Shown here one piece after another: positions 1 through 64,000 of a stretch of DNA of 64,000 bases. Each line of letters begins with the position of its first letter. Positions within the stretch are counted from its first letter, which is position 1. The stretch spans positions 832,001 to 896,000 of the forward strand of contig CAVPBK010000006.1 of the NCBI GenBank assembly GCA_963701855.1, written 5' to 3'. The notes under the pieces are model-generated. The model was not told the DNA's origin and ran no database searches. It was given only the letters and a program-made list of their open reading frames with translations. This DNA is from Nitrospirota bacterium. GTDB taxonomy: Bacteria > Nitrospirota > Nitrospiria > Nitrospirales > Nitrospiraceae. Both the position numbers and the translations under genes were made by a program.

Positions 1-1
1 C

Positions 2-1207
2 GGTCAATACCTGGGTTATTTGGTCAATCGACTCGCTGTGGTTCAAGTGACCCAAGTTGATACGATTCTGACTACTGTTCAGGTTGTGCGTGCCTATGCA
101 GCTGTATCACCGGGTGACCCGGTAATGAAGTTCGTGCTTCCAACTGATGAGGGAGCAGCAGTTGGCCAACCTTCCGCCGGTGATGTGGAGGGACGGATTG
201 TGGAGTTCCAGACTAACATGGGCGCCGTCATGAACATGGTGGGGCAAAGAAATATCGTCTATCTGGATCTGGGACGGGAAGACGGAATCAGGCCTAGGGA
301 TCGAATGGAAATAGTTCGGTCCGGAGGGAGCCTTCCTCAACGAGTCGTGGGAGAATTAAAAGTCCTATCCCTGGAAGACCGGACTGCCACGGCGCTGATT
401 ACAAAATCGATCTCCCGCATTCTCAAGGGCGATCGCGTCAGAGTGAAGGTTCATGCTCCTGAAGCCATGCCAATCGCTCAATCTCTCCCGCAGTCTCCAG
501 ATGCTTCTTCTACTGCAGCTCCTTCTCCAAGTAAACTCCAAGTCACAAATGTCGCCGACGAAACCCGAGTCAGCCTCAGTGACATGATGAAACAGCTTCG
601 GTTCGAGTCGGGAGAAGCCACGATTACGTCCGAGGGCCATCAGGTGCTCGATGAACTGATCGCGTATCTCAAGACTGCCGCCGGCGATCGATTGATTCGA
701 GTCGAGGGCCATGCAGACAATATGGAAATCGGTCCTACGCTGAAGTCACGATACCAGACGAACTGGGACTTATCGAAAGCTCGGGCAGGGGGTGTCCTCC
801 GTTACTTGATTGAGAAGGGCGGGATCGATTCGGCCAAGCTTTCGTCGGTCGGCTATGGCGATACGAAGCCCATAGCCGGCAATGCGACCGAGGTGGGTCG
901 GGAGAAGAACCGTCGTGTGGACATTGTACTCTATTCACCCGAATCAGCCAGGGAACAGTCTGAGCAGGCGGTGACACCAACTGAAACTGGCGATAAGGGC
1001 TATAGCATGTCCCGTCTCAATTCTTCTGCCGAAAGCGGAACTTCGATCCCCGTTGTGGACCAGACAATCCCAGTGGCTCCAACTGGTTCGTCCAAAGTAG
1101 AGCCCGCATCTGTCCCTGCGGGTCCTGCTTCGGCGACAACACCGACATCAGTTGTCCAGGGCAATGCGGATCAGACCCCCGTAGCCCCGGTCACCCCTCC
1201 ACAGTAA
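2..1207 (+). CDS. OmpA/MotB-family peptidoglycan-binding protein with N-terminal FlgT-C-like beta domain (5' end runs off the window)
   Basis: Frame is open to the window edge. Motifs FESGEA..., VEGHADN, NWDLSKARA, VGYGDTKP and KNRRVDI define the OmpA-like domain. Confidence 0.85.
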   Translation, partial: GQYLGYLVNRLAVVQVTQVDTILTTVQVVRAYAAVSPGDPVMKFVLPTDEGAAVGQPSAGDVEGRIVEFQTNMGAVMNMVGQRNIVYLDLGREDGIRPRDRMEIVRSGGSLPQRVVGELKVLSLEDRTATALITKSISRILKGDRVRVKVHAPEAMPIAQSLPQSPDASSTAAPSPSKLQVTNVADETRVSLSDMMKQLRFESGEATITSEGHQVLDELIAYLKTAAGDRLIRVEGHADNMEIGPTLKSRYQTNWDLSKARAGGVLRYLIEKGGIDSAKLSSVGYGDTKPIAGNATEVGREKNRRVDIVLYSPESAREQSEQAVTPTETGDKGYSMSRLNSSAESGTSIPVVDQTIPVAPTGSSKVEPASVPAGPASATTPTSVVQGNADQTPVAPVTPPQ

Positions 1208-1223
1208 ACTCATCGAGTATCGA

Positions 1224-1255
1224 GGGAGGGTTGACGTAGAATTGTCAACCCTCCC
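1224..1255 (+). terminator. Stem-loop after the OmpA gene, probable terminator
   Basis: GGGAGGGTTGAC-8 nt-GTCAACCCTCCC, a perfect 12-bp stem 17 nt after the stop codon. Confidence 0.6.
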
Positions 1256-1309
1256 CGGTTCCCCTCCAGAACCTTTCCGTTTTTCTTCCTCATTGTTCCT
1301 CCTTTTTCT

Positions 1310-3652
1310 GTGCTGCTACAATGCCGCATGATTTCGACACAGGTAGCCCCTCCATGCACAGAACCAGAATCCTTATTCGCGGACGTCATTGTCCCACGAC
1401 ATCTGGCAGGCCATTTTACCTATACCGTACCCTCGTTACTCCGACCCACGCTACGTATCGGCCATCGAGTGCTCGTGCCCTTCGGACGGTCGATCCTCCA
1501 AGGAGCCGTGATCGCCCTCTCCCACGTACTTCCTCAGGGTCTTGATCGAACACGCCTCAGGGAAATTCACTCGTTACTCCCAGAAGGAGCCGCAACAGAC
1601 GTATCATCGAATTTATTCCAGCTCTCACGACAGGTGGCCGAACAGTATGTTGCGCCATGGGGGCAATGTCTCAGGTTGGTGTTGCCTCCGGCACCAAAAC
1701 CACTGGCGCAGGGCAGCCACTACGAACTATCGGAACAAGGGCGGGCGGCACTTGCGGATCGGAAGCCTTGCTCGGTGAAGGCTCGGGCACTTCTCACACG
1801 TCTCGGGAAAAAACCTTCAGGACTTCGCCGGTCATCCCGTAGTCCTGGTCTGGACGATCTATTACGCGATCTCAAGGTTCGCGGATGGGTGGTAGAGGTC
1901 CAGAACCTACTGCCTGCCTCAGCAGTGCCTCTCACCCAGCCAACCAGACAAGCGAACCATGACAGTTTCGGCGTCACCCCAGCACTCATTCCTGACCCTG
2001 CAATGTCTTGGTCTGAACCACTGCTCAAGGCGCTGAGAGGCCAAGAACCCACACGTGTTCTGGTGCAGGCTTCCTGGACCGATCGGTTGAGGCTCCTACA
2101 GCAGGCCGCTCGCCTAGTACTCGAGCGTGGACAGACGTTCCTCATCATCGTTGGGGAAGCAGAACGGGCCCAATGGGTTACCAGCTTGATCCGTAATGAT
2201 GAGATGGGCATCTCCCCGGTCTTTTTCCATAGCGGTCTTTCAGACCAGCTGAAATCTGAAATTTGGGATCAGATTCATCGGCAGATTGTTCGCGTGGTCG
2301 TGGGAACTCGGTCGGCCATCTTTCTTCCATTGACTGCAATCGGGGCGATCTGGGTCGAGGGAGAGGAGGATGCAGCGCTCAAAGAACCTCAAGAGCCACG
2401 CTACCATGCACGGGACGTGGCTTGGCTGAGGGCACAAGATGAACAGGCGGTGCTGGTCCTGAGTTCTGCCCACCCCTCTCTTGAGATCAGATCGGCGGTG
2501 GAGCAACGAGGGATCTTTGTCCGCAAGCTCATGCCGTCTGATTCGCGACCGAGCATACAGGTCGTTGATTTACGGGATTATGGTCGCAATACAGTGCTGA
2601 GCCAGCCGCTCGTTCAGGCCATCGAGCAGGCGATTAGTTGCCGGGCTGGCGTCCTGTTGTTTCTCAATCGGAAGGGCTATGCCGGCGCCCTAGTCTGTCG
2701 TGACTGCGGCCAAGTTCCCCGCTGTCCTGTCTGTCGCGTGGCGCTGATGTACTCTCGGCAGGCTGGTCGCCTGCTCTGTTCATACTGCGGAGACGTGACA
2801 CCCCTCCCCGAAGCCTGCGTTAGTTGTTCCGGCCTTCGCATGCAGTTGATCGGGGAAGGCACAGAACGGGTGGAAGAAGATGCGAAGCGATTGTTCCCTC
2901 ACGCGGCGGTGATTCGGCTCGATGGGGATACCATGCGGCGGCCTGCGCAGGCCGAATCCCTCTGGCGGAAGGTCGAGCAAAGGGAATGGGATATCATCAT
3001 CGGAACACAACTGCTGCTACACCGGGGATCCCTCCCGATGATGGGCCTCGTTGGGATAGTGCAAGCAGACGCAGGACTTAACGTGCCGAACTTCCGATCC
3101 GCCGAACGTACCTATCATACGCTTCTCGATGCGGTCGGCCTCGCCAATTCGACAGGGATTAGCGGCCAGGTTATCGTGCAGACCTATCTTCCGTCACATC
3201 ACGCAATTCAAGCTGTAGCGCAGAACGACGAATCCATTTTCTTATCGGAGGAGTTGTCCCATCGAACTGCATTGGGGTATCCGCCTGCGGTTTCTCTGAT
3301 TGCCCTCCTTGTATCCGGAACCAGAGAGACAATGGTTCACGACGCTGCCACGGACTGGGTGGCTCGGCTCAGTGCCTGCACTTCTCTGGACATGGCTGGA
3401 CAGACGGACAAGGCAAAGACCCCTTCGATAACTCAATCGATCAGTCGGCCCAACCGTCTTGCTGTTCTAGGGCCAGTCCCCTCTCCGGTGCCGAGACTCC
3501 GGGGACGATATCGGTGGCAAATTCTTGTGAAATCGTCCGAACGGGATGCGGGCCTCGCGGATGTACGAATGACGGTCAAAGAGATGGAACGGACGTATCA
3601 ACGCTGCGCTATCAAGTTCGATGTCGATGTCGACCCGATCGAGATGTGGTAG
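1310..3652 (+). CDS. priA: Primosomal protein N' (PriA) homologue with degenerate ATPase motifs
   Basis: N-terminal FTYTVP...GHRVLVPFG 3'-binding domain, VVVGTRSAIFLP, PRYHARDVA, LFLNRKGY, four CxxC Zn pairs and C-terminal VDVDP. Start may be ATG 1328. Confidence 0.9.
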   Translation: MLLQCRMISTQVAPPCTEPESLFADVIVPRHLAGHFTYTVPSLLRPTLRIGHRVLVPFGRSILQGAVIALSHVLPQGLDRTRLREIHSLLPEGAATDVSSNLFQLSRQVAEQYVAPWGQCLRLVLPPAPKPLAQGSHYELSEQGRAALADRKPCSVKARALLTRLGKKPSGLRRSSRSPGLDDLLRDLKVRGWVVEVQNLLPASAVPLTQPTRQANHDSFGVTPALIPDPAMSWSEPLLKALRGQEPTRVLVQASWTDRLRLLQQAARLVLERGQTFLIIVGEAERAQWVTSLIRNDEMGISPVFFHSGLSDQLKSEIWDQIHRQIVRVVVGTRSAIFLPLTAIGAIWVEGEEDAALKEPQEPRYHARDVAWLRAQDEQAVLVLSSAHPSLEIRSAVEQRGIFVRKLMPSDSRPSIQVVDLRDYGRNTVLSQPLVQAIEQAISCRAGVLLFLNRKGYAGALVCRDCGQVPRCPVCRVALMYSRQAGRLLCSYCGDVTPLPEACVSCSGLRMQLIGEGTERVEEDAKRLFPHAAVIRLDGDTMRRPAQAESLWRKVEQREWDIIIGTQLLLHRGSLPMMGLVGIVQADAGLNVPNFRSAERTYHTLLDAVGLANSTGISGQVIVQTYLPSHHAIQAVAQNDESIFLSEELSHRTALGYPPAVSLIALLVSGTRETMVHDAATDWVARLSACTSLDMAGQTDKAKTPSITQSISRPNRLAVLGPVPSPVPRLRGRYRWQILVKSSERDAGLADVRMTVKEMERTYQRCAIKFDVDVDPIEMW

Positions 3653-3655
3653 GTG

Positions 3656-4099
3656 CTATTTTTTCTTAGGGGAATGCTCTGGAATTGATTCAGGTGATTG
3701 ACTCTCGGTCGCATCAATTGACGAGTCGATAATCGGCTGACGAGCTCGCTTGAAGAACCCATAGGAAAACGTGATCCAAAAGACAGCCGAGACGAGACCC
3801 ATCAGCGCGGCTGAGAGCATCGTTCCCAATTGTTCGTCGGTCGGCTCTGTTGTAATCGAACGGAATTGAACCATCGTGACGATGGGCCAGGCAAGACTTT
3901 CCAGGCCAAGCAACAGGGTGGCCCAGGCCCAAACCAGTCCAATGGTGCGCCCCTGCCAGACAAGAAACCCTGCGGCGGCTCCTGCGACGAGAACGGCTCC
4001 CCATGGTGAGAACGAGCCCCACGCCAGCCAGGCACCCGCCGCCACGACAAGGCTGCCAAGCAGGGCATTGAGTTGCGGGCTCCACCACATAGTGACCAT
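3656..4099 (-). CDS. Hypothetical membrane protein (about 4 TM segments)
   Basis: Hydrophobic ORF filling the gap between priA and the pseudouridine synthase; start uncertain. Confidence 0.7.
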   Translation of the reverse strand: MVTMWWSPQLNALLGSLVVAAGAWLAWGSFSPWGAVLVAGAAAGFLVWQGRTIGLVWAWATLLLGLESLAWPIVTMVQFRSITTEPTDEQLGTMLSAALMGLVSAVFWITFSYGFFKRARQPIIDSSIDATESQSPESIPEHSPKKK

Positions 4100-4236
4100 A
4101 CTGGTGTTGTCCTCCGTGGGCGATGCGCGAGCTAGTGTGAGTTCCAATGGTATGTTTGTCAATCGAGGTATCCGCTGGCTAGCCTACCAGCCGAACGCTC
4201 ACCGCAATAACAAATCCGCGATAACAATAGAATCGC

Positions 4237-4983
4237 TCATGAATCATGCTGGCCTGGACTACTGCCTCGCCCGACAGCTTGAAAGAGCTTCGTGCATTCC
4301 TCTCCAGTAAGCGATTTCCACTTTCCTGGGAGCAATCCATCGAGTGTAATGTGCATAATCCTGACACGATGCAACGTGAGCACCCGATACCCCAAAACCT
4401 GGCACATGCGCCTGATCTGTCGATTGCGTCCTTCGGTGAGGATGATACGGAATCGAGCAGAACCGAGTCGATCAATCCGGCAGAGTTTGGTCGGACGGTC
4501 GAGAATGAAAACTCCTTGAGCCATGTGGTCAATGAACGTTTGATCGAAAGGATGATCGACTGACACCTCGTATTCCCGTTCATGTCCATGCTCGGTTCGT
4601 AGAATATCGTTCACAATGTCCCCGTCGTTCGTGAGAAGGATCAGGCCGGACGAGTCCTTGTCGAGCCGACCAATCGGGAAGATCCGTTCCGGATGGCCGA
4701 TCTCCGCAATGATGTTACGGGGCACATGTGACTCGCTGGTCGTTGTCACGCCCACTGGCTTGTAATACTTGATATAGAGCGGGGCCACCCCCCAGGGAAT
4801 CACCTGTCCATCTCGCACAATGACGTCATCAGGACCAACCTGATCTCCCAAGCAGGCGACTCGCTGATTGATGGTCACGCGACCGGTCTCGATCAGGCGA
4901 TCGGCCTCTCGTCGAGAACAGATGCCGTGCTGTGTAAAGAATTTATTGATGCGAAGCTTGTCGGTCACGGAGTGACACGCCAT
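4237..4983 (-). CDS. RsuA/RluF-family rRNA pseudouridine synthase
   Basis: S4 domain CSRREADRLIETGRV, catalytic GRLDKDSSGL, EGRNRQIRRM. Confidence 0.92.
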   Translation of the reverse strand: MACHSVTDKLRINKFFTQHGICSRREADRLIETGRVTINQRVACLGDQVGPDDVIVRDGQVIPWGVAPLYIKYYKPVGVTTTSESHVPRNIIAEIGHPERIFPIGRLDKDSSGLILLTNDGDIVNDILRTEHGHEREYEVSVDHPFDQTFIDHMAQGVFILDRPTKLCRIDRLGSARFRIILTEGRNRQIRRMCQVLGYRVLTLHRVRIMHITLDGLLPGKWKSLTGEECTKLFQAVGRGSSPGQHDS

Positions 4984-4984
4984 T

Positions 4985-5548
4985 CTAGCAGGTTGCAGAA
5001 AAGCTTAGTTTGTACGCATACACCGTTGGAATCTTACATGGTGGTGCCGACGTCAACATAGCCTCAAGATACTCAAAAAGAGGCCGGATTTTTCACCCGC
5101 CCAACCCCTGGCGACTACTTTACCCTCCCGCCCTGAGTCTGCCAAGACAGCCTCTTCGCCCTGGGGCGTGCCTTGTCCCAGGCTTGGCCCCGGCGAGTGA
5201 CCAAAGATGATCCTTCCAAGCTTGCTCCTGTACGTTGTCCCCAGGATGGCCGGGAGGAGTCCTTCACTGTACGCGACACTCTCACCCGCCCACCCACTGG
5301 CACGCCAAGACGTGCCATGCGCCCAGGCGAGGGCCTTCCAATTTGCCAAATCTCAATTCAAGGGAGTGGCCAAGGCTGCCCTTTACTGCGCGCATCGAAC
5401 GAGCACCGTTTCACCGTGCGCGTTCTGCGAGCAAGAAGGGCACCTTGCCGCTCCCTCCCCATCCTTCTCAGGCCGCGCGTTGCGCGAGCAGAGGAGACTC
5501 ACCGGGCCACCCCTCCCCTGCTGGCAAGACTATTTCAGCATCCTGCTA
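4985..5548. repeat. MITE/REP-like repeat, copy A (long form)
   Basis: Ends CTAGCAGGTTGCAGAAAA ... TATTTCAGCATCCTGCTA. About 5065-5272 and 5463-5548 are near-identical to the reverse complement of 7215-7523. Confidence 0.85.
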
Positions 5549-6478
5549 ATGAACGCGACGGCCCGCCTTGATCCGTCCCAGCATGCGATAGATCAATCGG
5601 GCAATACAAAACTGGGGTGCGACAAACCCTTCGATTGGAGCTATCTCGCTGATATCCATCCCGAGAATGCCAGGTCCATTGGCCAAGGCTGTGATGAGAC
5701 TCAGCGTATCGTACCACCCCAATCCACCAGGCTCGGGAGTGCCAAGCGCAGGAACCAGCGAGGCATCAAGCCCATCACAATCGAATGTGAGATAGACCGG
5801 CCCACGACAGGCTTTCACGACATCGGGAACCCAACGAGAGGCCTTGCCTTTGTATGAACTGGAAGGGTCAAGAATCTCGGCGGCAAAGAATGTGGCAATT
5901 CGATCAGTACTCTTAATGCGATCGATTTCCTCGGGAGAAATGGAACGAATGCCGACTTGGACTAACGGCAACCCGTCATCGACTACGCGGGCCATCACGC
6001 TGGCATGACTATAGGGATTTCCTTGATAGGCCTTTCGCAGGTCGCCATGTGCGTCGATTTGCACCACGCACAGATTAGGATGGTGTCGGGCATGGGCTCG
6101 AATTGCCCCAAGCGCGCCGGTATGTTCCCCGGTCAAGGTAACGACAAACCGCCCGGTACCGACGTGAGGGGTAACAAATGCGTCGATGGCATCTACCGCC
6201 TGCCGATCGACTTTGCCATCAAGATCGAGCGAGTGGATGGTGGCAATCCCACCCCACTCTCGATAAGGCTCACACCGAAGTGTTTCGTCGTATAACTCGA
6301 CTTGTTGAGACGCCTCAATGATGGCTGATGGGCCTCGATCAGAGCCCAGCACATAGCTGGAGGTATGTTCGTAGGGTGCAGGCAGGACGTAGACGCCCGC
6401 CTGATCGGGATGGCACCAAGGCTCGTCGAGACCGAGGAAGTTCTGGTCGATACCCTCCCAACCGGCGGGAAGCGTCAT
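5546..6478 (-). CDS. speB: Agmatinase (ureohydrolase family)
   Basis: GEH, DAHGD, DCDGLD and GTPEPGG metal-binding motifs; adjacent to arginine decarboxylase. Confidence 0.9.
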   Translation of the reverse strand: MTLPAGWEGIDQNFLGLDEPWCHPDQAGVYVLPAPYEHTSSYVLGSDRGPSAIIEASQQVELYDETLRCEPYREWGGIATIHSLDLDGKVDRQAVDAIDAFVTPHVGTGRFVVTLTGEHTGALGAIRAHARHHPNLCVVQIDAHGDLRKAYQGNPYSHASVMARVVDDGLPLVQVGIRSISPEEIDRIKSTDRIATFFAAEILDPSSSYKGKASRWVPDVVKACRGPVYLTFDCDGLDASLVPALGTPEPGGLGWYDTLSLITALANGPGILGMDISEIAPIEGFVAPQFCIARLIYRMLGRIKAGRRVH

Positions 6479-6501
6479 GGGTGTAAGCTCACGCGGCAGG
6501 G

Positions 6502-7068
6502 CTACCGACGCCGCTTCGACAGATTTTCTTCTGGAATGAACACGGCCAATGCTATCACTGTCGTCCAGCGATTGGGTTTTCCAATAGCGGACTGGGTGAT
6601 GTTTTGGGTCCGAACGATCTTACCGGCCATTTTGAAGACTTGTTCCCGCTCTTTCCACGCAATGTTCGGATCGAATTCGACCCCAAGCGTCGTGGCCAAC
6701 ATCTGCGCCGCCAAGTCTTCCGTATACTCACCCGTCTCTTCATCGGTTTCACCATGCGCATGGTGTTCGGACAGATATCCGTAGGTTCGACGATCGGTCG
6801 GGACCGCTAATCCAATCGACGCGGAAGCCAGGCGATTTCGTTCATTTGTTTCCGACCGCGCCATCACACAGAACGTAATTTCACCTGGGTTCAATAATTT
6901 CTCGCCGCGCGCACGCGGAATAATTTTGCAATTCGGCGGTAGAATCGATGACACCGTAACAAGGTTGCAATAGGCAACGCCTGCACTGCGCAAGGCTTGT
7001 TCAAAGGAAGCCAGCTTTTCTTTGTGGACTCCGACGCCTCGCGTCAGAAACATCTGCGTAGGTACCAT
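6502..7068 (-). CDS. pdaD: Pyruvoyl-dependent arginine decarboxylase
   Basis: [22 protein letters not shown] (Ser-Ser autocleavage site), GYLSEHH. Confidence 0.9.
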
Positions 7069-7213
7069 CGTTTCTTCTCCTTAGTTCGTCCGACCAATCG
7101 GGTGAGGGGCGCGTCGTTCGCTGAAATGCACGCCCACGATAAACCATATTAAAGCACAGGGCCGCTGTTGTACCAAGATTGGCAACGCTTCGCAATATCC
7201 TGTGGCATTTTTT

Positions 7214-7584
7214 CTAGCAGGATGCTGAAATAGTCTTGCCAGCAGGGGAGGGGTGGCCCGGTGAGTTCCCTCTGCTCGCGCAACGCGCGGCCTGAGAAGG
7301 CTCTCGTTGGATGCGCACAGTGAAGGACTCCTCCCGGCCATCTTGGGGACAACGTACAGGAGCAAGCTTGGAAGGATCATCTTTGGTCACTTGCCGGGGC
7401 CAAGCCCGGGACAAGGCACGCCCCAGGGCGAAAAGGCTGTCTTGGCAGACTCAGGACGGGAGGGTAAAGTAGTCGCCAGGGGTTGGGCGGATGAAAAATC
7501 CAGCCTCTTTTTGAGCATCCTGCGGGAGGGTTTCCTCGTTGTGCCACACGTGCAGACCCTGAACAGATTCCAGCTTCCTGCTAG
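7214..7584. repeat. MITE/REP-like repeat, copy B, inverted relative to copy A
   Basis: CTAG at both ends (7214-7217 and 7581-7584); CAGGATGCTGAAA ... TTTTTGAGCATCCTG inner inverted repeat plus a ~60 bp tail ending CCTGCTAG. Confidence 0.85.
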
Positions 7585-9020
7585 GCGCCGGCAGGTGGTT
7601 TGAGGTTTAACACTAGCATGCGAGGCTCGGTCATATCCTCGATCGCGGCCTGAACCCCTTCACGCCCGACCCCAGAGTCTTTCACACCACCATACGGCAT
7701 GTGGTCGGCACGAAATGTTGGAATCTCGTTTGCCAGCACGGCCCCAACCTCAAGATGCCGAAAGGCATGAAAAATTTTGTTCACATCCTGAGTGAATACT
7801 CCAGCTTGGAGTCCATAGTCAGACTGGTTAAGCGCCGTGATCGCTTCGCTGAAATGCCGGTAAGGGGTCACGGTTACCACCGGTCCAAACACCTCCTGAC
7901 AAGAGACTTTCATCGTTGGCGTGACGTGCGAGAGCACGGTCGCCTCCATCACCGAGCCCATGCGTTTGCCCCCCAGAAGCACACGCGCCCCTTGCGACAC
8001 CGCTTCCCCGACCCACTCCTCCACACGATGGGCCGCGGCCGAATTGATCAGTGGCCCGACCACCGTCGAATCGTCGCTCGGATCACCAGCCTTCAGACGC
8101 GCAACTTGTAACAGAAGTTTCGTGGTGAAGAGGTCCACAATGGAATGATGGATAAATATTCGTTGCACGGAAATACAGGTCTGACCGGCATATCCAAACC
8201 CGCCGACTGCGCAGCGCTGTGCGGCAAGCTCAAGATCGGCATCGGGCTCCACGATGACGCCAGCATTCCCGCCGAGCTCCAACACCACCTTCTTCTTCCC
8301 GCACTTAGCCTTCAGCATCCATCCCACAGCGGCACTGCCGGTAAAGCTCAGGAGTTTAAAACGAGGGTCCACGACAAGCTGTTCTGCCACCGTATTATCG
8401 CAGGGCAGGATGTTGAGTGCGCCGGGAGGAAGCCCAGCCTCCTGAACTACTTCGCCCAAGAGTAACGCGGTCAGGGGTGTCTGTGGCGCCGGCTTGATGA
8501 GAATAGAATTTCCGGCAGCCAGAGCTGGGGCGACCTTGTGGCCCACAAGATTCAGGGGAAAATTGAAGGGAGTGATTCCGAGCACCGGACCAATCGGAAC
8601 CCGACGGAGAATGCCAAGATGGGAGTCCGTCCCCGGCGTCCAATCGAGAGGGATCACCTCGCCAGGAATGCGCTTCGCCTCTTCGGCCGCAACGGTAAAT
8701 GTCTGCACCGCCCGACTGACTTCCCGCTTCGCGTCGGTGATCGGCTTGCCGGATTCAGCCGTCATCAGGCGGGCAAATTCCTCCCGCCGGTCATAAAGTC
8801 CACCTGCGATCTTTTGCAACGCACGATAGCGGGCGTGGGCGGGCAAATTCCCCATCGCTGCAGCAGCATCGACTGTCGATTGAATCGCAGCCTCAGCGTC
8901 CGCGAAACTCGCGCTCGATACCTCGGCGAGTAGCCGCCCTGTAAACGGGTTGTTTACGGGGACAACCGTCTCCCCCTGCCGCCACAGACCTCCAATCAAG
9001 AATGGACGTGGTTCCTGCAC
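7581..9020 (-). CDS. NAD(P)-dependent aldehyde dehydrogenase
   Basis: ITPFNFP, FTGS, LELGGN, AGQTCIS, EVFGPV, PYGGVKDSG. Confidence 0.93.
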   Translation of the reverse strand: MQEPRPFLIGGLWRQGETVVPVNNPFTGRLLAEVSSASFADAEAAIQSTVDAAAAMGNLPAHARYRALQKIAGGLYDRREEFARLMTAESGKPITDAKREVSRAVQTFTVAAEEAKRIPGEVIPLDWTPGTDSHLGILRRVPIGPVLGITPFNFPLNLVGHKVAPALAAGNSILIKPAPQTPLTALLLGEVVQEAGLPPGALNILPCDNTVAEQLVVDPRFKLLSFTGSAAVGWMLKAKCGKKKVVLELGGNAGVIVEPDADLELAAQRCAVGGFGYAGQTCISVQRIFIHHSIVDLFTTKLLLQVARLKAGDPSDDSTVVGPLINSAAAHRVEEWVGEAVSQGARVLLGGKRMGSVMEATVLSHVTPTMKVSCQEVFGPVVTVTPYRHFSEAITALNQSDYGLQAGVFTQDVNKIFHAFRHLEVGAVLANEIPTFRADHMPYGGVKDSGVGREGVQAAIEDMTEPRMLVLNLKPPAGA

Positions 9021-9047
9021 AAGAGACGCCTCGCGGATGGTGAAGAC

Positions 9048-9317
9048 TCAGTCGGTGGAATGAACCGATGCCGTAGAAGTCGGCTCGGGATTGGCGGCCT
9101 GTTGGGCGATATCGGCTTTGGCAACCAAGTCCTCTGTGCCCCAATCACGAATCGCCTCAAGCGTGAAGGCCTCATAGGTCGAGACGCCGTGGCAGGTCGG
9201 ACAGTCCGGCATCGGCACCTTGCGATAGAAGACTTCTGACAAGCACGACATGCACATCCAATAGGGTGGTTCCCCCTCGCGTTGCGGAACAGACCAAAAC
9301 GATTGTATTGCAGACAT
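9048..9317 (-). CDS. Small rubredoxin-like/Zn-ribbon protein
   Basis: CMSC...CPTC; co-oriented within the operon. Confidence 0.75.
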   Translation of the reverse strand: MSAIQSFWSVPQREGEPPYWMCMSCLSEVFYRKVPMPDCPTCHGVSTYEAFTLEAIRDWGTEDLVAKADIAQQAANPEPTSTASVHSTD

Positions 9318-9326
9318 AGGTAATCC

Positions 9327-10034
9327 TTAGTGAATGATGAATGGACTGTTCTGTGCCACCGCCGTCAACCCGTGAGGCTCAGCGGGTTCTCCCTGGGAGC
9401 GTGGGGCAGTAGCCAACATGCGATCGATCTCCTCCGCAAACTGATCGAACGGGACTGCGCCGGGAATCGCAACCGCCGGCTCTTTTTCAGTGGGCCCACT
9501 CGCCGTTCGCATCAGAATAAAACCTGGGGTGCCATGAAACCCCCACCGGTTCGCCTCGTTACGATCCTGAAAAATAGATTCGAGATATTGCCGTTCGTCG
9601 AAACATTTGGCAAACACCGTCTGGTCCAAGCCGATCGTTTTCGCGTAACCTTTGAATGATCCCGAGTCCAAGCGGCCTCGTTCGCTGAAGAGCCGATCGT
9701 GCATCAGCCAATATCGACCCTGGGCTCCGGCACAACGGGCTGCCACCGCCGCCTCAACGCCGACTCCCTGGTCTGATCGAGGATAGTCGCGATAGATAAA
9801 CCGAACTTTCCCCGTATCGATATATTTGGCCTGCAGACGCGGCCAGGTCTCCTGAAAGAACTTCGCACAGTACCCGCACGTGAAGTCGGAATACTCGATC
9901 ATGGTGATCGGTGCGTCCGCGTTTCCTCTGATTCGTCCGTCGTCCATAACCGACCCAGCGCCAGCCTGAGTCAGCTGCATGAGCAACAGCAGTCCCGCCA
10001 CAGCAACTGTACGAAAAAAATACGTGCCCATCAT
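9327..10034 (-). CDS. DsbA-family thioredoxin-fold protein
   Basis: Signal peptide, EYSDFTCGYC, GTPGF. Confidence 0.88.
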   Translation of the reverse strand: MMGTYFFRTVAVAGLLLLMQLTQAGAGSVMDDGRIRGNADAPITMIEYSDFTCGYCAKFFQETWPRLQAKYIDTGKVRFIYRDYPRSDQGVGVEAAVAARCAGAQGRYWLMHDRLFSERGRLDSGSFKGYAKTIGLDQTVFAKCFDERQYLESIFQDRNEANRWGFHGTPGFILMRTASGPTEKEPAVAIPGAVPFDQFAEEIDRMLATAPRSQGEPAEPHGLTAVAQNSPFIIH

Positions 10035-11137
10035 GTCTGAAAAGTACGCTTTGCTTTCAGGCGTTCCAGCAGCCCGACCATGAGGAGAGGCCAGACAATC
10101 GTGGCATCGCTCAATACTTCAGCAAAACGTCCTCCTGCTTCTGGCGGAACAAACTTTCCCCACGAAAGGCCTTCTTGATAGGTGCAACCACTCAATCCGC
10201 CCAAATGATCCGGATCCGGACAGATGCGTACCCCATACTGGAATCGAGGCGGCTCCACATTGAGCCCGAGCCGTGTATTACAGATCTCAATGTAGGGACC
10301 GACTTGTTGCGCCCAATTACGCGGCACTCCCCCACCGATCGTAAAGATCCCACGCCGCTTGGCCGAGATAACATGACTCGCATAACTGTTGAGATCGAGG
10401 TAGGGATTGAAGGACGGATAGGAGCGATGAATCGCGCGCAGCACCTCAAGATCATCGCTTCCCTTTGCCTGAGCACGAACACGATCGAGATCTCGACTCA
10501 TAGCCCAAGTTCCAAGGTCCAGCCCCATCTCGGAATCGGTAAAGGCAGGGATGAAGACCGGAACCTTTTTCAGATAGGCGCTTTTGAGAATACCCGTTCC
10601 GTCATATTCTTCCGCGAGCGTCTTCCCCAGCTCACGAGTGAGAATTTCGGAAGAAAGAGACTGGTCCTGATCCATCCGCTTCATTGTTCGGGCGACGACT
10701 TGCTCAACATAGTTGAGATTAGACTCCATCTCCAGCGTATCGTAGACCCTATTGTAGCCCTTCTCGAACAACTCTTGATCGGACATCGACGGGTGGTGCC
10801 GATAGTGTGTTTTGCCAACCGACTCGCTCAGCCCATGGGCAATCAATGCCCCGGTCGAAACAACACATTGCACCATCTCTTGATCGATCATCGCGCTGAT
10901 GATCTTGCCCATCTTGGCAATGGTCATCGCCCCTGACAGTGTCAGTACGACGAAGCAGTCCGGGTCTTCGATCATTGCCCAAAGCACTTCGTAGGCTTCG
11001 CCCACCCTGCGACCCCCAAAGGCTGTCTTGCGCATAGCGGTCAACAAGCCGTCGAAGGTCTCGATCTGTTCCGGGTCAAAAGGCTCAAGTGCTTCGAGCC
11101 CATCTTGCGCCCCATCGTGGAATTCTCGTGCACCCAT
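10031..11137 (-). CDS. Deoxyhypusine synthase-like protein (SpeY-type, probable homospermidine synthesis)
   Basis: LSGAMT, PAFTDSE, GGGVPRN and LSGCTYQEGLSWGK with the active-site Lys retained. Confidence 0.88.
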   Translation of the reverse strand: MGAREFHDGAQDGLEALEPFDPEQIETFDGLLTAMRKTAFGGRRVGEAYEVLWAMIEDPDCFVVLTLSGAMTIAKMGKIISAMIDQEMVQCVVSTGALIAHGLSESVGKTHYRHHPSMSDQELFEKGYNRVYDTLEMESNLNYVEQVVARTMKRMDQDQSLSSEILTRELGKTLAEEYDGTGILKSAYLKKVPVFIPAFTDSEMGLDLGTWAMSRDLDRVRAQAKGSDDLEVLRAIHRSYPSFNPYLDLNSYASHVISAKRRGIFTIGGGVPRNWAQQVGPYIEICNTRLGLNVEPPRFQYGVRICPDPDHLGGLSGCTYQEGLSWGKFVPPEAGGRFAEVLSDATIVWPLLMVGLLERLKAKRTFQT

Positions 11138-11656
11138 GGAAAGTCTGCCTATCATGAAAAGTGAATGGAGAAATGGCGCATTCTTTATACACAACCAACG
11201 ATAGAGGCGTCAACGAAGTGGCACCCGAGAAATCCCGCGACATATCTTGATTCATGAGGACGCACGATCTGTCCATCGATCCACTTCAATTGAAGAGAAT
11301 AGGGTGACAGGGCGCGATCAACATGGTCCTGAGTCAACGAGCCGTGATTCAACAAACCTCCACGACATATGCACGTAGACGCACGACCTGTCTCACCGAA
11401 AATAAGCATACGAAGATCTCCCGAGAGGAGTTATTCTTGTGCCAAACACAATTCAATATCTCTGGGTCGCGCGAACGGTTCTATGAGGAAGGCTCCTAAT
11501 CCGAAGGGATTTTTCACGCGCAATCATTCTTGGGAAAGAAGGGGGGGGCAAAGCCAAGCGAGCTGATGTGGTGGTGACGTCTCCCCGGAAAACGACGGCA
11601 TTTTGAAACTGGAGTACGATGGCGCTTCGGTGGTCACGCACGAAAGGAGCGGACCT

Positions 11657-11923
11657 ATGAAGCGGTCGAAGTTTTCGGAGGAGCAGATCGTGTGTGCCAT
11701 CCGCCAAGCCGAATCTGGCACCCCCGTCGGCGACCTCTGCCGACAGCTCGGGGTGAGTGACGGCACCTTCTACGCCTGGAAGAAGCAGTACGCGCACCTT
11801 GGCGTGAGTGAACTGCGCCGACTTCGGCAAGTAGAAGAAGAAAATAGCCGGTTGAAGCGGCTCGTGGCGGATCTCTCGCTCGATACGCCCATGTGGTCGA
11901 AGGCCCTGAGAAAAAAAGTCTAA
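11657..11923 (+). CDS. IS3 transposase OrfA (HTH)
   Basis: MKRSKFSEEQIV...TFYAWKKQY...EENSRLKRLVADLSLD. Confidence 0.88.
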   Translation: MKRSKFSEEQIVCAIRQAESGTPVGDLCRQLGVSDGTFYAWKKQYAHLGVSELRRLRQVEEENSRLKRLVADLSLDTPMWSKALRKKV

Positions 11924-12781
11924 GGCCCGCCCGCCTCCGGGAACTGGCCCAGTGGTTTCACGGGACGTTTCAGGTGAGTGGTGCGCGGGCCTGTCGCCTG
12001 GCCCAGGTCGGACGGGCCGCGTGGGATCGACGGAGTCGAGCCCAGGATCAGTCGGCGCGGCGGCGGCGGATTCGGGATCTATCTGGCTCATGCCCGGCCC
12101 CGGCTTGGGCCTCTGCGGATCTGAGTGTTGCTGCGTCGGGAAGGCTGGCTGGTCAATCGGCAGCGCGTCCGACGACTCGACAGACTCGAGGGCGTGCAAC
12201 TACGCATACGGGTGCGGCGACGGAAGCCCATCGCGCGGCACCGAGGACCGGCTCCGATGCCGGTGGGACCGACGGAGCGCTGGAGCAGGGATTTCATACA
12301 TGCTCCCCTGGGCGATGGACGGCCCTTCCGGATCCTGACGGTCGTCGATAACGGGAGTCGGCACAGTCCTGTGTTAGAGGCAGGGATTCGGAGGACGGGA
12401 GAGAGGGTCGGTCAAGTGCTCGATTGTGTCGTAGGCCCACACGTCGGCCCACGATCCATCACGGTGGATCATGGGACAGAATTTCAATCACGAGCGCTCG
12501 AAGAGTGGGCCTATCGTCGGGGCGTGCCGCTCGACTTTATTCGGCCCGGCAAACCGGTAGAACACGCCGTCCTTGAATCGTTTCATGGTCGACTGCGCGA
12601 TGAATGGTTGACCGTACATCCATTCACCTCGATGGTCGAGGCCCAAGACATCATCGAAGCCTGGCGGTTCGATGATAATCAGCGCCGCCCGCATAGCTCA
12701 CTCGGACACCTGACGCCGAATGAGTTCATCAGGCAACGTCAGGCTGAACAGATCGCCGAAGAAGTCGTCGGCTCTAGGTAA
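11920..12781 (+). pseudogene. IS3 transposase OrfB (DDE), frameshifted
   Basis: Coding sense moves from the 11893 frame to the 12125 frame near 12080-12120; eroded motifs WSRDF, VDHGTEF, ESFHGRLRDE, RPHSSLG. Confidence 0.82.
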
Positions 12782-12958
12782 GAACCGTCCCAGAATGGGG
12801 CCAACGTCAGGAACAGAATCGACCCACAAACCTTTCTTCACTTCTCGTGCGTCCTTCTCTAGCCCTTCCAGCACCGTATCTCCCGCCGCATACTTCCGCT
12901 ACTACCATGCCAAAACGACCGGGGGTTTCTAGTGGAGAAGTCAGCTGAGGGCTTCCGG

Positions 12959-13666
12959 TTATGGGGAAGGCTGTGAAACCGCACTCAGGGCAGCTTCTAA
13001 ATCCTGAAGCGCGTTGAGCACTGTCTTACACTCTGCTCGAGTGATCACTGTCTGGGTTCTCAATTTCGAATAAAGTATGGTGTATTGTTCTGCTCTGAGA
13101 ATCCTTGCGCTCTCCGCCAGCTCTTGAAGCAATCGACCAAGGTTGTCAGAAATCGCTTCTCCTGATTCCGCTTGTTCCGCTATCACGCTTGGCATTGCTA
13201 TGCCTAACTGAGCGACAAACGTTTTGACCAGATCATCATATTCCTGCGCTACAAGGCCCAAGTTGTTCATGACGTGATGTTTGCTCTGTAAAACTAGGGG
13301 ATGTTGTTTTAGCATCGCTTGGACCCTGGTGAGCAGCGTCACTTTATCAACAGGTTTGGCCAGAAACGCATCACACCCAAGATTGCTGGCCCTTTGGACA
13401 GTTCCCACTTGAGATTGTGCCGATACGACAATGATCGGTAGATTGTTAAATGGAGCTGTCTTCCTGATTTTCGCAATTAACTCCAACCCATCCATATCGG
13501 GCATATTGAGGTCTGTGACAATCAGCTGAATGTCATTTGTACTTGTAAGACTCGCCAGCGCATCTTTTGCGGTCCTTGCTAGTTGAGTGCGATACCCACC
13601 CTTTTCGAGAAACTTCTCAAGAAGCAGTGCATTGACGGGATTATCTTCTACAATTAGGATCGACAC
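12959..13666 (-). CDS. Response regulator: receiver domain plus helical HPt-like C-terminus
   Basis: ILIVEDN, TDLNMPDMDG, FLAKP. Confidence 0.85.
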   Translation of the reverse strand: MSILIVEDNPVNALLLEKFLEKGGYRTQLARTAKDALASLTSTNDIQLIVTDLNMPDMDGLELIAKIRKTAPFNNLPIIVVSAQSQVGTVQRASNLGCDAFLAKPVDKVTLLTRVQAMLKQHPLVLQSKHHVMNNLGLVAQEYDDLVKTFVAQLGIAMPSVIAEQAESGEAISDNLGRLLQELAESARILRAEQYTILYSKLRTQTVITRAECKTVLNALQDLEAALSAVSQPSP

Positions 13667-14095
13667 AGTACTCCTCTTTGGTGATTGTGATGGTCAGCAA
13701 CGTCGTCAAATGGCGCAGCTCATCGGAAATATTTCGGACGTTTCTCCATAGATCTTGAGTGGTCACTTGCTGTGCCTCCGACTTTCAGAGGTACGAAACC
13801 TGGGGAACGAAGTTGGTATAAGTGGGTTTGCTGGGATGGCGCGCCACGTCTCACCCGGGTTAGCTGCTCCGTCTTCGTGGAGCCCATCCGAGGGGAGTAA
13901 GGTCTGGAGATTATCGGCTTTCTGGTCCCGTTGATGGCGGAATCAGGCCGCGCAAGCGGGAAACGGGCGATACCTTGGCTGGAGGAAATTGTCAAACGGC
14001 GGCCAGGTCCTCGATGCGACGAAGTCGAAGACTTGGTCTTTCTCAGGGCAGTGATGTCGCTGAGGCGGCCCCTGATCGCGACCAGCTACTGCTCA

Positions 14096-14365
14096 TCATG
14101 ATGTGTTCCTCCCTACCGGACCTGAGTTATCGAACGCCTCCCGTCCCGTCAGTTCCAAATCAATAGACTCTTCCAGGCGTATGTAGGTATGACCGGTCAA
14201 CGCGATGCGGCTTGCTTCGGCAAATGCTAGTGCATCAGCAGCGCTCTGGAACCTAGCCGCCTTTGATTTCAGTATGGTTGAATATCCATCAATGGCGATA
14301 TAGCAAGACCCGGAAGTTACTTTTTGCTGTGAGCTAACGACGATAACAAACCTCATCTGTTTCAT
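14096..14365 (-). CDS. Small hypothetical protein
   Basis: ATG with GGGAGAG RBS; shares an upstream motif with 15640-15897. Confidence 0.55.
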   Translation of the reverse strand: MKQMRFVIVVSSQQKVTSGSCYIAIDGYSTILKSKAARFQSAADALAFAEASRIALTGHTYIRLEESIDLELTGREAFDNSGPVGRNTS

Positions 14366-14430
14366 CTTCTCTCCCGTTGAAGTGGGTACGTGGGGTGCTC
14401 CGCATCATGCACTGAACGCGCCATGTGGGA

Positions 14431-14472
14431 AGTAGGAGCTGTGCTAGTAGTGGCGTAAGGAATGGCCTACGA
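14431..14472. promoter_or_regulatory. Tandem regulator-binding boxes, copy 1
   Basis: 32/42 nt identical to 15975-16016; upstream of a minus-strand small gene. Confidence 0.55.
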
Positions 14473-14517
14473 CACGCTAGGAGGCTGTATTGGGAACTTG
14501 TGGGGATTGTTGTGGGG

Positions 14518-14958
14518 TTAAGGGACTAATAACCTCAGATCAGTGCGCTTCTGTGGGGTCATGCCGAGGGATTTTCGTACTTCTTCGGCGAGTGTGATAG
14601 TCACCTGGTGTACCCGCTGCTCGAGTTGACGAGTGAGCGTCTCACCCCGCCGACTCAGTCGCAAATGCATGACACGGGTATCCACGCCCGACCGGCGTTT
14701 GGTGACCCACCGCTTCCGCACGAGGTCGTTCACGACTTCAGTCAAAGTCGGCTGCCTCACACAAAGCGCCTTGGCCGCATCCGTCAGTTTGGTCTCCGCG
14801 TGACGACTCACATAGAGAAGTAGGGCAGCTTGGAGGGGCGTTACGCGGTGGGATTCCAGGCTTCGTCTGAACTGCCCGTGCCATTGCAGCACTCGCTCCA
14901 GGGTGGTCACATCCGCATGGCCGTTCTTCATTGCTCGCTCTTTCGTCATGGGTAACAT
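14518..14958 (-). CDS. MarR-family transcriptional regulator
   Basis: VTPLQAALL...QPTLTEVVNDLVRKRWVTKRRSGVDTR...LSRRG; start may be ATG 14931. Confidence 0.85.
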   Translation of the reverse strand: MLPMTKERAMKNGHADVTTLERVLQWHGQFRRSLESHRVTPLQAALLLYVSRHAETKLTDAAKALCVRQPTLTEVVNDLVRKRWVTKRRSGVDTRVMHLRLSRRGETLTRQLEQRVHQVTITLAEEVRKSLGMTPQKRTDLRLLVP

Positions 14959-15229
14959 TCTCCCTAACTTCTAAATAAATAGGATCGTCTGTCTGCCGAA
15001 AAGGCCTGACACCATGCAGAGCCGAGCCGTGTACTTCAGATTCCGCCATGGTCGCACTGCATGCACACGGAGGCGAGTGCGCCTGCACAGGGCTTCCATA
15101 GCGGTTTCTAAACCAACGCCTCGCGACGACACCCCTGGCGTCGGGCTACCTCTCCACCCATCCAGTTCAGCCTTCATCACGCCGCTCCCGTTGTTCTCTA
15201 CTCGATCCGATCAAGAGGCAATCTCTCAA

Positions 15230-15616
15230 TCACCGCAGTGCCGCTGTCGCGGGGGTGGGAGTCCTGAGAAGGCCCTTGAGTGTGTCCGCCAGGAGTTTCA
15301 GCGAGGAGCCTTTTAGTATGAACTCGCTCACCCCAAGCGCACGGACTTGCCGTTCCGTCTCCGAGGTACTATCTCCCGTCAAAATGATCACCGGCTGGTT
15401 GAGATCGACACTACGTATCTGTTTTAAGACCGTGACCCCATTGAGCTCCGGCATGTTCAGATCAAGAAGAATGACATCGGGGTGTTCCCGGCTATAGAGC
15501 TCTAGGCCCTTCCACCCATTCTCGGCGAGTACCACCTCATATCCCTGCTGACGGAGTAGCACGTCGAGGAGTGCTCGAACGTTCGGCTGATCATCAATTA
15601 TCAGAATTTTTGCCAT
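15230..15616 (-). CDS. Single-domain response regulator (CheY-like)
   Basis: ILIIDD, LLDLNMPELNG, IILTG, FILK. Confidence 0.88.
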   Translation of the reverse strand: MAKILIIDDQPNVRALLDVLLRQQGYEVVLAENGWKGLELYSREHPDVILLDLNMPELNGVTVLKQIRSVDLNQPVIILTGDSTSETERQVRALGVSEFILKGSSLKLLADTLKGLLRTPTPATAALR

Positions 15617-15639
15617 GACTTCTCCAGAGTAAAGTTGCC

Positions 15640-15897
15640 TCAGCATTCTAGGCGTTGGCTCGTACGCTCCCCTTCGGCAACGGGATGTTGAACTGAAGAT
15701 ACATCATGGGAGCCGAGGGAGATCTGATAGGAGAAGAAACCGAGTCGCAGAAGGAACACCCGTCTGTCCCGCGACATCCGATCAACGGCGACGAAAATTT
15801 CTCCCCAGCTGAAATAGGGAAGTCCCGTGACGATCTCGTCAAAGCAGCAGGGACCGCTCCGCAGCTTTTCAATTATCGCTTCATCTATGGGCTGCAT
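15640..15897 (-). CDS. Small winged-helix-like hypothetical protein
   Basis: GGAGG RBS before ATG; co-oriented with the response regulator. Confidence 0.6.
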   Translation of the reverse strand: MQPIDEAIIEKLRSGPCCFDEIVTGLPYFSWGEIFVAVDRMSRDRRVFLLRLGFFSYQISLGSHDVSSVQHPVAEGERTSQRLEC

Positions 15898-15974
15898 GGC
15901 GTCAAACCTCCTCCGGTTGAAGTGAGGCGCTAGCGAGAGTGCCTTGTACTATGGACCGGAATGCGTCGTTGGCA

Positions 15975-16016
15975 AGTAGGAACTGCCCTAAAATTGGAGT
16001 AAGAAATCTCCTACGA
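15975..16016. promoter_or_regulatory. Tandem regulator-binding boxes, copy 2
   Basis: AGTAGGAACTGCCCTA...GTAAGAAATCTCCTACGA; the second box resembles the RcsAB/LuxR-type TAAGAATATTCCTA box. Confidence 0.55.
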
Positions 16017-16159
16017 AACCGGCCAAGAAACGGATCGGCACATTATTCATGATGCTTTTGCTTGAGCTATGCCGCCCATTGTAGGACTGGACTGACATAC
16101 ACAGCCCCAACGGTGGGGTAGAGTTTCCCCGGCGCAGTTCACGCGGGTAATGCCGGTCG

Positions 16160-16611
16160 ATGTCTTCGATCCCGGAACACCCCACCACTTCAGTCCTTCT
16201 CATCGATGGGAACGCCAACGACCGAGCGTTCTATGCAGAGGGATTAAGGAGGTGCACCTGTGATTATGAGATCATAGAAGCCACGGACCGACTATCAGGG
16301 CGTGCCCTCTACCAGTCTCGGCAAATTGATTGCGCGGTGCTCGAACTTGCATCGCCTGATGATTCGGGTTTCCAGATATTGGTGGACTTAGTTCCACGCC
16401 TCAGCAGGCCGCACGTTCCCGTGATTATACTTACCCAGTTTACACATCGAGGAGCGTGGGAAGCAGCCAAGCAAAATGGGGCTATGTCTGCCTGGCAAAA
16501 ACATTCTCGTCCGGTGAGGATTTGGATAACGCCATTCAGCGTGCGATGGCGTTTGTGGGACAGACGCCCAAGGAAGATCGTTGCTGGCCCATCTTGAGAA
16601 GTCAGAGATGA
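16160..16611 (+). pseudogene. Atypical receiver-domain protein with a frameshift near 16483
   Basis: Receiver fold (VLLID, VLEL, IILT). After KQNGA the receiver end YVCLAK...EDLDNAIQRA continues in another frame. Confidence 0.65.
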
Positions 16612-17470
16612 TTTCTGGATCAGCACACGTCCTGCATTGGCAAACCCGCAATTGAATGAATTACTAGTAGCAGGGTGACTTGTGAAGCCCATCTCAAATA
16701 TCAGATTAATTTATTCTGGCCTCCCCAAATGCATAGCATGCAAGCGAGTTCTCCAGAAGAACCAAGCAGTCGGGCCGGTCTGTTTGGAATGTTTCAATGA
16801 GCGAATTGCAGCTCCGAAGACATAACTTCAAATAGCCCACTCCCCCTTCCCCAATCGAGACGCGGTTCCCCCTTCATTCAGGAAAAGTTGTCCATATTCC
16901 CTAGCGCATACGTTCAATACCACCAGCACCAGCCGTCTTTGACCAGCGTGTGGTTGACGTGGGTGCCATCCAGCATGATCAAGTCAGCAAGGGTGCGCCC
17001 GCGCTAGGACGCGAGTTTTTGAGTGTCCCATCTAATCAAATTTGATTCACCATCGAATCGTTTTCGATTCATCTGGACTGGTTCCATCCTCGTGTAGGAA
17101 ATCAGCACAGGCACAATTTTGGGAAACACAGCAGTCTGCGACCGAGGACAAGTGCATTTCAGATTAGGCATGTGGCTTGCTGGATGATGAGTTAGTTCGT
17201 ATCTCAATTTCTGCAAGATAAGGGACACGAGGCTAAAGATGGAAAGCCTTGTGGTAGGGCTGTGGCGCTGTATTTGAAACCCGTGATGCCTGTTCCCCGA
17301 TCCTGACCTGAAGCAGTCTTAGACACGCGTTCTAGCGTAGATGGTTGCTGATAGGGGACCTGACGTAGTCATTATAGGATCTTCATGGCGTGCTACTAAC
17401 GAGGGGGATCTGTTGAAGTAGATCAAGCGTAGCATCCTCATGGCCTGAGACCGACAAGGGAGTATGCGTT

Positions 17471-20400
17471 ATGGCACAAATCACTGGCTCATCCACGATC
17501 GATTGGTCAGGTATATTGCTTGGACAAGTTAATATTGAGACCGATATCGCCAAGTTCGCCACTCGAGTCGATCAGATAGTTACTGAGTTGGTTAACTTCC
17601 AGGTTACCCCTGTCTTCGTAAGTTCGACAACATTTGTCGGAGACCTTTCTACGGGGGGAAGGCTGACGCTCACGGGTTCAGGGTTCGGCGATGTACTCAA
17701 CTCGTTCGACTTTAAGAATCCCCCGGATGGCACCGGTGAGGTGATCCGGTTCACCGGCACCCTCGATGGCATCGGCAAGGATGTGCTGACCTCCGCCACC
17801 ATCGGATCCACGGGCTTCTCAGAAACAATCAAGGGCAACATCACTATTTCTCCGAACTGGCCGTTTGACTCCGCAAACTATACGGGCACGTTGACCTCGT
17901 TGGTCGTGAAGATTGGCGGTGCCACGGAAATCCTCAGCGGCAACTTCCACCTGACAGGCGACCTCCTCAGCGCGAGCCTGACAGGCACGGTAGCGGGGAT
18001 CTTGGTCGGTTCAGGCGCTAATACAATCAAGATGACGGGCCTGTCGATGTCGCTCGATGTGCTCCAAGCCGCGCTCGGGTCCCCTGAACTGGATTCAGTC
18101 GATGATCTCTTCGCCTTTCTGAATAACCACCTTCCTGGCAACGACACGATTACCTATGCCAACAACTCGAGCGTCGGGATGACGTTTTACGGCGGTGGCG
18201 GCAACGACACGATGACCATTAGCGGACCCAACGCAGATACGCTGAATGGTGGCGTGGGCAACGACACACTGAATGGAGGTGCGGGCAACGATACGCTGCT
18301 GGGTGGGGACGGCAACGATGTTTTCCTGATCAGGTCTGCCACGGATCATGGGGTGGGAGAGGTCATCGACGGGGGTGCGGGCAGCGACGTCATCCGTTTC
18401 ACCAGCACCAACGGGGGTCAGATCCTGACGCTAGCTACGGGCGTCACGACGGTTGAGAGCGTGGTGATCAGCACCGCAGCGGGTGTCACCACCGGCACCA
18501 CTGCGCTCAACGTGGACGCCTCCGCCGTGGGCAACGGCCTGTCACTCACCGGCAACGCAGGTGCGAACAGACTCACCGGTACCAGCACTAACGATACCAT
18601 GAACGGGGGGGCGGGCAACGACACGCTGATCGGCGGTGCGGGGGAGGATACAGTCACCGGCGGCACCGGGAATGACCGCATCGTTATGCTGGTCACCGGG
18701 GGCAATGTGGACGTTGCGGACGGAGTCGCGGGCAACGACACGCTGGCGCTCGTCGGCGCGATCGATGGGGACGGCGTGGTGGTGGTTGATTTGTCCTCGC
18801 TGACCGACCAGGTAACCCACATCGGCACGGTCGATCCTGAGAAGCTGGTCCAAAAGAATTTCGAGAATCTGGATGCCTCGGGGCTTGGCAGTTCAGTGCA
18901 CGCGACCGGCAGTGCCGACGCCAATATCATCATCGGTTCGGACGATACCGACAGCATCAATGGCGGCGCTGGCAACGACACGCTGAATGGGGGCGCAGGC
19001 GACGATACGTTGCTGGGCGGGGACGGCAACGATGTGTTCTTGATCGGGAATGCCGCGGACCATGGCGGGGGCGAGGTGATTGATGGGGGTACGGGCGCTG
19101 ACGTAATCCGCTTCACCAGCATCACCGATGGTGACGGGTTGGTCCTCAGAGCACAGATCACAGGGGTGGAGAGCGTGGTGATTGGCAATGCTGCGGGGCT
19201 GACCACCGACACGACCAGGCTCGACGTGAATGCGATCAGTGTGGGCTACGGCCTGTCTCTCACCGGCAACGCAGGCGATAACCAGCTTGTCGGGACTGAT
19301 TTCAATGACGTGCTCAATGGCGGTGGCGGCGACGACAGCCTCAACGGGGGCTTGGGCACCAATACGCTTATTGGAGGTACTGGGAACGACCTTCTGGACG
19401 GGTCGGGAGGCACAAACACACTGATCGGGGGCGCGGGGAACGACCAATATGTTATCGACTCCTCCACCGACGTGGTCATTGAAGCGCTGAATGCCGGCAC
19501 CGACTTGGTCATCAGTTTTATAGAGACGTGCACCCTTGGGCTCAATGTGGAAAACCTGATTCTGGTTGGCAACAATACTCAAAACGGCACCGGTAATGCG
19601 CTGAATAACATCATTTATGGCAACGTCAGCAGCAACCAGCTCTCCGGGCTCGCGGGCAATGACACGCTGACCGGCGACTGGGGGGAAGACATCGTCGACG
19701 GAGGGGCTGGCAACGACCGCATCGTCATGCTGGTGACTGCTGGGGATGTGGATACTGCGGACGGGGGCACGGGCACCGACACGCTGGTACTCGGCGGCGC
19801 GGTCGGGGGCAACGGCATCGTGGTCGTCAATTTGGTGGCGGGTGCAGGCGACCAGGTCACGTTCAGTGATGATACCCTGGTGCAGAACAATTTCGAGAAT
19901 CTGGATGCCTCGTATCTGTCCCTTGGTGGATCAGTGACTGTCACGGGCAGTGCCGGCGCCAATAGCCTCATCGGCTCAAGAGGCACCGACACCATCAACG
20001 GCGGCGGCGGCAACGACACGCTGGATGGGGGCGCGGGCGACGATACGCTGAATGGGGGGAACGGCAACGATGTCATCTTGATCGGGAATGCTGCTGATCA
20101 TGGCGGGGGCGAGGTAATCAACGGGGGGACAGGCACGGACGTGATCCGCTTCACCAGCACCACCGATGGTGAGGGGTTGGTCCTCAGAGCACAGGTCACG
20201 GGGGTGGAGAGCGTGGTGATCGCGAATGCGGCGGGGCTCACGACCGGCACGACCGCACTCAACGTGGATGCGTCTGCACTCAGTAGCGGGCTCTCCCTCA
20301 CCGGCAACGCGGGCGACAACGTGCTGACCGGCACCGGCGGGAACAACATCCTGAACGGGGGCGCGGGCAACGATACCTTAAATGGTGGAGGCGGCATCAA

Positions 20401-23400
20401 TACGCTGATCGGTGGCACCGGGAACGATCGGTATATTGTGAACTCCCTGACCGACGTGGTGAGCGAAGCGCTGAACGCGGGCACCGACACCGTGGTGGCC
20501 TCCCTCACCACCTACACCCTCACTGCGAATGTAGACAATCTGGAGCTGGCGGGGGCGGCGCTCATCGGCATCGGCAACACGCTCAACAACATCATAACCG
20601 GCAATGACGGCGACAATACGCTCTCCGGGCTCGCGGGCAACGACATCCTCATCGGCGGCGCGGGGCAGGACACGATCAACGGGGGTGTGGGCAACGACCG
20701 CATCGTCATGCTGGTGACCGCTGGGAATGTGGACATCGCGGACGGGGGCGCGGGCATCGATACGCTGGCGCTCGTCGGTGCGGTCGACGGGGACGGCGTG
20801 GTGGTGGATTTCTCCTCGGTGACGGACCAGGTGACCCGTATCGGCGCGGTCGAGCATGAGTCGCTGGTGCAGAAGAACTTTGAGAACCTGGATGCGTCGG
20901 GACTAGGACTGGGCAATACAGTAACTGTCACCGGCAGTGCCGGCGCCAACCTCCTCATCGGCTCGAATGGCGCCGACAGTATCAATGGTGGCGTTGGCAA
21001 CGACATCCTCACCGGCGGGGCCGGCAGCGATATGCTGAATGGCGGAGATGGCAACGATATTGTTATCTGGGATTCAGCTGACACCAGCGTGAGAGGAGGC
21101 GCAGGCACCGATACGCTGCGGATCGACGGCGCAGGTGTGCACGTTAACTTGACGGTAGTTCCGGACGGGGTCATCACGGACATCGAGGTGATCAACCTCA
21201 CCGGCAGCGGCAACAACATTCTCACGCTCGCTTCTGCCGATGTGCTGGCGATTTCTACCACGACCGACACCTTGCGGGTGGACGGCAACAGCGGGGACGT
21301 AGTGAGCGCAGTGCCGGGCTGGGTACGAACCCAAAACATTGTCATCGGCGCACAGACTTATGCCCAGTACACCAACGACGGTGCGCTGCTCCAGGTGGAT
21401 ACCGATATCAACAGTTCCGGAATCGGTGCGATCAGTCTATCGTCGCTTACTGGCGCCAATGGTTTCAAGCTCTTAGGCGCAGGTGCAGGTGACCATTCCG
21501 GCATTTCGGTGAGTTGCGCAGGCGATGTGAACGGCGACGGGTTTGCCGATCTGATCGTCGGGGCATCGGACGCAGCTCCGCACGGCCTCTCTTCCGGGGC
21601 AAGCTACGTGGTGTTTGGCAAAGCAAGCGGCTTTGCCGCGAATATCAATCTCTCGAGCCTCAACGGCACGGACGGTTTCATGTTGTCAGGGATAGCGGCG
21701 AACGACCAATCCGGCATTTCGGTGAGTAGCGCAGGCGATGTGAATGGCGATGGCTTTTCCGATCTGATAATCGGAGCGCCCGGCGCTACCATTGGACAGG
21801 GCGCGAGCTATGTCGTATTCGGCGAAGCGGGTGGCTTTGGCTCGACCATCGACCTGTCCTCTCTGGACGGAATCACCGGCTTCAAGTTGTCAGGGACAGC
21901 GGCGAACGAACAATCTGGCTTCTCGGTGAGCGGCGCAGGCGATGTGAATGGCGATGGATTCGACGACATTGTCATCGGATCGCCCAGCTTCAATAACGCG
22001 AGTTGGGTGGTCTTCGGCAAGGTGAGTGGCTTTCCCACAGCTATTGCCGTATCCGCTCTGAACGGGGTGGGTGGTTTTGGGCTTGGTGAAAACTTTGCGA
22101 CACAATTTGGCCACAGCGTGTCAAGCGCAGGTGACTTCAACGGCGACGGCCTTGACGATGTGATCATTGGTGCGCCCCTTGCTGACGTACCTGTCTTTTC
22201 GGGAGGCTTCCATCCCGACAACGGAGCCGGCTACTTGTGGTTCGGCAAGAGTGGCGGATTTACCATGAACAGTACGAGTCCGTTGAAAGGCACTCTGGAC
22301 AACGATCATCTCGGCTTTTCTGTCAGCGGCGTGGGCGATGTGAATGGTGACGGTTTTGACGACGTGATCCTCGGAGCCATCGGTGCCGATACCAATGGCC
22401 CCGATTCGGGAGCGAGCTACGTTGTCTTCGGTTTCCAGGGGTTAGTGACGCCCGATTTCGAACTCTCGTCACTGAATGGTACCAATGGTTTTAGGATCTT
22501 GGGTGCAGCGGGGGGTGACCAATCCGGTTTCTCAGTGAGCGGCGCTGGAGATGTGAACGGCGACGGGTTTGACGATCTGATCATTGGAGCGCCTGATGCC
22601 GACCCGCACGGCCTCTCTTCCGGGGCAATCTATGTGATATTTGGAAAGCCGGCCGGTTTTTCCGCCAATCTCGATCTTTCCACACTGTCTGACGCTGATG
22701 GATTCAAAATCTCAGGCGCAGCAGTGGGGGACAATTCCGGCTCTTCGGTGAGCAGCGCGGGGGATGTGAACGGCGACGGGTTTGACGATCTCATCGTCGG
22801 GGCACCCTCTGGCGACCCGAACGGCAGCGGTTCCGGGGCGAGCTATGTGGTATTCGGCGCGGACTTCCGCGGCGATATCAACATTGCCGGTACAGCTGGC
22901 GATGACATCCTGACAGGCACGGACGGAGCAGACATCGTATTCGGCGGGCTCGGCAATGACACATTGGACGGCGGCGCGGCCGCTGACTTTCTGAACGGCA
23001 ACGCGGGCGATGACATCTTGATATTTGATGGCCTGGATCGGCGCATTGACGGCGGCAGCGGGACAGACACTTTGTTGTTCAACGGCTCAGGACAAACACT
23101 CGATCTGACCAGTCTCGCTAACAGCAAGATTAACGGTATTGAAACAATCAACCTGACCGGCAGCGGTGATAACGCGTTGATCCTCACCGGCCAGGACTTG
23201 CACGATCTGTCGGACACCAGTAACGCGCTGCGTGTGGATGGTAATCCTGGTGACACCGTGAACGCGGGGTTCGGGTGGGGTTTTGGCAGCAATGTCACCA
23301 TCGGAAATCAGGCCTATGTCCAGTACACCCAGGGAAACGCCGTATTGCGAGTTGACAGCGATATTGCGCTTACGATTGGGAATGCTGTAATTCTCTCGGC

Positions 23401-25381
23401 TTTGAGCGGAACGGATGGTTTCAAGCTCAACGATGCTGTGCTAATCGATTCCTCTGGCCGTTCGGTGAGTGGCGCGGGCGATGTGAACGGTGACGGATTT
23501 GACGACCTTATTGTCGGGGTGAGCGTTGCGAGTCCGAATGGCGACTTGTCGGGACAGAGCTATGTAGTCTTTGGCAACGGCAGTAGCTTTGTGCCGCAAA
23601 TCAATCTCCCGAGCCTCGATGGTACCAACGGTTTTCAACTCTCCGGCGAAGCGGCTGATGACCGCTGTGGCGGCGACGTAAGCTCAGCGGGGGATATTAA
23701 CGGCGACGGCTTTGACGATCTCATCGTCGGGGCAAGTCTCGCCGATTCGAGTGGCAGCAATTCCGGGGCAAGCTACGTGGTGTTTGGCCACGCAGGCGGC
23801 TTTGCGGCGAACCTCGAGCTCTCGAGCCTCAACGGCACGAACGGTTTCAAGCTTTCCGGCGCGGCGGCGGGCGATCGCCTTGGCACAGTCAGCGAGGCGG
23901 GCGATGTCAACGGGGACGGGTTTGACGATCTTATCGTCGGGGCACCCTCTACCTCCCCGAACGGTAGCGCTTCGGGTGCAAGCTATGTGGTATTCGGCAA
24001 GAGCGGTGGCTTTGCATCGAATATCAATCTCTCGAGCCTCGATGGTACCAACGGCTTCAAGCTCTCCGGTATCGCGACGGAGGACATTTCCGGTGCTTCG
24101 GTGAGTGGCGCAGGCGATATGAACGGAGACGGATTCGGCGATATCATCATCGGCGCGCCTGGCGCGGATCTGAACAATCCCGGTCCGGGTTACTTTACCT
24201 TGAGCGGGCAGAGTTATGTGGTGTTCGGCAAAGCCGGAGGGTTTGATGCCAATGTTAACCTTTCTGACTTGAACGGCACCAACGGCTTCAAGTTGAACGG
24301 AGCAAACGGCGACGAATCCGGAAGCTCCGTGAGCGCAGCAGGGGATGTCAACGGCGACGGGTTTACCGATGTCATTATCGGCACAACCCCGGTCGGGACT
24401 AGTGTGGCGGCGAGCTACGTGGTGTTCGGCAAAGGCGCGGGCTTTGCGGAGGACATCGAACTCTCGCTCTTGGATGGTACTGACGGCTTCAAATTGATCG
24501 GTGGGAATGAACTTTCATCCCATTCGGTGAGCAGCGCTGGTGATGTGAACGGCGACGGGTTCGACGATCTCGTCGTTGGTGCATCTCGTGCCGACGCGAG
24601 CGGGATCGACTCCGGTCAGAGCTATGTGGTCTACGGCAAGAGCGGTGGGTTTGGTGCGACTCTCGTCCTGTCGCAGATAACCGAGTCAGATGGCTTTGTG
24701 ATCAACAATACGGCTTTCGGGATCGGCGATGGTTTTGAACTTAACTATTCCGGAAGTTCAGTGAGCGGCTCGGGGGACGTGAATGGTGATGGCTTTGACG
24801 ATCTCCTCGTCAGCGCGCAAGGCGCCAGCTTCGAAATGTTTGGGGGCAACTTTACCAGGTCGGTGGACTTCCTCGGTACGAGCGGCAACGATATCCTTAT
24901 CGGCAATGGTAGCGCCAACATCCTCATCGGCGGCCTGGGCAACGATACCCTTGACGGCGGCGCGGGCGATGACAGGCTAGCGGGCGGGCTCGGCAACGAC
25001 ACCTTCTTCTTCGGTCTCGGCGATGGACAAGATCTAGTGCGGGACAACAGCGGCTCTGCCGACAAGATATCGTTCGACGGGGGCATCAATCCGCTAAATC
25101 TCGTCATCAGTCGGCAAGCCAATGATCTGCGGATTGCAATTCATGGCACATCTGACCAGATCACCGTGCAGAACTGGTACACAAGTTCAGTTAACCGGAC
25201 GGAGACGATCCAAGCAGGCAATGGCGAAGTGTTGCTCAGCACGCAGGTGGATCAGCTCATTCAAGCGATGGCCCAATTCACGACAGATACCGGCCTGAGC
25301 TGGGAGGGTGCTATCGAGAGCGGTGGGACCCCACAACAACAAACGCAGTTCCAGGGCATCCTGGCCGCGAGCTGGCAGTAA
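17471..25381 (+). CDS. Giant RTX (hemolysin-type Ca-binding) protein with two 7-repeat FG-GAP/integrin-alpha-like propellers; probable T1SS-secreted adhesin
   Basis: Many GGxGxDxLx nonapeptides; 2x7 GD(V)NGDGFDD repeats; C-terminal ITVQNWY...VDQLIQAMAQF RTX tail; no signal peptide. Confidence 0.92.
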   Translation: MAQITGSSTIDWSGILLGQVNIETDIAKFATRVDQIVTELVNFQVTPVFVSSTTFVGDLSTGGRLTLTGSGFGDVLNSFDFKNPPDGTGEVIRFTGTLDGIGKDVLTSATIGSTGFSETIKGNITISPNWPFDSANYTGTLTSLVVKIGGATEILSGNFHLTGDLLSASLTGTVAGILVGSGANTIKMTGLSMSLDVLQAALGSPELDSVDDLFAFLNNHLPGNDTITYANNSSVGMTFYGGGGNDTMTISGPNADTLNGGVGNDTLNGGAGNDTLLGGDGNDVFLIRSATDHGVGEVIDGGAGSDVIRFTSTNGGQILTLATGVTTVESVVISTAAGVTTGTTALNVDASAVGNGLSLTGNAGANRLTGTSTNDTMNGGAGNDTLIGGAGEDTVTGGTGNDRIVMLVTGGNVDVADGVAGNDTLALVGAIDGDGVVVVDLSSLTDQVTHIGTVDPEKLVQKNFENLDASGLGSSVHATGSADANIIIGSDDTDSINGGAGNDTLNGGAGDDTLLGGDGNDVFLIGNAADHGGGEVIDGGTGADVIRFTSITDGDGLVLRAQITGVESVVIGNAAGLTTDTTRLDVNAISVGYGLSLTGNAGDNQLVGTDFNDVLNGGGGDDSLNGGLGTNTLIGGTGNDLLDGSGGTNTLIGGAGNDQYVIDSSTDVVIEALNAGTDLVISFIETCTLGLNVENLILVGNNTQNGTGNALNNIIYGNVSSNQLSGLAGNDTLTGDWGEDIVDGGAGNDRIVMLVTAGDVDTADGGTGTDTLVLGGAVGGNGIVVVNLVAGAGDQVTFSDDTLVQNNFENLDASYLSLGGSVTVTGSAGANSLIGSRGTDTINGGGGNDTLDGGAGDDTLNGGNGNDVILIGNAADHGGGEVINGGTGTDVIRFTSTTDGEGLVLRAQVTGVESVVIANAAGLTTGTTALNVDASALSSGLSLTGNAGDNVLTGTGGNNILNGGAGNDTLNGGGGINTLIGGTGNDRYIVNSLTDVVSEALNAGTDTVVASLTTYTLTANVDNLELAGAALIGIGNTLNNIITGNDGDNTLSGLAGNDILIGGAGQDTINGGVGNDRIVMLVTAGNVDIADGGAGIDTLALVGAVDGDGVVVDFSSVTDQVTRIGAVEHESLVQKNFENLDASGLGLGNTVTVTGSAGANLLIGSNGADSINGGVGNDILTGGAGSDMLNGGDGNDIVIWDSADTSVRGGAGTDTLRIDGAGVHVNLTVVPDGVITDIEVINLTGSGNNILTLASADVLAISTTTDTLRVDGNSGDVVSAVPGWVRTQNIVIGAQTYAQYTNDGALLQVDTDINSSGIGAISLSSLTGANGFKLLGAGAGDHSGISVSCAGDVNGDGFADLIVGASDAAPHGLSSGASYVVFGKASGFAANINLSSLNGTDGFMLSGIAANDQSGISVSSAGDVNGDGFSDLIIGAPGATIGQGASYVVFGEAGGFGSTIDLSSLDGITGFKLSGTAANEQSGFSVSGAGDVNGDGFDDIVIGSPSFNNASWVVFGKVSGFPTAIAVSALNGVGGFGLGENFATQFGHSVSSAGDFNGDGLDDVIIGAPLADVPVFSGGFHPDNGAGYLWFGKSGGFTMNSTSPLKGTLDNDHLGFSVSGVGDVNGDGFDDVILGAIGADTNGPDSGASYVVFGFQGLVTPDFELSSLNGTNGFRILGAAGGDQSGFSVSGAGDVNGDGFDDLIIGAPDADPHGLSSGAIYVIFGKPAGFSANLDLSTLSDADGFKISGAAVGDNSGSSVSSAGDVNGDGFDDLIVGAPSGDPNGSGSGASYVVFGADFRGDINIAGTAGDDILTGTDGADIVFGGLGNDTLDGGAAADFLNGNAGDDILIFDGLDRRIDGGSGTDTLLFNGSGQTLDLTSLANSKINGIETINLTGSGDNALILTGQDLHDLSDTSNALRVDGNPGDTVNAGFGWGFGSNVTIGNQAYVQYTQGNAVLRVDSDIALTIGNAVILSALSGTDGFKLNDAVLIDSSGRSVSGAGDVNGDGFDDLIVGVSVASPNGDLSGQSYVVFGNGSSFVPQINLPSLDGTNGFQLSGEAADDRCGGDVSSAGDINGDGFDDLIVGASLADSSGSNSGASYVVFGHAGGFAANLELSSLNGTNGFKLSGAAAGDRLGTVSEAGDVNGDGFDDLIVGAPSTSPNGSASGASYVVFGKSGGFASNINLSSLDGTNGFKLSGIATEDISGASVSGAGDMNGDGFGDIIIGAPGADLNNPGPGYFTLSGQSYVVFGKAGGFDANVNLSDLNGTNGFKLNGANGDESGSSVSAAGDVNGDGFTDVIIGTTPVGTSVAASYVVFGKGAGFAEDIELSLLDGTDGFKLIGGNELSSHSVSSAGDVNGDGFDDLVVGASRADASGIDSGQSYVVYGKSGGFGATLVLSQITESDGFVINNTAFGIGDGFELNYSGSSVSGSGDVNGDGFDDLLVSAQGASFEMFGGNFTRSVDFLGTSGNDILIGNGSANILIGGLGNDTLDGGAGDDRLAGGLGNDTFFFGLGDGQDLVRDNSGSADKISFDGGINPLNLVISRQANDLRIAIHGTSDQITVQNWYTSSVNRTETIQAGNGEVLLSTQVDQLIQAMAQFTTDTGLSWEGAIESGGTPQQQTQFQGILAASWQ

Positions 25382-25408
25382 CATCGGGCTTCGCGGAGAA
25401 GTCCGATG
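25382..25408. terminator. Hairpin between the convergent RTX and M23 genes
   Basis: CATCGGGCTTC-GCGGA-GAAGTCCGATG. Confidence 0.5.
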
Positions 25409-25480
25409 CGTATACAGAGGGACGCCCCTCTGGCTTGCTCATACATGAATCCCCCTCGTCACCACGGGCGGTGAGCGGTC

Positions 25481-26512
25481 TTATCGGATCGTCATCGTCT
25501 GCTGGACGGAACCTTGAAGAGCCTGTTCCTGACTCTCTCGCACCAGCGTGATCTCGCCCCGATAGGTACCTGGAGTCCACAGATCGGCGTTCCGACGTGC
25601 TCCCGCAAAGGCGAAATGCCGGGCCTGGGTCTTGGCGATGGCCGTCACGTGATCCAGCACCACGACCCCATCCGGTCCCGTGAGGTGGAAGCGCAGACGA
25701 TCACCCGCTTCCACGCCTAGGATATCCACCCAGAGCACCAAGGCCGCTGACGTCGCGCTGGGGGGCGGATCTTCGATCTTCCCCGCGCGAATGGCGTCGA
25801 TCTGTGGAGAGCTTCCGGCGACACCCGCATGATAGAGGGCGAAGGGTTCATACGAAACAGGCTGATCTGTGTGCCACATCGACGTGCCGCCGCGTCCGCA
25901 TCCGGCGATGCTGGATTGGCCCGTGAACGGATCGATCACCTGGCCCTGATGCCGCACCGTCACATGTACGTGGGGGAACTCGGTCTGGCCTGAAAGCCCG
26001 ACCAGCCCCAGCTCCTGACCGTGTGCCACACGCTCGCCTCTCTTCACACGCACCGTCCCACGGCGCACATGGCAATACTGCGTCTGCCAGCCCTGCTCAT
26101 GATCGAGCACCACGCCATTCCCGCATTCTCGGCCGGCAATCCGCTCGCGTGACAGCGCATCGGTCAGGGCCACATCAGCCATGCCGTCCCGTACGCTCCG
26201 GACCACACCCGGCGCACTAGCCCGCACAGGCACCCCTGCCGCCATCACCGACAGATCCCGAATGGCAAAGTCCGTCCCATCGTGTCCCTGATAGGTCCGA
26301 GCATGGCAACGGAAATCGTGCGCGGTTGTCGCGGGATCGACATCCACATAGTTCGCCACCCAGCAGGTCTCGCCCAGTCGGCACTCAAGCGGCAGCCCAA
26401 GTTCGAAAGGATCAAGAGACGGAAGACGGTGAGCGAGATCCGTGGCGCTCGCGAGCGAGACCACAAGCACAGACAGGATCACAAGCATGAGGCGCAAAAG
26501 GGGAAGAGCCAT
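25481..26512 (-). CDS. M23-family metallopeptidase, secreted
   Basis: Signal peptide, HDGTD, CGNGVVLDH..GWQTQYCH, FPHVH. Confidence 0.9.
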   Translation of the reverse strand: MALPLLRLMLVILSVLVVSLASATDLAHRLPSLDPFELGLPLECRLGETCWVANYVDVDPATTAHDFRCHARTYQGHDGTDFAIRDLSVMAAGVPVRASAPGVVRSVRDGMADVALTDALSRERIAGRECGNGVVLDHEQGWQTQYCHVRRGTVRVKRGERVAHGQELGLVGLSGQTEFPHVHVTVRHQGQVIDPFTGQSSIAGCGRGGTSMWHTDQPVSYEPFALYHAGVAGSSPQIDAIRAGKIEDPPPSATSAALVLWVDILGVEAGDRLRFHLTGPDGVVVLDHVTAIAKTQARHFAFAGARRNADLWTPGTYRGEITLVRESQEQALQGSVQQTMTIR

Positions 26513-26764
26513 AGCCGTGAGCGTCAGTATAGACGACAGAATCGACCCTGTCTCAAGATTCGTGCAAGGGCATTGCAGGCCAGTGGAATGATGGCCGGAG
26601 ACTCTGGCTGGACAGGCGACCGGATTTGGGCAGAACGGCGGCTAAGGTAGGCGGCGGTATAACAGAGCCATCACCGACCCCCAAGCCGCATCTCGCGCAA
26701 CACTCCCCGCAATAAACACGCGGAGCCCTGCGCCAGACATGCACGTCCAAGGACCATAAATCCC

Positions 26765-27035
26765 TCACGCAGCTATGATGCGTTGAACGGTGCAATTGCC
26801 TATGCCCAGTTTTCGCGCTATCGCTCGCATACCTCGACCTTGCTTCCGTAAGGCCACCACCTGAGCCTCCACAGCAGCACTTACGCGAGGCCTCCCCAAG
26901 ATCTTGCTCTCTGCCCTGGCGTGCTTCAGACCAACCTTGACGCGCTCCACAATCATGCTGCGCTCAAACTCTGCGAAGACCCCCGGCATTTGAAAGAGCA
27001 ACTTTCCCGCTGGGGTAGTGGTGTCGATGCCCCTT
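26765..27035 (-). pseudogene. C-terminal half of a serine resolvase/invertase
   Basis: GIDTTTPAGKLLFQM.GVFAEFERSMIVERV...GRPR plus HTH; the catalytic N-terminus is absent. Confidence 0.82.
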
Positions 27036-27039
27036 TGTA

Positions 27040-27270
27040 GCCTCTCCGAAGCCAGGAGCATGAGCAGTATCAGGAGCAGTAAAGCAGAAGCAGAAAAAGG
27101 AGAAGGGCCTGTGTCTCCGACGGTCGATGACGGGTTTGAGAAATTTTTGCGATGCTACCCTCGGAGGGACAAAAAACAGGAGGCATGGAAGGCCTGGAAC
27201 CAGCTCTATCCAAACGAGCTACTCGTCCAGACGATTCTTGAGGCCATCGAACGCCAGAATCTCCAACACG
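27040..27270 (+). pseudogene. Fragment of a phage/plasmid replication-protein-like gene
   Basis: FEKFLRCYPRRDKKQEAWKAWNQL resembles the F..FW..YP.K..K..A..AW motif of phage replisome organisers. Confidence 0.5.
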
Positions 27271-27277
27271 TACCGGC

Positions 27278-27631
27278 TCAAAGTCCTGCTATGTCTGTTT
27301 TTATTGGCCGCTTGCGTGGAAATTCCAACAAGGAGGCAAATTGGTCCGGAGAATTATCCGAGGGAAGATAACACAGCCGGATCATGTGTCTGAGACGGAT
27401 AACGTTGAGCTGACTATGACAGGTGTCGATAAGGTCATTTTCCCTGAAAATGAATATCGAATATTCGAACGCTACGGACATGACTTCATGTATTCAGACA
27501 ATGCAGAAAATGCTGCGTTGATTGGTATCGGAGGCTCCTCTAAAGCCTTTCTGGTTTGGAAAGTATATGCCGACGACATGCCGCCTCAGACTGGGAGTAT
27601 CGGGATCCCTGATATTCCAGATCTATCCTAG
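27278..27631 (+). pseudogene. Frameshifted lipoprotein remnant
   Basis: LLCLFLLAAC lipobox in the 27127 frame continues after a shift near 27388 into the 27341-27631 frame. Confidence 0.4.
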
Positions 27632-27711
27632 CTAAGTATCAATTCGCACCGAATAAAGAAACCCGTTAGGCACTATTTAGGCACTGGAGGTTTTCAGGCA
27701 TGCATAAGTGA

Positions 27712-27741
27712 TGGTGGTCCCAACGGGATTTGAACCCGTGT
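27712..27741 (-). repeat. att site: 30-bp duplicate of the tRNA-Glu 3' end
   Basis: TGGTGGTCCCAACGGGATTTGAACCCGTGT identical to 33235-33264. Confidence 0.95.
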
Positions 27742-27861
27742 CTTAACACGACTACGACTTCGCCCTTATTCTTCAGAGGCTTCGAACATTTTATTCAAGT
27801 CAGAAAGGGGTACGACTAAAACAAGAGAGTGTCAGGTCGCATCAAAGATCCCCACGTTGCC

Positions 27862-27945
27862 GCCTAACGTCGTGCGGTGCGGCCGGCCGCAACGGTTGAG
27901 ATGGTGCAACGCTGGCGGCCGGTCCGCACCAGCTACAGGTTAGGT
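27862..27945 (-). other. Integron attC site (cassette 3), 84 bp
   Basis: Minus strand ACCTAAC...GTTAGGC with internal palindrome GTGCGG-CCGGCCGC...GCGGCCGG-CCGCAC. Confidence 0.88.
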
Positions 27946-27950
27946 GCACG

Positions 27951-28451
27951 TCAGTGAAATTGCTGAACAAGCCACCACCCTGCGTGACAGTAGAAGTATG
28001 CGCCGGCCCCATCGTATTCACTTCGAAGAATTGGGCCACTGGTAAAGCTGCTCGCCGGGCCACGTTCGCGAACATTGTCGCGGTAGAAGAACTCACTTAG
28101 CTTCATTCGCTCATCGCGGATAACGGTTAGTCCTCCGGGGTAGTTTTGCCATGAGATTGTGCCCGGGCACTTGTTTGACTGTCCTACGATCACCAGAAGG
28201 TACTTCTCGGGTGCCTTTGGCCTCGTACACCAGAATACAGCACTCTCGTCTCGAGCGCCGGGTAGATAGTCAAGCACGTAAGGCGGGTCAAGCAAACCTG
28301 GACGTTTGAAGAAATCCGTGATTTCGCTGCACCCATGTGTGGTCGCAGCCTCGATCAGCGGTTCCGGTAAGGTCTGCCCATGCGCCACGGTAGCTCCACT
28401 GATCATCGCCAAACTAAGGAGGCCAGCGAGAAAACGTGGGCGCCAAGTCAT
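27951..28451 (-). CDS. Cassette 3 gene: secreted hypothetical protein
   Basis: Signal peptide ending AHG; ATG 13 nt after the GTT crossover; stop abuts attC. Confidence 0.8.
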   Translation of the reverse strand: MTWRPRFLAGLLSLAMISGATVAHGQTLPEPLIEAATTHGCSEITDFFKRPGLLDPPYVLDYLPGARDESAVFWCTRPKAPEKYLLVIVGQSNKCPGTISWQNYPGGLTVIRDERMKLSEFFYRDNVRERGPASSFTSGPILRSEYDGAGAYFYCHAGWWLVQQFH

Positions 28452-28457
28452 ACGTGC

Positions 28458-28527
28458 ACCTAACGTTTGAAATTACCGGCGCTGCGCGGCTTTATCGCGC
28501 AGCGTCCGGTGGAATGAGGGGTTGGCC
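28458..28527 (-). other. Integron attC site (cassette 2), 70 bp
   Basis: Minus strand GGCCAAC...GTTAGGT with palindrome CCGG-CGCTGCGCG...CGCGCAGCG-CCGG. Confidence 0.92.
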
Positions 28528-28547
28528 CTCGCGGCGTACGTAATAGC

Positions 28548-29072
28548 TCACTTCGTGACTTTCAGCCGGGCCACGATAGAAAGTGCTCGCCCAGACACTT
28601 TGTCTTTTACGTTCGCGGTAATCTTGTAGTCACCAACAGGATCAGATTTATCAAAACCTACGGTCAGGCTAGCCAGGCCCAGCTGCAAATGCCGTTGCTG
28701 CATAGGCTTTCCAGACCAGACTGGGCCACCGCCCGCCGGTGTTTTGCTCCCGTCTGGGCCTTCGAGAATGAACTCGGAAACTACGTCGCAGACGCCCCCG
28801 TCATTCGGCGAGCAACCATGAAAAATGAGAAGTGCAGAGACCGACCCGCCGAGACGCACGGTATTGGCAGCACTCAGTTTCGGTGGAGTCTCGGACGAGT
28901 TCCATGTCTGGCGAAACTGACCTTCGTCCGCAGTAAGAACTATGTGAGCACCGAAGTCTCCAGCACTGCGCATGCTCTCAGTATCGGGGAGCAGTTTTCC
29001 AGTTGGATCAATCCATGCGCTCTGAGCAACAAACGGAAGAAGTGCGACGAGCAACGTCAAACACTATTTCAT
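28548..29072 (-). CDS. Cassette 2 gene: secreted hypothetical protein with an in-frame TAG at codon 3 (possible pseudogene)
   Basis: GGAG RBS, then ATG AAA TAG TGT TTG...; the ORF track starts at TTG 29060. Confidence 0.7.
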
Positions 29073-29093
29073 AAGAGAAACTCCAATAGTGAG

Positions 29094-29159
29094 GGCCAAC
29101 GTAAAGTTGAGGGGCGAAGCCACGCAGTGGCGAAGTCCCTCTCGAACGACAGGTTAGAC
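29094..29159 (-). other. Integron attC site (cassette 1), 66 bp
   Basis: Minus strand GTCTAACCTGTCGTTCGAGAGGGAC...GCCCCTCAACTTTACGTTGGCC, a canonical R''-L''-L'-R' layout. Confidence 0.93.
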
Positions 29160-29166
29160 TTATAAC

Positions 29167-29493
29167 TCATAACTCATAACTGATACTAACCTGTTTATTA
29201 GTGATTGTGCTCGATACTACCCCTTGCGATGTAACGTAGAGTTTTTCGCTTTCTAGCTTGCGGCCATCTGCGAACGTTGCCACGATCCAAAGCTGTTTAT
29301 CTCCACCCGAAATATTGAGGCGAACGGATTTATTAGTTGGAATAGTGGCGGTATGTGATTCGCCCACATCAGTATGAGTTTCCACCGATACTGATTCAGA
29401 GCTGGTATTAGCGATTACCGCAACAGGTGACGAGCAAGCACACAGACAGAACGAAAGAGCGATAGCGAGTATGTGAGCAAGAATTCGTTTCAT
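29167..29493 (-). CDS. Cassette 1 gene: hypothetical lipoprotein
   Basis: MKRILAHILAIALSFCLCAC lipobox; AT-richer than its neighbours; ATG 9 nt after GTTAGCC. Confidence 0.82.
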   Translation of the reverse strand: MKRILAHILAIALSFCLCACSSPVAVIANTSSESVSVETHTDVGESHTATIPTNKSVRLNISGGDKQLWIVATFADGRKLESEKLYVTSQGVVSSTITNKQVSISYEL

Positions 29494-29495
29494 AT

Positions 29496-29665
29496 GGCTA
29501 ACTATGTATTATCTGGTTCTGCATAAGATCCCCGTCGTCGTGCGACGCTGGATAAGACCCGTACGATATTCGGGCAGAATCAGAGCATAAGTCCAAGATC
29601 GTTCTCAGGGATTTGTCTTTGCCTCCTTTGCCCATGGGGTCTTATGCGGTTCCGTATAAGACCCT
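29496..29665 (-). other. Putative attI site with upstream direct repeats and a palindrome
   Basis: Non-palindromic ATAATACATAG/TTAGCC core at the head of the array; four ATAAG(A/T)..CC motifs at 29523, 29552, 29587 and 29656; hairpin GGGTCTTATGCGG-TT-CCGTATAAGACCC. Confidence 0.6.
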
Positions 29666-29808
29666 CTGACTTCGAAAGCGTCAGGGGGAGGGAATGGGTG
29701 GGGGTCTGTGTTAACTCTAGAACAGAGCCCTGCCTCGAACGCCTACTTGATATAAGCCACTGCCGAACAGAGATGGCTACGCTGTACAGAGGGAAATCCC
29801 CCGCCCCG

Positions 29809-30042
29809 TTACAGGGTTCGGGCGCAGAACACTTCGTCTTGGCGGAGGGCTTCGAGGGCGGAGGCGGGCACGCTGGTGACGGCAATCGTCTCGCCCAGTG
29901 CGTTGAAGACTTCGATGGAGTACCCCTCTGTGCCATCAGGGGCTATGTGATGGTCTACGAGTTTCACGATGTCGCCACGACGGAGACGATGCTCTGGCAC
30001 TTCACACTTCAGCGCCACATCCGTGTACAACTCAAACTTCAT
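29809..30042 (-). CDS. DUF4926-like small protein (putative antitoxin/immunity)
   Basis: LYTDVALKCEVPEHRLRRGDIVKLVD...YSIEVFNALGETIAV; 4-bp overlap with the upstream gene. Confidence 0.7.
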   Translation of the reverse strand: MKFELYTDVALKCEVPEHRLRRGDIVKLVDHHIAPDGTEGYSIEVFNALGETIAVTSVPASALEALRQDEVFCARTL

Positions 30043-30374
30043 TCGGTCCTCCGCTTGTCTGGAATCAGTGTAACGAACTTCGTGACGCCCGACAAGTGTT
30101 CTGTCATCCAGATGGTGCGAACGGGCAGTGCCACGCCGTTTGAGCCGGTCAGCGTGCCTCGGACTTCATAGTACTGGCCGAATGTGTTTGACTCCAGTCG
30201 TTGTGCCTCCAAAGGCAGGATTTGGGCGCGCAAGTCCCGCAGTAGGTGCCCTGCGTTTTCCCGCTCATATCCTGCTTGTGCCAAAAAAGCCGATTTGTCT
30301 CCGCGCGTTTGCGGCAACAACAAGTACCGCGTCAGTTTGTCTTCCGCGATGGTGGTATCCGGGGGCAGCCTCAT
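30039..30374 (-). CDS. DUF6883-like protein (putative toxin)
   Basis: IAEDKLTRYLL...DKSAFLAQAGY...GQYYEVRGTLTG...VRTIW...FVTLIP. Confidence 0.7.
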   Translation of the reverse strand: MRLPPDTTIAEDKLTRYLLLPQTRGDKSAFLAQAGYERENAGHLLRDLRAQILPLEAQRLESNTFGQYYEVRGTLTGSNGVALPVRTIWMTEHLSGVTKFVTLIPDKRRTE

Positions 30375-30509
30375 ACGTCCTCACCCGCGCAGTATGTCAA
30401 CAGTCCTATGCACAGTCAGCACTGTTGCCACCACCTCTTTCTTGCCCTTCAAGCCCGGCACCGTAGCTTTGTACTCGCACGTGATCATCGTGGGAGACCT
30501 ATCCTATTT

Positions 30510-30594
30510 ACCTACCTGAGAGAGTGCAAGGTTCAGCCAATGGCCCACCTGTAAAGAGTTCGATTCACTCGCAGGAATCCAGCACGGCCTTTAT
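30510..30594 (-). pseudogene. N-terminal relic of a VapC/PIN toxin
   Basis: ATA-K-A-V-L-D-S-C-E-TGA-I-E-L-F-T-G-G-P-L-A overlapping the antitoxin stop; looks like M..VLDS..WIEFF with the start and Trp codons mutated. Confidence 0.6.
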
Positions 30595-30800
30595 GATCGG
30601 TCTTTCTTCTCCCGCAGATCCGTCCTGGACATCCCCTTGAGCGCTCCCTTGAGTGACTTGAGGGGAACTTCCGGCACCAGGGTGATGACACCACCTTTCT
30701 CCACGACGTGAAGATGCTGTCTCGGCCTGAGGTGCAGTTTTTCCCGCACTTCCTTGGGAATTACAATTTGGAACTTCGGTGAGATCGTCGTCGTGGCCAT
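30591..30800 (-). CDS. AbrB/MazE/SpoVT-family antitoxin
   Basis: TTISPKFQIVIPKEVREKLHLRP; AAGGAG RBS. Confidence 0.85.
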   Translation of the reverse strand: MATTTISPKFQIVIPKEVREKLHLRPRQHLHVVEKGGVITLVPEVPLKSLKGALKGMSRTDLREKKDRS

Positions 30801-31127
30801 GGCAGGACTCCTTACCAATTCGTGGGCGATCATTGTTTTGTCATATGTTGCGAGTCAAGGCAAACGATGCTCCTGCGCCGCCTCACAAAATGAACGATCC
30901 CTTACTCAAAGAGGGCTACTTGTCCTTTACTATCCCAAGCTGTCCTCAACTGCCTAATTCCATTCTCCCCCTCTTTGCTCTACGCTCATGATCATGTCGA
31001 GAGTTCAGGCCTGTTCACACGAGCGCGACGGCATGACTACCCCAGCGCACATCAGCGTACATCTGCCTAATTCCCAGGGCAGAATCTCCGACGTAGGGTG
31101 GGAGAACGTTTGAACCAAGGAGGGCCT

Positions 31128-31409
31128 ATGAAGACATCGGATTTGTCGATCAAAGAACTCGCCGCCTTCATTCGCGTGAGTACGGACACCATCCGGCGAG
31201 CGGTTCGCAACGGCGAGATTCCGTCGACAAGGGTCAGGACCGCGTTACGGTTTGATCTGCAGGAAGTCAGCACCTATATGCAGCGGAACGCAGAGGCCAG
31301 GTTTGGGGCACGCTCGACTCGCGCGCGGGGCGGCACTGCCGGCCGCGCGCAGGCTGATCAGCCCCCTGCTGGTAAAACGGGGGCGCAATTTCCAGGCAAC
31401 GGATCATGA
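31128..31409 (+). CDS. Excisionase-like HTH protein
   Basis: LSIKELAAFIRVSTDTIRRAVRNGEIPSTRVRTALRFD; AGGAGG RBS. Confidence 0.82.
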   Translation: MKTSDLSIKELAAFIRVSTDTIRRAVRNGEIPSTRVRTALRFDLQEVSTYMQRNAEARFGARSTRARGGTAGRAQADQPPAGKTGAQFPGNGS

Positions 31410-31855
31410 TTATTTCCAACCGATTAGACAGCAACCCTGTTCCTCAGAGAGTACTCGCATCAGGACATGAGACCTCCGTAGAACTGCGCCAGCAAGTCTG
31501 TCATCGGTGTGGAAAGGTCTGGTGGCCTCGTCGCCCCAAAAAACCAGCCCGATGTCCCGGTTGCAAAAGTCCCTACTGGGATAGGCCCCGCCGCCTAAAA
31601 CACCCCATCATGCCCTTGAACGGACCCGTGAGCCAAGGAGCACTGGCGAAGTCTTTACGTCGGAAAATGGCAAGGACCCTTGGGGGAGGGCACGAGCACG
31701 GGAAAGATGCCGAGGACCGCTCCTTGGCAACAGCACTTCACGTGCTCAAGGAGATGAAAGCAGCCGGAAAGACCTGGCAGGAGATGGGAGAACGCATGGA
31801 ACGGGAATTCGGCGCGAGCCTGGAGAAGGATCAACTGAAAGCGCTCGTCCGATAA
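31406..31855 (+). CDS. Zn-ribbon hypothetical protein
   Basis: CHRCGKVWWPR...CPGCKSPYWD; ATGA overlap with the HTH gene. Confidence 0.72.
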   Translation: MIISNRLDSNPVPQRVLASGHETSVELRQQVCHRCGKVWWPRRPKKPARCPGCKSPYWDRPRRLKHPIMPLNGPVSQGALAKSLRRKMARTLGGGHEHGKDAEDRSLATALHVLKEMKAAGKTWQEMGERMEREFGASLEKDQLKALVR

Positions 31856-32211
31856 GCACTCAATTCCCTGCCCCCCACCACCTCCGGGGCAGGGATCAAT
31901 CCGAGTCGCGGGGCGGTGCACATCGCAGCGGGCGGGCCTGGAAGGTGGCAGGAAGGCTGGCCCGATGCTCTGTCGCGCCGCGCTGCCACTAAAGAGACGC
32001 TGGCGTGCCGACGCGAGCGCAGAAGGGGGTTCGGGGGTGTCGTACGACTCCCCCGATTTCGCATACGGCCAGAGAACGGATGACGGACATGGAATCGCTC
32101 ACACAAGACCGTTGCGAATTGCTCCCGGCCTCGCTTGACGGCTGGATGGTACCTCCGCATACTCTCCCCCGGCGAAGTCGTGGTCGTGGCAGGGACCGGA
32201 GAGGCAATGCC

Positions 32212-33153
32212 ATGACGTAACAGTTAGTAGATCTCGTAGAGCAGTTTTGTCAGTACCAACTCAAACGGCGCGGCAAAACGGAAGGAGGGGTGCAAAGCTA
32301 TCGCTGGGTGCTCGAACAGTTTCTAATTTTTGTCAGATCCCGACATGGACGGTTGGCTCGCGCCACTGACCTCACGCTATCATCGATTCAGATGTGGATG
32401 GACGACATGGCTAGCTGTGATCTTGCCCTGAGTACGATGCGTTCGCGTCAATCGACGCTGTCGAGCTTCTGTGGTTGGCTCGTGAAGCGGGGCGTGCTTC
32501 AGGCGAATCCCGTCGCGGCGATGGACCGACCACCGCACCGAATGGAACCACCGCGACAAGTGCCGACACCGGCCCTCATGGATGCATTGATCGCTGCGGC
32601 TCAGCAACGCCAGCGGCCTCGTGATATCGCCATCTTTCTGATCATGCGGTACACAGGGATGCGGCGCGAGTCGGTCGCGACGCTTCAGGTGCGACACCTC
32701 GACGGCACTTGGGGCCTTCGGCGGGTACGCGTCAAAGGCGGACAGACGCGGGACATTCCGTTGCCGGAAAGCGTGATGACGTATCTCCATACCTACGTCG
32801 AACGGCTGACTGACGCCATGGGTCAGATCGGGCTGGAGACCCCGCTATTCTGGTCTCTGTGGGGACGGCGAACTGTTGGGAAGAGTCGAGCACCGATGCA
32901 GGGGAAAAATATCTGGCGGCTCTGCAAAACCTATGGGCGGCTCATTGGGTACCCGATGCTGAAACCTCATGATTTGCGTCATGGGGTCGCGATGGAGGTG
33001 CTGGAGCAACAGCATGACTTGGAGCAGGTTCGAGCCTTGCTCGGGCATTCGCGCATCGACACGACCCAAATCTACACCATGATTCGGCCTACGCGGTTGA
33101 AGCAAGTGGTGTCGTTTTATGAAGAGCCGGCGAGACGGATGCTGACGAGTTAG
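32212..33153 (+). CDS. Tyrosine recombinase (XerC-like phage integrase) with an in-frame TAA at codon 3
   Basis: SAM-like N domain, YTGMRR, VKGG, HDLRH, LLGH..IDTTQIY. The RBS-preceded ATG 32212 is in frame with GTG 32290 but is followed by ACG TAA. Confidence 0.88.
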
Positions 33154-33234
33154 AGCAGAGGTGCCAGTCCATGTTTAAGGACCAACCCCAATGGTCCTCA
33201 AACATGAATGTAAAAATACTTCGTAAAAACAATG

Positions 33235-33312
33235 TGGTGGTCCCAACGGGATTTGAACCCGTGTTTAAGCCTTGAGAGGGCTCCGTCCTAGGCCAGGCTA
33301 GACGATGGGACC
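33235..33312 (-). tRNA. tRNA-Glu (CTC)
   Basis: GGTCCCA...GAGCC-CTCTCAA-GGCTT...GGTTCAAATCC...TGGGACCACCA cloverleaf with CCA. Confidence 0.97.
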
Positions 33313-33540
33313 GGACCATCAAAGATGCGTGTTCAACATGACACGCTAGCACAGGGGCTTTTCATTTTTCAATTCCTAAAGATTCTGAACAGTTCTCAGA
33401 TTTCAACTCACAAGTTCATCCGTGACTTGACAGAGACGGCGGTATAGCCTACCTTGCAAAAACACACGTTGCGGGCCTCTGGGAGGGGAAATTCTTCTAT
33501 CGTCGGCCCCCTCTTCTCATCAGCAGACGCATGGTAGAGC

Positions 33541-34077
33541 ATGTACAATCCGCTCCAAATCAAGGCTATCGGCATCACAGACTCTCCGGAACTGATCGAC
33601 ATCGAGAAGCCCGAACAGGGCCTTGAGCTGCATGTCGGCTCGAATGTTTTTCGAAATACGAACGGCGTCGTCAAGCTTCAAGGCAAGGAGCAGATGGTAT
33701 TGGAAGCACAGTCCCAGCCATTGGCGTTGCTCTTGACGATGGACCTATACGATGAGCAGGGAACCCGCGTCGGCCATATCCGACGGAATGCGCTCTCGGC
33801 ACATAGCGCGGGCCGTTTCACCATCAACGTAAAGGCCGGCGACGAGACAACCCCGGATGACCCCCCTTCAGTTACCGTAGCAGACCGAACAACCGGACAC
33901 ACGGTGTTCGAAGCCTGCCTCATGCAGAGAAGAAAAATTCGCATAATCGTGGGGCACTTTTATAGCCATAAGGGCGAATTAGTCACCGTCAGCCCACACT
34001 ACTGCCGCATCGGCACCGGTCTCACTCTATTCGGCGATGTAGCGGAAAGCCGTGGCAGCGCGGCAGCAATCGGTTAA
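33541..34077 (+). CDS. Hypothetical protein
   Basis: 178-aa beta-rich ORF with core-like codon usage. Confidence 0.7.
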   Translation: MYNPLQIKAIGITDSPELIDIEKPEQGLELHVGSNVFRNTNGVVKLQGKEQMVLEAQSQPLALLLTMDLYDEQGTRVGHIRRNALSAHSAGRFTINVKAGDETTPDDPPSVTVADRTTGHTVFEACLMQRRKIRIIVGHFYSHKGELVTVSPHYCRIGTGLTLFGDVAESRGSAAAIG

Positions 34078-34218
34078 TCCGCCCTCAATAAACTCCATCC
34101 TCAACTCACGTGTGTCCGCTCCCCCGCATTGAGAGAGCGACAACAGGCAGCCACCCTGGTTCCTTGTTGAAAAACGCATCCTTTTTGACAAGGCGACGGA
34201 CTCCCGTACAATGGCAAT

Positions 34219-34632
34219 ATGTCAGACGTCGTAAAGCCAAGCGTACAAGCCTTCTTGGTCTGCGACCAGGTCATTGAGGACAGCGTCACCAAGAAGAAAA
34301 GCCTTATCGGCCTTTTCACACATCTGCAGGCCGTAAACTTCCCCTTCCAGCACTCACAAATGGGACTGTATTTCTGCCTCACCGATGCCGAAGGGACGTA
34401 TCACTTCGACATCGATTTGATTTACCTCAACAACGAACAGCTGGTCTGCCGGGCCACCCTTCCAAATATTGCCATCGTCGACCGCCTTCAAATTTCAGAT
34501 TTCGGGATCAATATCCCCTCACTGGTCTTTCCCGCTCCTGGACGCTACGAGTTTCGCCTGCGCATGGAAGGGCATCTCATCGCGCAGAAAGACTTCAGCG
34601 TGATGCAGATGCCGACTCACCAAACCGCGTAG
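34219..34632 (+). CDS. Conserved hypothetical protein (DUF6941-like)
   Basis: AFLVCDQVIED...KKSLIGLF...FPAPGRYEFRL. Confidence 0.75.
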   Translation: MSDVVKPSVQAFLVCDQVIEDSVTKKKSLIGLFTHLQAVNFPFQHSQMGLYFCLTDAEGTYHFDIDLIYLNNEQLVCRATLPNIAIVDRLQISDFGINIPSLVFPAPGRYEFRLRMEGHLIAQKDFSVMQMPTHQTA

Positions 34633-34758
34633 TGCTCAGTTCGCGTCAACGTCTTCCCTCTCCGATAAACCTTCTCCCATGGACCTCTCTTGTGATAGAA
34701 CAGCCGACAACGACCCAATTCGCGCATGTCTTGTCCACAGAGGAGTCATTGCTTTTTC

Positions 34759-36453
34759 GTGTCTGAACCGACTGGCGCTTCAAACTTTATCCGCGAGATA
34801 GTAGCCGCCGATCTCGCCGCCGGCAAACATGGCGGACGAATCGTTACGCGCTTTCCACCTGAACCGAATGGCTACCTCCATATCGGTCACGCAAAATCTA
34901 TCTGCCTGAACTTCAGCTTGGCAAACGACATTTCAGGAGGTATCTGTCACCTGCGATTCGACGATACCAATCCAACCACCGAAGATCCTGAATATGTTCA
35001 AGCCATTCAGGACGACGTCCGATGGCTGGGATTCGATTGGCATGAGAAGATGTTTTTCTCCTCGGACTATTTCGAGCAGCTGTACGACTCTGCAGTCCTG
35101 CTGATCTGTAAGGGCAAAGCCTACATCGACACGTTGACAGCCGAAGAGATGCGTGCCTATCGCGGCACACTCACGGAGCCGGGGAAAAACAGCCCCTCCC
35201 GCACTCGCTCCGTCGACGAAAACCTTGACCTCTTTCGACGCATGCGCGCAGGAGAATTCGCCGATGGAACCCACGTCCTCCGAGCCAAGATCGACATGGC
35301 CTCACCCAATATCAACCTGCGTGACCCAGTCCTCTATCGCATCAGGCACGCGACACATTATCGAACAGGAAGCAGTTGGTGCCTGTACCCGGCCTACGAC
35401 TATGCGCACCCCCTTTCTGACGCGATCGAGGGAATCACGCACTCAATCTGCACCTTGGAATTTGAAGATCACCGGCCTCTCTACGATTGGGTCGTCGAGC
35501 AGGCTGAAGCACCGCACAGGCCGCAGCAGATCGAATTTGCTCGCTTGAATATGACCTATACCGTCATGAGCAAGCGGAAACTGCTCGAGTTGGTCGAAAA
35601 GAAACTGGTGAACGGATGGGATGACCCACGACTGCCGACGATCAAAGGACTTCGTCGCCGTGGATATACCCCAGAGGCGATTCGGGCCTTCTGCGACCAT
35701 ATCGGTATAGCCAAGCGCGAAGCCATCGTCGAAATGCAGCTGCTCGAACACTTTATTCGCGAAGATCTGAACAAGCGAGCGCCTCGAGTAATGGCCGTGT
35801 TGCGGCCGCTCAAAATCATCCTCGACAACTATCCCGAGGACCAGTCCGAAGAATTGGAAGCCGTCAACAATCCGGAAGATTCGTCTGCAGGGACGAGGAA
35901 CGTCCCCTTTTCACGCGTCCTTTATATTGAACAAGACGATTTCCATGAGGATCCGCCCAAACAATTTTTCAGGCTTGCCCCGGGACGCGAAGTGCGACTC
36001 AGGTACGCCTACATCATCAAATGTGTCGGAGTGAAAAAAGATCCACTGACCGGCGAGATTATCGAACTACATTGCACCTACGACCCCACAACCAAGAGCG
36101 GCGCCTCCCAGGAACAGCGCAAGGTGAAGGCTACCATCCATTGGGTCTCAGCAGCCCATGCTGTAAACGCCGAAGTCCGACTCTACAGCCCCCTCTTGGT
36201 GACAGATCTGGGGAAGATTCCGCCAGACCACGATTGGACAACCTATCTCAACCCCGACTCATTGGAGCGAGTCACGGGCTGTCTGGTTGAGCCCAGTTTG
36301 CGGCAGACAGTACCAGGCACTCGGTATCAATTCGAGCGCCTGGGATACTTCTGCACCGACCCTGACTCGGCCTCCGGCACACTGATATTTAACCGCACGG
36401 TGTCGCTCAAAGACGCTTGGGCAAAGATCCAAAAAGCTCAGCCAACCCGGTAA
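34759..36453 (+). CDS. glnS: Glutamine--tRNA ligase
   Basis: [44 protein letters not shown]; no C-terminal YqeY extension. Confidence 0.96.
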
Positions 36454-36565
36454 CAAACCGGCAATCTTCCCCCGTTCGCCAGGACTCTCCCAGAACTCAC
36501 CTCTCTTTCCGGCCTGTTGCAACCACTTTACAGACTCAGCGTCCCTGCTATGCTTGAGCTAACTG

Positions 36566-37270
36566 GTGAAAACCAATGACAGGAGCGATTTTACAGTGAC
36601 AACCATCTTCAACCTGCAACTCTTAAGACTCACACATCTATTGTTTCTCTCGGGAATGGCGGCTGGATTAACCATGGCATCTCCTTCGTTGGCCACACCC
36701 ACACCAAACGGGATTAAATCGAGCGCGACCGAAGCGGTGAGGGGTACGATCAACGACCTGATCCAAGTCCTCAATGACGAAACTTTGCAGCAACCGGAAC
36801 AAGCCGAAGAACGGCGGCATGAAATCGAAGAAATCATCAAACATCGCGTGGATTATGGGGAAATGGCAAAACGTGCACTGGGAGCCTCCTGGTACACGCT
36901 TTCCCATCGAGACCAGCACGAGTTCGTCAGTCTCTTCGTGCAACTCCTTCGAGACACATTTGTGGGCCGCATTACCGAACATTCCGACGAACAGGTGGTA
37001 TTCCTGGGGGAACTTCGAGAGGGTGCCTTTGCCGAAGTCAAAGCGCAATTGAAAGGACGGAAGATCGACACGCCGGTCGACTTTCGCCTGATTCACCGTG
37101 CGCACGAATGGCGGGTCTACGACGTGGTCATTGATGGAGCCAGCATCGTGAGCAATTACCGTTCACAATTCACTAACATTATTCGTGACGTCTCGTATGT
37201 CGGGCTGGTTAATAAGATGAAAAAGCGAGCGATTGCCGTAACGGTTTTCGAAAAATCTTCGGTGCCGTAA
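36566..37270 (+). CDS. MlaC/Ttg2D-family periplasmic phospholipid-binding protein
   Basis: VDYGEMAKRALG..W, WRVYDVVIDGASIVSNYRSQF. Confidence 0.88.
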   Translation: MKTNDRSDFTVTTIFNLQLLRLTHLLFLSGMAAGLTMASPSLATPTPNGIKSSATEAVRGTINDLIQVLNDETLQQPEQAEERRHEIEEIIKHRVDYGEMAKRALGASWYTLSHRDQHEFVSLFVQLLRDTFVGRITEHSDEQVVFLGELREGAFAEVKAQLKGRKIDTPVDFRLIHRAHEWRVYDVVIDGASIVSNYRSQFTNIIRDVSYVGLVNKMKKRAIAVTVFEKSSVP

Positions 37271-37382
37271 CCCCTCCCTCTCGCAACCGTCATACAGTTT
37301 CCATGTTTTGCTTTACCGTAGTACTTGGTTTGCTAGACTCGCCTGAGTATAAGTGCCGGTATGACGAGGGGCCTCAAACCGG

Positions 37383-37730
37383 ATGGAGGACCACATGATT
37401 GAGTGCCGAGAATATCCACGAATCCCCGTTGACATGCAGGTCTTCTTCTCCAGCACCAACAAAACAGACATTCGCGAAGGCACCATGTTCGATCTGTCTG
37501 CCAGAGGATGCGCCGTCACCAGCATGTCGTCGGTTCAGCCCGGTACAGCGGTGAGAATTCTCATCAGGGCGACCGATCTGGGTTCACCCATTACGATTGA
37601 GTCCGCCGCAGTCCGTTGGAGTGCGGGTGGGGAGTTTGGAGTCGAATTCCTCGGCCTCTCAGAGATCGATCAGCGCCGCTTGCATCGGTTGCTGCAACTC
37701 ACCACTACGCCTCAAATCCGCCCGAGTTGA
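37383..37730 (+). CDS. PilZ-domain protein
   Basis: REYPR and DLSARG motifs, VRW...FGVEF. Confidence 0.85.
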   Translation: MEDHMIECREYPRIPVDMQVFFSSTNKTDIREGTMFDLSARGCAVTSMSSVQPGTAVRILIRATDLGSPITIESAAVRWSAGGEFGVEFLGLSEIDQRRLHRLLQLTTTPQIRPS

Positions 37731-37772
37731 CCGCTGGTCAATCCCGGCATTCACCATGGTACAATGCCGGGC

Positions 37773-37976
37773 ATGGTCTGTCCCCTCTGCCACCAGCCGA
37801 GCACCTGGGAAAACAACTCCTGGCGCCCCTTCTGTTCTGAGCGATGTCAAGTGACCGACCTCGGCGCCTGGGCAACGCAACGTTACCGTATACCTAGCTC
37901 CATTCTCACGATGGACACCTCACTCCCCGACTCGTTGGCGGGAGACGACGACACAGAGTTACAGCAAAACAGTTAA
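37773..37976 (+). CDS. yacG: DNA gyrase inhibitor YacG
   Basis: CPLC...RPFCSERCQVTDLGAW. Confidence 0.9.
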   Translation: MVCPLCHQPSTWENNSWRPFCSERCQVTDLGAWATQRYRIPSSILTMDTSLPDSLAGDDDTELQQNS

Positions 37977-38179
37977 TCAACAGTTCAAGTACAGATCGTC
38001 TAACTTCCCACTGGACCCAATCAGCAATCCTCACCCACAATTCCACTGGCGGCACGATACAGCAACTGCGCGAGACGCGGATTGACGCCGCCCTCGTTCG
38101 CACGTTACAGACTTGGCAAGCCCACGGCATCTTGATATGGTCACGCTCGAACCAGGCCCTCTCACAAGGAGCACAAACC

Positions 38180-39223
38180 ATGTTGCCGACTAAAGGCTAT
38201 GCCGCGGTGACCGCCAAAGCTGCACTGCAACACTTTTCGTTCGAGCGGCGTGATGTCGGCCCTCATGATGTGCTCATTACCATCACCCACTGTGGCATCT
38301 GCCACTCGGATATTCATCAAGCCCGTGACGAATGGGGCGGATCGATTTTCCCCATGGTGCCCGGCCATGAAATCGTCGGTACCGTGGCACACGTTGGAGC
38401 TGCGGTGATGAAATTCAAAACAAGCGACCGCGTTGGTGTCGGCTGCTTCGTCGATTCCTGCCGTACCTGTGGGCCCTGTCGAGAGGGATCAGAGCAGTAC
38501 TGCGAAGCCGGCATGCTCCTCACCTACAGCGGCCGGGACAAAAACGGCCAGCCTACGCAGGGTGGTTACTCCACACAGATTGTCGTAGATGAGCATTACG
38601 TACTGCGGATTTCTTCTTCCCTGTCGCCTGCCGGAGCAGCCCCACTTCTGTGCGCGGGAATTACAACCTACTCCCCGCTTCGCCACTGGGGCGTCGGAAG
38701 ATATCACAAACTTGCGGTGGTGGGATTGGGTGGACTGGGCCATATGGCTGTGAAGATCGGCAAGGCGCTCGGAACCGAAGTGACTGTCTTGAGCACCTCT
38801 GAACGGAAGCGAAAAGATGCAGAACGGTTGGGCGCCTTTGACTTCGCCCTCACTTCGCAGCCCGAAACATTCACCAGATTACAGAGGCGCTTTGATTTTA
38901 TTCTGGATACCGTTTCAGCCCCGCACAACTACAACGATTATGTTAATTTATTGAAAACCGACGGCACCATGATTCTCGTAGGCGTGCCAGACAAGCCGAC
39001 TCTGCTGGAGCCCTTTCCGCTCATTCTGCATCGTCGCCGCATTGCAGGATCCGTCATCGGCGGCATCCGAGAAACTCAAGAGATGCTCGACTTCTGCGCC
39101 ATGCATCACATCGAATCCGATATTGAAGTAATCCCGATTCAACAAGTAAACGAAGCCTACGAGAGAGTTATCAGCGGCGACGTGCGGTTTCGGTTTGTGA
39201 TTGATCTGGGGTCGCTCATGTGA
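38180..39223 (+). CDS. Zn-dependent NADPH alcohol dehydrogenase (cinnamyl ADH/YahK-like)
   Basis: CGICHSD, GHEIVG, structural Zn cysteines, GLGGLGH, FRFVID. Confidence 0.93.
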   Translation: MLPTKGYAAVTAKAALQHFSFERRDVGPHDVLITITHCGICHSDIHQARDEWGGSIFPMVPGHEIVGTVAHVGAAVMKFKTSDRVGVGCFVDSCRTCGPCREGSEQYCEAGMLLTYSGRDKNGQPTQGGYSTQIVVDEHYVLRISSSLSPAGAAPLLCAGITTYSPLRHWGVGRYHKLAVVGLGGLGHMAVKIGKALGTEVTVLSTSERKRKDAERLGAFDFALTSQPETFTRLQRRFDFILDTVSAPHNYNDYVNLLKTDGTMILVGVPDKPTLLEPFPLILHRRRIAGSVIGGIRETQEMLDFCAMHHIESDIEVIPIQQVNEAYERVISGDVRFRFVIDLGSLM

Positions 39224-39304
39224 ATGTTCTGGTACCGATCACGTCCCGGCAGAAGAACAGCGAGCCTTGAAACTAGTGTTGGTTTGAGGGCGATTATAGG
39301 AAAG

Positions 39305-39378
39305 TGGCTGGGGGACTAGGAATCGAACCTAGGTAGCCGGCTCCAAAGGCCGGCGTCCTACCGCTAGACGATCCCCCA
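39305..39378 (-). tRNA. tRNA-Gln (TTG)
   Basis: TGGGGGA...CCGGC-CTTTGGA-GCCGG...GGTTCGATTCC...CCCCCAGCCA. Confidence 0.96.
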
Positions 39379-39428
39379 GCGCGGTACGGCAGCGAATTGT
39401 AGATCGGGAACGGCAGGGAAAAGATTAT

Positions 39429-39502
39429 TGGCTGGGGGACTAGGAATCGAACCTAGGTAGTCAGATCCAGAGACTGACGTCCTACCGCTAGACGATCCCC
39501 CA
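39429..39502 (-). tRNA. tRNA-Gln (CTG)
   Basis: Identical to the TTG copy except the anticodon arm TCAGT-CTCTGGA-TCTGA. Confidence 0.96.
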
Positions 39503-39572
39503 ACCGACGTTCACAGTAATATACAGGTCTCGGTTCAGTCAAGATCGGTGCAACGTAGATGCAAGAGCTTCC

Positions 39573-40988
39573 TTAAGTGTGCGAGGCCCGCTTGATCCCC
39601 TGGCGAAGCCGAAACAGCGTCCGATCTCGCCCCAATACCTCCATCACGTCGAAAAGGCCCGGGCTGGCGGTGCGACCGGTCAGGGCAACGCGAACCGGCT
39701 GGGCCAGCTGCCCCATCTTCACCCCCTCTTCCTCGACCAGCTGCTTGAAGGCCTCTTCCCATTGCTGTTTTGAAAAGACAGGGAAAGCCTCGAAGCGAGT
39801 GAGCAATTTGCTGAGGATCGGCGCGATGGCCGGCGTCAAAAACTTCTTCGCCGCCTCTTCGTCACATGTCACAGCCTGCCCAAAATACGGCCTCACCCAA
39901 TCAACCATCTCCACGAGCGTTTTCGCCCGTTCCTTCACAAGGACGACGAGTTGCGCAAGCCAGCCGTCCGAGACAGCCTGACATTCCTCTGTTAATCCTT
40001 TTGCTTCCAGAAGAGGAACCAATGCTTGAGCAACCTGGGTCGGCGGACTGATCTTAATGTATTCAGAATTGACCCAGAGGAGTTTCTCGGGGTTGAACAC
40101 AGCTGCGGACGTTTGAACGTTCTTCCAGGAAAATTTCTCGATCAGATCCTGGCGAGTGAAGAGTTCCTGGTCTCCGTGTGACCACCCAAGCCGAACGAGA
40201 TAATTCACCATAGCATCCGGTAGATATCCCATGTCTTTATAGGCCATGATCGAGGTGGCCCCATGCCGCTTCGAAAGACGGGCTTTGTCCGGACCTAGAA
40301 TCATTGGCAGATGCCCGAACTGAGGGGCTGGAAACCCCAGCGCATGAAAGATTGGGACCTGCCTCGGTGTATTCGTCAGGTGATCGTCTCCCCGCACCAC
40401 ATGGGTGATCTGCATCAGCGCATCATCGACCACTACTGAAAAGTTGTATGTCGGGTAACCGTTCGAACGGAGAATGATCAGATCGTCCTGCACGACGTTA
40501 TCGAAGACAATCTTGCCCTTGATGAGATCGTCGACTACCGTCTCTCCCTCTTGCGGCGCCTTGAAACGTAGGGCCGCGTCACCGGTTTGATTTGTGAGGC
40601 CACGATCGCGGCAACGGCCGTCGTATTTCTGCGACAGTCCTTTGGCCTCAGCTTCCTTACGCCGCGCGTCGAGCTCTTCCGCTTTGCAGACACACCAATA
40701 GGCATGGCCATTTTCAAGAAGCTGCTTCGCATGACTGCTGTAGAGATCCATCCGTTCGGTCTGACGAAATGGGCCTTCATCCCAATCAAGCCCTACCCAT
40801 TTCATGCCTTCGATGATGGCCTGGATCGATTCGTCCGTCGACCGACTCTGATCCGTATCCTCAATACGGAGAATGAAAACCCCCTTCTGCTGGCGGGCAA
40901 ACAGCCAATTAAATAGAGCCGTGCGGACCCCTCCAATATGGAGAAACCCGGTCGGACTGGGTGCGAAGCGCACACGAACTTGTGTCAT
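39573..40988 (-). CDS. gltX: Glutamate--tRNA ligase
   Basis: RFAPSPTGFLHIGG, LRIEDTD, RGDDH, LSKRHG. Confidence 0.97.
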   Translation of the reverse strand: MTQVRVRFAPSPTGFLHIGGVRTALFNWLFARQQKGVFILRIEDTDQSRSTDESIQAIIEGMKWVGLDWDEGPFRQTERMDLYSSHAKQLLENGHAYWCVCKAEELDARRKEAEAKGLSQKYDGRCRDRGLTNQTGDAALRFKAPQEGETVVDDLIKGKIVFDNVVQDDLIILRSNGYPTYNFSVVVDDALMQITHVVRGDDHLTNTPRQVPIFHALGFPAPQFGHLPMILGPDKARLSKRHGATSIMAYKDMGYLPDAMVNYLVRLGWSHGDQELFTRQDLIEKFSWKNVQTSAAVFNPEKLLWVNSEYIKISPPTQVAQALVPLLEAKGLTEECQAVSDGWLAQLVVLVKERAKTLVEMVDWVRPYFGQAVTCDEEAAKKFLTPAIAPILSKLLTRFEAFPVFSKQQWEEAFKQLVEEEGVKMGQLAQPVRVALTGRTASPGLFDVMEVLGRDRTLFRLRQGIKRASHT

Positions 40989-41126
40989 ACTGGGCTCCCG
41001 TGTAAGTTCAGTCGAAAGCCGGCATCTCTATAGCATGCACGGAAAACTGTTGTACAGAATCGGACGACTCATGGCTCTTTCAACTGGGCCAGCCTTCTGA
41101 TAAGAGAGCAGGAAAGAGATCGCGTT

Positions 41127-41831
41127 ATGGCCGAACTCACGCATGAAGCAGCGGTGCTCTCGGTGAATGATCTCACCCCCCACGTTCGCCAGCTTGTACT
41201 TCTTCCTACCGTTCAGAACATTGCGTTTCATCCAGGCCAATGGGTTTCACTCAAACTGCCGGTCGGTGCCAAACCACCTCTCAATCGGGCGTATTCAATG
41301 GCAGCGCCGGGCACCCCGTCAGGTGAGTTGATCTTAATCTTTGATCGCGTACCGAGTGGCGTGGGATCGAACTATCTCTACACACTCAAACCCGGTGATG
41401 ACACACAGCTTTCAGGCCCCTATGGTAATTTTACGCTTCCGATGCTTCTTGATCGAGAATTGCTCCTGATTGCCCGTTACACCGGCCTCGTCCCGATCCG
41501 CTGCATGTTAAAGCATCTCTATGCACAACGACAGACGGCGACCATTCTCCTTATTGCCGTTGCCCCTGCGGAGGAAGAGCTGCTCTTTCATCAGGAACTA
41601 CTCACGCTGGCCATAACCCATCCAGGGTTTCGCTACCTTCCATTGGTGGCCGCTGGAGGGGAGCAGCAAGGTGTCGACCTCACGCTCTCCATGCTCAGGC
41701 CGTTGATTGAGGGAGCGCCGAAAGTCATCCCGATGCTCTGTGGCACGAAAGGCTTTGTGCGACCGTTGCGAGCCTATTTTGTGGAGGCGGGATATGACCG
41801 GAAAGCAGTGAAAACCGAGACCTATGATTAG
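41127..41831 (+). CDS. FAD-binding ferredoxin-reductase-like oxidoreductase
   Basis: FHPGQW, RAYSMA, GVGSNYL, SGPYGNF, LCG. Confidence 0.82.
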   Translation: MAELTHEAAVLSVNDLTPHVRQLVLLPTVQNIAFHPGQWVSLKLPVGAKPPLNRAYSMAAPGTPSGELILIFDRVPSGVGSNYLYTLKPGDDTQLSGPYGNFTLPMLLDRELLLIARYTGLVPIRCMLKHLYAQRQTATILLIAVAPAEEELLFHQELLTLAITHPGFRYLPLVAAGGEQQGVDLTLSMLRPLIEGAPKVIPMLCGTKGFVRPLRAYFVEAGYDRKAVKTETYD

Positions 41832-42244
41832 TGACCTTCTTTAACGAGATTCTTATTGACCGCTGGAATTTCAACCACAATATCTTTCGTGCCATTTGGC
41901 ACACATTGGCAACCAAGCCGTGACTGCAACGTGGTGATCGGCGCTTCTTCCAGCTGGTCAAATTCATCGTCTGTGCCTTCATTACAACTCTCAAGCCCTT
42001 GTTTCACGATGACGTGGCAAGTTGAACAGGCACAGACGCCCCCGCAAACATGTTCCAATGCAACGCCGTTGCCCATCGCCACGTCTAGGAGACTCCCTGG
42101 GAGCCCCGTCGGGCCGTAGGGGATCTTGGTTGGATCGACCTCAACCTTTGTCACCACACCGCCAGGGGCAATAAAGGTGACGGTATAGGATACTTGAGGA
42201 AGCTCGTAATCAGTTTTTTGAATATAGGGATTGGTCCCGCCCAT
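41828..42244 (-). CDS. fdx: [2Fe-2S] ferredoxin, ISC type
   Basis: HVCGGVCACSTCHV...SRLGCQ. Confidence 0.92.
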   Translation of the reverse strand: MGGTNPYIQKTDYELPQVSYTVTFIAPGGVVTKVEVDPTKIPYGPTGLPGSLLDVAMGNGVALEHVCGGVCACSTCHVIVKQGLESCNEGTDDEFDQLEEAPITTLQSRLGCQCVPNGTKDIVVEIPAVNKNLVKEGH

Positions 42245-42288
42245 ATGCCCGTTCCTTTCTCAGCCAGGCCTAACCTTATTTCCCATTC

Positions 42289-42343
42289 TTGACAGCTCAG
42301 AAACCTGCGTGCTATTCTTAGTCCGACCTTATTGATCGGAGAC
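42289..42343 (+). promoter_or_regulatory. isc sigma70 promoter with a putative IscR/Rrf2 operator
   Basis: TTGACA-18 nt-TATTCT with extended TG; TCCGA-9 nt-TCGGA dyad like a type-1 IscR site. Confidence 0.6.
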
Positions 42344-42379
42344 CATTATAGTCTCCGACCGTGGAGATCGGCAATAGCA

Positions 42380-42853
42380 ATGTTGAAGATTTCGAAAAAA
42401 GCAGATTATGCCCTCATGGCCCTTCAGCACATCGCTGCTGTTCAGTTCGGCGACGTAACGCCTGGACGCGTTGTGAATACAAAGGAGATCGCGGAAGAAT
42501 ATAACATCCCCCTCGAGCTGCTGGCCAAAGTGCTCCAGACGCTTGCCAAAAATGCACTGATCGAGAGTCATAATGGTCCCAAGGGAGGATACGTGCTGGC
42601 CCGCCGCGCGCACCAGATTACGATCGCACAAATTCTCGAAAGCATCGAGGGCCCCTTGGGGATCACCGATTGTTCGCACGAGAAAGATGGAGAGTTCTGC
42701 ATGCAGCGAGAAAATTGCCATATCCGCACACCGCTTTTGAAAGTCCAAGACAGCATCGCCCAATTGCTGAATAACATGACCCTGCAAGACATGATGGGTG
42801 GCACACCCCTCATTACGATTCAGTCTCCCGCGGCACAAGGAGTCGAACGATGA
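42380..42853 (+). CDS. iscR: Rrf2-family regulator IscR
   Basis: KADYAL, GPKGGY, three Cys; heads the isc operon. Confidence 0.85.
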
Positions 42854-44067
42854 AACTGCCGATTTTTTTAGACAACCATTCCACCACACCGATGGATCCA
42901 CGTGTATTGGAGGCCATGCTTCCCTATTTCGTCGAGAAATTTGGGAACGCGGCCAGCCGCAACCATGCCTTCGGATGGGCCGCAGAGGAAGCCGTCGAAC
43001 AGGCCAGGAAGCAAATCGCAAAGCTGATCAAGGCCGATCCGAAAGAGATCGTCTTTACGAGCGGTGCCACGGAATCGGATAATCTCGCGATCAAGGGCGT
43101 GTTGGAAATGTACAAAGAGAAAGGCGACCACATTATTACGTCATCCACCGAACACCGTGCTGTGCTCGATACTGTCAAATCGTTAGAGGGAAAAGGCAAA
43201 GCGGCAGTCACCTATCTCCCCGTCGATAAATTTGGGATGGTGAATCCCGAGGATGTGCGGAAAGCCATTACAGAGAAGACGATCCTCATCTCCATTATGT
43301 TGGCGAACAATGAAATCGGCACGATCAACCCCGTCAAAGAAATCGGTAAGATCGCCAAGGAAAAGGGCATCCTCTTTCACTGCGATGCGACGCAAGGCGT
43401 CGGCAAGATCCCGGTCGATGTGCTGGATATGGGTATCGATCTGATGTCGTTCTCGGCCCATAAGATCTACGGACCCAAGGGGGTTGGGGCCCTCTACGTG
43501 AGAAAAAAGAATCCTCGAGTTCGCATCGCAGCGCAAATGGATGGCGGCGGGCACGAGCGCGGCATGCGCTCTGGAACGCTCCCGGTGCCATTAATTGTTG
43601 GATTCGGCAAGGCCTGCGAACTGTGCGAGGAGGAGATGGCCAAAGACACCGTGCGGTTGATCGCGATGCGCGATCGACTGGAAGCCAGTATCATGAAAGC
43701 CCTCGAAGAAAGCTATCTGAATGGCCACCCGACAAATCGGCTTCCCGGCAACCTCAATATCTCCTTTGCCTATGTGGAAGGCGAGTCGTTGCTGATGGGC
43801 ATGAAGGATATTGCCCTCTCGTCCGGTTCGGCCTGTACCTCGGCCACACTGGAACCCTCCTACGTACTCCGCGCGTTGGGAGTCGGGACAGAGCTGGCAC
43901 ATTCCTCAATCCGTTTCGGTCTGGGCCGTTTCAACACAGACGATGAGATCGACTATACGATCAAGAAAGTGATTGAGATCGTCACCAAGTTGCGTGAAAT
44001 GTCCCCGCTGTACGAGATGGCAAAAGAAGGCGTCGATTTGAAATCAGTCCAATGGGCTGCCCACTGA
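42850..44067 (+). CDS. iscS: Cysteine desulfurase
   Basis: [24 protein letters not shown]. Confidence 0.97.
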
Positions 44068-44094
44068 CCCGGATAGTCAAGAGGAGGATGAACC

Positions 44095-44493
44095 ATGGCT
44101 TACAGTGACAAAGTCGTCGATCATTTCAATAACCCCCGTAATATGGGGAGCTTCAAGAAGGACGAGGAAGGGGTCGGCACCGGTATGGTCGGAGCCCCGG
44201 AGTGTGGCAACGTCATGAAGCTTCAAATCAAGGTGCAGAACGATACGATCGTGGACGCGAAGTTCAAAACCTTCGGCTGCGGCTCCGCAATCGCCAGCTC
44301 GAGCCTCGCCACCGAGTGGTTGAAGGGCAAGACCATCGAAGAAGCCCAGAAGATCAAGAACACCGACATCGTGCAGGAGTTGAACCTGCCACCCGTGAAG
44401 ATCCATTGCTCCGTGCTCGCCGAAGATGCAATCAAGGCCGCCCTCGCGGACTACCAAAAGAAAGCTGATGGGGCACTGGTCGACGCGAAGTAA
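44095..44493 (+). CDS. iscU: Fe-S scaffold IscU
   Basis: GAPECG, FGCGSA, LPPVKIHC. Confidence 0.96.
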   Translation: MAYSDKVVDHFNNPRNMGSFKKDEEGVGTGMVGAPECGNVMKLQIKVQNDTIVDAKFKTFGCGSAIASSSLATEWLKGKTIEEAQKIKNTDIVQELNLPPVKIHCSVLAEDAIKAALADYQKKADGALVDAK

Positions 44494-44514
44494 CGCGAAC
44501 AAAGGGAGTGCGCT

Positions 44515-44871
44515 ATGGATACGACGAACGCGGAAATTCAAGCTCCGGTGATTACGCTTAGCGAGGCGGCACTGAAGGAAGTGAAACGGCTCATCAACGT
44601 GCAGGGCCTCACGGAAGGGGGGCTCCGACTTGGCGTGAAGGGCGGCGGCTGCTCAGGCCTCAGCTACACGATCAACTTCGATGAAAAGATCGGGCCGCAC
44701 GACCAGATCCATGACTTCGATGGCGTGAAGGTCATTGTCGACGCCAAGAGCGCAATCTACCTTCAAGGCACGCAGTTGGATTTCCAAAAAGACCTGATGG
44801 GCGGCAACTTCAAATTCGTCAATCCGAATGCCGACAAGACCTGTGGTTGCGGAGAGTCCTTCTCAGCATAA
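44515..44871 (+). CDS. iscA: A-type Fe-S carrier IscA
   Basis: GGCSG, CGCGESF. Confidence 0.93.
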   Translation: MDTTNAEIQAPVITLSEAALKEVKRLINVQGLTEGGLRLGVKGGGCSGLSYTINFDEKIGPHDQIHDFDGVKVIVDAKSAIYLQGTQLDFQKDLMGGNFKFVNPNADKTCGCGESFSA

Positions 44872-44948
44872 CGAGTGTCAACAGAGCATTGTGACCGTCC
44901 ACGGGCATGGCAGGTTGCCATGCCCGTCTTGTCAGAAGAGGTAGCGAG

Positions 44949-45665
44949 ATGGACCATCAACACACCCACAGCGCAAGCCATCGAGAGCTGCAGATGGCTC
45001 GCAGCATGTGCTGGCACTGCCAGTCTGAAGTATCCGGTGAGTACTTCTGTGACCGGTGCGTCAAGGTCCAGCCGGTTTCAAAAGAACTCGATTACTTCAC
45101 CTGCATGGGCTTCCCCCGCCGCCTCACAATCGATCCGCGTCAACTGGAAGCCAAGTTCTACGAATTGAGCCGCGCATTCCACCCTGATTTTTTTCAGAAT
45201 AAGAGCGCGGAAGAACAGGCCATCAGCCTCGGCAATTCAGCGATGTTGAACACCGCCTACCGCACGCTTCGCGATCCAATTCAACGGGCCGAGTATCTAC
45301 TGGACCTGGAGGCCGGCGCCGTGAAAGACATTCGGACTTCACCCCCGGCGGACCTGTTCGAGGAAATCCTCGAACTTCAAGACACGCTGGACGAGTACCG
45401 CGCTGCCGATCGTGCCTCAGACACCGCAGCCACACTCTGCGCTAAACTTCAGGCGGAACGCACGACGCTCGAACGGCGCCAACAGGACATGGAGACCGAT
45501 TTACAACAGCTCTGCACACAATGGGACGCTCTCCAAGACCGCAGCGAAGCGACTGACCAAACTCGCGCCGAACGCGATCGGATTCTCAAGCACATGCGAG
45601 ACATCTTGTCGAATCGCACCTACGTGAAGAACATCGTCAACGACCTCGTCGCCACCATCTCCTAA
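44949..45665 (+). CDS. hscB: Co-chaperone HscB with N-terminal tetra-Cys domain
   Basis: CWHC...CDRC, HPD J-domain, RAEYLL. Confidence 0.92.
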   Translation: MDHQHTHSASHRELQMARSMCWHCQSEVSGEYFCDRCVKVQPVSKELDYFTCMGFPRRLTIDPRQLEAKFYELSRAFHPDFFQNKSAEEQAISLGNSAMLNTAYRTLRDPIQRAEYLLDLEAGAVKDIRTSPPADLFEEILELQDTLDEYRAADRASDTAATLCAKLQAERTTLERRQQDMETDLQQLCTQWDALQDRSEATDQTRAERDRILKHMRDILSNRTYVKNIVNDLVATIS

Positions 45666-45670
45666 TTACT

Positions 45671-47491
45671 ATGGCTCGTATCGTCGGCATCGACCTCGGC
45701 ACGACCAATTCATTGGTCGCCTATATGGACAGGGGAACCCCGCGCGTGATCGCGGGGCGGAACGAGCGTAATATGGTGCCCTCCGTCGTTGCCATGACCG
45801 ACAACGGTCTCATCGTCGGCGACTCCGCCAAAGAGCACCTGACCCGCAATCCCGCCCGCACAGTCTATTCCGTGAAACGTTTCATGGGTAAGAGCCTGGC
45901 CGATGTGCAAAGTGAGCTCGCCTACTTTCCCTATACATTAACAGAACAGGGCGGGGTGATCCGCTTCAAACTCGGCGAGAAAACCTATTCACCGCCGCAG
46001 ATTTCAGCCATGATTCTCAAAGAGCTGAAACTCAGGGCCGAAATGCACTTGAGCGAAAGCATTACCAAGGCTGTCATCACTGTCCCGGCCTATTTCAACG
46101 ACAGCCAGCGACAAGCCACTAAAGACGCCGGCATGATCGCCGGTCTTGAGGTGCTGCGGATCATTAATGAACCGACAGCCGCCTCGCTCGCCTATGGGCT
46201 CCAAGAAAAGACTCAGGGCACGATCGCCGTTTACGATCTTGGAGGCGGCACCTTCGACATTTCGATTTTGAAGCTGAAGGACGGGATTTTCGAAGTCTTG
46301 GCCACCAACGGCGACACCCATCTGGGTGGCGACGACTTCGACCGGCTGATCGCCGATCTGTTCCTGGAAGAAATTCGTGAACGACATGGCCTCGATCTCC
46401 ACACCTATCCCGACCATATGCAGGCCGTCCGCTTGGAAGCCGAACGCACAAAGATTCGACTCTCTGATGTGCTGAAAACAACGGCAACTCTCGACCTGCC
46501 TGACGGCAAAGGGAGATTTACAAGGGAGCTGACGAGAGATCAGCTCGAATCCCTGGCGATGAGCCTGATCGAACGCACGCTGGCTCCCTGCCGCAAGGCG
46601 CTCAAAGACTCAGAACTCACTCCCGAGCACATTGATGAAGTGGTGCTTGTCGGAGGGTCCACACGCATGCCGCTCGTTCGACAACGTGTTCAGGAATTGT
46701 TCGGGAAGACACCGCACTGCGAGCTGAATCCAGATGAAGTTGTGGCACTCGGCGCGGCCGTGCAAGCCGATATTTTGAGCGGCGGCACTACCGACATGCT
46801 GTTGCTGGACGTCACCCCCTTATCACTCGGCATCGAAACGATGGGCGGCGTGATGAGCAGCGTGATCCGACGAAATACGACCATTCCAGCCGGCGCAAAA
46901 GAGATGTTCACAACTTACGTGGACGGCCAAACCGGTGTGGATATTCACATTCTTCAAGGCGAGCGTGAGCTAGCAAAAGACAATCGAAGCCTGGCGCGAT
47001 TCAGGCTCAAGGTGCCGCCCTTGCCCGCTGGTGTGCCACGTATCGAAGTTACGTTCTTGATTGATGCAAACGGCATTCTCAACGTACTGGCGAAGGACAT
47101 GCGGACGGGGCAAAGCCAGTCTATCGAGGTCAAGCCGTCCTATGGTTTGTCGGACAGTGAAGTGGAGCAAATGATCGAAGATTCATTCAAGTTTGCAACG
47201 GATGATGTCTCCGCCCGCAAGTTGATCGAAGCGCGACTGGATGCCGGTGCAATGATTACGGCGACAGAGAAATCTCTCCTGGAGGGAGGCCACCTCATCG
47301 CATCAGACAACATTGCCGCCACTCGTACCGCACTGGCGGCTCTGTCCGTTGCCAAAGACGGCACAGATCCGCGCGCCATCCGTGCACGCATGGCGGATCT
47401 CGAACAAGTCGCAAAGCCTCTGACCGTCGCGCTCTTGAACGATTCACTCACGAAAGGGCTGCAGGGGAAAAAGGTCTCTGAGGTCACGTAG
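45671..47491 (+). CDS. hscA: Fe-S chaperone HscA (Hsp70)
   Basis: [24 protein letters not shown]; isc context. Confidence 0.93.
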
Positions 47492-47546
47492 CGACGATCC
47501 CGTACCGATGCCGTGGACGACTTACGACGGAACATGAGGAGTGAAT

Positions 47547-47759
47547 ATGGATCTGAAGTGGCAGGATACTGAAGATATTGCTATCCGTTTGGTCGAAGAA
47601 CATCCTGAGATGGACCCGCTCACGGTCCGATTCACTGACATGCACGCCTGGATCGTGGCGCTCCCCGACTTCAAGGACGATCCAAAAAAATCGAACGAGA
47701 AAATCCTCGAAGCGATCCAAATGGCCTGGCACGAAGAATACCAGGATTCGAAATCCTGA
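47547..47759 (+). CDS. iscX: Fe-S assembly protein IscX
   Basis: LKWQD...VRFTDMH.WI...NEKILEAIQMAW. Confidence 0.92.
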   Translation: MDLKWQDTEDIAIRLVEEHPEMDPLTVRFTDMHAWIVALPDFKDDPKKSNEKILEAIQMAWHEEYQDSKS

Positions 47760-48013
47760 TTTGTTGAACTTCCCACCTCGAAGTTATACTGAATTGCTGA
47801 TGCATCCACCAATAGTGCTTCAGCAACCTGCGAGCATCCTACAACCTGTAACCCATTGTAATTCCAGTGCAATTAATCGTGGTCCGATGTGACAGGCGAG
47901 GGAGCAGCCCTCTCCGCAGAACCAGGGTTCCCCCTCCCTTTGGGGCATTGTGGAACAACAGAGGATTCGGCGATAAATAGGGCCGATTTGATGATTGAGC
48001 TGGAGCTTCTCCG

Positions 48014-48238
48014 ATGTCAAAAATCTTGAACCTGAGCGCGCACACGAGTGACGATGAATTGCAGCACATCACGAACTTGCTGCTCTTTCACCTGGTTGAG
48101 CGATGTGGCGGACAGATTCAGTTTAAGATGGAGGATGCCCATCGGGTTCGTGAAAGCCTGACGACCAAGATGGTGCAAATGCAGGTGGGAGAAGAGGTAC
48201 GGTTGAGAATTATCGATCGCCTGCCGGAACTTTCCTAA
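48014..48238 (+). CDS. Small hypothetical protein
   Basis: 74-aa ORF with GGAG RBS. Confidence 0.6.
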   Translation: MSKILNLSAHTSDDELQHITNLLLFHLVERCGGQIQFKMEDAHRVRESLTTKMVQMQVGEEVRLRIIDRLPELS

Positions 48239-48289
48239 ACTTCCAATCGACTTCAGTTATCGTTCTGCCTAGCCACAGGCGCGTGCTCC

Positions 48290-48476
48290 AGCAGGATGCT
48301 GAAAAATTCCGCCAGCGGCGTTCTCGCTTCGCTCAGAAGCTCAACGTACCGAAGCGTACGGCCCTTCGCCTCTTCGCTCGTTGCGGCCTTGCTGGACGGC
48401 CTTTTTGAGCATCCTGCGCGGTGTTCTTCTGTTGCCCTAGATGTGAGGGCCATTGAACTTCTACCGTGCCACAGAG
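48290..48476. repeat. MITE/REP-like repeat, copy C
   Basis: GCAGGATGCTGAAAAA...TTTTTGAGCATCCTGC (48291-48417), internally palindromic, plus a tail similar to that of copy B. Confidence 0.8.
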
Positions 48477-48722
48477 GATGACCGCCGCCGTACCTGTCGG
48501 ATTGATCCCCCGATCTCTGCCGGGCGGAATCCTTCGGACTCCCTAGCGACTCGGTCAGTTTCCGTGTTCCTTCGTGACAGAGCCTCGATAGGTCCCCGTT
48601 CCCTTCATAACATCGTGCAGGCAAGCAACCAGCTGCTTGTTGCTCAGAGATGGTATATGAAAGAATGGCTGGGCTGGCCAGTTAGATACGATTGAGTATT
48701 CAGGCCTTACTGGAGGTGAGCC

Positions 48723-49763
48723 ATGAGAGTTTCGGTAAGTTCCTCAGAAGTAAATGAAGGGTTATCTAAACTGCACAAGTACCTGAAAAGTGGACTTGGG
48801 AGTCCCGTTATGCAGATGTGGAACTTCCCAGGGGGAGGTGGTGAGAAGTTGCCAACTTGGCACAGAAAGGGAAGCGATCCTCTGACTGTGGCAATCGGCT
48901 CCAATAAAATCTGGAAAACTCGCACGCCAATTTTAATCTCACGAAAACCCCTCAAGTCTGTAATGGTGCCAGATGTCGAAGTCAATATTCCTACGGCTAA
49001 TAGAAATCCTAATCGCAGCGTAAACGGTTGCTTCTGTATAGCAGGTCCCGGTTCATTTGTTTTATGTCATCGAGGCAACGGATTTACCATCGCCAAGAGC
49101 AGGATACCGAAGGACAGGGTCCATGAACATTTTGAAAAATGGCGAGTGAAGATTCAGGATTCAGAAGTCGAATCCTGGGTGATTCCGGTTGGACCAGTAA
49201 ACTCTGACATTGTAGATCAACTCTCAACGTTTACAGATGAGGTGCTTGGTCTTAAGGAAAGCTGGACCGGGCAAAGTCGGGGAGCCAATGCAACGCACCG
49301 CTGGAGAGATAAACTACGTTTTCCAAAAAAGATTGAAAGAATAGTAACCGCTTCAAGTATCTCACAGGAGTATCGCCATGGACCGATCCAGGCTGCGCTA
49401 AAAAGAAAACTTCTTGAAGTTTTGGACCGGAGTCGTTGCCGAGTTGTATTAGACAACAAAATTGATTTAGGGATACTCCAAGGCAACAAATTGGTTTCGA
49501 TATTCGAGATAAAGACAGACCTGGGCGATCAACTCTATGCGGGGATCGGTCAATTGATTGTCTATCGACATTACTTTGGGAACACAGAGACGAGGCTATT
49601 CCTAGTTGTTCCTGCAGATGTTAGGAAAACCGGCGATCTCTCCGAGGTCGAAACTCTTCTCGGCAAGGTGGGAATCAACTGTTTGATCCGCGACGGCAAT
49701 AACATTTATCAGGTCAATGGCAAGTCATTGGTTAATGCACTCTCAAAGCAATGGCTTAAGTAG
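48723..49763 (+). CDS. Putative PD-(D/E)XK nuclease (restriction-endonuclease-like)
   Basis: C-terminal H..IQ..L...IDL...IFEIKT...AGIGQLIVY; GGAGG RBS; visibly AT-richer than flanks. Confidence 0.65.
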   Translation: MRVSVSSSEVNEGLSKLHKYLKSGLGSPVMQMWNFPGGGGEKLPTWHRKGSDPLTVAIGSNKIWKTRTPILISRKPLKSVMVPDVEVNIPTANRNPNRSVNGCFCIAGPGSFVLCHRGNGFTIAKSRIPKDRVHEHFEKWRVKIQDSEVESWVIPVGPVNSDIVDQLSTFTDEVLGLKESWTGQSRGANATHRWRDKLRFPKKIERIVTASSISQEYRHGPIQAALKRKLLEVLDRSRCRVVLDNKIDLGILQGNKLVSIFEIKTDLGDQLYAGIGQLIVYRHYFGNTETRLFLVVPADVRKTGDLSEVETLLGKVGINCLIRDGNNIYQVNGKSLVNALSKQWLK

Positions 49764-49789
49764 GATAACGGGGAAAGGCTGACATTTTA

Positions 49790-50200
49790 GTGTTGCACAT
49801 CTCATCACACGTCACCATACCCGACTCTGAGATCGACATCCATGCGATGCGTTCTCAGGGTGCCGGTGGACAGAACGTGAACAAAGTCTCGTCCGCGATT
49901 CATTTACAGTTCGATATTTCTGGCTCGTCATTGCCTCCGTTCTATAAGGAAGAATTGTTGAAATTAAAAGATCACCGCATCTCAGAAGAGGGCGTAATCA
50001 CCATTAAGGCCCAGCAGTATCGGAGCCAGGAGCAGAATCGAGAAGATGCACTCACACGATTGATCGAACTCATTCGGAGCGTGGCTATCCCGCGCAAGAA
50101 GCGCAGAGCCACGAAGCCGACGAAGGGTTCGAAGCAACGGCGGTTGGAGAGTAAGACGAAGCGGGGGAAGTTAAAAACCCTCAGGCGAACGCTGGAGTAG
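49790..50200 (+). CDS. arfB: Alternative ribosome rescue factor B
   Basis: GAGGQNVNK, RSQEQNR, basic C-tail. Confidence 0.93.
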   Translation: MLHISSHVTIPDSEIDIHAMRSQGAGGQNVNKVSSAIHLQFDISGSSLPPFYKEELLKLKDHRISEEGVITIKAQQYRSQEQNREDALTRLIELIRSVAIPRKKRRATKPTKGSKQRRLESKTKRGKLKTLRRTLE

Positions 50201-50302
50201 GGTAGGGGCGTCAATCGTCATTCGTTAAACGGGAAGAAACCGATGATTTTTTGTGCTGTTGCTGTACTGCGATTGACGGATGACGATTGACGTTATGACG
50301 AA

Positions 50303-51082
50303 TCACTCGACCGACGCGAGCGACCCCAGGATATGATATCCTCCATCCACGTAGATCACCTCGCCGGTAATTCCACGTCCTAGCGGGCTGACCAAAAATA
50401 ATGCCGTGTCGCCGACTTCGCCTTGCTCCGTTGCGCGCCGGAGCGGTGCGAACTCTCGGTGGTGATCCACCATCTTGCTGATGCCGGAGACGCCACGGGC
50501 GGCGAGGGTTTTGATGGGGCCGGCAGAGATGGCATTCACCCGGATGTTTTTTGGGCCGAGGTCGTAAGCCAGATAACGGACGGTTGCTTCGAGCGCTGCC
50601 TTGGCAACCCCCATGACGTTGTAGTGAGGCACGACCCGCTCCGCTCCGAGGTAGGTCAGCGTGACGACGGAGCCGCCGTCGGTCATCAACGGCAGGGCCG
50701 CTTTCGTCACGGCAACGAGCGAATAGGCGCTGACATCCAAGGCCATCGCGAAACCCTGGCGGGAGGTATTGACGAACTGGCCTGTGAGTTCTTCGCGCGG
50801 CGCGAAAGCCACCGAATGAACCAGAAAGTCGAGCGTGCCGACTTCTTTTTGTACGTTTTGCATCAGGGCGGCAATCTGGGCGTCGTCTCCGACATCGCAT
50901 GGAAAGGATTTCGCACCAGACATGGTGGCAACAAGCTCCTCAACGTTTTCTCTTAATCGCTCGTTCTGATAGTTGAAGATAAGTTGTGCCCCTTGGCTTG
51001 CTGCTGATTGCGCAATGGCCCAGGCGATGCTGTGTTTATTCGCTACGCCGATGATGAGCCCCTTTTTACCGTCAAGCAACAT
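50303..51082 (-). CDS. fabI: Enoyl-ACP reductase
   Basis: GVANKHSIAW, YNVMGVAKAALE, ISAGPIKTLA. Confidence 0.95.
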   Translation of the reverse strand: MLLDGKKGLIIGVANKHSIAWAIAQSAASQGAQLIFNYQNERLRENVEELVATMSGAKSFPCDVGDDAQIAALMQNVQKEVGTLDFLVHSVAFAPREELTGQFVNTSRQGFAMALDVSAYSLVAVTKAALPLMTDGGSVVTLTYLGAERVVPHYNVMGVAKAALEATVRYLAYDLGPKNIRVNAISAGPIKTLAARGVSGISKMVDHHREFAPLRRATEQGEVGDTALFLVSPLGRGITGEVIYVDGGYHILGSLASVE

Positions 51083-51226
51083 GGTATGCCCCTGGTAGGA
51101 TGGTGAAAAACCTAACCGTGTATCTCATGAAGCGCACAGTAGAAGAAGAGACGAGTACGCACCCTGCTTGGGGGCTGAAGATAGCATGGTTTAATACCTG
51201 GCGCCAGGAGGACAGTGGGAGAGAGA

Positions 51227-51868
51227 CTAATTTGCTTTGGTGGCGTTGGTCCGGAGCTGAGCCAATACTTTTGCCGCTTCAGGCGCGAAATCATCAAAAC
51301 GTTGGGCTTGAGCGATATCCAACGCTTCGGAGGCGAGGGAGAGGGCCTCACTGTGGCGACCATCGGCACAATAGCTCTTGGCCAGGCTGAGCCTAGCATT
51401 AACCGACTGCGGTGATTTCAGAAGTACATACCGGAGTAGTTTCTCGCCCTTTTCTCTGTCCCCACCAAGCAGGGAAGGAAGTCTGAGAAGGAAAGTCCCT
51501 TTAGCCGACATGGCGTCAAGATGATCAGGGGCGAGTTCCAGTGTCCGGTCAAGCTCTTTCGTCACGCGGCGGAAGCTCAGCATCGATGTGATGTTCAATT
51601 CCCCATCGACCCTCATTAATTCGCCCAAATTACAAAACAGGGCGAAGTGGGCATCGGCAGATCGATCGTCCAAAGCCACCGCCTGCTCTCCCAGGGCCTG
51701 GCCTTTCTCAAAATGGCCGACTCGGCTGGCTCGGTCTTGAGCGACACGGCCCTCGTAGCACTCCGTCATCGCTCTATTGGTCAATACCTGAGATGATTGC
51801 TGGGCCAAGAGGGCATTGGGGGCTGCCAGGGCCAAGCAGCCAAACAGAGCAAGGAGTGTATACTTCAT
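51227..51868 (-). CDS. Secreted TPR-like protein
   Basis: Signal peptide and helical repeats. Confidence 0.75.
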   Translation of the reverse strand: MKYTLLALFGCLALAAPNALLAQQSSQVLTNRAMTECYEGRVAQDRASRVGHFEKGQALGEQAVALDDRSADAHFALFCNLGELMRVDGELNITSMLSFRRVTKELDRTLELAPDHLDAMSAKGTFLLRLPSLLGGDREKGEKLLRYVLLKSPQSVNARLSLAKSYCADGRHSEALSLASEALDIAQAQRFDDFAPEAAKVLAQLRTNATKAN

Positions 51869-51980
51869 CTTTCTCTACCAGTTAAAGGGGAACCTACAAG
51901 CGGAACCTGCGAGATTCAGCGCTCCATATACCAAATGCCAGTTCACAGTGGCGGGTATATCATAGCTTGTGAGAAATTTG

Positions 51981-52592
51981 CTACAGCTGGCTCTGGGAGC
52001 CTGCCGAGATCACTCCCTTCCTCGCACCCTGAACAGGCTTGTTTGTCGCATTGCGCAGGGCGCGGAACGCCCTGAGCATGGTTCGATATGAATAATGGGC
52101 ATTCCGACCGCTGGGATTTGGCAAGACAAAGACAGGGCAGCCAGCCAAGGTCTCGGCCTGCAGCCCAAGACTGACCTGTCCGGTCCGGTATTCTAGGAAT
52201 AACGCACGATAGATCGTGACTCCAAGCAGGGCAACTGTGTGAGGGTAATAGTGTTTTACTGTGGCGATGAGCCTCTTCCTGCCAGCTATATATTCTCGCG
52301 GCTTGAGCACATCGATCCCTACACTGGGCCGTTGGATGATGTTTGTCAGGCCAAGCCCCCAATCCGGAAGACGCCAATCGTCTTGGTGCGTAAATAGCTC
52401 TGGCGTGAGCTTCGACTCAAACAAGAGTCTCCAGAAACGGTTCGAGTACCCGGCAAAATGATGTCCAGTAGCAGCTGAACGAAGGCCCGGATTGATGCCG
52501 ACAAAGAGGATACGGGCTCCTGGCCTAATGTGATCAGTGAGCCATTGGCGAGAGAGAGTCCCTTGTGATGGCCGTATAACGGTTCTCCTCAT
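51981..52592 (-). CDS. mug: G/U mismatch-specific DNA glycosylase
   Basis: FVGINPG, GHHFA..SNRFW, LPNPSG; start uncertain. Confidence 0.9.
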   Translation of the reverse strand: MRRTVIRPSQGTLSRQWLTDHIRPGARILFVGINPGLRSAATGHHFAGYSNRFWRLLFESKLTPELFTHQDDWRLPDWGLGLTNIIQRPSVGIDVLKPREYIAGRKRLIATVKHYYPHTVALLGVTIYRALFLEYRTGQVSLGLQAETLAGCPVFVLPNPSGRNAHYSYRTMLRAFRALRNATNKPVQGARKGVISAGSQSQL

Positions 52593-52742
52593 CGATTTTT
52601 CCAAGTTGAGTGCCTGACCTGTCATACCCCGTCTCAACTGGGATATGCCATCCCGGCGTTGAGGCGATTTGGCCAACCTTCAGCAATTTCGCCACAGAAA
52701 AACAAAGGTCAAATCATTGGGGTCTGACCCGAGAAACATGTG

Positions 52743-52800
52743 TAACATATTGATAAATATAATGATACATAGACGCAAACAATACGGCATCAAGCTTGCT
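52743..52800 (+). promoter_or_regulatory. Sigma54 (-24/-12) promoter with an upstream IHF site
   Basis: CGGCATCAAGCTTGCT (GG-N10-GC) at 52785-52800; TAACATATTGATA at 52743-52755 matches the reverse complement of WATCAANNNNTTR. Confidence 0.7.
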
Positions 52801-52864
52801 GTTTACTCTCGGCAAGTGCCGATGAATGGCACAGACTTCAAACATTAACGGAGGGTGATTTATT

Positions 52865-53068
52865 ATGAAGAGCATGTTGATGGCAATCATGGCAGTGGCA
52901 GTGGCAGTGACGTTCAGCGCTCCTTCTTTCGCAGAAGAGAAGAAGAAGGAAGAGAAGAAGGGCGGCCACGTCGTGTCCGCCGAAGAGAAGAAGAAAGACG
53001 AGAAGGGCGGCAAGTACACCGATACGTTCGGCGAAGAGAAGAAGAAAGACGAGAAGGGCGGCAAGTAA
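52865..53068 (+). CDS. Small secreted Lys/Glu-rich repeat peptide
   Basis: GGAGG RBS, signal peptide ending SFA, three EEKKK(D/E)EK(K)GG units. Confidence 0.8.
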   Translation: MKSMLMAIMAVAVAVTFSAPSFAEEKKKEEKKGGHVVSAEEKKKDEKGGKYTDTFGEEKKKDEKGGK

Positions 53069-53100
53069 TCGCCTTTTCTTTTGCGAGGCTAGCTGGCTTA

Positions 53101-53131
53101 AGGGGTCTCCCGCCTAAAGTGGGAGACCCCT
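53101..53131. terminator. Hairpin between the convergent peptide and NUDIX genes
   Basis: AGGGGTCTCCC-9 nt-GGGAGACCCCT. Confidence 0.7.
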
Positions 53132-53143
53132 GGTGCATTCTTC

Positions 53144-53659
53144 TTATCTGGTGCTGCTCCAAAGATAGACTGCTTGTAGTCCCACGATCGACTTTGCATC
53201 CTTGATCGCCCCGGTCTCAATCATTCTGATCGCTTCCAGTAGAGGCATCTCAATCACCTCGAGGACCTCATCACGGTCGAGCTGTTGCTTCCCCGTCGTC
53301 AACCCAGTCGCCTTGTAGATGTGGATGACTTCGTCGGTGAACCCCGGCGCGGTGAAAATACTGGAGAGGAGCTCGAGCCTGCCGGCTTGGTATCCGACTT
53401 CTTCTTCAAGTTCTCGTGCCGCGCAGACTCTGGGATCCTCGCCAGGATGAAGTTTCCCCGCAGGGATTTCGTAGATGAACCCCCCTGCCGCATGGCGGAA
53501 CTGCCTGATCAAGATGACCGTGCCATCGTCTTTCAGTGGAACCACCGCAGCCGCTCCGGGATGGCGCACGACTTCCAGGTCGACCGTGAGGCCATTGGGC
53601 AGCATGACGGTGTCGACATTTAAGTTCACAACAATGCCTGTGTAAATGTTCTTGGTCAT
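53144..53659 (-). CDS. NUDIX hydrolase (ADP-ribose pyrophosphatase-like)
   Basis: EIPAGK...AARELEEEVG, APGFTDE. Confidence 0.92.
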   Translation of the reverse strand: MTKNIYTGIVVNLNVDTVMLPNGLTVDLEVVRHPGAAAVVPLKDDGTVILIRQFRHAAGGFIYEIPAGKLHPGEDPRVCAARELEEEVGYQAGRLELLSSIFTAPGFTDEVIHIYKATGLTTGKQQLDRDEVLEVIEMPLLEAIRMIETGAIKDAKSIVGLQAVYLWSSTR

Positions 53660-53745
53660 GGGTGCAGATAGCTAATGGCCAATGGCTTATAGCACGAGAG
53701 AGAAAGGACATAACCCCTGGTCATGCTTGTGCCATGAGCCATACG

Positions 53746-54858
53746 CTATAGGCTCTCCGCCTTTGGCTTCTTATAGAACGGGGCTTTGACGATCTGTGCG
53801 GGAACGCTTTTGCTACGGATTTCGATCAGGATGGAGGTGCCGGGCTCCGCAAAGCGCGCAGGCACATAGCCCAACCCGATACCTTTTTGTAGGAGCGGCG
53901 AGAGATTGCCGCTGGTGACTTCGCCGATGGGTTGGGATGTCGTGGGATCGAAGATTCTGAATCCGTGGCGAGGCACGGCTTTCTCCATGAGTTCGAAAGC
54001 GACGAATCGACGAGCGACTCCGACCTGTTTCTGTGCCCGAAGCGCCTGGCTGCCGATGAATTCGCCTTTCTGAAAGTTGACAGTCCAGTCTGCATTGGCT
54101 TCGAGTGGCGTCGTGTCTTCGCCCATGTCGTTGCCATAGAGCAGATAGCCCATCTCCAACCGAAGGAGATCTCTCGCGCCGAGCCCCGCCGGCTTGAGTC
54201 CCCAGGCCTGGCCCTTGTCAATAAGCAGATCCCAGAGTCGCCCGATCTTATCTGCGTCGATGTAAATCTCATAACCCAGTTCACCGGTGTAGCCGGTTCT
54301 GGCCAGCAAGCAGGATAGGCCGCCGATCGTAGCATCACAGGTGTGATGGAGCTTGAGCCCTTCAAGCGCCGTCCCGCCTAGACTCATGAGCAACTCGCGA
54401 GATTTGGGACCTTGAGCGGCAATCTGGGACAATTCGACTGACTGGTCTTCAAGGCGAACCGTCTTGTCTTGGGCAAGTTGGGATTGCAGCCACGACAGGA
54501 TCTTCTCGCGGTTTGAGGCATTCACGCACAAGAGGAACTCGTCAGGGCCAAGCCGATAGACGAAGATGTCGTCTTTGATGCCGCCGTTCTCGTTGCAGAC
54601 CATGGAATACTGGGCTTGAGAAACGGAGATTTTGCCGACGTCGTTGGTGGTGACTCGCTGGAGGAAGGAGAGAGCACCGGCTCCGGCGATCCGCACCCGT
54701 CCCATATGGCTCACGTCGAAGAGCCCGACATGGGAACGGACAGTATGGTACTCGTCCACGACACCGCTGTATTGGATGGGCATCTCCCAGCCCGCGAAAT
54801 CGACAAGTTTGGCGCCGCTTGCGCGATGTTGCTGGATGAGAGGAGTCTGCCGCATCAT
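53746..54858 (-). CDS. gcvT: Glycine cleavage system aminomethyltransferase
   Basis: FAGWEMP, LFDVSHMG, RTGYTGELG, GLGARDLLRLE. Confidence 0.96.
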   Translation of the reverse strand: MMRQTPLIQQHRASGAKLVDFAGWEMPIQYSGVVDEYHTVRSHVGLFDVSHMGRVRIAGAGALSFLQRVTTNDVGKISVSQAQYSMVCNENGGIKDDIFVYRLGPDEFLLCVNASNREKILSWLQSQLAQDKTVRLEDQSVELSQIAAQGPKSRELLMSLGGTALEGLKLHHTCDATIGGLSCLLARTGYTGELGYEIYIDADKIGRLWDLLIDKGQAWGLKPAGLGARDLLRLEMGYLLYGNDMGEDTTPLEANADWTVNFQKGEFIGSQALRAQKQVGVARRFVAFELMEKAVPRHGFRIFDPTTSQPIGEVTSGNLSPLLQKGIGLGYVPARFAEPGTSILIEIRSKSVPAQIVKAPFYKKPKAESL

Positions 54859-54886
54859 GGCCGTGCTGGCGTACGTGTCGGCTCAA

Positions 54887-55258
54887 TCATCGGACACCGA
54901 GCAACTCAACATCGAAAATCAAGGTGGCATTCGGTGGGATGACGCCACCAGCACCCTGTGCGCCATAACCAAGCTTGGAAGGAATGGTCAGCTTGCGTTT
55001 CCCTCCCACTTTCATGCCCTTGACGCCCTCGTCCCATCCCTTGATAACTCGTCCAGCGCCAAGTGGAAAAGAGAACGGCTGGCCCCGGTCTACGGAACTG
55101 TCAAATTTCTTCCCATTTTCTAGCCAGCCTGTGTAATGCACGCTGACGGTCTGTCCCGCCTCTGCTGTTGCTCCGGTTCCAATTGTGAGTTCGACATACT
55201 GCAGCCCAGATGATGTCGTGACTTCATTCCCTTGGGCACCTGCTTCCTGAAACGGCAT
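54887..55258 (-). CDS. FKBP-type peptidyl-prolyl isomerase
   Basis: VHYTG, FDSS, VIKGWDEG, IPPNATLIFDVEL. Confidence 0.95.
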   Translation of the reverse strand: MPFQEAGAQGNEVTTSSGLQYVELTIGTGATAEAGQTVSVHYTGWLENGKKFDSSVDRGQPFSFPLGAGRVIKGWDEGVKGMKVGGKRKLTIPSKLGYGAQGAGGVIPPNATLIFDVELLGVR

Positions 55259-55397
55259 ATCTGCTCCTTTCCTGATCGTCGGTCATCCAACCACGATGAT
55301 GGACGACAACAGAGTAAAGTAATTATTGTGCATGGGAACGCTTGCCAGCGTCTGAGCCTGCGATCCTGTTCGAGACTCCGTGAATGAAGGTGGGGCC

Positions 55398-56600
55398 TCA
55401 CTCATGTTCCCTGAAGGAGTCAGGCTCGGAGAAAATGACCACACTTGCCGTGTAACCGTGCAGAAAATTGCGCCCTCCGACCGGACCGATCTCGCCTTGG
55501 GCAAAAAACCCCGCGGTCGGAATGGAGCCGAGCCGCTCTTGCACGGCCCCGCTATCGTGATGGGGGTGGCCAAAAAGTCCTTCTCCACGCCCGCAACAGC
55601 TGAACAGGAGAGCTCCCAGTGGGGGGGAGCTATGCTTCGCTCGATCCGCAGCCAGGCAAACGTGCAAGTCATCGCTTGCGGACTTCGCATCGCGAAGGTG
55701 GAACTGTACGGTCTGGCCTTCCTGAACAACGTCTCCTATCGCAACGGCTCCGGCCTGTTGATCCGCTCCAATGAGGTTTCGAACGAGGAAGTCGCCCCGC
55801 TCGAAATGACTACCGTGTTCATCGATCACGATGCCCAGATGCAATGCGCGGTGTGCATCGCGGCGCTGGGTGCCCCCCAGAGATTCGAAGACGTCCTGAA
55901 GCCGTTTCAAGGCCGAGACGCCGCCAAGCTCATAGATCAGGTTTTGCTCCGCTCTCGTCACGACGAACCGCTCGCCGATCGGACGACAGCCTTGTGAGGT
56001 CACGGTTCGCACGGCGATTGGCCCAGTGAATTGCACTCCCACCACGCCTCCGTCGAAGGTCTGATCATTGAGGAGCAGTCGATTTTCTCCAGAATCCTGG
56101 CCTCCGCCGGCAAGGCCCCCGCCAACTTTGGCATGAGGGTATCGGTCGTTCATGAGGGACAAGACTTCCTGCATTGGCGTGGAAAATGGATCGGCGAGAA
56201 AGAGAAAGGTCGAATCCTCGAGTCCAGGATCCGGCCACCCGGGCATGCGGATCTGGTCCTGTAACTGAGACACAGAAAGCTGCAGCGGAGTCAGTTTGAC
56301 ATTAGGGAGGCATGCGACCCAGACGGTCAGGGCGGCTGCGGTTTCAATCTCTTCGGAACCGGCGATGACACCTTCACCGGAACAGCCCAGACAGACCTTC
56401 GCCCGCAATTCTCTCTGCAGCATGCCGGAAATCATGGAGGTGTTGGTCGCGTGGTGGGCGGAAAAGAAAACGAAGGCCAGATCGATGGGAGCCGTGCCGA
56501 TTTGCATCAAGATGGCATCTGCGAGATCGCGGATGGCAGCTTCAGTATCGGTCTTGCGCGAAAGTGCGGTTGCGAATTGAAGCGTGGCCGGAGTGGTCAT
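55398..56600 (-). CDS. FIST N/C-domain sensory protein
   Basis: GCSGEGVI, GGLAGG, SQGCRPIG, FSCCGRG, GFFAQGEIGP. Confidence 0.88.
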   Translation of the reverse strand: MTTPATLQFATALSRKTDTEAAIRDLADAILMQIGTAPIDLAFVFFSAHHATNTSMISGMLQRELRAKVCLGCSGEGVIAGSEEIETAAALTVWVACLPNVKLTPLQLSVSQLQDQIRMPGWPDPGLEDSTFLFLADPFSTPMQEVLSLMNDRYPHAKVGGGLAGGGQDSGENRLLLNDQTFDGGVVGVQFTGPIAVRTVTSQGCRPIGERFVVTRAEQNLIYELGGVSALKRLQDVFESLGGTQRRDAHRALHLGIVIDEHGSHFERGDFLVRNLIGADQQAGAVAIGDVVQEGQTVQFHLRDAKSASDDLHVCLAADRAKHSSPPLGALLFSCCGRGEGLFGHPHHDSGAVQERLGSIPTAGFFAQGEIGPVGGRNFLHGYTASVVIFSEPDSFREHE

Positions 56601-56655
56601 GCTTTTTGAATTAGCCATTATGGTACGAATATATTTCCCCACGGTTGCCGACAGA

Positions 56656-56835
56656 TTAGCAGGATACTCAAAAAGGCCGACTGCGTCGTTCCTGAATTGT
56701 GAGCGAGACGCGCACGGCGTGCGCGACAGGCGCGACTCGCGAAGATAAAATTTCAGACCCGTCATGCGCGAATGACGAAATACGCTTCATGGGTTTCGAG
56801 CACACTGCTGGCGGACTTTTCCAGCATCCTGCTAG
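56656..56835. repeat. MITE/REP-like repeat, copy D
   Basis: TAGCAGGATACTCAAAAAG...CTTTTCCAGCATCCTGCTAG. Confidence 0.78.
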
Positions 56836-57059
56836 ACCCCTGGGTCCATCCGTTCTGGGCGGTCCTTAGCCAGCTTCTTATAATAGCGCCACAAATAGGA
56901 ATGGTAGTCGTCGAGTTGGGCCAGGAGATAGTGCAGTTCTGCAGGATCTTCTGTCTCCACGGCACGGACCATACGGGTTTGCAAAAACTCGGCGAACGCA
57001 TTTGTTTTTCCTAGGGCAGTTATGAGACTCAGACTACCACCGAGTTGGTACTCGTTCAT
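56832..57059 (-). CDS. Small hypothetical protein
   Basis: GGAGG RBS before MNEYQLGG; stop TAG abuts repeat D. Confidence 0.7.
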   Translation of the reverse strand: MNEYQLGGSLSLITALGKTNAFAEFLQTRMVRAVETEDPAELHYLLAQLDDYHSYLWRYYKKLAKDRPERMDPGV

Positions 57060-57162
57060 GCTTATCCTCCAGATACAAGAGAGTCGCGAGAGGATAGCGA
57101 GGCTAGAGAGTGAAATGCAAGTGAGAGAATCTTCCAGCCTCGGGGCAATATATTTTTCGCAG

Positions 57163-58368
57163 TTACTTAGCCTGACGATCAAGTATGGCACGGAGCCTAG
57201 CAAGGGAAATAGCCTCGACGCGGTGGTCGTCGCGCCCCACCACCGTCGTCGCCATGGTCAGTGCGTTGAGAATGGCTTCTTCTGTGGCTTCGACCGTCGC
57301 CGTGATCAATGGGTTCAAATGTGTGTCAGCGAGGTGCGTCTGCTGAAACGTCGGCTCTTTGGGGTAGTGAGGGACGATGTTCGCGGTGGAGAAAGCCAGC
57401 ATGAAATCTCCACTTCCGTGTCGCGCGGTGGAGCCTGTGCGCGCTAGTCCAAGTGCGGCACGTTTCGCAAGCCGAGTGAGCTGCCGACTATCGAGGGGAG
57501 CATCGGTGGCAATGACGATGATGATCGAGCCTTCACTTTGCCCGGGCGCAGGAGCCTGCGCGACGGGAGGCACGGTCTCATAGAGTCGTCCGACCTGGAC
57601 ACCGCCCACGAGGAGCTCAGACCGTCGCCCATGGTTCGCATTGACGAGCACACCGGTCGTATAACCACCCTCAGTCTCTGGTAATCGCCGTGACGAGGTC
57701 CCGATGCCCCCCTTGAATCCATAGGACACCATGCCTGTTCCGGCACCGACAGATCCTTCTTGCACAACTCCGGAGGAGGCGCCGTTGAGCGCGCTCATCA
57801 CATCCAATTCCGAGATATGCCGCCCTTGGATGTCATTAAGTCGCCCATCGTCGCATTCGGCGACCACTGGTGTCAGGGTATCGTCGGTAATGCCGATCTC
57901 CGGATAACGCGCGATCATCCAGCTCATGACCCCGTTGGCCACTCGCGGCACATTCAACGTATTGGTGAGAGCGATCGGATATTCGAGAAAGCCCGATTCA
58001 CTGATCCAGGCAAGGCCGGTCATCTCACCAGTCCCATTGAGGACGAACGACCCAGCAGGCACTTTCTTGTGCCACACGTTATCGCGAGGGACCACGACCG
58101 TCACGCCGGTTCGTATTGGGCCGAGCCCGGGCTTGAGAGGCCCGTCACCATAGATGAGGGTGGTTTGGCCCACAGTGACGCCAGCCACGTCGGTGATCGC
58201 GTTGAGCGGTCCCGGGGCATAGGAGCCGACGACGATGCCAAGCGCACGAGCTCGCACCCGAGGTTCTTCCGGCTCACCGGCTTGGGCAGAAAAAGACGCG
58301 ACTAAACAAATCCCCATGGCCAGTATCAGCAGTGGAATTGTCGGGCGGGCGATGCCGTTAGACTTCAT
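57163..58368 (-). CDS. DmpA/P1-family (S58) aminopeptidase
   Basis: NAITDVAGV.VG, VGAGTGM, KGGIGTSSR, GS autocleavage site, GSGD. Confidence 0.9.
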   Translation of the reverse strand: MKSNGIARPTIPLLILAMGICLVASFSAQAGEPEEPRVRARALGIVVGSYAPGPLNAITDVAGVTVGQTTLIYGDGPLKPGLGPIRTGVTVVVPRDNVWHKKVPAGSFVLNGTGEMTGLAWISESGFLEYPIALTNTLNVPRVANGVMSWMIARYPEIGITDDTLTPVVAECDDGRLNDIQGRHISELDVMSALNGASSGVVQEGSVGAGTGMVSYGFKGGIGTSSRRLPETEGGYTTGVLVNANHGRRSELLVGGVQVGRLYETVPPVAQAPAPGQSEGSIIIVIATDAPLDSRQLTRLAKRAALGLARTGSTARHGSGDFMLAFSTANIVPHYPKEPTFQQTHLADTHLNPLITATVEATEEAILNALTMATTVVGRDDHRVEAISLARLRAILDRQAK

Positions 58369-59755
58369 GGCTCGATCCGACATGGGGGACAGTGACCTCA
58401 ATCTGGGAATGTTCCGCCTGAATGGCAGCGGCCAGCGAAAGCGCCTGCTTTTCTTCACCATGTACTAGAAAAATCTTAGCGGGAGCCGGGTTGATTGCCC
58501 GCACGTAGGCCAGGAGGTCCTGGCGATCCGCATGGGCCGAGAGCCCGTTGAACTTGACGACCTGGGCCCGGCGCGGAATGGGTACGCCGAAGATCGGGAC
58601 GACATCCCACCCTTCGACGAGTTTGCGCCCGAGGGTATGTTCGGCTTGAAAACCCACAAAGACGATCACGTTCGCTTCGTCCTGAATCGCGTGCTTGAGA
58701 TGGTGCACGACGCGGCCGCCTTCGCACATGCCGGAGGCGGAGATGATGACGCAGGGGCCCTTCATACTGTTCAATCGCTTGCTGTCTTCCGGCGATGAGA
58801 CAAAATGTATATAGCGGGAGGCGAAGAGGTCGCCGGAAGAGGTGAAAGTTTTGATGGTTTCCTCATCGTAGCATTCCGGGTGACGTCGAAATACTTCCGT
58901 AGCCCGTGAGGCCAGTGGGGAATCGATATAAATCGGGATGGGATCGAGGCGGCCCTCGCTGACAAGTTCTTTGATCCGCATAACCAAGTCCTGGGTCCGA
59001 CCAACGGCAAATGCCGGGACGATAATCTTGCTCTTGTAGGTTTTGGCATGAGTGAGGAGGTCCAGTGCCTGTTGTTTCATGACCGCTCGATCAGCCTCGT
59101 GCAGGCGATCACCGTAGGTCGATTCAAGAATCAATACGTCGCATGACTGTGGTGGCTCAGGATCACGAAGAATGGGCATGTTAGAACGGCCAAGATCGCC
59201 GCTGAAGAGCAAAGTGGTCGTATTGCCTCGTGCCGTGTATTTCACCCGAATGGCCGCCGACCCTAAGATATGGCCGGCATCGTGAAAGGATGCCGTGACG
59301 CGCGGGGCAATCTTGAGCAGGTCTCCGTATCGTATGCCCTCGAATCGCCGGACTAGCTTACGGACGTCATCGGTATTGTATAAGGATCGGATACAGGTCT
59401 TTCCCCTCCGACGTTCCTTCTTGTTGACGTAGCTGCAATCACTGGCCTGCACATGAGCCGAATCTTCGAGCATGAGTTCTGTCAAATCGGCGGTAGCTCT
59501 GGTGAGATAGACCTTTCCTGAGAATCCTTGCTTCGGAAGCACCGGTAAGGCGCCGGAATGGTCGACATGGGCATGGGACAGCAAGACGGCTCTAATCGAT
59601 TTTGGATCGAACCCCAAGTCCTGATTCTGACGAAGCGCCTCCTCTCGGCGCCCCTGAAAGATCCCGCAATCCAGCAACATGCTGCAACCGGGTGTTTCGA
59701 CCATGTGGCGACTTCCGGTGACGGATCGCGCCGCGCCGTGGAAGGAGAGCTTCAT
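58358..59755 (-). CDS. Metallo-beta-lactamase/beta-CASP RNA nuclease
   Basis: GAARSVTGS, SHAHVDHSG, AGHILGS, ESTYG, SAHAD, VHGE. Confidence 0.92.
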   Translation of the reverse strand: MKLSFHGAARSVTGSRHMVETPGCSMLLDCGIFQGRREEALRQNQDLGFDPKSIRAVLLSHAHVDHSGALPVLPKQGFSGKVYLTRATADLTELMLEDSAHVQASDCSYVNKKERRRGKTCIRSLYNTDDVRKLVRRFEGIRYGDLLKIAPRVTASFHDAGHILGSAAIRVKYTARGNTTTLLFSGDLGRSNMPILRDPEPPQSCDVLILESTYGDRLHEADRAVMKQQALDLLTHAKTYKSKIIVPAFAVGRTQDLVMRIKELVSEGRLDPIPIYIDSPLASRATEVFRRHPECYDEETIKTFTSSGDLFASRYIHFVSSPEDSKRLNSMKGPCVIISASGMCEGGRVVHHLKHAIQDEANVIVFVGFQAEHTLGRKLVEGWDVVPIFGVPIPRRAQVVKFNGLSAHADRQDLLAYVRAINPAPAKIFLVHGEEKQALSLAAAIQAEHSQIEVTVPHVGSSHEV

Positions 59756-60600
59756 AATGAAGGCACTCCATTGTGGCGACTGATCAGGTCCCAGGCTTCC
59801 TGAGCCGTCTCGGCATAGTGAAAGAGCCGCAGATCTTCCTGCCCGATCAGCCCATTCTCGACGAGCCATTGCCAGTTGATCAGGCGCTCCCAAAAGTCAC
59901 GCCCGACCAGCACGACCAGCACGTTTTCGGTCTTGCCCGTTTGGAGGAGTGTCAGCGTCTCGAATAGCTCATCGAGAGTTCCGAACCCTCCAGGAAAGGC
60001 GACGAGCGCCTTGGCGCGGATTAAAAAGTGCATTTTCCTGATGGCGAAATAGCGAAACTGAAAACTCAGCTCCGGTGTAATGTAGGGGTTGGGGTGCTGT
60101 TCGTGAGGGAGGGTGATATTGAGGCCGATGGATTTTGCATTCACATCCGCAGCCCCTCGGTTGGCGGCCTCCATGACACCGGGCCCTCCGCCAGTGACAA
60201 TGACGTAGTCGCAGCGGCCATCGACCTGGCAGGTCGACGACACCAGCCGGCCGAATTCACGCGCCACGTCATAATATTTTGAGAGGGCAAGTTGTCGTCG
60301 CGCGATCGCCGCCTTGTGCTGATGTGTTGGATCATTGGGAGACCGAGCCGCTTCCTCCTCCGCGAGGTAAAGCGCACACTTGGCGGCGGCTGGTTCTTGT
60401 AGCCGCGCACTCCCGAAGACGACGATGGTCGATTGGATCCCCTGTTCACGCTGAATCAACTCCGGCTTCAACAGTTCGATCCCGATGCGGAGGGGACGGA
60501 GTTCGTCCCGCTGGAGAAACTCTGTGTCGCGATCGGCAGGAATGTAGGAGGAGGACTCTGCGGCGGGGTTGATGGAATCTGGATCAGATGAAGGAATCAT
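59752..60600 (-). CDS. LOG-family nucleotide-binding protein
   Basis: VFGSAR, TGGGPGVMEAANRGA, PGGFGTLDE. Confidence 0.9.
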   Translation of the reverse strand: MIPSSDPDSINPAAESSSYIPADRDTEFLQRDELRPLRIGIELLKPELIQREQGIQSTIVVFGSARLQEPAAAKCALYLAEEEAARSPNDPTHQHKAAIARRQLALSKYYDVAREFGRLVSSTCQVDGRCDYVIVTGGGPGVMEAANRGAADVNAKSIGLNITLPHEQHPNPYITPELSFQFRYFAIRKMHFLIRAKALVAFPGGFGTLDELFETLTLLQTGKTENVLVVLVGRDFWERLINWQWLVENGLIGQEDLRLFHYAETAQEAWDLISRHNGVPSL

Positions 60601-60656
60601 GGGGGCGATTATAGCGGGCTTAGATATGTCCGGCAATTCAGGATGGGAGCATCGCC

Positions 60657-61097
60657 CTAGAAGGGCCAGAACCAAACGACTGGTTCATCCGTGGTTCGTC
60701 GGGAAAATCCGTAGGCTCGCACGGTCCACTGGGGATCGAACACCACCTGCAATTGCTCCGGTGTGATCCCGGTTTTAGTCAGGGTCATCGTCGGGACAAA
60801 GGGGCCGAAGAACAGACGGGGGATGGCACCGAAGTCCAGGGCCGCAGACTTGGTATCGCTCCAATTATAGAGCGCCACAAACCCGTAATCAGACTCTGCG
60901 ACATCATCAGGGGCTCCAATGTGATCGGCTAGCTCGGGTAGCGTCGTCTGCCCGACACGAATAAAATTGACCTGTTCCTTGGTCACGACGTCGTTGAAGA
61001 CCACTCGGCGGACGGTGCATCCGGTACAGAGGAGGAGACAGAGCGTGGCAGCGACCAACCTGATTGCGGGAAAACGTGCCTCCACGTCAGTCACCAA
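60657..61097 (-). CDS. Hypothetical lipoprotein (SmpA/OmlA-like)
   Basis: LCTGC lipobox, GQTT...IGAPD. Confidence 0.7.
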   Translation of the reverse strand: MVTDVEARFPAIRLVAATLCLLLCTGCTVRRVVFNDVVTKEQVNFIRVGQTTLPELADHIGAPDDVAESDYGFVALYNWSDTKSAALDFGAIPRLFFGPFVPTMTLTKTGITPEQLQVVFDPQWTVRAYGFSRRTTDEPVVWFWPF

Positions 61098-61485
61098 AGG
61101 GCCACAGTCGGAATTTTGTGTTACCGGTTCGTTTGCCGTAGACCACTTCTTCGGCTATCCCGTTCCTATTGAAAAACACGTAGAGATTATCGCTCTTGAT
61201 GTCCATGCGGATGAAGTTCAGCAACAGGAGTAACATTGCGGGCGATTTCCCGTCATAGTAATAATAGTGAAAGATCTCTCGATCGTTGCCTCTGACAATC
61301 CGATCCGGGGCACCGAGCGATGAGACGACTTCCGCCATGGTCGTCGTACCTTTCTTGATGGCCGAGATGGCTTCTTCTTGAAGCGGCTCGCCAATCGTTC
61401 CCCTAGTCACGATACAGCCTTGAGTTAGGACCAGGGCCAAGATGAGGACGATACCTGCCAGCGGCTTGAAAAATAACACAATCAC
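61087..61485 (-). CDS. BamE/SmpA-like lipoprotein
   Basis: TQGC lipobox, GTTTMAEVVSSLGAP, LYVFFN. Confidence 0.75.
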   Translation of the reverse strand: MIVLFFKPLAGIVLILALVLTQGCIVTRGTIGEPLQEEAISAIKKGTTTMAEVVSSLGAPDRIVRGNDREIFHYYYYDGKSPAMLLLLLNFIRMDIKSDNLYVFFNRNGIAEEVVYGKRTGNTKFRLWPFGD

Positions 61486-61493
61486 TCCTTTTT

Positions 61494-62015
61494 CTAAGCT
61501 TCGGTTGGACGATCAACTAAAGCCTTTTGGCGTGCCAGAACAAAATCTGTTTCAAATATGGCATAGGATGATGGAGTGAGTCCCACTTTACGATATACTG
61601 CTTGCGCAGCGCTGTTGCTCTCTTCAACATACAGACGGACCCCGCAGACGTTCGAGCTTGTCTTGGCGGCGGCCATCACGGTTTCATGCATCCGGCGAAA
61701 GACGCTCTGGCGACGCCAGGAGGGGTCAACATACACACTCTGAATCCACCAAAATGCGCCGTTGCGCCAATCGCTCCATTCATAGGTGATTAGCAGCTGC
61801 CCCAGCAGCTGGCGATCATCGGCCCGCTCCAATTCTGCGACCATGAAAAACCCACGATTGGGAGATTCAAGAAGGGCAATGGTTCCGAGGTACAGCCGGT
61901 CGAGATCGAGTCGACGGCCTTCTGTTTCAAGGGCCATGGCTGCACTGAACGACACGATTGTCGCCGCATCTTCTGGCCTGGCCTGTCGGATCTTCAAGTG
62001 GTCGAGGACTGACAT
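61494..62015 (-). CDS. GNAT acetyltransferase
   Basis: YEWSDWRNG, SVYVDPSWRRQ, N..AQAVYRKVG. Confidence 0.88.
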   Translation of the reverse strand: MSVLDHLKIRQARPEDAATIVSFSAAMALETEGRRLDLDRLYLGTIALLESPNRGFFMVAELERADDRQLLGQLLITYEWSDWRNGAFWWIQSVYVDPSWRRQSVFRRMHETVMAAAKTSSNVCGVRLYVEESNSAAQAVYRKVGLTPSSYAIFETDFVLARQKALVDRPTEA

Positions 62016-62020
62016 GGGTC

Positions 62021-62638
62021 TCAGACCATTGTCTTTGGGCTTTGTAGCCATCCGGTTTCCGGCTTAAATAAACCGGCGGTACACTCCATCTTGATGGCAT
62101 CTTCCGGTGGCAGATTGATCGGACGCAGCTGTGGCCGGGGGACAAACGCAAGGAAGCCGGTGAACGGATGGATGGCCGTGGGTACAAAGACCATGAGTAA
62201 ACTTGTTTCTGGTGCGACTTGCAGCGCCGGCGGTGCGGTGCCCATCACAAAACCGATCGCCCAGAGACCGTCTCGAGGAAACGGAAAGGCCACTACGGTG
62301 CTGCGCCCGAAACGAGAACGGAAATTAAGAAGATCGGTCATTCCTTTGATGATAATGTAGACACTGCGGACCAATGGGACGCGTTCAATCCACCGTTCTA
62401 CCTGAATGATGATGCGCCGCCCGACTACATGGGTAGCGATCGCGCCGACAATGACAACAAGGACCAGAAACAGAACGAGGCTGAGTCCGGGACTTTGTCG
62501 GGCTCCGATATTCCAAGGGAGGTCGTGGATCAATTCGTTGAGTGTGTGAAATAGTGTGGAAAGGATCAAGAATGTGACCCAGGCCGGCACGAGGACCAAC
62601 AATCCGGCCAAGGAGTATTTCCATAAAGCTTTTGACAT
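62021..62638 (-). CDS. DUF502 membrane protein
   Basis: GLLVLVP, RVPLVRSVY, VFVPT..P.TG. Confidence 0.82.
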   Translation of the reverse strand: MSKALWKYSLAGLLVLVPAWVTFLILSTLFHTLNELIHDLPWNIGARQSPGLSLVLFLVLVVIVGAIATHVVGRRIIIQVERWIERVPLVRSVYIIIKGMTDLLNFRSRFGRSTVVAFPFPRDGLWAIGFVMGTAPPALQVAPETSLLMVFVPTAIHPFTGFLAFVPRPQLRPINLPPEDAIKMECTAGLFKPETGWLQSPKTMV

Positions 62639-62796
62639 CGCTGCTTGTTTCCTTCGATACAATCAAGCAAGATTTGCAGTGTAGCAGAAACCATTACCAG
62701 AAATAGCGTCTACACCCGAGTCTTGATCTCATCAGTCTCGGTGATCTATTCTATCGAGCCTTATCGTATCGGTCGGGTTTACCATGGAGATGCGTT

Positions 62797-63087
62797 ATGA
62801 CGGAACGTACAGAAGCAAGGCGTCCGGTCAATATCGACAAGGATCTTCTCGACATTCTTTGTTGCCCCGAAACGAAACAAGATGTGAAGTTGGCCGATGC
62901 AGCGTTGATTGCTAAGTTGAATGAGGCTGTGAGCCGTGGGCAATTGAAAAATAAAGCGAATAAGCCGGTTGCAGAACCCCTCGATGGAGGGTTGATCAGA
63001 GACGATCGGAAGGTTCTGTATCCTATCCGTGAAGACATTCCTGTCATGCTCATCGAAGAAGGTATTCCCCTGGAAGGGATGATCTAG
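62797..63087 (+). CDS. Trm112/YcaR-family protein
   Basis: LLDILCCPETK...YPIREDIPVML. Confidence 0.88.
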   Translation: MTERTEARRPVNIDKDLLDILCCPETKQDVKLADAALIAKLNEAVSRGQLKNKANKPVAEPLDGGLIRDDRKVLYPIREDIPVMLIEEGIPLEGMI

Positions 63088-63226
63088 CAGGGCTGGTTGA
63101 CAGCCGATTTCTTCGGCAAATTTCTAGTTGGCACGATTCATCCGAGCGTTCATGTTTCATACATGATGAGGGGGAAAGACCTGTCTCACCTCGATTGTCG
63201 TTAAGACACAACAGAGGCGCAGGCGC

Positions 63227-63490
63227 TTATATGCTGTCGGTCTTGGAGCCGGTCGACGTCCCACAGTACTGGCAGAGATATTCGTACAGATTCCCACTAG
63301 GAAGCACGAGCAAGAGTCGCTCTCTTGTTGGGGTTGCCACTCGGCAGGAAGGACAATAGAGCAACGAGGCATTCAATGATCTGAATTGGTCCGGTTGTTT
63401 AGAGGCATCCGGTCCTGGCTGTCGAGCCGTCCTGGGGGATAGACTAGTCGGCAAAGTTTGGTTCGTCAGTCTACGTGGGCGGCCTGACAT
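63227..63490 (-). CDS. Small Zn-ribbon hypothetical protein
   Basis: YCPSC...RLLLVLP...YLCQYCG; start uncertain. Confidence 0.65.
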   Translation of the reverse strand: MSGRPRRLTNQTLPTSLSPRTARQPGPDASKQPDQFRSLNASLLYCPSCRVATPTRERLLLVLPSGNLYEYLCQYCGTSTGSKTDSI

Positions 63491-64000
63491 GAAATAATTC
63501 CACATGTAGATGTAGATTGAGACGGAGAGGTTAATACCGAGAGTCAGGCCTCCGCCTGCTCGCCTGTTCACGATAAGGCATTTGGTCCATCCTTCGACAG
63601 AAACTTGGGGGTGTGCCGGAGTAGTTTTCAAACCCCTCGCCTTGTTTGCACCAGCGCATAGACGGCTAGTCCGCGCAACAAACCATAGAAACCTGTCGTA
63701 CTCCTGGCCAAAGGTTAGGTTCATGCATGACCACACCAAGGCACAGTGCGAAAATGGTCCTCTCTTGCATCATCTTAATGATCGCCGATGCGTCATAAGA
63801 GGCGGCAAGTGAAACTTGGACGAGAAGCCTGTTGGAGACGGGAATGTCACGTTGTCGGTGTCTTGGCTGACTCAATGTCTGTTGCTGTGATCAGACTCGA
63901 TAAATAATCAGCTACAAAATTGAGAGCCTCCTCTCGTCCGTCCGCGCGACGTCCTTTTTCTCGCCGCTGCACCGATAATTCGTGGTCAAGATCGGATTTA

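Follow-up and report, generated by a model that had tools for sequence, protein, structure and literature searches.

SGI1 is an integrative island with a class 1 integron as its cargo. SGI1-like islands resemble the locus described here in being site-specific, in having a tyrosine integrase of their own that is not an IntI, and in carrying an integron. However, their class 1 integron is complete, derives from a transposon and includes intI1 and resistance cassettes, whereas the present island measures 5.5 kb and holds an integron of an environmental type, without intI and with cassettes of no known family. Small tRNA islands share with it an integrase beside the tRNA gene, a repeat of the tRNA 3′ end, an Xis-type helix-turn-helix (HTH) protein, toxin-antitoxin genes and variable cargo; their presence likewise varies among genomes, and tandem arrays occur. 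The island differs from them in lacking, among the ORFs scanned, a recognisable relaxase, transfer genes or an origin of transfer. As to the array itself, the nearest relatives are CALINs (Cury et al. 2016, PMC4889954; IntegronFinder 2.0, PMC9024848), which are numerous and whose origin and activity are debated. In their account of CALINs, Cury et al. put forward four possible origins, the loss of intI among them, and treat cassette mobilisation as speculation; as described there, IntegronFinder does no attI search for most integrons (PMC4889954). Its second version reports only two CALINs for the whole Nitrospira phylum among complete genomes (PMC9024848). Finally, atypical integrons of the Treponema denticola type, with intI pointing towards attI, have been described as complete and chromosomal (PMC3607928).

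How does the present locus compare? Like a CALIN, it has three cassettes bounded by attC and, within 4 kb, no intI; its genome lacks IntI, and the cassettes match no known family. A cluster of attC sites without IntI in profile or tblastn searches places it in this class, with our covariance model R1 standing in for IntegronFinder's own. It differs from CALINs in having retained its attI, in lying inside a tRNA-integrating element, and in that the same pad also occurs empty. The attI is of the Treponema kind, but intI is missing. We conclude that the unit is an integron remnant without intI, in other words a CALIN in which attI is preserved, and that a tRNA island carries it.

Table 1. Features of the element and its integration site (positions in the window)
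Feature	Position	Strand	Evidence and remarks
Distal direct repeat, duplicate of the tRNA-Glu 3′-terminal 30 nt	27712–27741		far attachment-site border; exact repeat search
Conserved distal arm of the element family	27742–27826		79–95% identity to arms of relatives' elements
Flank on the right of the attI crossover, at present beyond the last attC	27827–27861		sequence comparison with relatives
attC of cassette 3	27862–27945	-	R1 20.0 bits, E 0.011; R'' ACCTAAC, R' GTTAGGC
Cassette 3, 596 nt	27868–28463	-	ORF 27951–28451, 166 aa, signal-peptide-like N-terminus, no known family
attC of cassette 2	28458–28527	-	R1 37.7 bits, E 4e-7
Cassette 2, 636 nt	28464–29099	-	ORF 28548–29060, 170 aa, no known family
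attC of cassette 1	29094–29159	-	R1 31.9 bits, E 1.2e-5
Cassette 1, 402 nt	29100–29501	-	ORF 29167–29493, 108 aa, N-terminus hydrophobic and rich in cysteine, no known family
attI	29496–29703	-	palindromic CTTATxCGGAAC-type motif 29640–29667 and two further motif copies; crossover box GTTAGCC 29496–29502
DUF4926 gene	29809–30042	-	Pfam E 3e-10
DUF6883 gene	30039–30374	-	Pfam E 1e-14
AbrB/MazE-type antitoxin	30591–30833	-	profile match; no adjoining toxin gene
Excisionase-type HTH protein	31098–31409	+	TIGR01764 42.4 bits (cut-off 28.8); PF12728; phrog_66
Zn-ribbon protein, backbone gene	31406–31855	+	CxxC...CxxC motif; PF14369 match weak, under the Pfam cut-off
XerC/D-like tyrosine integrase	full frame 32212–33153, ORF 32290–33153	+	PF00589 E 5e-23; TIGR02224 134 bits
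tRNA-Glu(CTC)	33235–33312	-	its 3′ 30 nt, 33235–33264, form the proximal repeat

The host is a soil Nitrospira, and the 5.5-kb insert lies at the 3′ end of a tRNA-Glu(CTC) gene within the 64-kb stretch of DNA that we analysed (the window). We confirm that this tRNA-integrated element carries an integron platform and no IntI. Both copies of the bordering repeat are identical at 30 of 30 positions; they are the only matches in the window at up to three mismatches, and none of 100 shuffled sequences contained any. The exact repeat, the tyrosine integrase adjoining the tRNA gene and the homologous elements that the same repeat bounds in relatives bear out the compact tRNA-Glu integrative element proposed in a sequence-only reading of this DNA. 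In four public soil runs, searched at the level of contigs only, no alternative joined form of the element was seen.

Relatives of the element all come from metagenome-assembled genomes. Of 36 genomes sampled in the genus, 11 contain its integrase, and the same repeat borders ten more complete elements. Related elements at tRNA-Glu with this repeat span 4.7–8.8 kb (tandem copies at L107 and L108), and presence at the same site varies among related genomes. The HTH protein, a candidate recombination directionality factor by its sequence, is conserved in relatives, as is the Zn-ribbon gene (90–94% nucleotide identity). Among the genes that had been read as toxin-antitoxin relics, the DUF6883/DUF4926 pair (29809–30374) looks intact. 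The AbrB/MazE-type antitoxin has no toxin gene next to it; in the relative L093, the homologous antitoxin is directly followed by a gene of 123 aa, a candidate PIN toxin judging from its sequence.

The integrase frame is interrupted by a TAA at 32218–32220, codon 3 from the start used by relatives, and the first start after it is the GTG at 32290. Except for this stop, the protein is 93% identical to that of G012; the matching codon in G017 is CAA. The host genome has one match to the integrase and no second copy. That the recombinase is not an IntI withstood a test against the IntI profile TIGR02249, which it matches with 52.1 bits (cut-off 265) at profile positions 260–310 only; the IntI-specific region is lacking, and against NF011946 it scores 34.5 bits (cut-off 435), which sets the locus apart from class 1–5 mobile integrons, whose intI lies on a transposon or plasmid, usually together with cassettes for resistance.

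The integron side rests on two home-made models whose seeds we picked ourselves, R1, for which seven attC sites from arrays linked to IntI, all in G158 or G173, were taken and which replaces IntegronFinder's attC model, and an attI profile made from the attI regions 3′ of eight full-length intI genes. In the window, R1 finds exactly three sites with E < 1, all on the minus strand and each between a stop codon and the next start; the attI profile matches 29496–29667 on the same strand (E 2e-13), where the sequence aligns with attI regions behind full-length intI genes. The site is thus a real attI with three real cassettes, as the sequence-only reading had it. A complete integron would comprise attC-bounded cassettes in one orientation and an attI at the array head, both seen here, together with an IntI that has the IntI-specific additional domain, which is absent. 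The attC of cassette 3 folds into a full hairpin of -31.3 kcal/mol (z -4.4), although with its 20 bits it drops out at E 1 in the genome-wide R1 search; for that of cassette 2, a 94% identical attC is present in G009. None of the cassette proteins has a family above threshold in Pfam, NCBIfam, PADLOC or PHROGs, the NCBIfam match of cassette 1 to TIGR03042 (17.9 bits, cut-off 106.9) being sub-threshold.

The sequences show that the cassettes were put in place by IntI-type attI × attC recombination at the G|TT crossover of a complete attI, because the first six bases of each cassette pair with its own attC and because a sister element holds the attI uninterrupted. For cassettes 1, 2 and 3, respectively, 6, 7 and 7 of the 7 positions of R'' agree with the box at the cassette's own 5′ end, as against 5, 4 and 6 of 7 with the box now adjacent. 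The cassette promoter Pc is a further part of a complete integron, and a consensus scan turned up none: it gave four promoter-like sites, where 2.5 were expected, and none of the four precedes attI on the strand of the cassettes. Transcription may read through from the DUF6883 and DUF4926 genes, which point the same way.

Where, then, is intI? In Nitrospiraceae, integrons follow the Treponema-like layout, in which intI, attI and cassettes all point the same way. The missing gene is therefore expected not divergent from the cassettes but on their strand and directly upstream of attI, where the DUF6883/DUF4926 pair now lies; in 8 of the 18 intI loci listed, the first attI motif follows within a few tens of bases of the intI stop. 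By tblastn, no intI relic was detected in 29500–31100 (all E > 0.1), nor in 27000–34000 except for the box II region of the Xer-like integrase. The earlier suggestion of an IntI elsewhere in the genome also failed: in this 97% complete assembly, none of 19 weak TIGR02249 matches reaches the cut-off, and what the genome does hold is two C-terminal intI relics (C6:756709–756876 and C6:177955–178097). Across the genus, IntI exceeds the cut-off in 6 of 85 genomes and another 8 of the 85 have intI fragments only. DNA resembling attI occurs in 36 of the 85, behind housekeeping or toxin-antitoxin genes, with cassettes following at 14 of 29 loci.

Sister elements show what becomes of the pad. It is not a backbone feature, since 8 of 11 complete elements have neither attC nor attI. 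G032 has zero cassettes: the left half of attI is joined directly to the sequence that follows the last attC of the window, then to arm and repeat. Window positions 29495–29703 are 88% identical to G032, and the attI module has the same left end in both, at window position 29703, with no intI relic there; upstream lie MazF in G032 and DUF4926 in the window. The G032 junction is on a 31.8-kb contig that ends 370 nt beyond a second repeat, so that the integrase context of this pad is not visible and a chimeric assembly is possible. In G240/L100, the same backbone is followed by the last 30–31 nt of intI, which align with all four intI loci tested, then attI, two other cassettes and the same right flank; these cassettes are unrelated to those of the window, and their attC sites are weak (18.0 and 16.5 bits). 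The flank at 27827–27861 is common to G032, G240/L100 and a relic in G008, and was not found in G022, G017 or G012. Homologous elements with the same attI-to-arm junction and other cassettes, none with a full intI, are what the earlier reading had called for; a full intI was met in none of 25 integrase loci, nor in the genus searches. The left halves of attI belong to different subtypes in window/G032 and in G240, and the pads may thus be two acquisitions rather than one lineage. In G095, the subtype of the window attI is linked to an IntI.

Together, we consider it likely that the locus is a tRNA-island-borne CALIN with attI that lost its intI, underwent part of its turnover in trans and is now frozen. 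The 5.5-kb unit belongs to a family of small integrative elements that insert at the 3′ end of tRNA-Glu(CTC) in Nitrospira, with toxin-antitoxin genes, an excisionase-type HTH, a Zn-ribbon protein and a XerC/D-like tyrosine integrase as their backbone; the far end of the window element is occupied by an integron fragment of a type common in Nitrospiraceae. Deletion of intI, earlier listed as an alternative, would account for the origin of the pad: as G240/L100 keep the end of the gene, the pad would descend from an intI–attI unit. At least part of the cassette turnover would have followed the loss of intI, with the IntI of another integron, present in an earlier host or an ancestor, acting in trans. 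Such loading is plausible because window and G032 share an intI-less attI edge yet hold three and no cassettes, respectively. Since the genome lacks an intact IntI and the element's own integrase has an early stop, the array is probably frozen today.

Alternatively, no action in trans was involved: each element had a complete integron that loaded its cassettes with its own IntI, and each lineage lost intI by deletion at a later time, independently of the others. We regard this as possible but doubtful. The intI remnant of G240/L100 and the C-terminal relics common in the genus and found twice in the host are in line with it, and intI loss is one published proposal for CALIN origin (PMC4889954); however, a shared, relic-free attI left end below unlike upstream genes is easier to explain by one loss before the cassettes diverged, and no element with a full intI turned up among the 25 integrase loci or in the genus searches. 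The sequence-only reading went further, to a working vehicle whose pad is loaded today by an IntI of the same genome and which moves cassettes between genomes. Pads with zero, two or three unrelated cassettes, the attI edge common to window and G032, and the occurrence of IntI in the genus would all suit it, but beyond the missing IntI of the host, neither G032 nor G240 has an IntI match at E ≤ 1e-25, most complete elements have no pad, and an integrase with a stop at codon 3 and no second copy makes the element probably not a working vehicle now; we consider this model improbable.

Could the element be a new, self-contained sort of integron, in which its XerC/D-like recombinase, possibly helped by the Zn-ribbon or the HTH protein, recombines attI and attC? 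IntI reportedly derives from Xer-like recombinases (PMC4792948), and the array-bearing element does contain a recombinase operon. Yet the same integrase (86–97% nucleotide identity) is present in the eight complete elements without attC and attI, this type of attI lies behind bona fide intI genes elsewhere, and the integrase, interrupted and without the IntI-specific region, is 2.5 kb off, beside the tRNA like island integrases, which makes this very unlikely. That cassettes and attI lie outside any island, as an ordinary chromosomal CALIN between the tRNA and a chance repeat, may be suggested by the orphan attI sites with cassettes at many chromosomal places across the genus, but it is contradicted by the exact repeat bounding homologous elements in at least ten other genomes, by the array's position within the repeats (121 nt from the distal copy) and by the attI-to-arm junction recurring in G032, G240 and G008, and we give it next to no credence.

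Returning to the intI-less remnant with partial turnover in trans, the window attI could be recognised because the attI of the family is definable from intI-linked loci, and this makes three states of the pad visible in nature without an adjoining intI: empty, with two and with three cassettes. These states are comparative evidence bearing directly on IntI action in trans at orphan platforms, and the attI and attC sequences offer concrete substrates for a recombination assay. What we find is also a small tRNA island of a nitrite-oxidising Nitrospira that has an integron platform for its cargo. A tentative extension is that attI sites in Nitrospira have become detached from intI and act as landing pads in trans, with a few IntI-bearing genomes or transient elements loading many of them, and that the island could take loaded pads from one genome to another. 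If this landing-pad reading is true, it would give cassettes a route of their own, distinct from mobile integrons on transposons or plasmids.

The 5.5-kb unit at tRNA-Glu(CTC) is an integrase-less integron remnant that has kept its attI and rides a tRNA-Glu island. The window lies within contig C6 of a 4.30-Mb genome (15 contigs, 97% complete). The last 30 nt of the tRNA are duplicated exactly at 27712-27741, and with up to three mismatches allowed this repeat has only two matches in the 64 kb, while none of 100 shuffles gave any; the tRNA-Glu element with an integron platform described in an earlier sequence-only reading is real and well bounded. A PADLOC scan of seven proteins gave no match, and the three small minus-strand ORFs (Table) have no family assignment in Pfam, PADLOC and PHROGs; the sole NCBIfam match among them, of the 108-aa ORF to TIGR03042, is sub-threshold (17.9 bits; cut-off 106.9). 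Promoter and terminator predictions were not above chance in number. Behind the AbrB-type antitoxin gene lies a 216-nt gap (30375-30590), at which a related element (L093) carries a 123-aa gene, PIN-toxin-like by eye, so that the toxin gene seems to have been deleted in the window. A 7-bp inverted repeat with TTGACA stands just upstream of the DUF6883 gene. Just beyond the distal repeat, at 26765-27061 (-), a 98-aa C-terminal fragment of a serine recombinase/resolvase plus an HTH covers only positions 100-143 of the Pfam Resolvase profile and may have been left by a further mobile element at the hotspot. Further out, 17471-25381 (+) encodes a highly repetitive, Gly/Asp/Asn-rich protein of 2636 aa with, by eye, calcium-binding and FG-GAP-type repeats.

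Features of the tRNA-Glu element; attC scores are from R1, a home-made attC covariance model
Feature	Window position	Strand	Remark
tRNA-Glu(CTC)	33235-33312	-	proximal end of element
Tyrosine recombinase	32290-33153	+	between repeats
Zn-ribbon protein	31406-31855	+	between repeats
Excisionase-family HTH protein	31098-31409	+	between repeats
AbrB/MazE-type antitoxin, no partner	30591-30833	-	between repeats
DUF6883/DUF4926 pair	30374-29809	-	between repeats
Three small ORFs (108, 170 and 166 aa)	cassette region	-	between repeats
attC of cassette 1	29094-29159	-	31.9 bits, E 1.2e-5
attC of cassette 2	28458-28527	-	37.7 bits, E 4e-7
attC of cassette 3	27862-27945	-	20.0 bits, E 0.011

Are the cassettes genuine? 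Integron integrases pass the TIGR02249 cut-off in 17 of the 151 sampled Nitrospiraceae genomes (27 have intI matches at E<=1e-40, the unpublished genome G066 counted in), and the cassette arrays of the family sit co-directionally with intI; a search of the divergent side of three family intI genes found no cassettes. Arrays running in the direction of intI are likewise found in Treponema denticola, whose integrons share this atypical arrangement according to PMC3607928. We built R1 from seven attC sites in the arrays of two family genomes (G158 and G173), with the structure set by hand, a wrongly bounded seed (G061_1) left out and no site taken from the own genome. An energy-only search had recovered a single hairpin, the strongest, and overlooked real sites; a genome-wide constrained-fold scan served only as a lead to attC-like sites. 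With filters off, R1 found three attC sites in the 64-kb window and no other match at E<1, each placed after an ORF's stop codon and before the following start. Complementarity of each R'' box to the 5' box of the cassette it belongs to reaches 6, 7 and 7 of 7 positions, against 5, 4 and 6 with the box now behind each attC, as would be expected of cassettes that had each been a circle opened at G|TT. The three gene cassettes of the sequence-only reading, 402, 636 and 596 nt long, are therefore real. Their DNA has no match in 25 loci of the element's integrase, and in the 84 other genus genomes only the attC of cassette 2 is matched. The sequence upstream of cassette 1 resembles that following the final attC, but with a score of 22 (shuffle mean 17.4, maximum 25) the resemblance lies within the shuffled range and is not significant.

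According to PMC4889954, attI is unknown for most integrons and not searchable. At eight of 18 listed intI loci, one and the same attI architecture begins a few tens of bases past the intI stop, consisting of a CTTATGCGGATC-type palindrome, a spacer of ~100 nt, two more copies of the motif and a crossover box. A home-made DNA profile of the regions behind eight full-length intI genes matches 29496-29667 (-) over nearly its full length (E 2e-13), and what had been called attI-like is a real attI; the closest sites to its subtype are those of G095, where a full intI precedes the attI, and of G009, where an intI relic does. Since the attI starts just past the intI stop in relatives, intI would be expected on the cassette strand, ending near 29690, a stretch occupied here by the DUF4926 and DUF6883 genes. 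Every tblastn match of three IntI proteins to 29500-31100 had E>0.1, in agreement with the earlier claim that the element has no integron integrase.

The same reading had placed an IntI elsewhere in the genome, a proposal that the 97%-complete assembly does not support: the 19 TIGR02249 matches are weak and all fall short of the cut-off, and only two C-terminal relics are present (C6:756709-756876 and C6:177955-178097). Behind the first relic come an attI, a cassette of 283 aa and attC sites, which indicates that the lineage once had integrons and lost the enzyme. This degraded integron (C6:754530-756876; locus L007 = 755221-758328) lies 76 kb upstream of the window and has an attI profile match of E 1e-35, two attC sites (43.3 and 29.7 bits) and, by eye, 7 of 7 positions matching between the 5' box of the cassette and its own attC. 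The second relic consists of two pieces, 64-77% identical to IntI residues ~284-343, that flank a short gap; by eye, no attI motif is evident in the 250 nt behind it.

The element's own recombinase is no integron integrase: it scores best against XerC (134 bits) and XerD (128 bits), and TIGR02249 matches its last 50 residues only (52 bits against a cut-off of 265), as the description of a XerC/phage-like enzyme had implied. The reading frame holds a TAA at 32218-32220, the third codon from the ATG that opens the conserved N-terminus, where a relative (G017) has CAA; the next possible start, GTG at 32290, would cost ~26 residues. The nucleotide comparison with relatives draws on G017 and G027. 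The own genome contains one match in all, that is, no second copy. Relatives carry the enzyme at the same tRNA with 91-97% protein identity, and it occurs in 11 of 36 sampled genus genomes and at 25 loci in the species collection.

Ten more complete elements (G012, G022, G017, L093, L097, L100, L103, L107, L108 and L113), spanning 4.7 to 8.8 kb, sit at tRNA-Glu with the same repeat. Integrase, Zn-ribbon gene, HTH gene and a conserved distal end, the arm, are common to the family, and the cargo varies. Tandem copies occur (L107, 1-603; L108, 2501-2782), in which an integrase 3' end is followed by the repeat and then by the arm of the neighbouring copy. In eight of the ten, neither R1 with filters off nor the attI profile found a site, so that the integron part is cargo of a minority of elements and not a feature of the backbone. 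L093 has three attC sites near its distal end, no attI by profile and an arm of another type; these sites may be a separate acquisition. A further locus (L023 of G027), at which the distal border of the element was not located, gave neither attC nor attI.

Two relatives bear on the attI docking site, or pad. In G032 (contig C212), the order from the flank inwards is flanking genes, repeat, arm, attI, MazF and MazE. Its attI, 88% identical to that of the window over 209 nt, is continuous with the sequence that in the window comes after the last attC; in other words, the two junctions of the window are joined at G|TT with zero cassettes between them. Another repeat copy lies 1.16 kb beyond, 370 nt from the contig end, so that an integrase beside this pad is not visible. 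In G240, a single 4805-nt contig (L100 and L118) holds the whole element: integrase, Zn-ribbon gene, HTH gene, genes of 85 and 134 aa taken for a toxin-antitoxin pair, the end of intI, attI, two cassettes, right flank and arm. The right flank and arm are the same as in the window, the attI is degenerate and of another subtype (profile E 4e-20), and the cassettes (243 and 85 aa) have weak attC sites of 16.5 and 18.0 bits; G008 contains a decayed copy of such an end. The last 30-31 nt of intI, stop included, are kept in G240 and aligned with all four intI loci tested, which favours the alternative that intI was deleted. The variation in cassettes at tRNA-Glu expected by the sequence-only reading is borne out in part: the same attI-to-arm junction occurs with no cassette (G032, with no integrase in view) or two (G240), but eight elements have no platform at all.

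How did the cassettes come in? They entered by attI x attC recombination of the IntI type, a step backed by the crossover signature and by the empty site in G032, and the intI relic in G240 suggests that the pad descends from an intI-attI unit. Either a complete integron was taken up and lost intI later, or the fragment taken up already lacked it. The attI modules of the window and G032 share a left edge, at window 29703, with unrelated genes upstream and no intI relic at the edge in either. The simplest account would have intI lost once, with cassettes then gained or lost by the action of an IntI supplied in trans, given that the same intI-less edge goes with three cassettes in one case and none in the other. 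This speaks for the loading in trans put forward earlier, against which stands the lack of an intact IntI in the own genome; G032 and G240 likewise gave no IntI match at E<=1e-25. Because elements may have exchanged modules through homologous recombination, and because all relatives are MAG contigs, we give the account of a single loss with later action in trans somewhat less than an even chance. That the element's own recombinase acts on attC and inserted the cassettes is unlikely, as near-identical copies reside in the eight elements that have neither attI nor attC.

Across the genus, attI-like DNA is present in 36 of 85 genomes, the window's own included, and IntI over the cut-off in six, with fragments in eight more. 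We fetched 29 other attI loci (L058-L086) with 1.5-kb flanks, some of them matching only the last 60-100 nt of attI. An attC follows downstream on the same strand in 14, an intI relic precedes one, and 35 upstream proteins from 26 of the loci include no recombinase family. The genes directly upstream include housekeeping genes, such as those for squalene/phytoene synthase (two loci) and a PEP-mutase-linked transferase (two), as well as genes for a glycosyltransferase, MoaC and several toxin-antitoxin pairs. With attI-like DNA in so many genomes and a relic at a single locus, orphan attI sites seem common in the genus. Orphan attI cores are also present in the own genome: 22 nt of the attI/cassette junction in the window recur exactly between ORFs of 200 and 70 aa (C6:1234083-1234104; L040 ~8083-8104), and partial attI matches adjoin attC-like sites at C6:634620-634703 and C14:90616-90690. 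Elsewhere, R1 reports attC-like sites of 24-39 bits (C13:80065-81557, C14:43157-43253, C14:91496-91586 and C9:8745-8807), that is, small clusters of attC sites without integron integrase (CALINs) or single attC sites.

Contigs of four soil metagenome runs, each from a different study and one perhaps the source sample, contain near-identical stretches of the array and its junctions (for example 28649-29624 and 29615-31882 in X1, 29258-29632 in X3 and 27747-27979 in X4). Set against 27600-33400, these contigs list no joints and no alternative joined form; contigs lose rare variants, and such absence is no argument against heterogeneity. Two loose ends, each in a single contig, fall within attC sites (X2 at 27901, X4 at 28477) and may come from these cassettes placed in a different context or carried by a different organism.

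Complete class 1 integrons on islands are known. CALINs were defined in PMC4889954, which discusses intI loss, secondary-site insertion and rearrangement as their possible origins and speculates that their cassettes may still be mobilised. IntegronFinder 2.0 lists two CALINs for the phylum, both in Candidatus Nitrospira inopinata, and a preprint (10.1101/2022.09.11.507474) reports that IntI inserts cassettes at genome sites outside att sites. A non-exhaustive literature search returned no account of a tRNA-integrating island that has an attI platform but no intI, and none of a single orphan attI in both empty and loaded form. The unit belongs to known kinds, the CALIN and the island-borne integron, rather than to a new system. 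What makes it valuable is a natural series of pads, empty, with two cassettes and with three, along with the abundance of orphan attI in Nitrospira, which together make the question of a trans-acting IntI testable.

Follow-up and report, generated by a model that had tools for sequence, protein, structure and literature searches.

A probable degenerate integron with a retained attI site inside a tRNA-Glu island of a soil Nitrospira

Results

Layout of the locus

The stretch of DNA analysed here is 64,000 nucleotides long and is called hereafter the window. It contains a 5.5-kb element inserted at a tRNA-Glu gene, with its own integrase, an excisionase and a 30-bp exact repeat of the tRNA 3' end. 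Within this element, three gene cassettes follow each other on the minus strand, from 29502 to 27862, behind a putative attI region. The features are listed below in the reading direction of the array, and the attC sites are given in the next section.

33235..33312, minus strand: tRNA-Glu(CTC), integration target
32290..33153, plus strand: tyrosine recombinase of the island, Xer-like (PF00589, 5.2e-23)
31098..31409, plus strand: excisionase-family HTH gene (TIGR01764, 6.4e-11)
30591..30833, minus strand: AbrB/MazE-type antitoxin-like gene, island backbone
30374-30039 and 30042-29809, minus strand: DUF6883 and DUF4926 pair, overlapping genes (Pfam 1.1e-14 and 3.1e-10)
29503..29670, minus strand: putative attI region, about 170 bp conserved, ending in ...GAACCAGATAATACATA immediately ahead of the crossover G (29502)
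29496..29502, minus strand: junction heptamer GTTAGCC of attI and cassette 1, crossover between G 29502 and T 29501
29100..29501, minus strand: cassette 1, 402 bp, ORF 29493-29167, 108 aa
28464..29099, minus strand: cassette 2, 636 bp, ORF 29072/29060-28548
27868..28463, minus strand: cassette 3, 596 bp, ORF 28451-27951, 166 aa, signal peptide
27824..27861, minus strand: array end, 38 bp from the last R' box to the conserved island end
27712..27823, minus strand: right island end, including the 30-bp exact repeat (27712-27741) of the tRNA-Glu 3' end

A preliminary description, made from the sequence alone, had proposed three bona fide gene cassettes at 27862..29502. They are present at these coordinates, and their identity as integron cassettes is supported by the analyses that follow. 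Features that this description did not mention are attI, the lost intI, the stop codon of cassette 2 and the tRNA-Glu island. The genes are co-oriented as it had said, with one ORF per cassette and all three on the minus strand, and the palindromes that close the cassettes, described as 66-84 bp long, measure 66, 70 and 84 bp. From the G of GTT to the ATG there are 9, 28 and 13 nt in cassettes 1, 2 and 3, respectively. The absence of promoters claimed for these genes is consistent with a crude consensus scan, in which no sigma-70-like site was found on the minus strand of 27600-30700. The same scan, which covers the sigma-70-like consensus only, likewise gave no candidate for a Pc promoter, either within the attI region or on the rest of this strand of the interval.

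Contigs at least 99% alike were found in soil metagenomes from four studies, and cover the array piecewise. A single soil-metagenome record spans cassette 2, attC1, cassette 1 and attI. Contigs from four runs contained no joints of the kind left by excision or deletion, contigs being a type of data from which rare variants are dropped.

attC sites and cassette ends

The attC sites were searched for with a home-built covariance model, R1, made from 14 attC sites of other Nitrospiraceae arrays, none of them from the window. It was run with filters off on the 64 kb in both directions, 128 kb of strand in total. In the training alignment, 81.6% of cells pair, a share that falls to 24-42% once the partners are shifted against each other, and changes of both partners are seen in 10 of 19 pairs; these covariation figures are partly built in, because the rule used to select training sites already demanded R'' and R' boxes and a symmetric hairpin. 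R1 matched exactly the three proposed sites, with E values of at most 0.04, and the next match had an E value of 9.9.

29094-29159, minus strand: attC1, 66 bp, R'' GTCTAAC, R' GTTGGCC (36.0 bits, E 1.3e-6)
28458-28527, minus strand: attC2, 70 bp, R'' GGCCAAC, R' GTTAGGT (39.5 bits, E 1.8e-7)
27862-27945, minus strand: attC3, 84 bp, R'' ACCTAAC, R' GTTAGGC (17.9 bits, E 0.038)

Cassette starts had been given as GTTRRRY. This is strictly true for two of the four R'-type heptamers; the other two, GTTAGCC and GTTGGCC, are off at position 6. The R'' box of attC2 and the R' box of attC1 each deviate from the consensus at one position. The reported complementarity between the 5' end of each cassette and its own R'' box was recovered, over 6 of 7 bases for cassette 1, 10 of 10 for cassette 2 and 13 of 13 for cassette 3. 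Counted from the G of GTT, pairing is perfect over 10 nt in cassette 2 and 13 nt in cassette 3, and over 5 nt in cassette 1, where one mismatch follows.

Folding of the bottom strands, which the description had proposed as a check, was favourable for two sites out of three. The folds of attC2 (z -4.17) and attC3 (z -5.14) were better than those of shuffled sequences, none of 200 shuffles being equally good in either case. For attC1 (z -1.10), 27 of 200 shuffles did as well. The attC2 fold has one bulged T, and that of attC3 a bulged T and further small irregularities near the stem base. In the R1 alignment, all three sites have unpaired bases at two model bulge positions on the L'' side. These extra bases designate the plus strand of the window as the recombining bottom strand, in agreement with the orientation of the genes.

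The three attC sequences had been called unrelated. They are 56-60% identical to one another in global alignment, so the statement holds only beyond the shared consensus. The cassettes may have come from different donors.

A genome-wide search with R1 gave 11 matches at E <= 1, attC3 not being among them. It revealed a second array in the same genome, a pair of matches behind a C-terminal remnant of IntI (C6:756721-756828), with the same layout. Rfam models applied to the 64-kb window detected three tRNAs only. Simple scanners combining a pattern and a fold were dropped, as either attC1 and attC2 escaped them or false positives were numerous.

Cassette genes and their recurrence

The protein of cassette 1 has a signal peptide and a lipobox-like LCAC motif, and is therefore a probable lipoprotein. 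The cassette has a G+C content of 46%, versus 55.6% for the window. Its protein had no Pfam match, and in NCBIfam only a PsbQ match of 17.9 bits (cut-off 106.9) located over the signal peptide. Besides itself, 22 homologues were found, none of them named, and outside its own genome the gene was present in 2 of 300 family genomes. One homologue, in another genus (G289, locus L103), shares 81% protein identity and the same GTTAGCCATATG start, with the junction heptamer GTTAGCC and ATATG, and is preceded by the attC of a different cassette. In G187, a relative at 41% has an attC of 48.7 bits behind it.

Cassette 2 begins with GGAG, 8 nt and an ATG at 29072. Its codon 3 is TAG (29066-29064), and the frame reopens at TTG 29060 and runs to 28548. 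The homologues are mostly 174 aa long among the 119 listed; the seven that were compared begin with MKW or MKK, where the window reads M, K, stop. Judging from this comparison, cassette 2 is probably inactivated here. It is predicted to encode a secreted beta-sandwich protein: the AlphaFold2 model has a pLDDT of 80.6, and Foldseek returned only generic Ig/FnIII-like matches, with a query TM below 0.5. Neither Pfam nor NCBIfam gave a family match for the proteins of cassettes 2 and 3.

The named sources of cassette 2 homologues are Azonexus, Chitinivorax, Methylophilaceae, Desulfobulbaceae and Desulfuromonadales, and outside its own genome the gene was found in 0 of 300 family genomes. Cassette 2 and its attC recur as a unit in metagenome contigs. 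At 23 metagenome loci, an adjacent upstream attC was present in eight cases and attC sites on both sides in five. Sites homologous to attC2 follow the cassette 2 homologues of L105, L106, L124 and L116; these copies are alike as far as base three or four of the R' heptamer, the divergence setting in at position 4, one base beyond GTT.

Cassette 3 has nine homologues besides itself, and its gene occurs beyond its own genome in 2 of 300 family genomes. The only genomic homologue seen in context (39% identity, G140) lies directly behind an RHS-repeat gene and is not in a cassette. The product of cassette 3 is possibly a periplasmic immunity protein. Its structural model, of moderate confidence only (pLDDT 74.7, the other four models 52-62), had no Foldseek match at E <= 0.001. 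The protein atlas placed the cassette proteins in unnamed clusters only, with a PliI row at 0.81 for cassette 3, below the counting level, and PADLOC had no match for them. Occurrence of the cassettes in other arrays was thus confirmed for cassettes 1 and 2, which are found elsewhere with the same boundaries and different neighbours; for cassette 3, no second array was found. All three cassettes encode exported proteins, one of them broken, and since no function is assigned to these proteins, they raise no resistance or virulence concern.

The attI region

The region at the head of the array, in which a TCTTAT(R)C motif recurs, is the homologue of the interval from the intI stop codon to the first cassette in intact integrons of other Nitrospiraceae (L036/L090, L069 and L085), and in L036 the order is intI, attI and a cassette closed by an attC. 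By this homology it is identified as attI, the putative site of action of an IntI. The motif was not found beside the intact IntI of G140 (L038), which belongs to the same genus.

The 19-mer covering the junction was present at 52 loci in genome contigs. At 48 of these, the sequence upstream is common and divergence begins after the junction heptamer. Ungapped identity between the window and the other attI loci is 0.53 upstream of the junction and 0.25 downstream. When the window is included, 43 of 49 junctions start with GTT and 24 of 49 fit GTTRRRY. A full-length co-oriented IntI ending 183 bp upstream of the crossover was found at 3 of the 48 attI loci (L069, L085 and L090), a frameshifted IntI at one, and C-terminal remnants ending at the same place at eight. 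The remaining 36 of 48 keep the attI sequence without an adjacent intI.

In other genomes, the neighbours of the module made of attI and its array include TA pairs, trpS, groEL and an anthranilate synthase gene. A 9-mer, GGGGATCTT, common to attI and the array end was judged to be a chance occurrence.

These data provide a sequence definition of attI for a Nitrospiraceae integron family, attI being not known for most integrons. With the 19-mer, orphan arrays can be separated from secondary-site insertions, and repeated losses of intI can be counted.

The missing integrase

No IntI-like match and no detectable remnant of intI were found beside attI. In the genome as a whole (97.14% complete), there were no matches over the TIGR02249 cut-off of 265, the best piece reaching 80.8 bits. 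Among family genomes, 17 of 151 have an IntI over this cut-off, and one of these 17 belongs to the genus, from which 17 genomes were sampled. As no remnant is detectable beside this attI, the case for a loss is made from the relatives, by comparison with which intI would have been lost at this locus.

The DUF6883/DUF4926 pair sits at the place that intI occupies in intact relatives, and recurs in many relatives. The possibility that this pair and the remaining genes of the island, such as the AbrB-like one, are cassettes too was rejected: no R1 match lies between 29503 and 33235.

The tRNA-Glu island and the origin of the array

The right end of the island is also present in G012, G017, G022, G010 and G004. 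In the first three of these genomes, the same backbone and ends carry other cargo, and R1 had no match on the related islands L019, L020 and L021, which hold other cargo. In G008, contig C233 aligns with positions 27728-27872 of the window (82.8% identity over 145 bp). The alignment covers the island end, continues through the 38-bp array end and stops 4 nt into attC, and at that place G008 has a different attC and cassette. This suggests, from one comparison, a turnover of cassettes in an array already joined to this island end.

The comparison bears on an alternative history, in which a ready-made attI-plus-array module, its intI already lost, was moved into the island by homologous or illegitimate recombination. 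This would agree with the unrelated cargo that related islands hold at the same place, with the many different chromosomal contexts of the module, and with the lack of any intI remnant at this locus. However, G008 has the island end and the 38-bp array end in common with the window and differs in the terminal attC and cassette, although this is one comparison. We consider capture elsewhere a minority possibility, not likely but worth keeping in mind. It touches history only, and the identity of the cassettes is unaffected.

The recombinase of the island was also considered as the possible enzyme of the array, which would then still be active as an integron-like system working without IntI, the Xer-like protein acting on attI and attC. 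It lies in the same 5.5-kb element, its orientation relative to the cassettes is divergent, like that of intI in classical integrons, and Xer-type recombinases and IntI have their C-terminal catalytic region in common. However, its TIGR02249 match is confined to this C-terminal region and reaches 52 bits versus the cut-off of 265, so that it was rejected as an IntI; its similarity to the IntI of L036 is limited to 39 aa surrounding the catalytic motif. Moreover, 12 of the 48 loci of the attI family are linked to IntI genes or remnants and none to an Xer-like gene of this kind, islands with the same recombinase (G012, G017, G022) carry other cargo and no R1 match, and the tRNA-Glu repeat pair gives this enzyme an obvious job of its own. 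A role of the island recombinase in cassette exchange is therefore very improbable.

Finally, the palindromes could be seen as plain hairpins (terminators or members of a repeat family) in the intergenic spaces of small genes inherited vertically, with boxes arisen by coincidence. This view could invoke the unremarkable fold of attC1, the two of four heptamers that miss strict GTTRRRY and the several false positives that simple scanners gave elsewhere in the window, but it is hardly credible given that R1 found three matches in the 128 kb of strand searched and no others with E below 9.9, that the 10- and 13-nt end-pairings sit exactly at the predicted crossover, that no T-run follows the hairpins and the three terminator-like sites of 27600-30700 all lie inside the cassette 2 ORF, and that the cassette genes are rare in the family (2, 0 and 2 of 300 genomes for cassettes 1, 2 and 3), cassettes 1 and 2 recurring with attC elsewhere.

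Proposed history of the locus

The locus is most probably (probability about 0.9) the remnant of a chromosomal integron, with attI and an array of three cassettes, from which the integrase gene was lost, that is, a CALIN in the terms of IntegronFinder. We infer the following order of events. An IntI of the Nitrospiraceae 'co-oriented' type, encoded by a gene that reads toward attI and stops 183 bp short of the crossover, would have added circular cassettes in succession at G|TT, the crossover of attI. Each cassette consists of one promoterless ORF and its own attC hairpin site. The circle would have been opened inside the R' box, so that the first six bases of the cassette would be the missing partner of its own R'' box, and this would be the reason for the self-complementary cassette ends. 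Recombination would use the folded bottom strand, here the plus strand of the window, which the unpaired L'' bases mark.

Later, intI would have been deleted up to a point only a few bases from its stop codon, the DUF6883/DUF4926 pair being now in its place, and cassette 2 would meanwhile have acquired the stop at codon 3. The whole module is the cargo of the 5.5-kb tRNA-Glu element with its own Xer-like integrase and excisionase. Since no IntI was found in the genome, the array would now be static unless an integrase is supplied in trans.

A more active role of the tRNA-Glu element can be imagined, as a vehicle that would carry attI and cassettes between Nitrospira genomes, cassettes being exchanged whenever a co-oriented IntI acts in trans. 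The clue to such a role is G008, with its different terminal attC and cassette beside the common island end and array end. We regard this as rather doubtful. The maintenance of an orphan attI at 36 of 48 loci would make sense if attI were used in trans or otherwise served the cassettes.

Comparison with known systems

The locus is a degenerate integron, a CALIN with attI retained, inside a tRNA-Glu island of a soil Nitrospira. It represents a kind of gene-capture relic already known, with three genuine cassettes behind a recognisable insertion site. In Cury et al. 2016 (PMC4889954), a CALIN is defined as two or more attC sites within 4 kb on the same strand, without intI nearby; three attC sites are found here in 1.3 kb, on one strand, with no intI nearby. 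According to the same article and PMC9024848, CALIN have about five attC sites on average, half of them are in genomes without IntI, and integrase loss has been proposed as one of their origins. The IntegronFinder 2.0 paper (PMC9024848) lists two CALIN in Candidatus Nitrospira inopinata. The present array resembles CALIN, as these sources portray them, in its same-strand attC sites, its small size, the absence of intI nearby and a genome without IntI. In the counts given in PMC4889954, intI pseudogenes lie near only 15 of 279 CALIN; such a pseudogene is absent at this locus and present, as a C-terminal remnant, at the second array of the genome. The same source states that attI usually cannot be searched for. 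Unlike in the usual CALIN, attI is identifiable here by homology to intact relatives, so that an origin from a decayed integron can be argued over a secondary-site insertion.

In the 'inverted' IntI clade, of the Treponema denticola type, intI is transcribed toward attI, according to PMC3607928 and PMC8352920, and the latter places this clade within the soil/freshwater clade. The intact relatives L036/L090, L069 and L085 are similar to it in orientation, their intI being on the cassette strand and ending 183 bp before the crossover. In contrast to inverted-IntI integrons, the copy in the window is without any intI.

Sedentary chromosomal integrons of the Vibrio type have tens to hundreds of cassettes, among them toxin-antitoxin cassettes, and homogeneous attC sites. 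By comparison, the window has three cassettes, its attC sites are not homogeneous, and the DUF6883/DUF4926 pair is upstream of attI and without attC. The resemblance lies in the chromosomal location, in cassettes without assigned function and in the small two-gene, addiction-like modules that adjoin the array.

Class 1 integrons ride on Tn402-type transposons, and are thus mobile integrons on another mobile element. The present locus shares with them a short array, dissimilar attC sites and the status of cargo of a separate element with its own recombinase. It differs in having no intI and no resistance genes, and in its putative vehicle, which is a small tRNA-Glu island and not a transposon or a plasmid. 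If the island did serve as a vehicle, integrons of a nitrifier lineage would have a new way of moving, on an island that targets a tRNA gene. The locus documents the exact boundaries of a decayed integron in a soil Nitrospira. Its attI and its three attC sites, dissimilar as they are, provide natural substrates on which a co-oriented IntI of the same family can be tested.

The evidence supports the reading of the minus-strand region between 29502 and 27862 as a decayed integron of the co-oriented Nitrospiraceae type, in which an insertion site (attI) is followed by three cassettes, the integrase gene (intI) has been lost, and the whole lies in a tRNA-Glu island. The observation in the preliminary description is confirmed: re-reading of the minus strand returned the same coordinates and palindrome lengths (66–84 bp), and the pairing of each cassette's 5' bases with its own R'' end box was found for 6/7 positions in cassette 1, 10/10 in cassette 2 and 13/13 in cassette 3.

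The attC sites

Features of the array, all on the minus strand; scores are from covariance model R1, other entries from sequence reading.
29502: GTTAGCC at the attI/cassette 1 junction, with ATG after 9 nt
29493-29167: cassette 1 ORF, 108 aa
29159-29094: attC1, 66-bp imperfect palindrome, GTCTAAC...GTTGGCC (36.0 bits, E 1.3e-6)
29072-28548: cassette 2 ORF, GGAG, 8 nt, then ATG at 29072
28527-28458: attC2, 70-bp palindrome, GGCCAAC...GTTAGGT (39.5 bits, E 1.8e-7)
28451-27951: cassette 3 ORF from ATG, 166 aa
27945-27862: attC3, 84-bp palindrome, ACCTAAC...GTTAGGC (17.9 bits, E 0.038)

A 19-mer from the array head served as seed and gave 52 loci in genome contigs, from which arrays were walked by the rule that R'' complements the cassette start and the hairpin is symmetric. 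Out of 44 candidate sites, 14 (56–72 bp), none of them from the window, were retained as alignment A1 and used to build R1. Under the canonical attC structure 81.6% of A1 cells are paired, versus 24–42% when partners are slid by 1–3 columns, and both sides change in 10 of 19 pairs, figures that are partly built in by the site-selection rule. Scanned over both strands of the window with filters off, this home-built model returned four rows at E <= 10: the three proposed minus-strand sites and a fourth that looks truncated (E 9.9). Unpaired bases lie on the L'' side (an inner stem arm) in all three R1 alignments. Rfam contains no attC model, and its matches in the window were tRNAs only.

Folding of the bottom (plus) strand as single-stranded DNA bore out two of the three sites. 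attC2 (z −4.17) and attC3 (z −5.14) were each better than 200/200 shuffles, whereas attC1 was not better than shuffles (z −1.10, 27/200 equally good).

The attI site

Other species of the genus share with the window ~170 bp upstream of cassette 1 (29503-29670), and the likeness ends at GTT. This sequence is common to 48 of the 52 loci with the 19-mer. Over the adjoining 60 nt, the ungapped identity between the window and the 48 loci is 0.53 ahead of the searched motif and 0.25 beyond the junction heptamer. At locus L036 (same record as L090) an intact integrase (IntI; 464.9 bits on the family profile TIGR02249) runs toward the attI sequence, and the intI stop codon is 183 bp short of the crossover G. 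The attC that ends the first cassette there has an R'' complementary to the start of that cassette. Judged from these sequence comparisons, the head of the array can be read as attI, with its crossover at G 29502|T 29501.

The other four loci with the 19-mer are in other phyla, with upstream sequence that is not alike, and look like chance. The 22-nt attI core occurs once more in the same genome, as an exact copy with different upstream sequence (G000:C6:1234083-1234104); the ~60 bp after its GTTAGGC are common to L075, L076, L078, L081 and L089, so that in the C6:1234083 subfamily the sequence beyond the junction is fixed. The genome also contains, at about 40 places (e.g. C9:327933, C5:211001), arrays of 9–10-nt units of type AACCAGATAAAC/AACAAAACAAAC, adjoined by inverted GGTTTGTTTGGTT arrays; none is inside the integron. 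The unit of this dispersed family overlaps the attI core word ACCAGATAA.

The cassette genes

Cassette 2 reads ATG AAA TAG at 29072-29064. In 7/7 homologues fetched, codon 3 is Trp or Lys and the same signal peptide continues; the window's copy is accordingly cut short at codon 3, barring a translational restart at TTG 29060, which would leave a signal peptide minus its first four residues, including the lysine. The product is predicted to be a beta-sandwich (model pLDDT 80.6), with only generic structural matches. Cassette 1 looks like it encodes a small lipoprotein, and the product of cassette 3 is a predicted exported protein with no fold match. No Pfam or PADLOC match, and no meaningful NCBIfam match, was found for any of the three. 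The genes had been called promoterless, which agrees with the finding of no sigma-70-like site on the cassette strand in 27600-30700 by a crude consensus scan for this one promoter type.

Soil-metagenome contigs from four studies, at least 99% alike, cover the array in pieces, one record spanning 28649-29624 and another 27904-28653. By these records the order attI, cassette 1, cassette 2, cassette 3 does not stem from a misassembly of this genome, although one of the soil runs may be its source. No excision or deletion joints were seen in the contigs of four runs.

Recurrence of the cassettes

Occurrence in other arrays was found for cassettes 1 and 2, and no second array was found for cassette 3. 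Cassette 1 has matches in two of 300 family genomes besides its own. In G289, of another genus (81% identity), the gene start has the same GTTAGCCATATG and is preceded by a short attC of a different cassette, without attC1 downstream; an attC scoring 48.7 bits comes after a 41% relative in G187.

Cassette 2, found in 0/300 family genomes, matches 156 proteins at E <= 0.001 in a large protein collection. Of the 120 listed among these 156, which are headed by the window's own protein, most are 174 aa, with records named by their sources as Azonexus, Chitinivorax, Methylophilaceae, Desulfobulbaceae and Desulfuromonadales. At 8 of 23 metagenome loci an R1 match ends ~22 nt before the start codon, and at five of these eight another lies ~20 nt after the stop. 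Downstream sites at L105, L106, L124 and L116 are homologous to attC2 and keep the R'' GGCCAAC, diverging from R' heptamer position 4 onward. Four relatives in the genus (L022, L025, L026, L027) have an attC2-type site at the end of unrelated cassettes. Contigs of three soil runs (three studies) match the attC2 core alone (28475-28508) and diverge to either side of it, so other cassettes in those communities have the attC2-type stem as well.

Cassette 3 has nine homologues in the protein collection, on short contigs, and two in the 300 family genomes. The one in G140 (39% identity, E 7e-40) follows an RHS-repeat gene at a distance of 10 nt, and a second RHS fragment comes after it. The position behind an RHS-repeat gene is the usual place of an immunity gene, and the layout resembles toxin C-terminus/immunity modules; from this gene position comes the lead that cassette 3 may be an orphan periplasmic immunity gene. 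The G140 locus (L099, C1:479-3955) consists of the RHS-repeat gene end, the homologue with a signal peptide, the second RHS fragment and a small ORF.

Probable loss of the integrase

The 48 attI loci were surveyed by tblastn, the L036 IntI being the query. Three (L069, L085, L090) have a complete co-oriented IntI that ends at −183, one (L047) has a two-piece copy, and eight (L049, L050, L056, L063, L070, L071, L082, L094) have C-terminal remnants with the same end position. No IntI adjoined attI at the other 36, four of which have <1 kb upstream, and none was found beside attI in the window. In place of intI there are, depending on the locus, toxin-antitoxin pairs or housekeeping genes (trpS, groEL, an anthranilate synthase gene); the window has a DUF6883/DUF4926 pair. 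ORFs with an SNase (staphylococcal-nuclease) domain lie directly upstream of attI in two genomes (L060 and L063), −950 to −270 before the crossover.

The window's own genome (97.14% complete) gave no match at the TIGR02249 cut-off (best piece 80.8 bits versus 265). The profile was above cut-off in 17/151 family genomes sampled, including 1/17 in the genus.

A genome-wide R1 scan gave 11 sites at E <= 1, of which two (C6:754530 and C6:755524; scores 41.4 and 38.2 bits) lie behind a co-oriented IntI C-terminal remnant (C6:756721-756828) that contains one TAG, ~75 kb before the window start. The attI-like stretch after the remnant differs from that of the window and ends GTTAGCT, and the R'' of the cassette behind it, AGCTAAC, matches that cassette's own start. 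By its sequence, G000:C6:754530-756830 is a second decayed integron; the genome thus holds several decayed arrays.

The tRNA-Glu island

The array is contained in 5.5 kb bracketed by tRNA-Glu(CTC) (33235-33312) and a 30-bp exact repeat of its 3' end (27712-27741). Beside the tRNA gene are an Xer-like tyrosine recombinase, an excisionase-family gene and an AbrB-like gene. G012, G017 and G022 have this backbone and inner right end at tRNA-Glu too; their cargo is unrelated and gave no attC match. G008 is alike at the island end and across the 38 bp beyond the last attC (82.8% over a 145-bp alignment that stops 4 nt into attC); its terminal attC (19.6 bits) differs from that of the window, as does the cassette behind it, an EF-hand-like 232-aa ORF.

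The island recombinase was rejected as an IntI, with 52 bits on TIGR02249 over the C-terminus only and just 39 aa, around the catalytic motif, shared with the L036 IntI. A ~100-bp element (…CTCTTGGCTAGAC.TGGCCTGAAT…GGAGTAGGGTGGTGACAA…CCTAAACCGCTGGTC) is common to L019:6400-6510 and L104:1990-2095, near the end of the G012 island cargo and just after the G187 array. Some 650 bp outside the island repeat, a 98-aa minus-strand ORF (26765-27061) has just the C-terminal end of the resolvase catalytic domain (profile positions 100–143 of 145) and an HTH, and is a truncated serine recombinase. Upstream of the region lies a 2636-aa plus-strand ORF (17471-25381), followed by an M23 peptidase gene (25481-26512, minus).

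Comparison with known integrons

New here are an attI with a defined sequence, a tally of intI losses within the family, the broken state of cassette 2 and the placement in an island. At the relatives of the window's attI intI points toward attI, a known atypical layout described for Treponema (PMC3607928) and as 'inverted IntIs' (PMC8352920). With an attC array and no IntI, the locus itself is of a known kind, a cluster of attC sites lacking integron integrase (CALIN), as defined in PMC4889954; two CALIN were reported by IntegronFinder 2.0 in Candidatus Nitrospira inopinata (PMC9024848).
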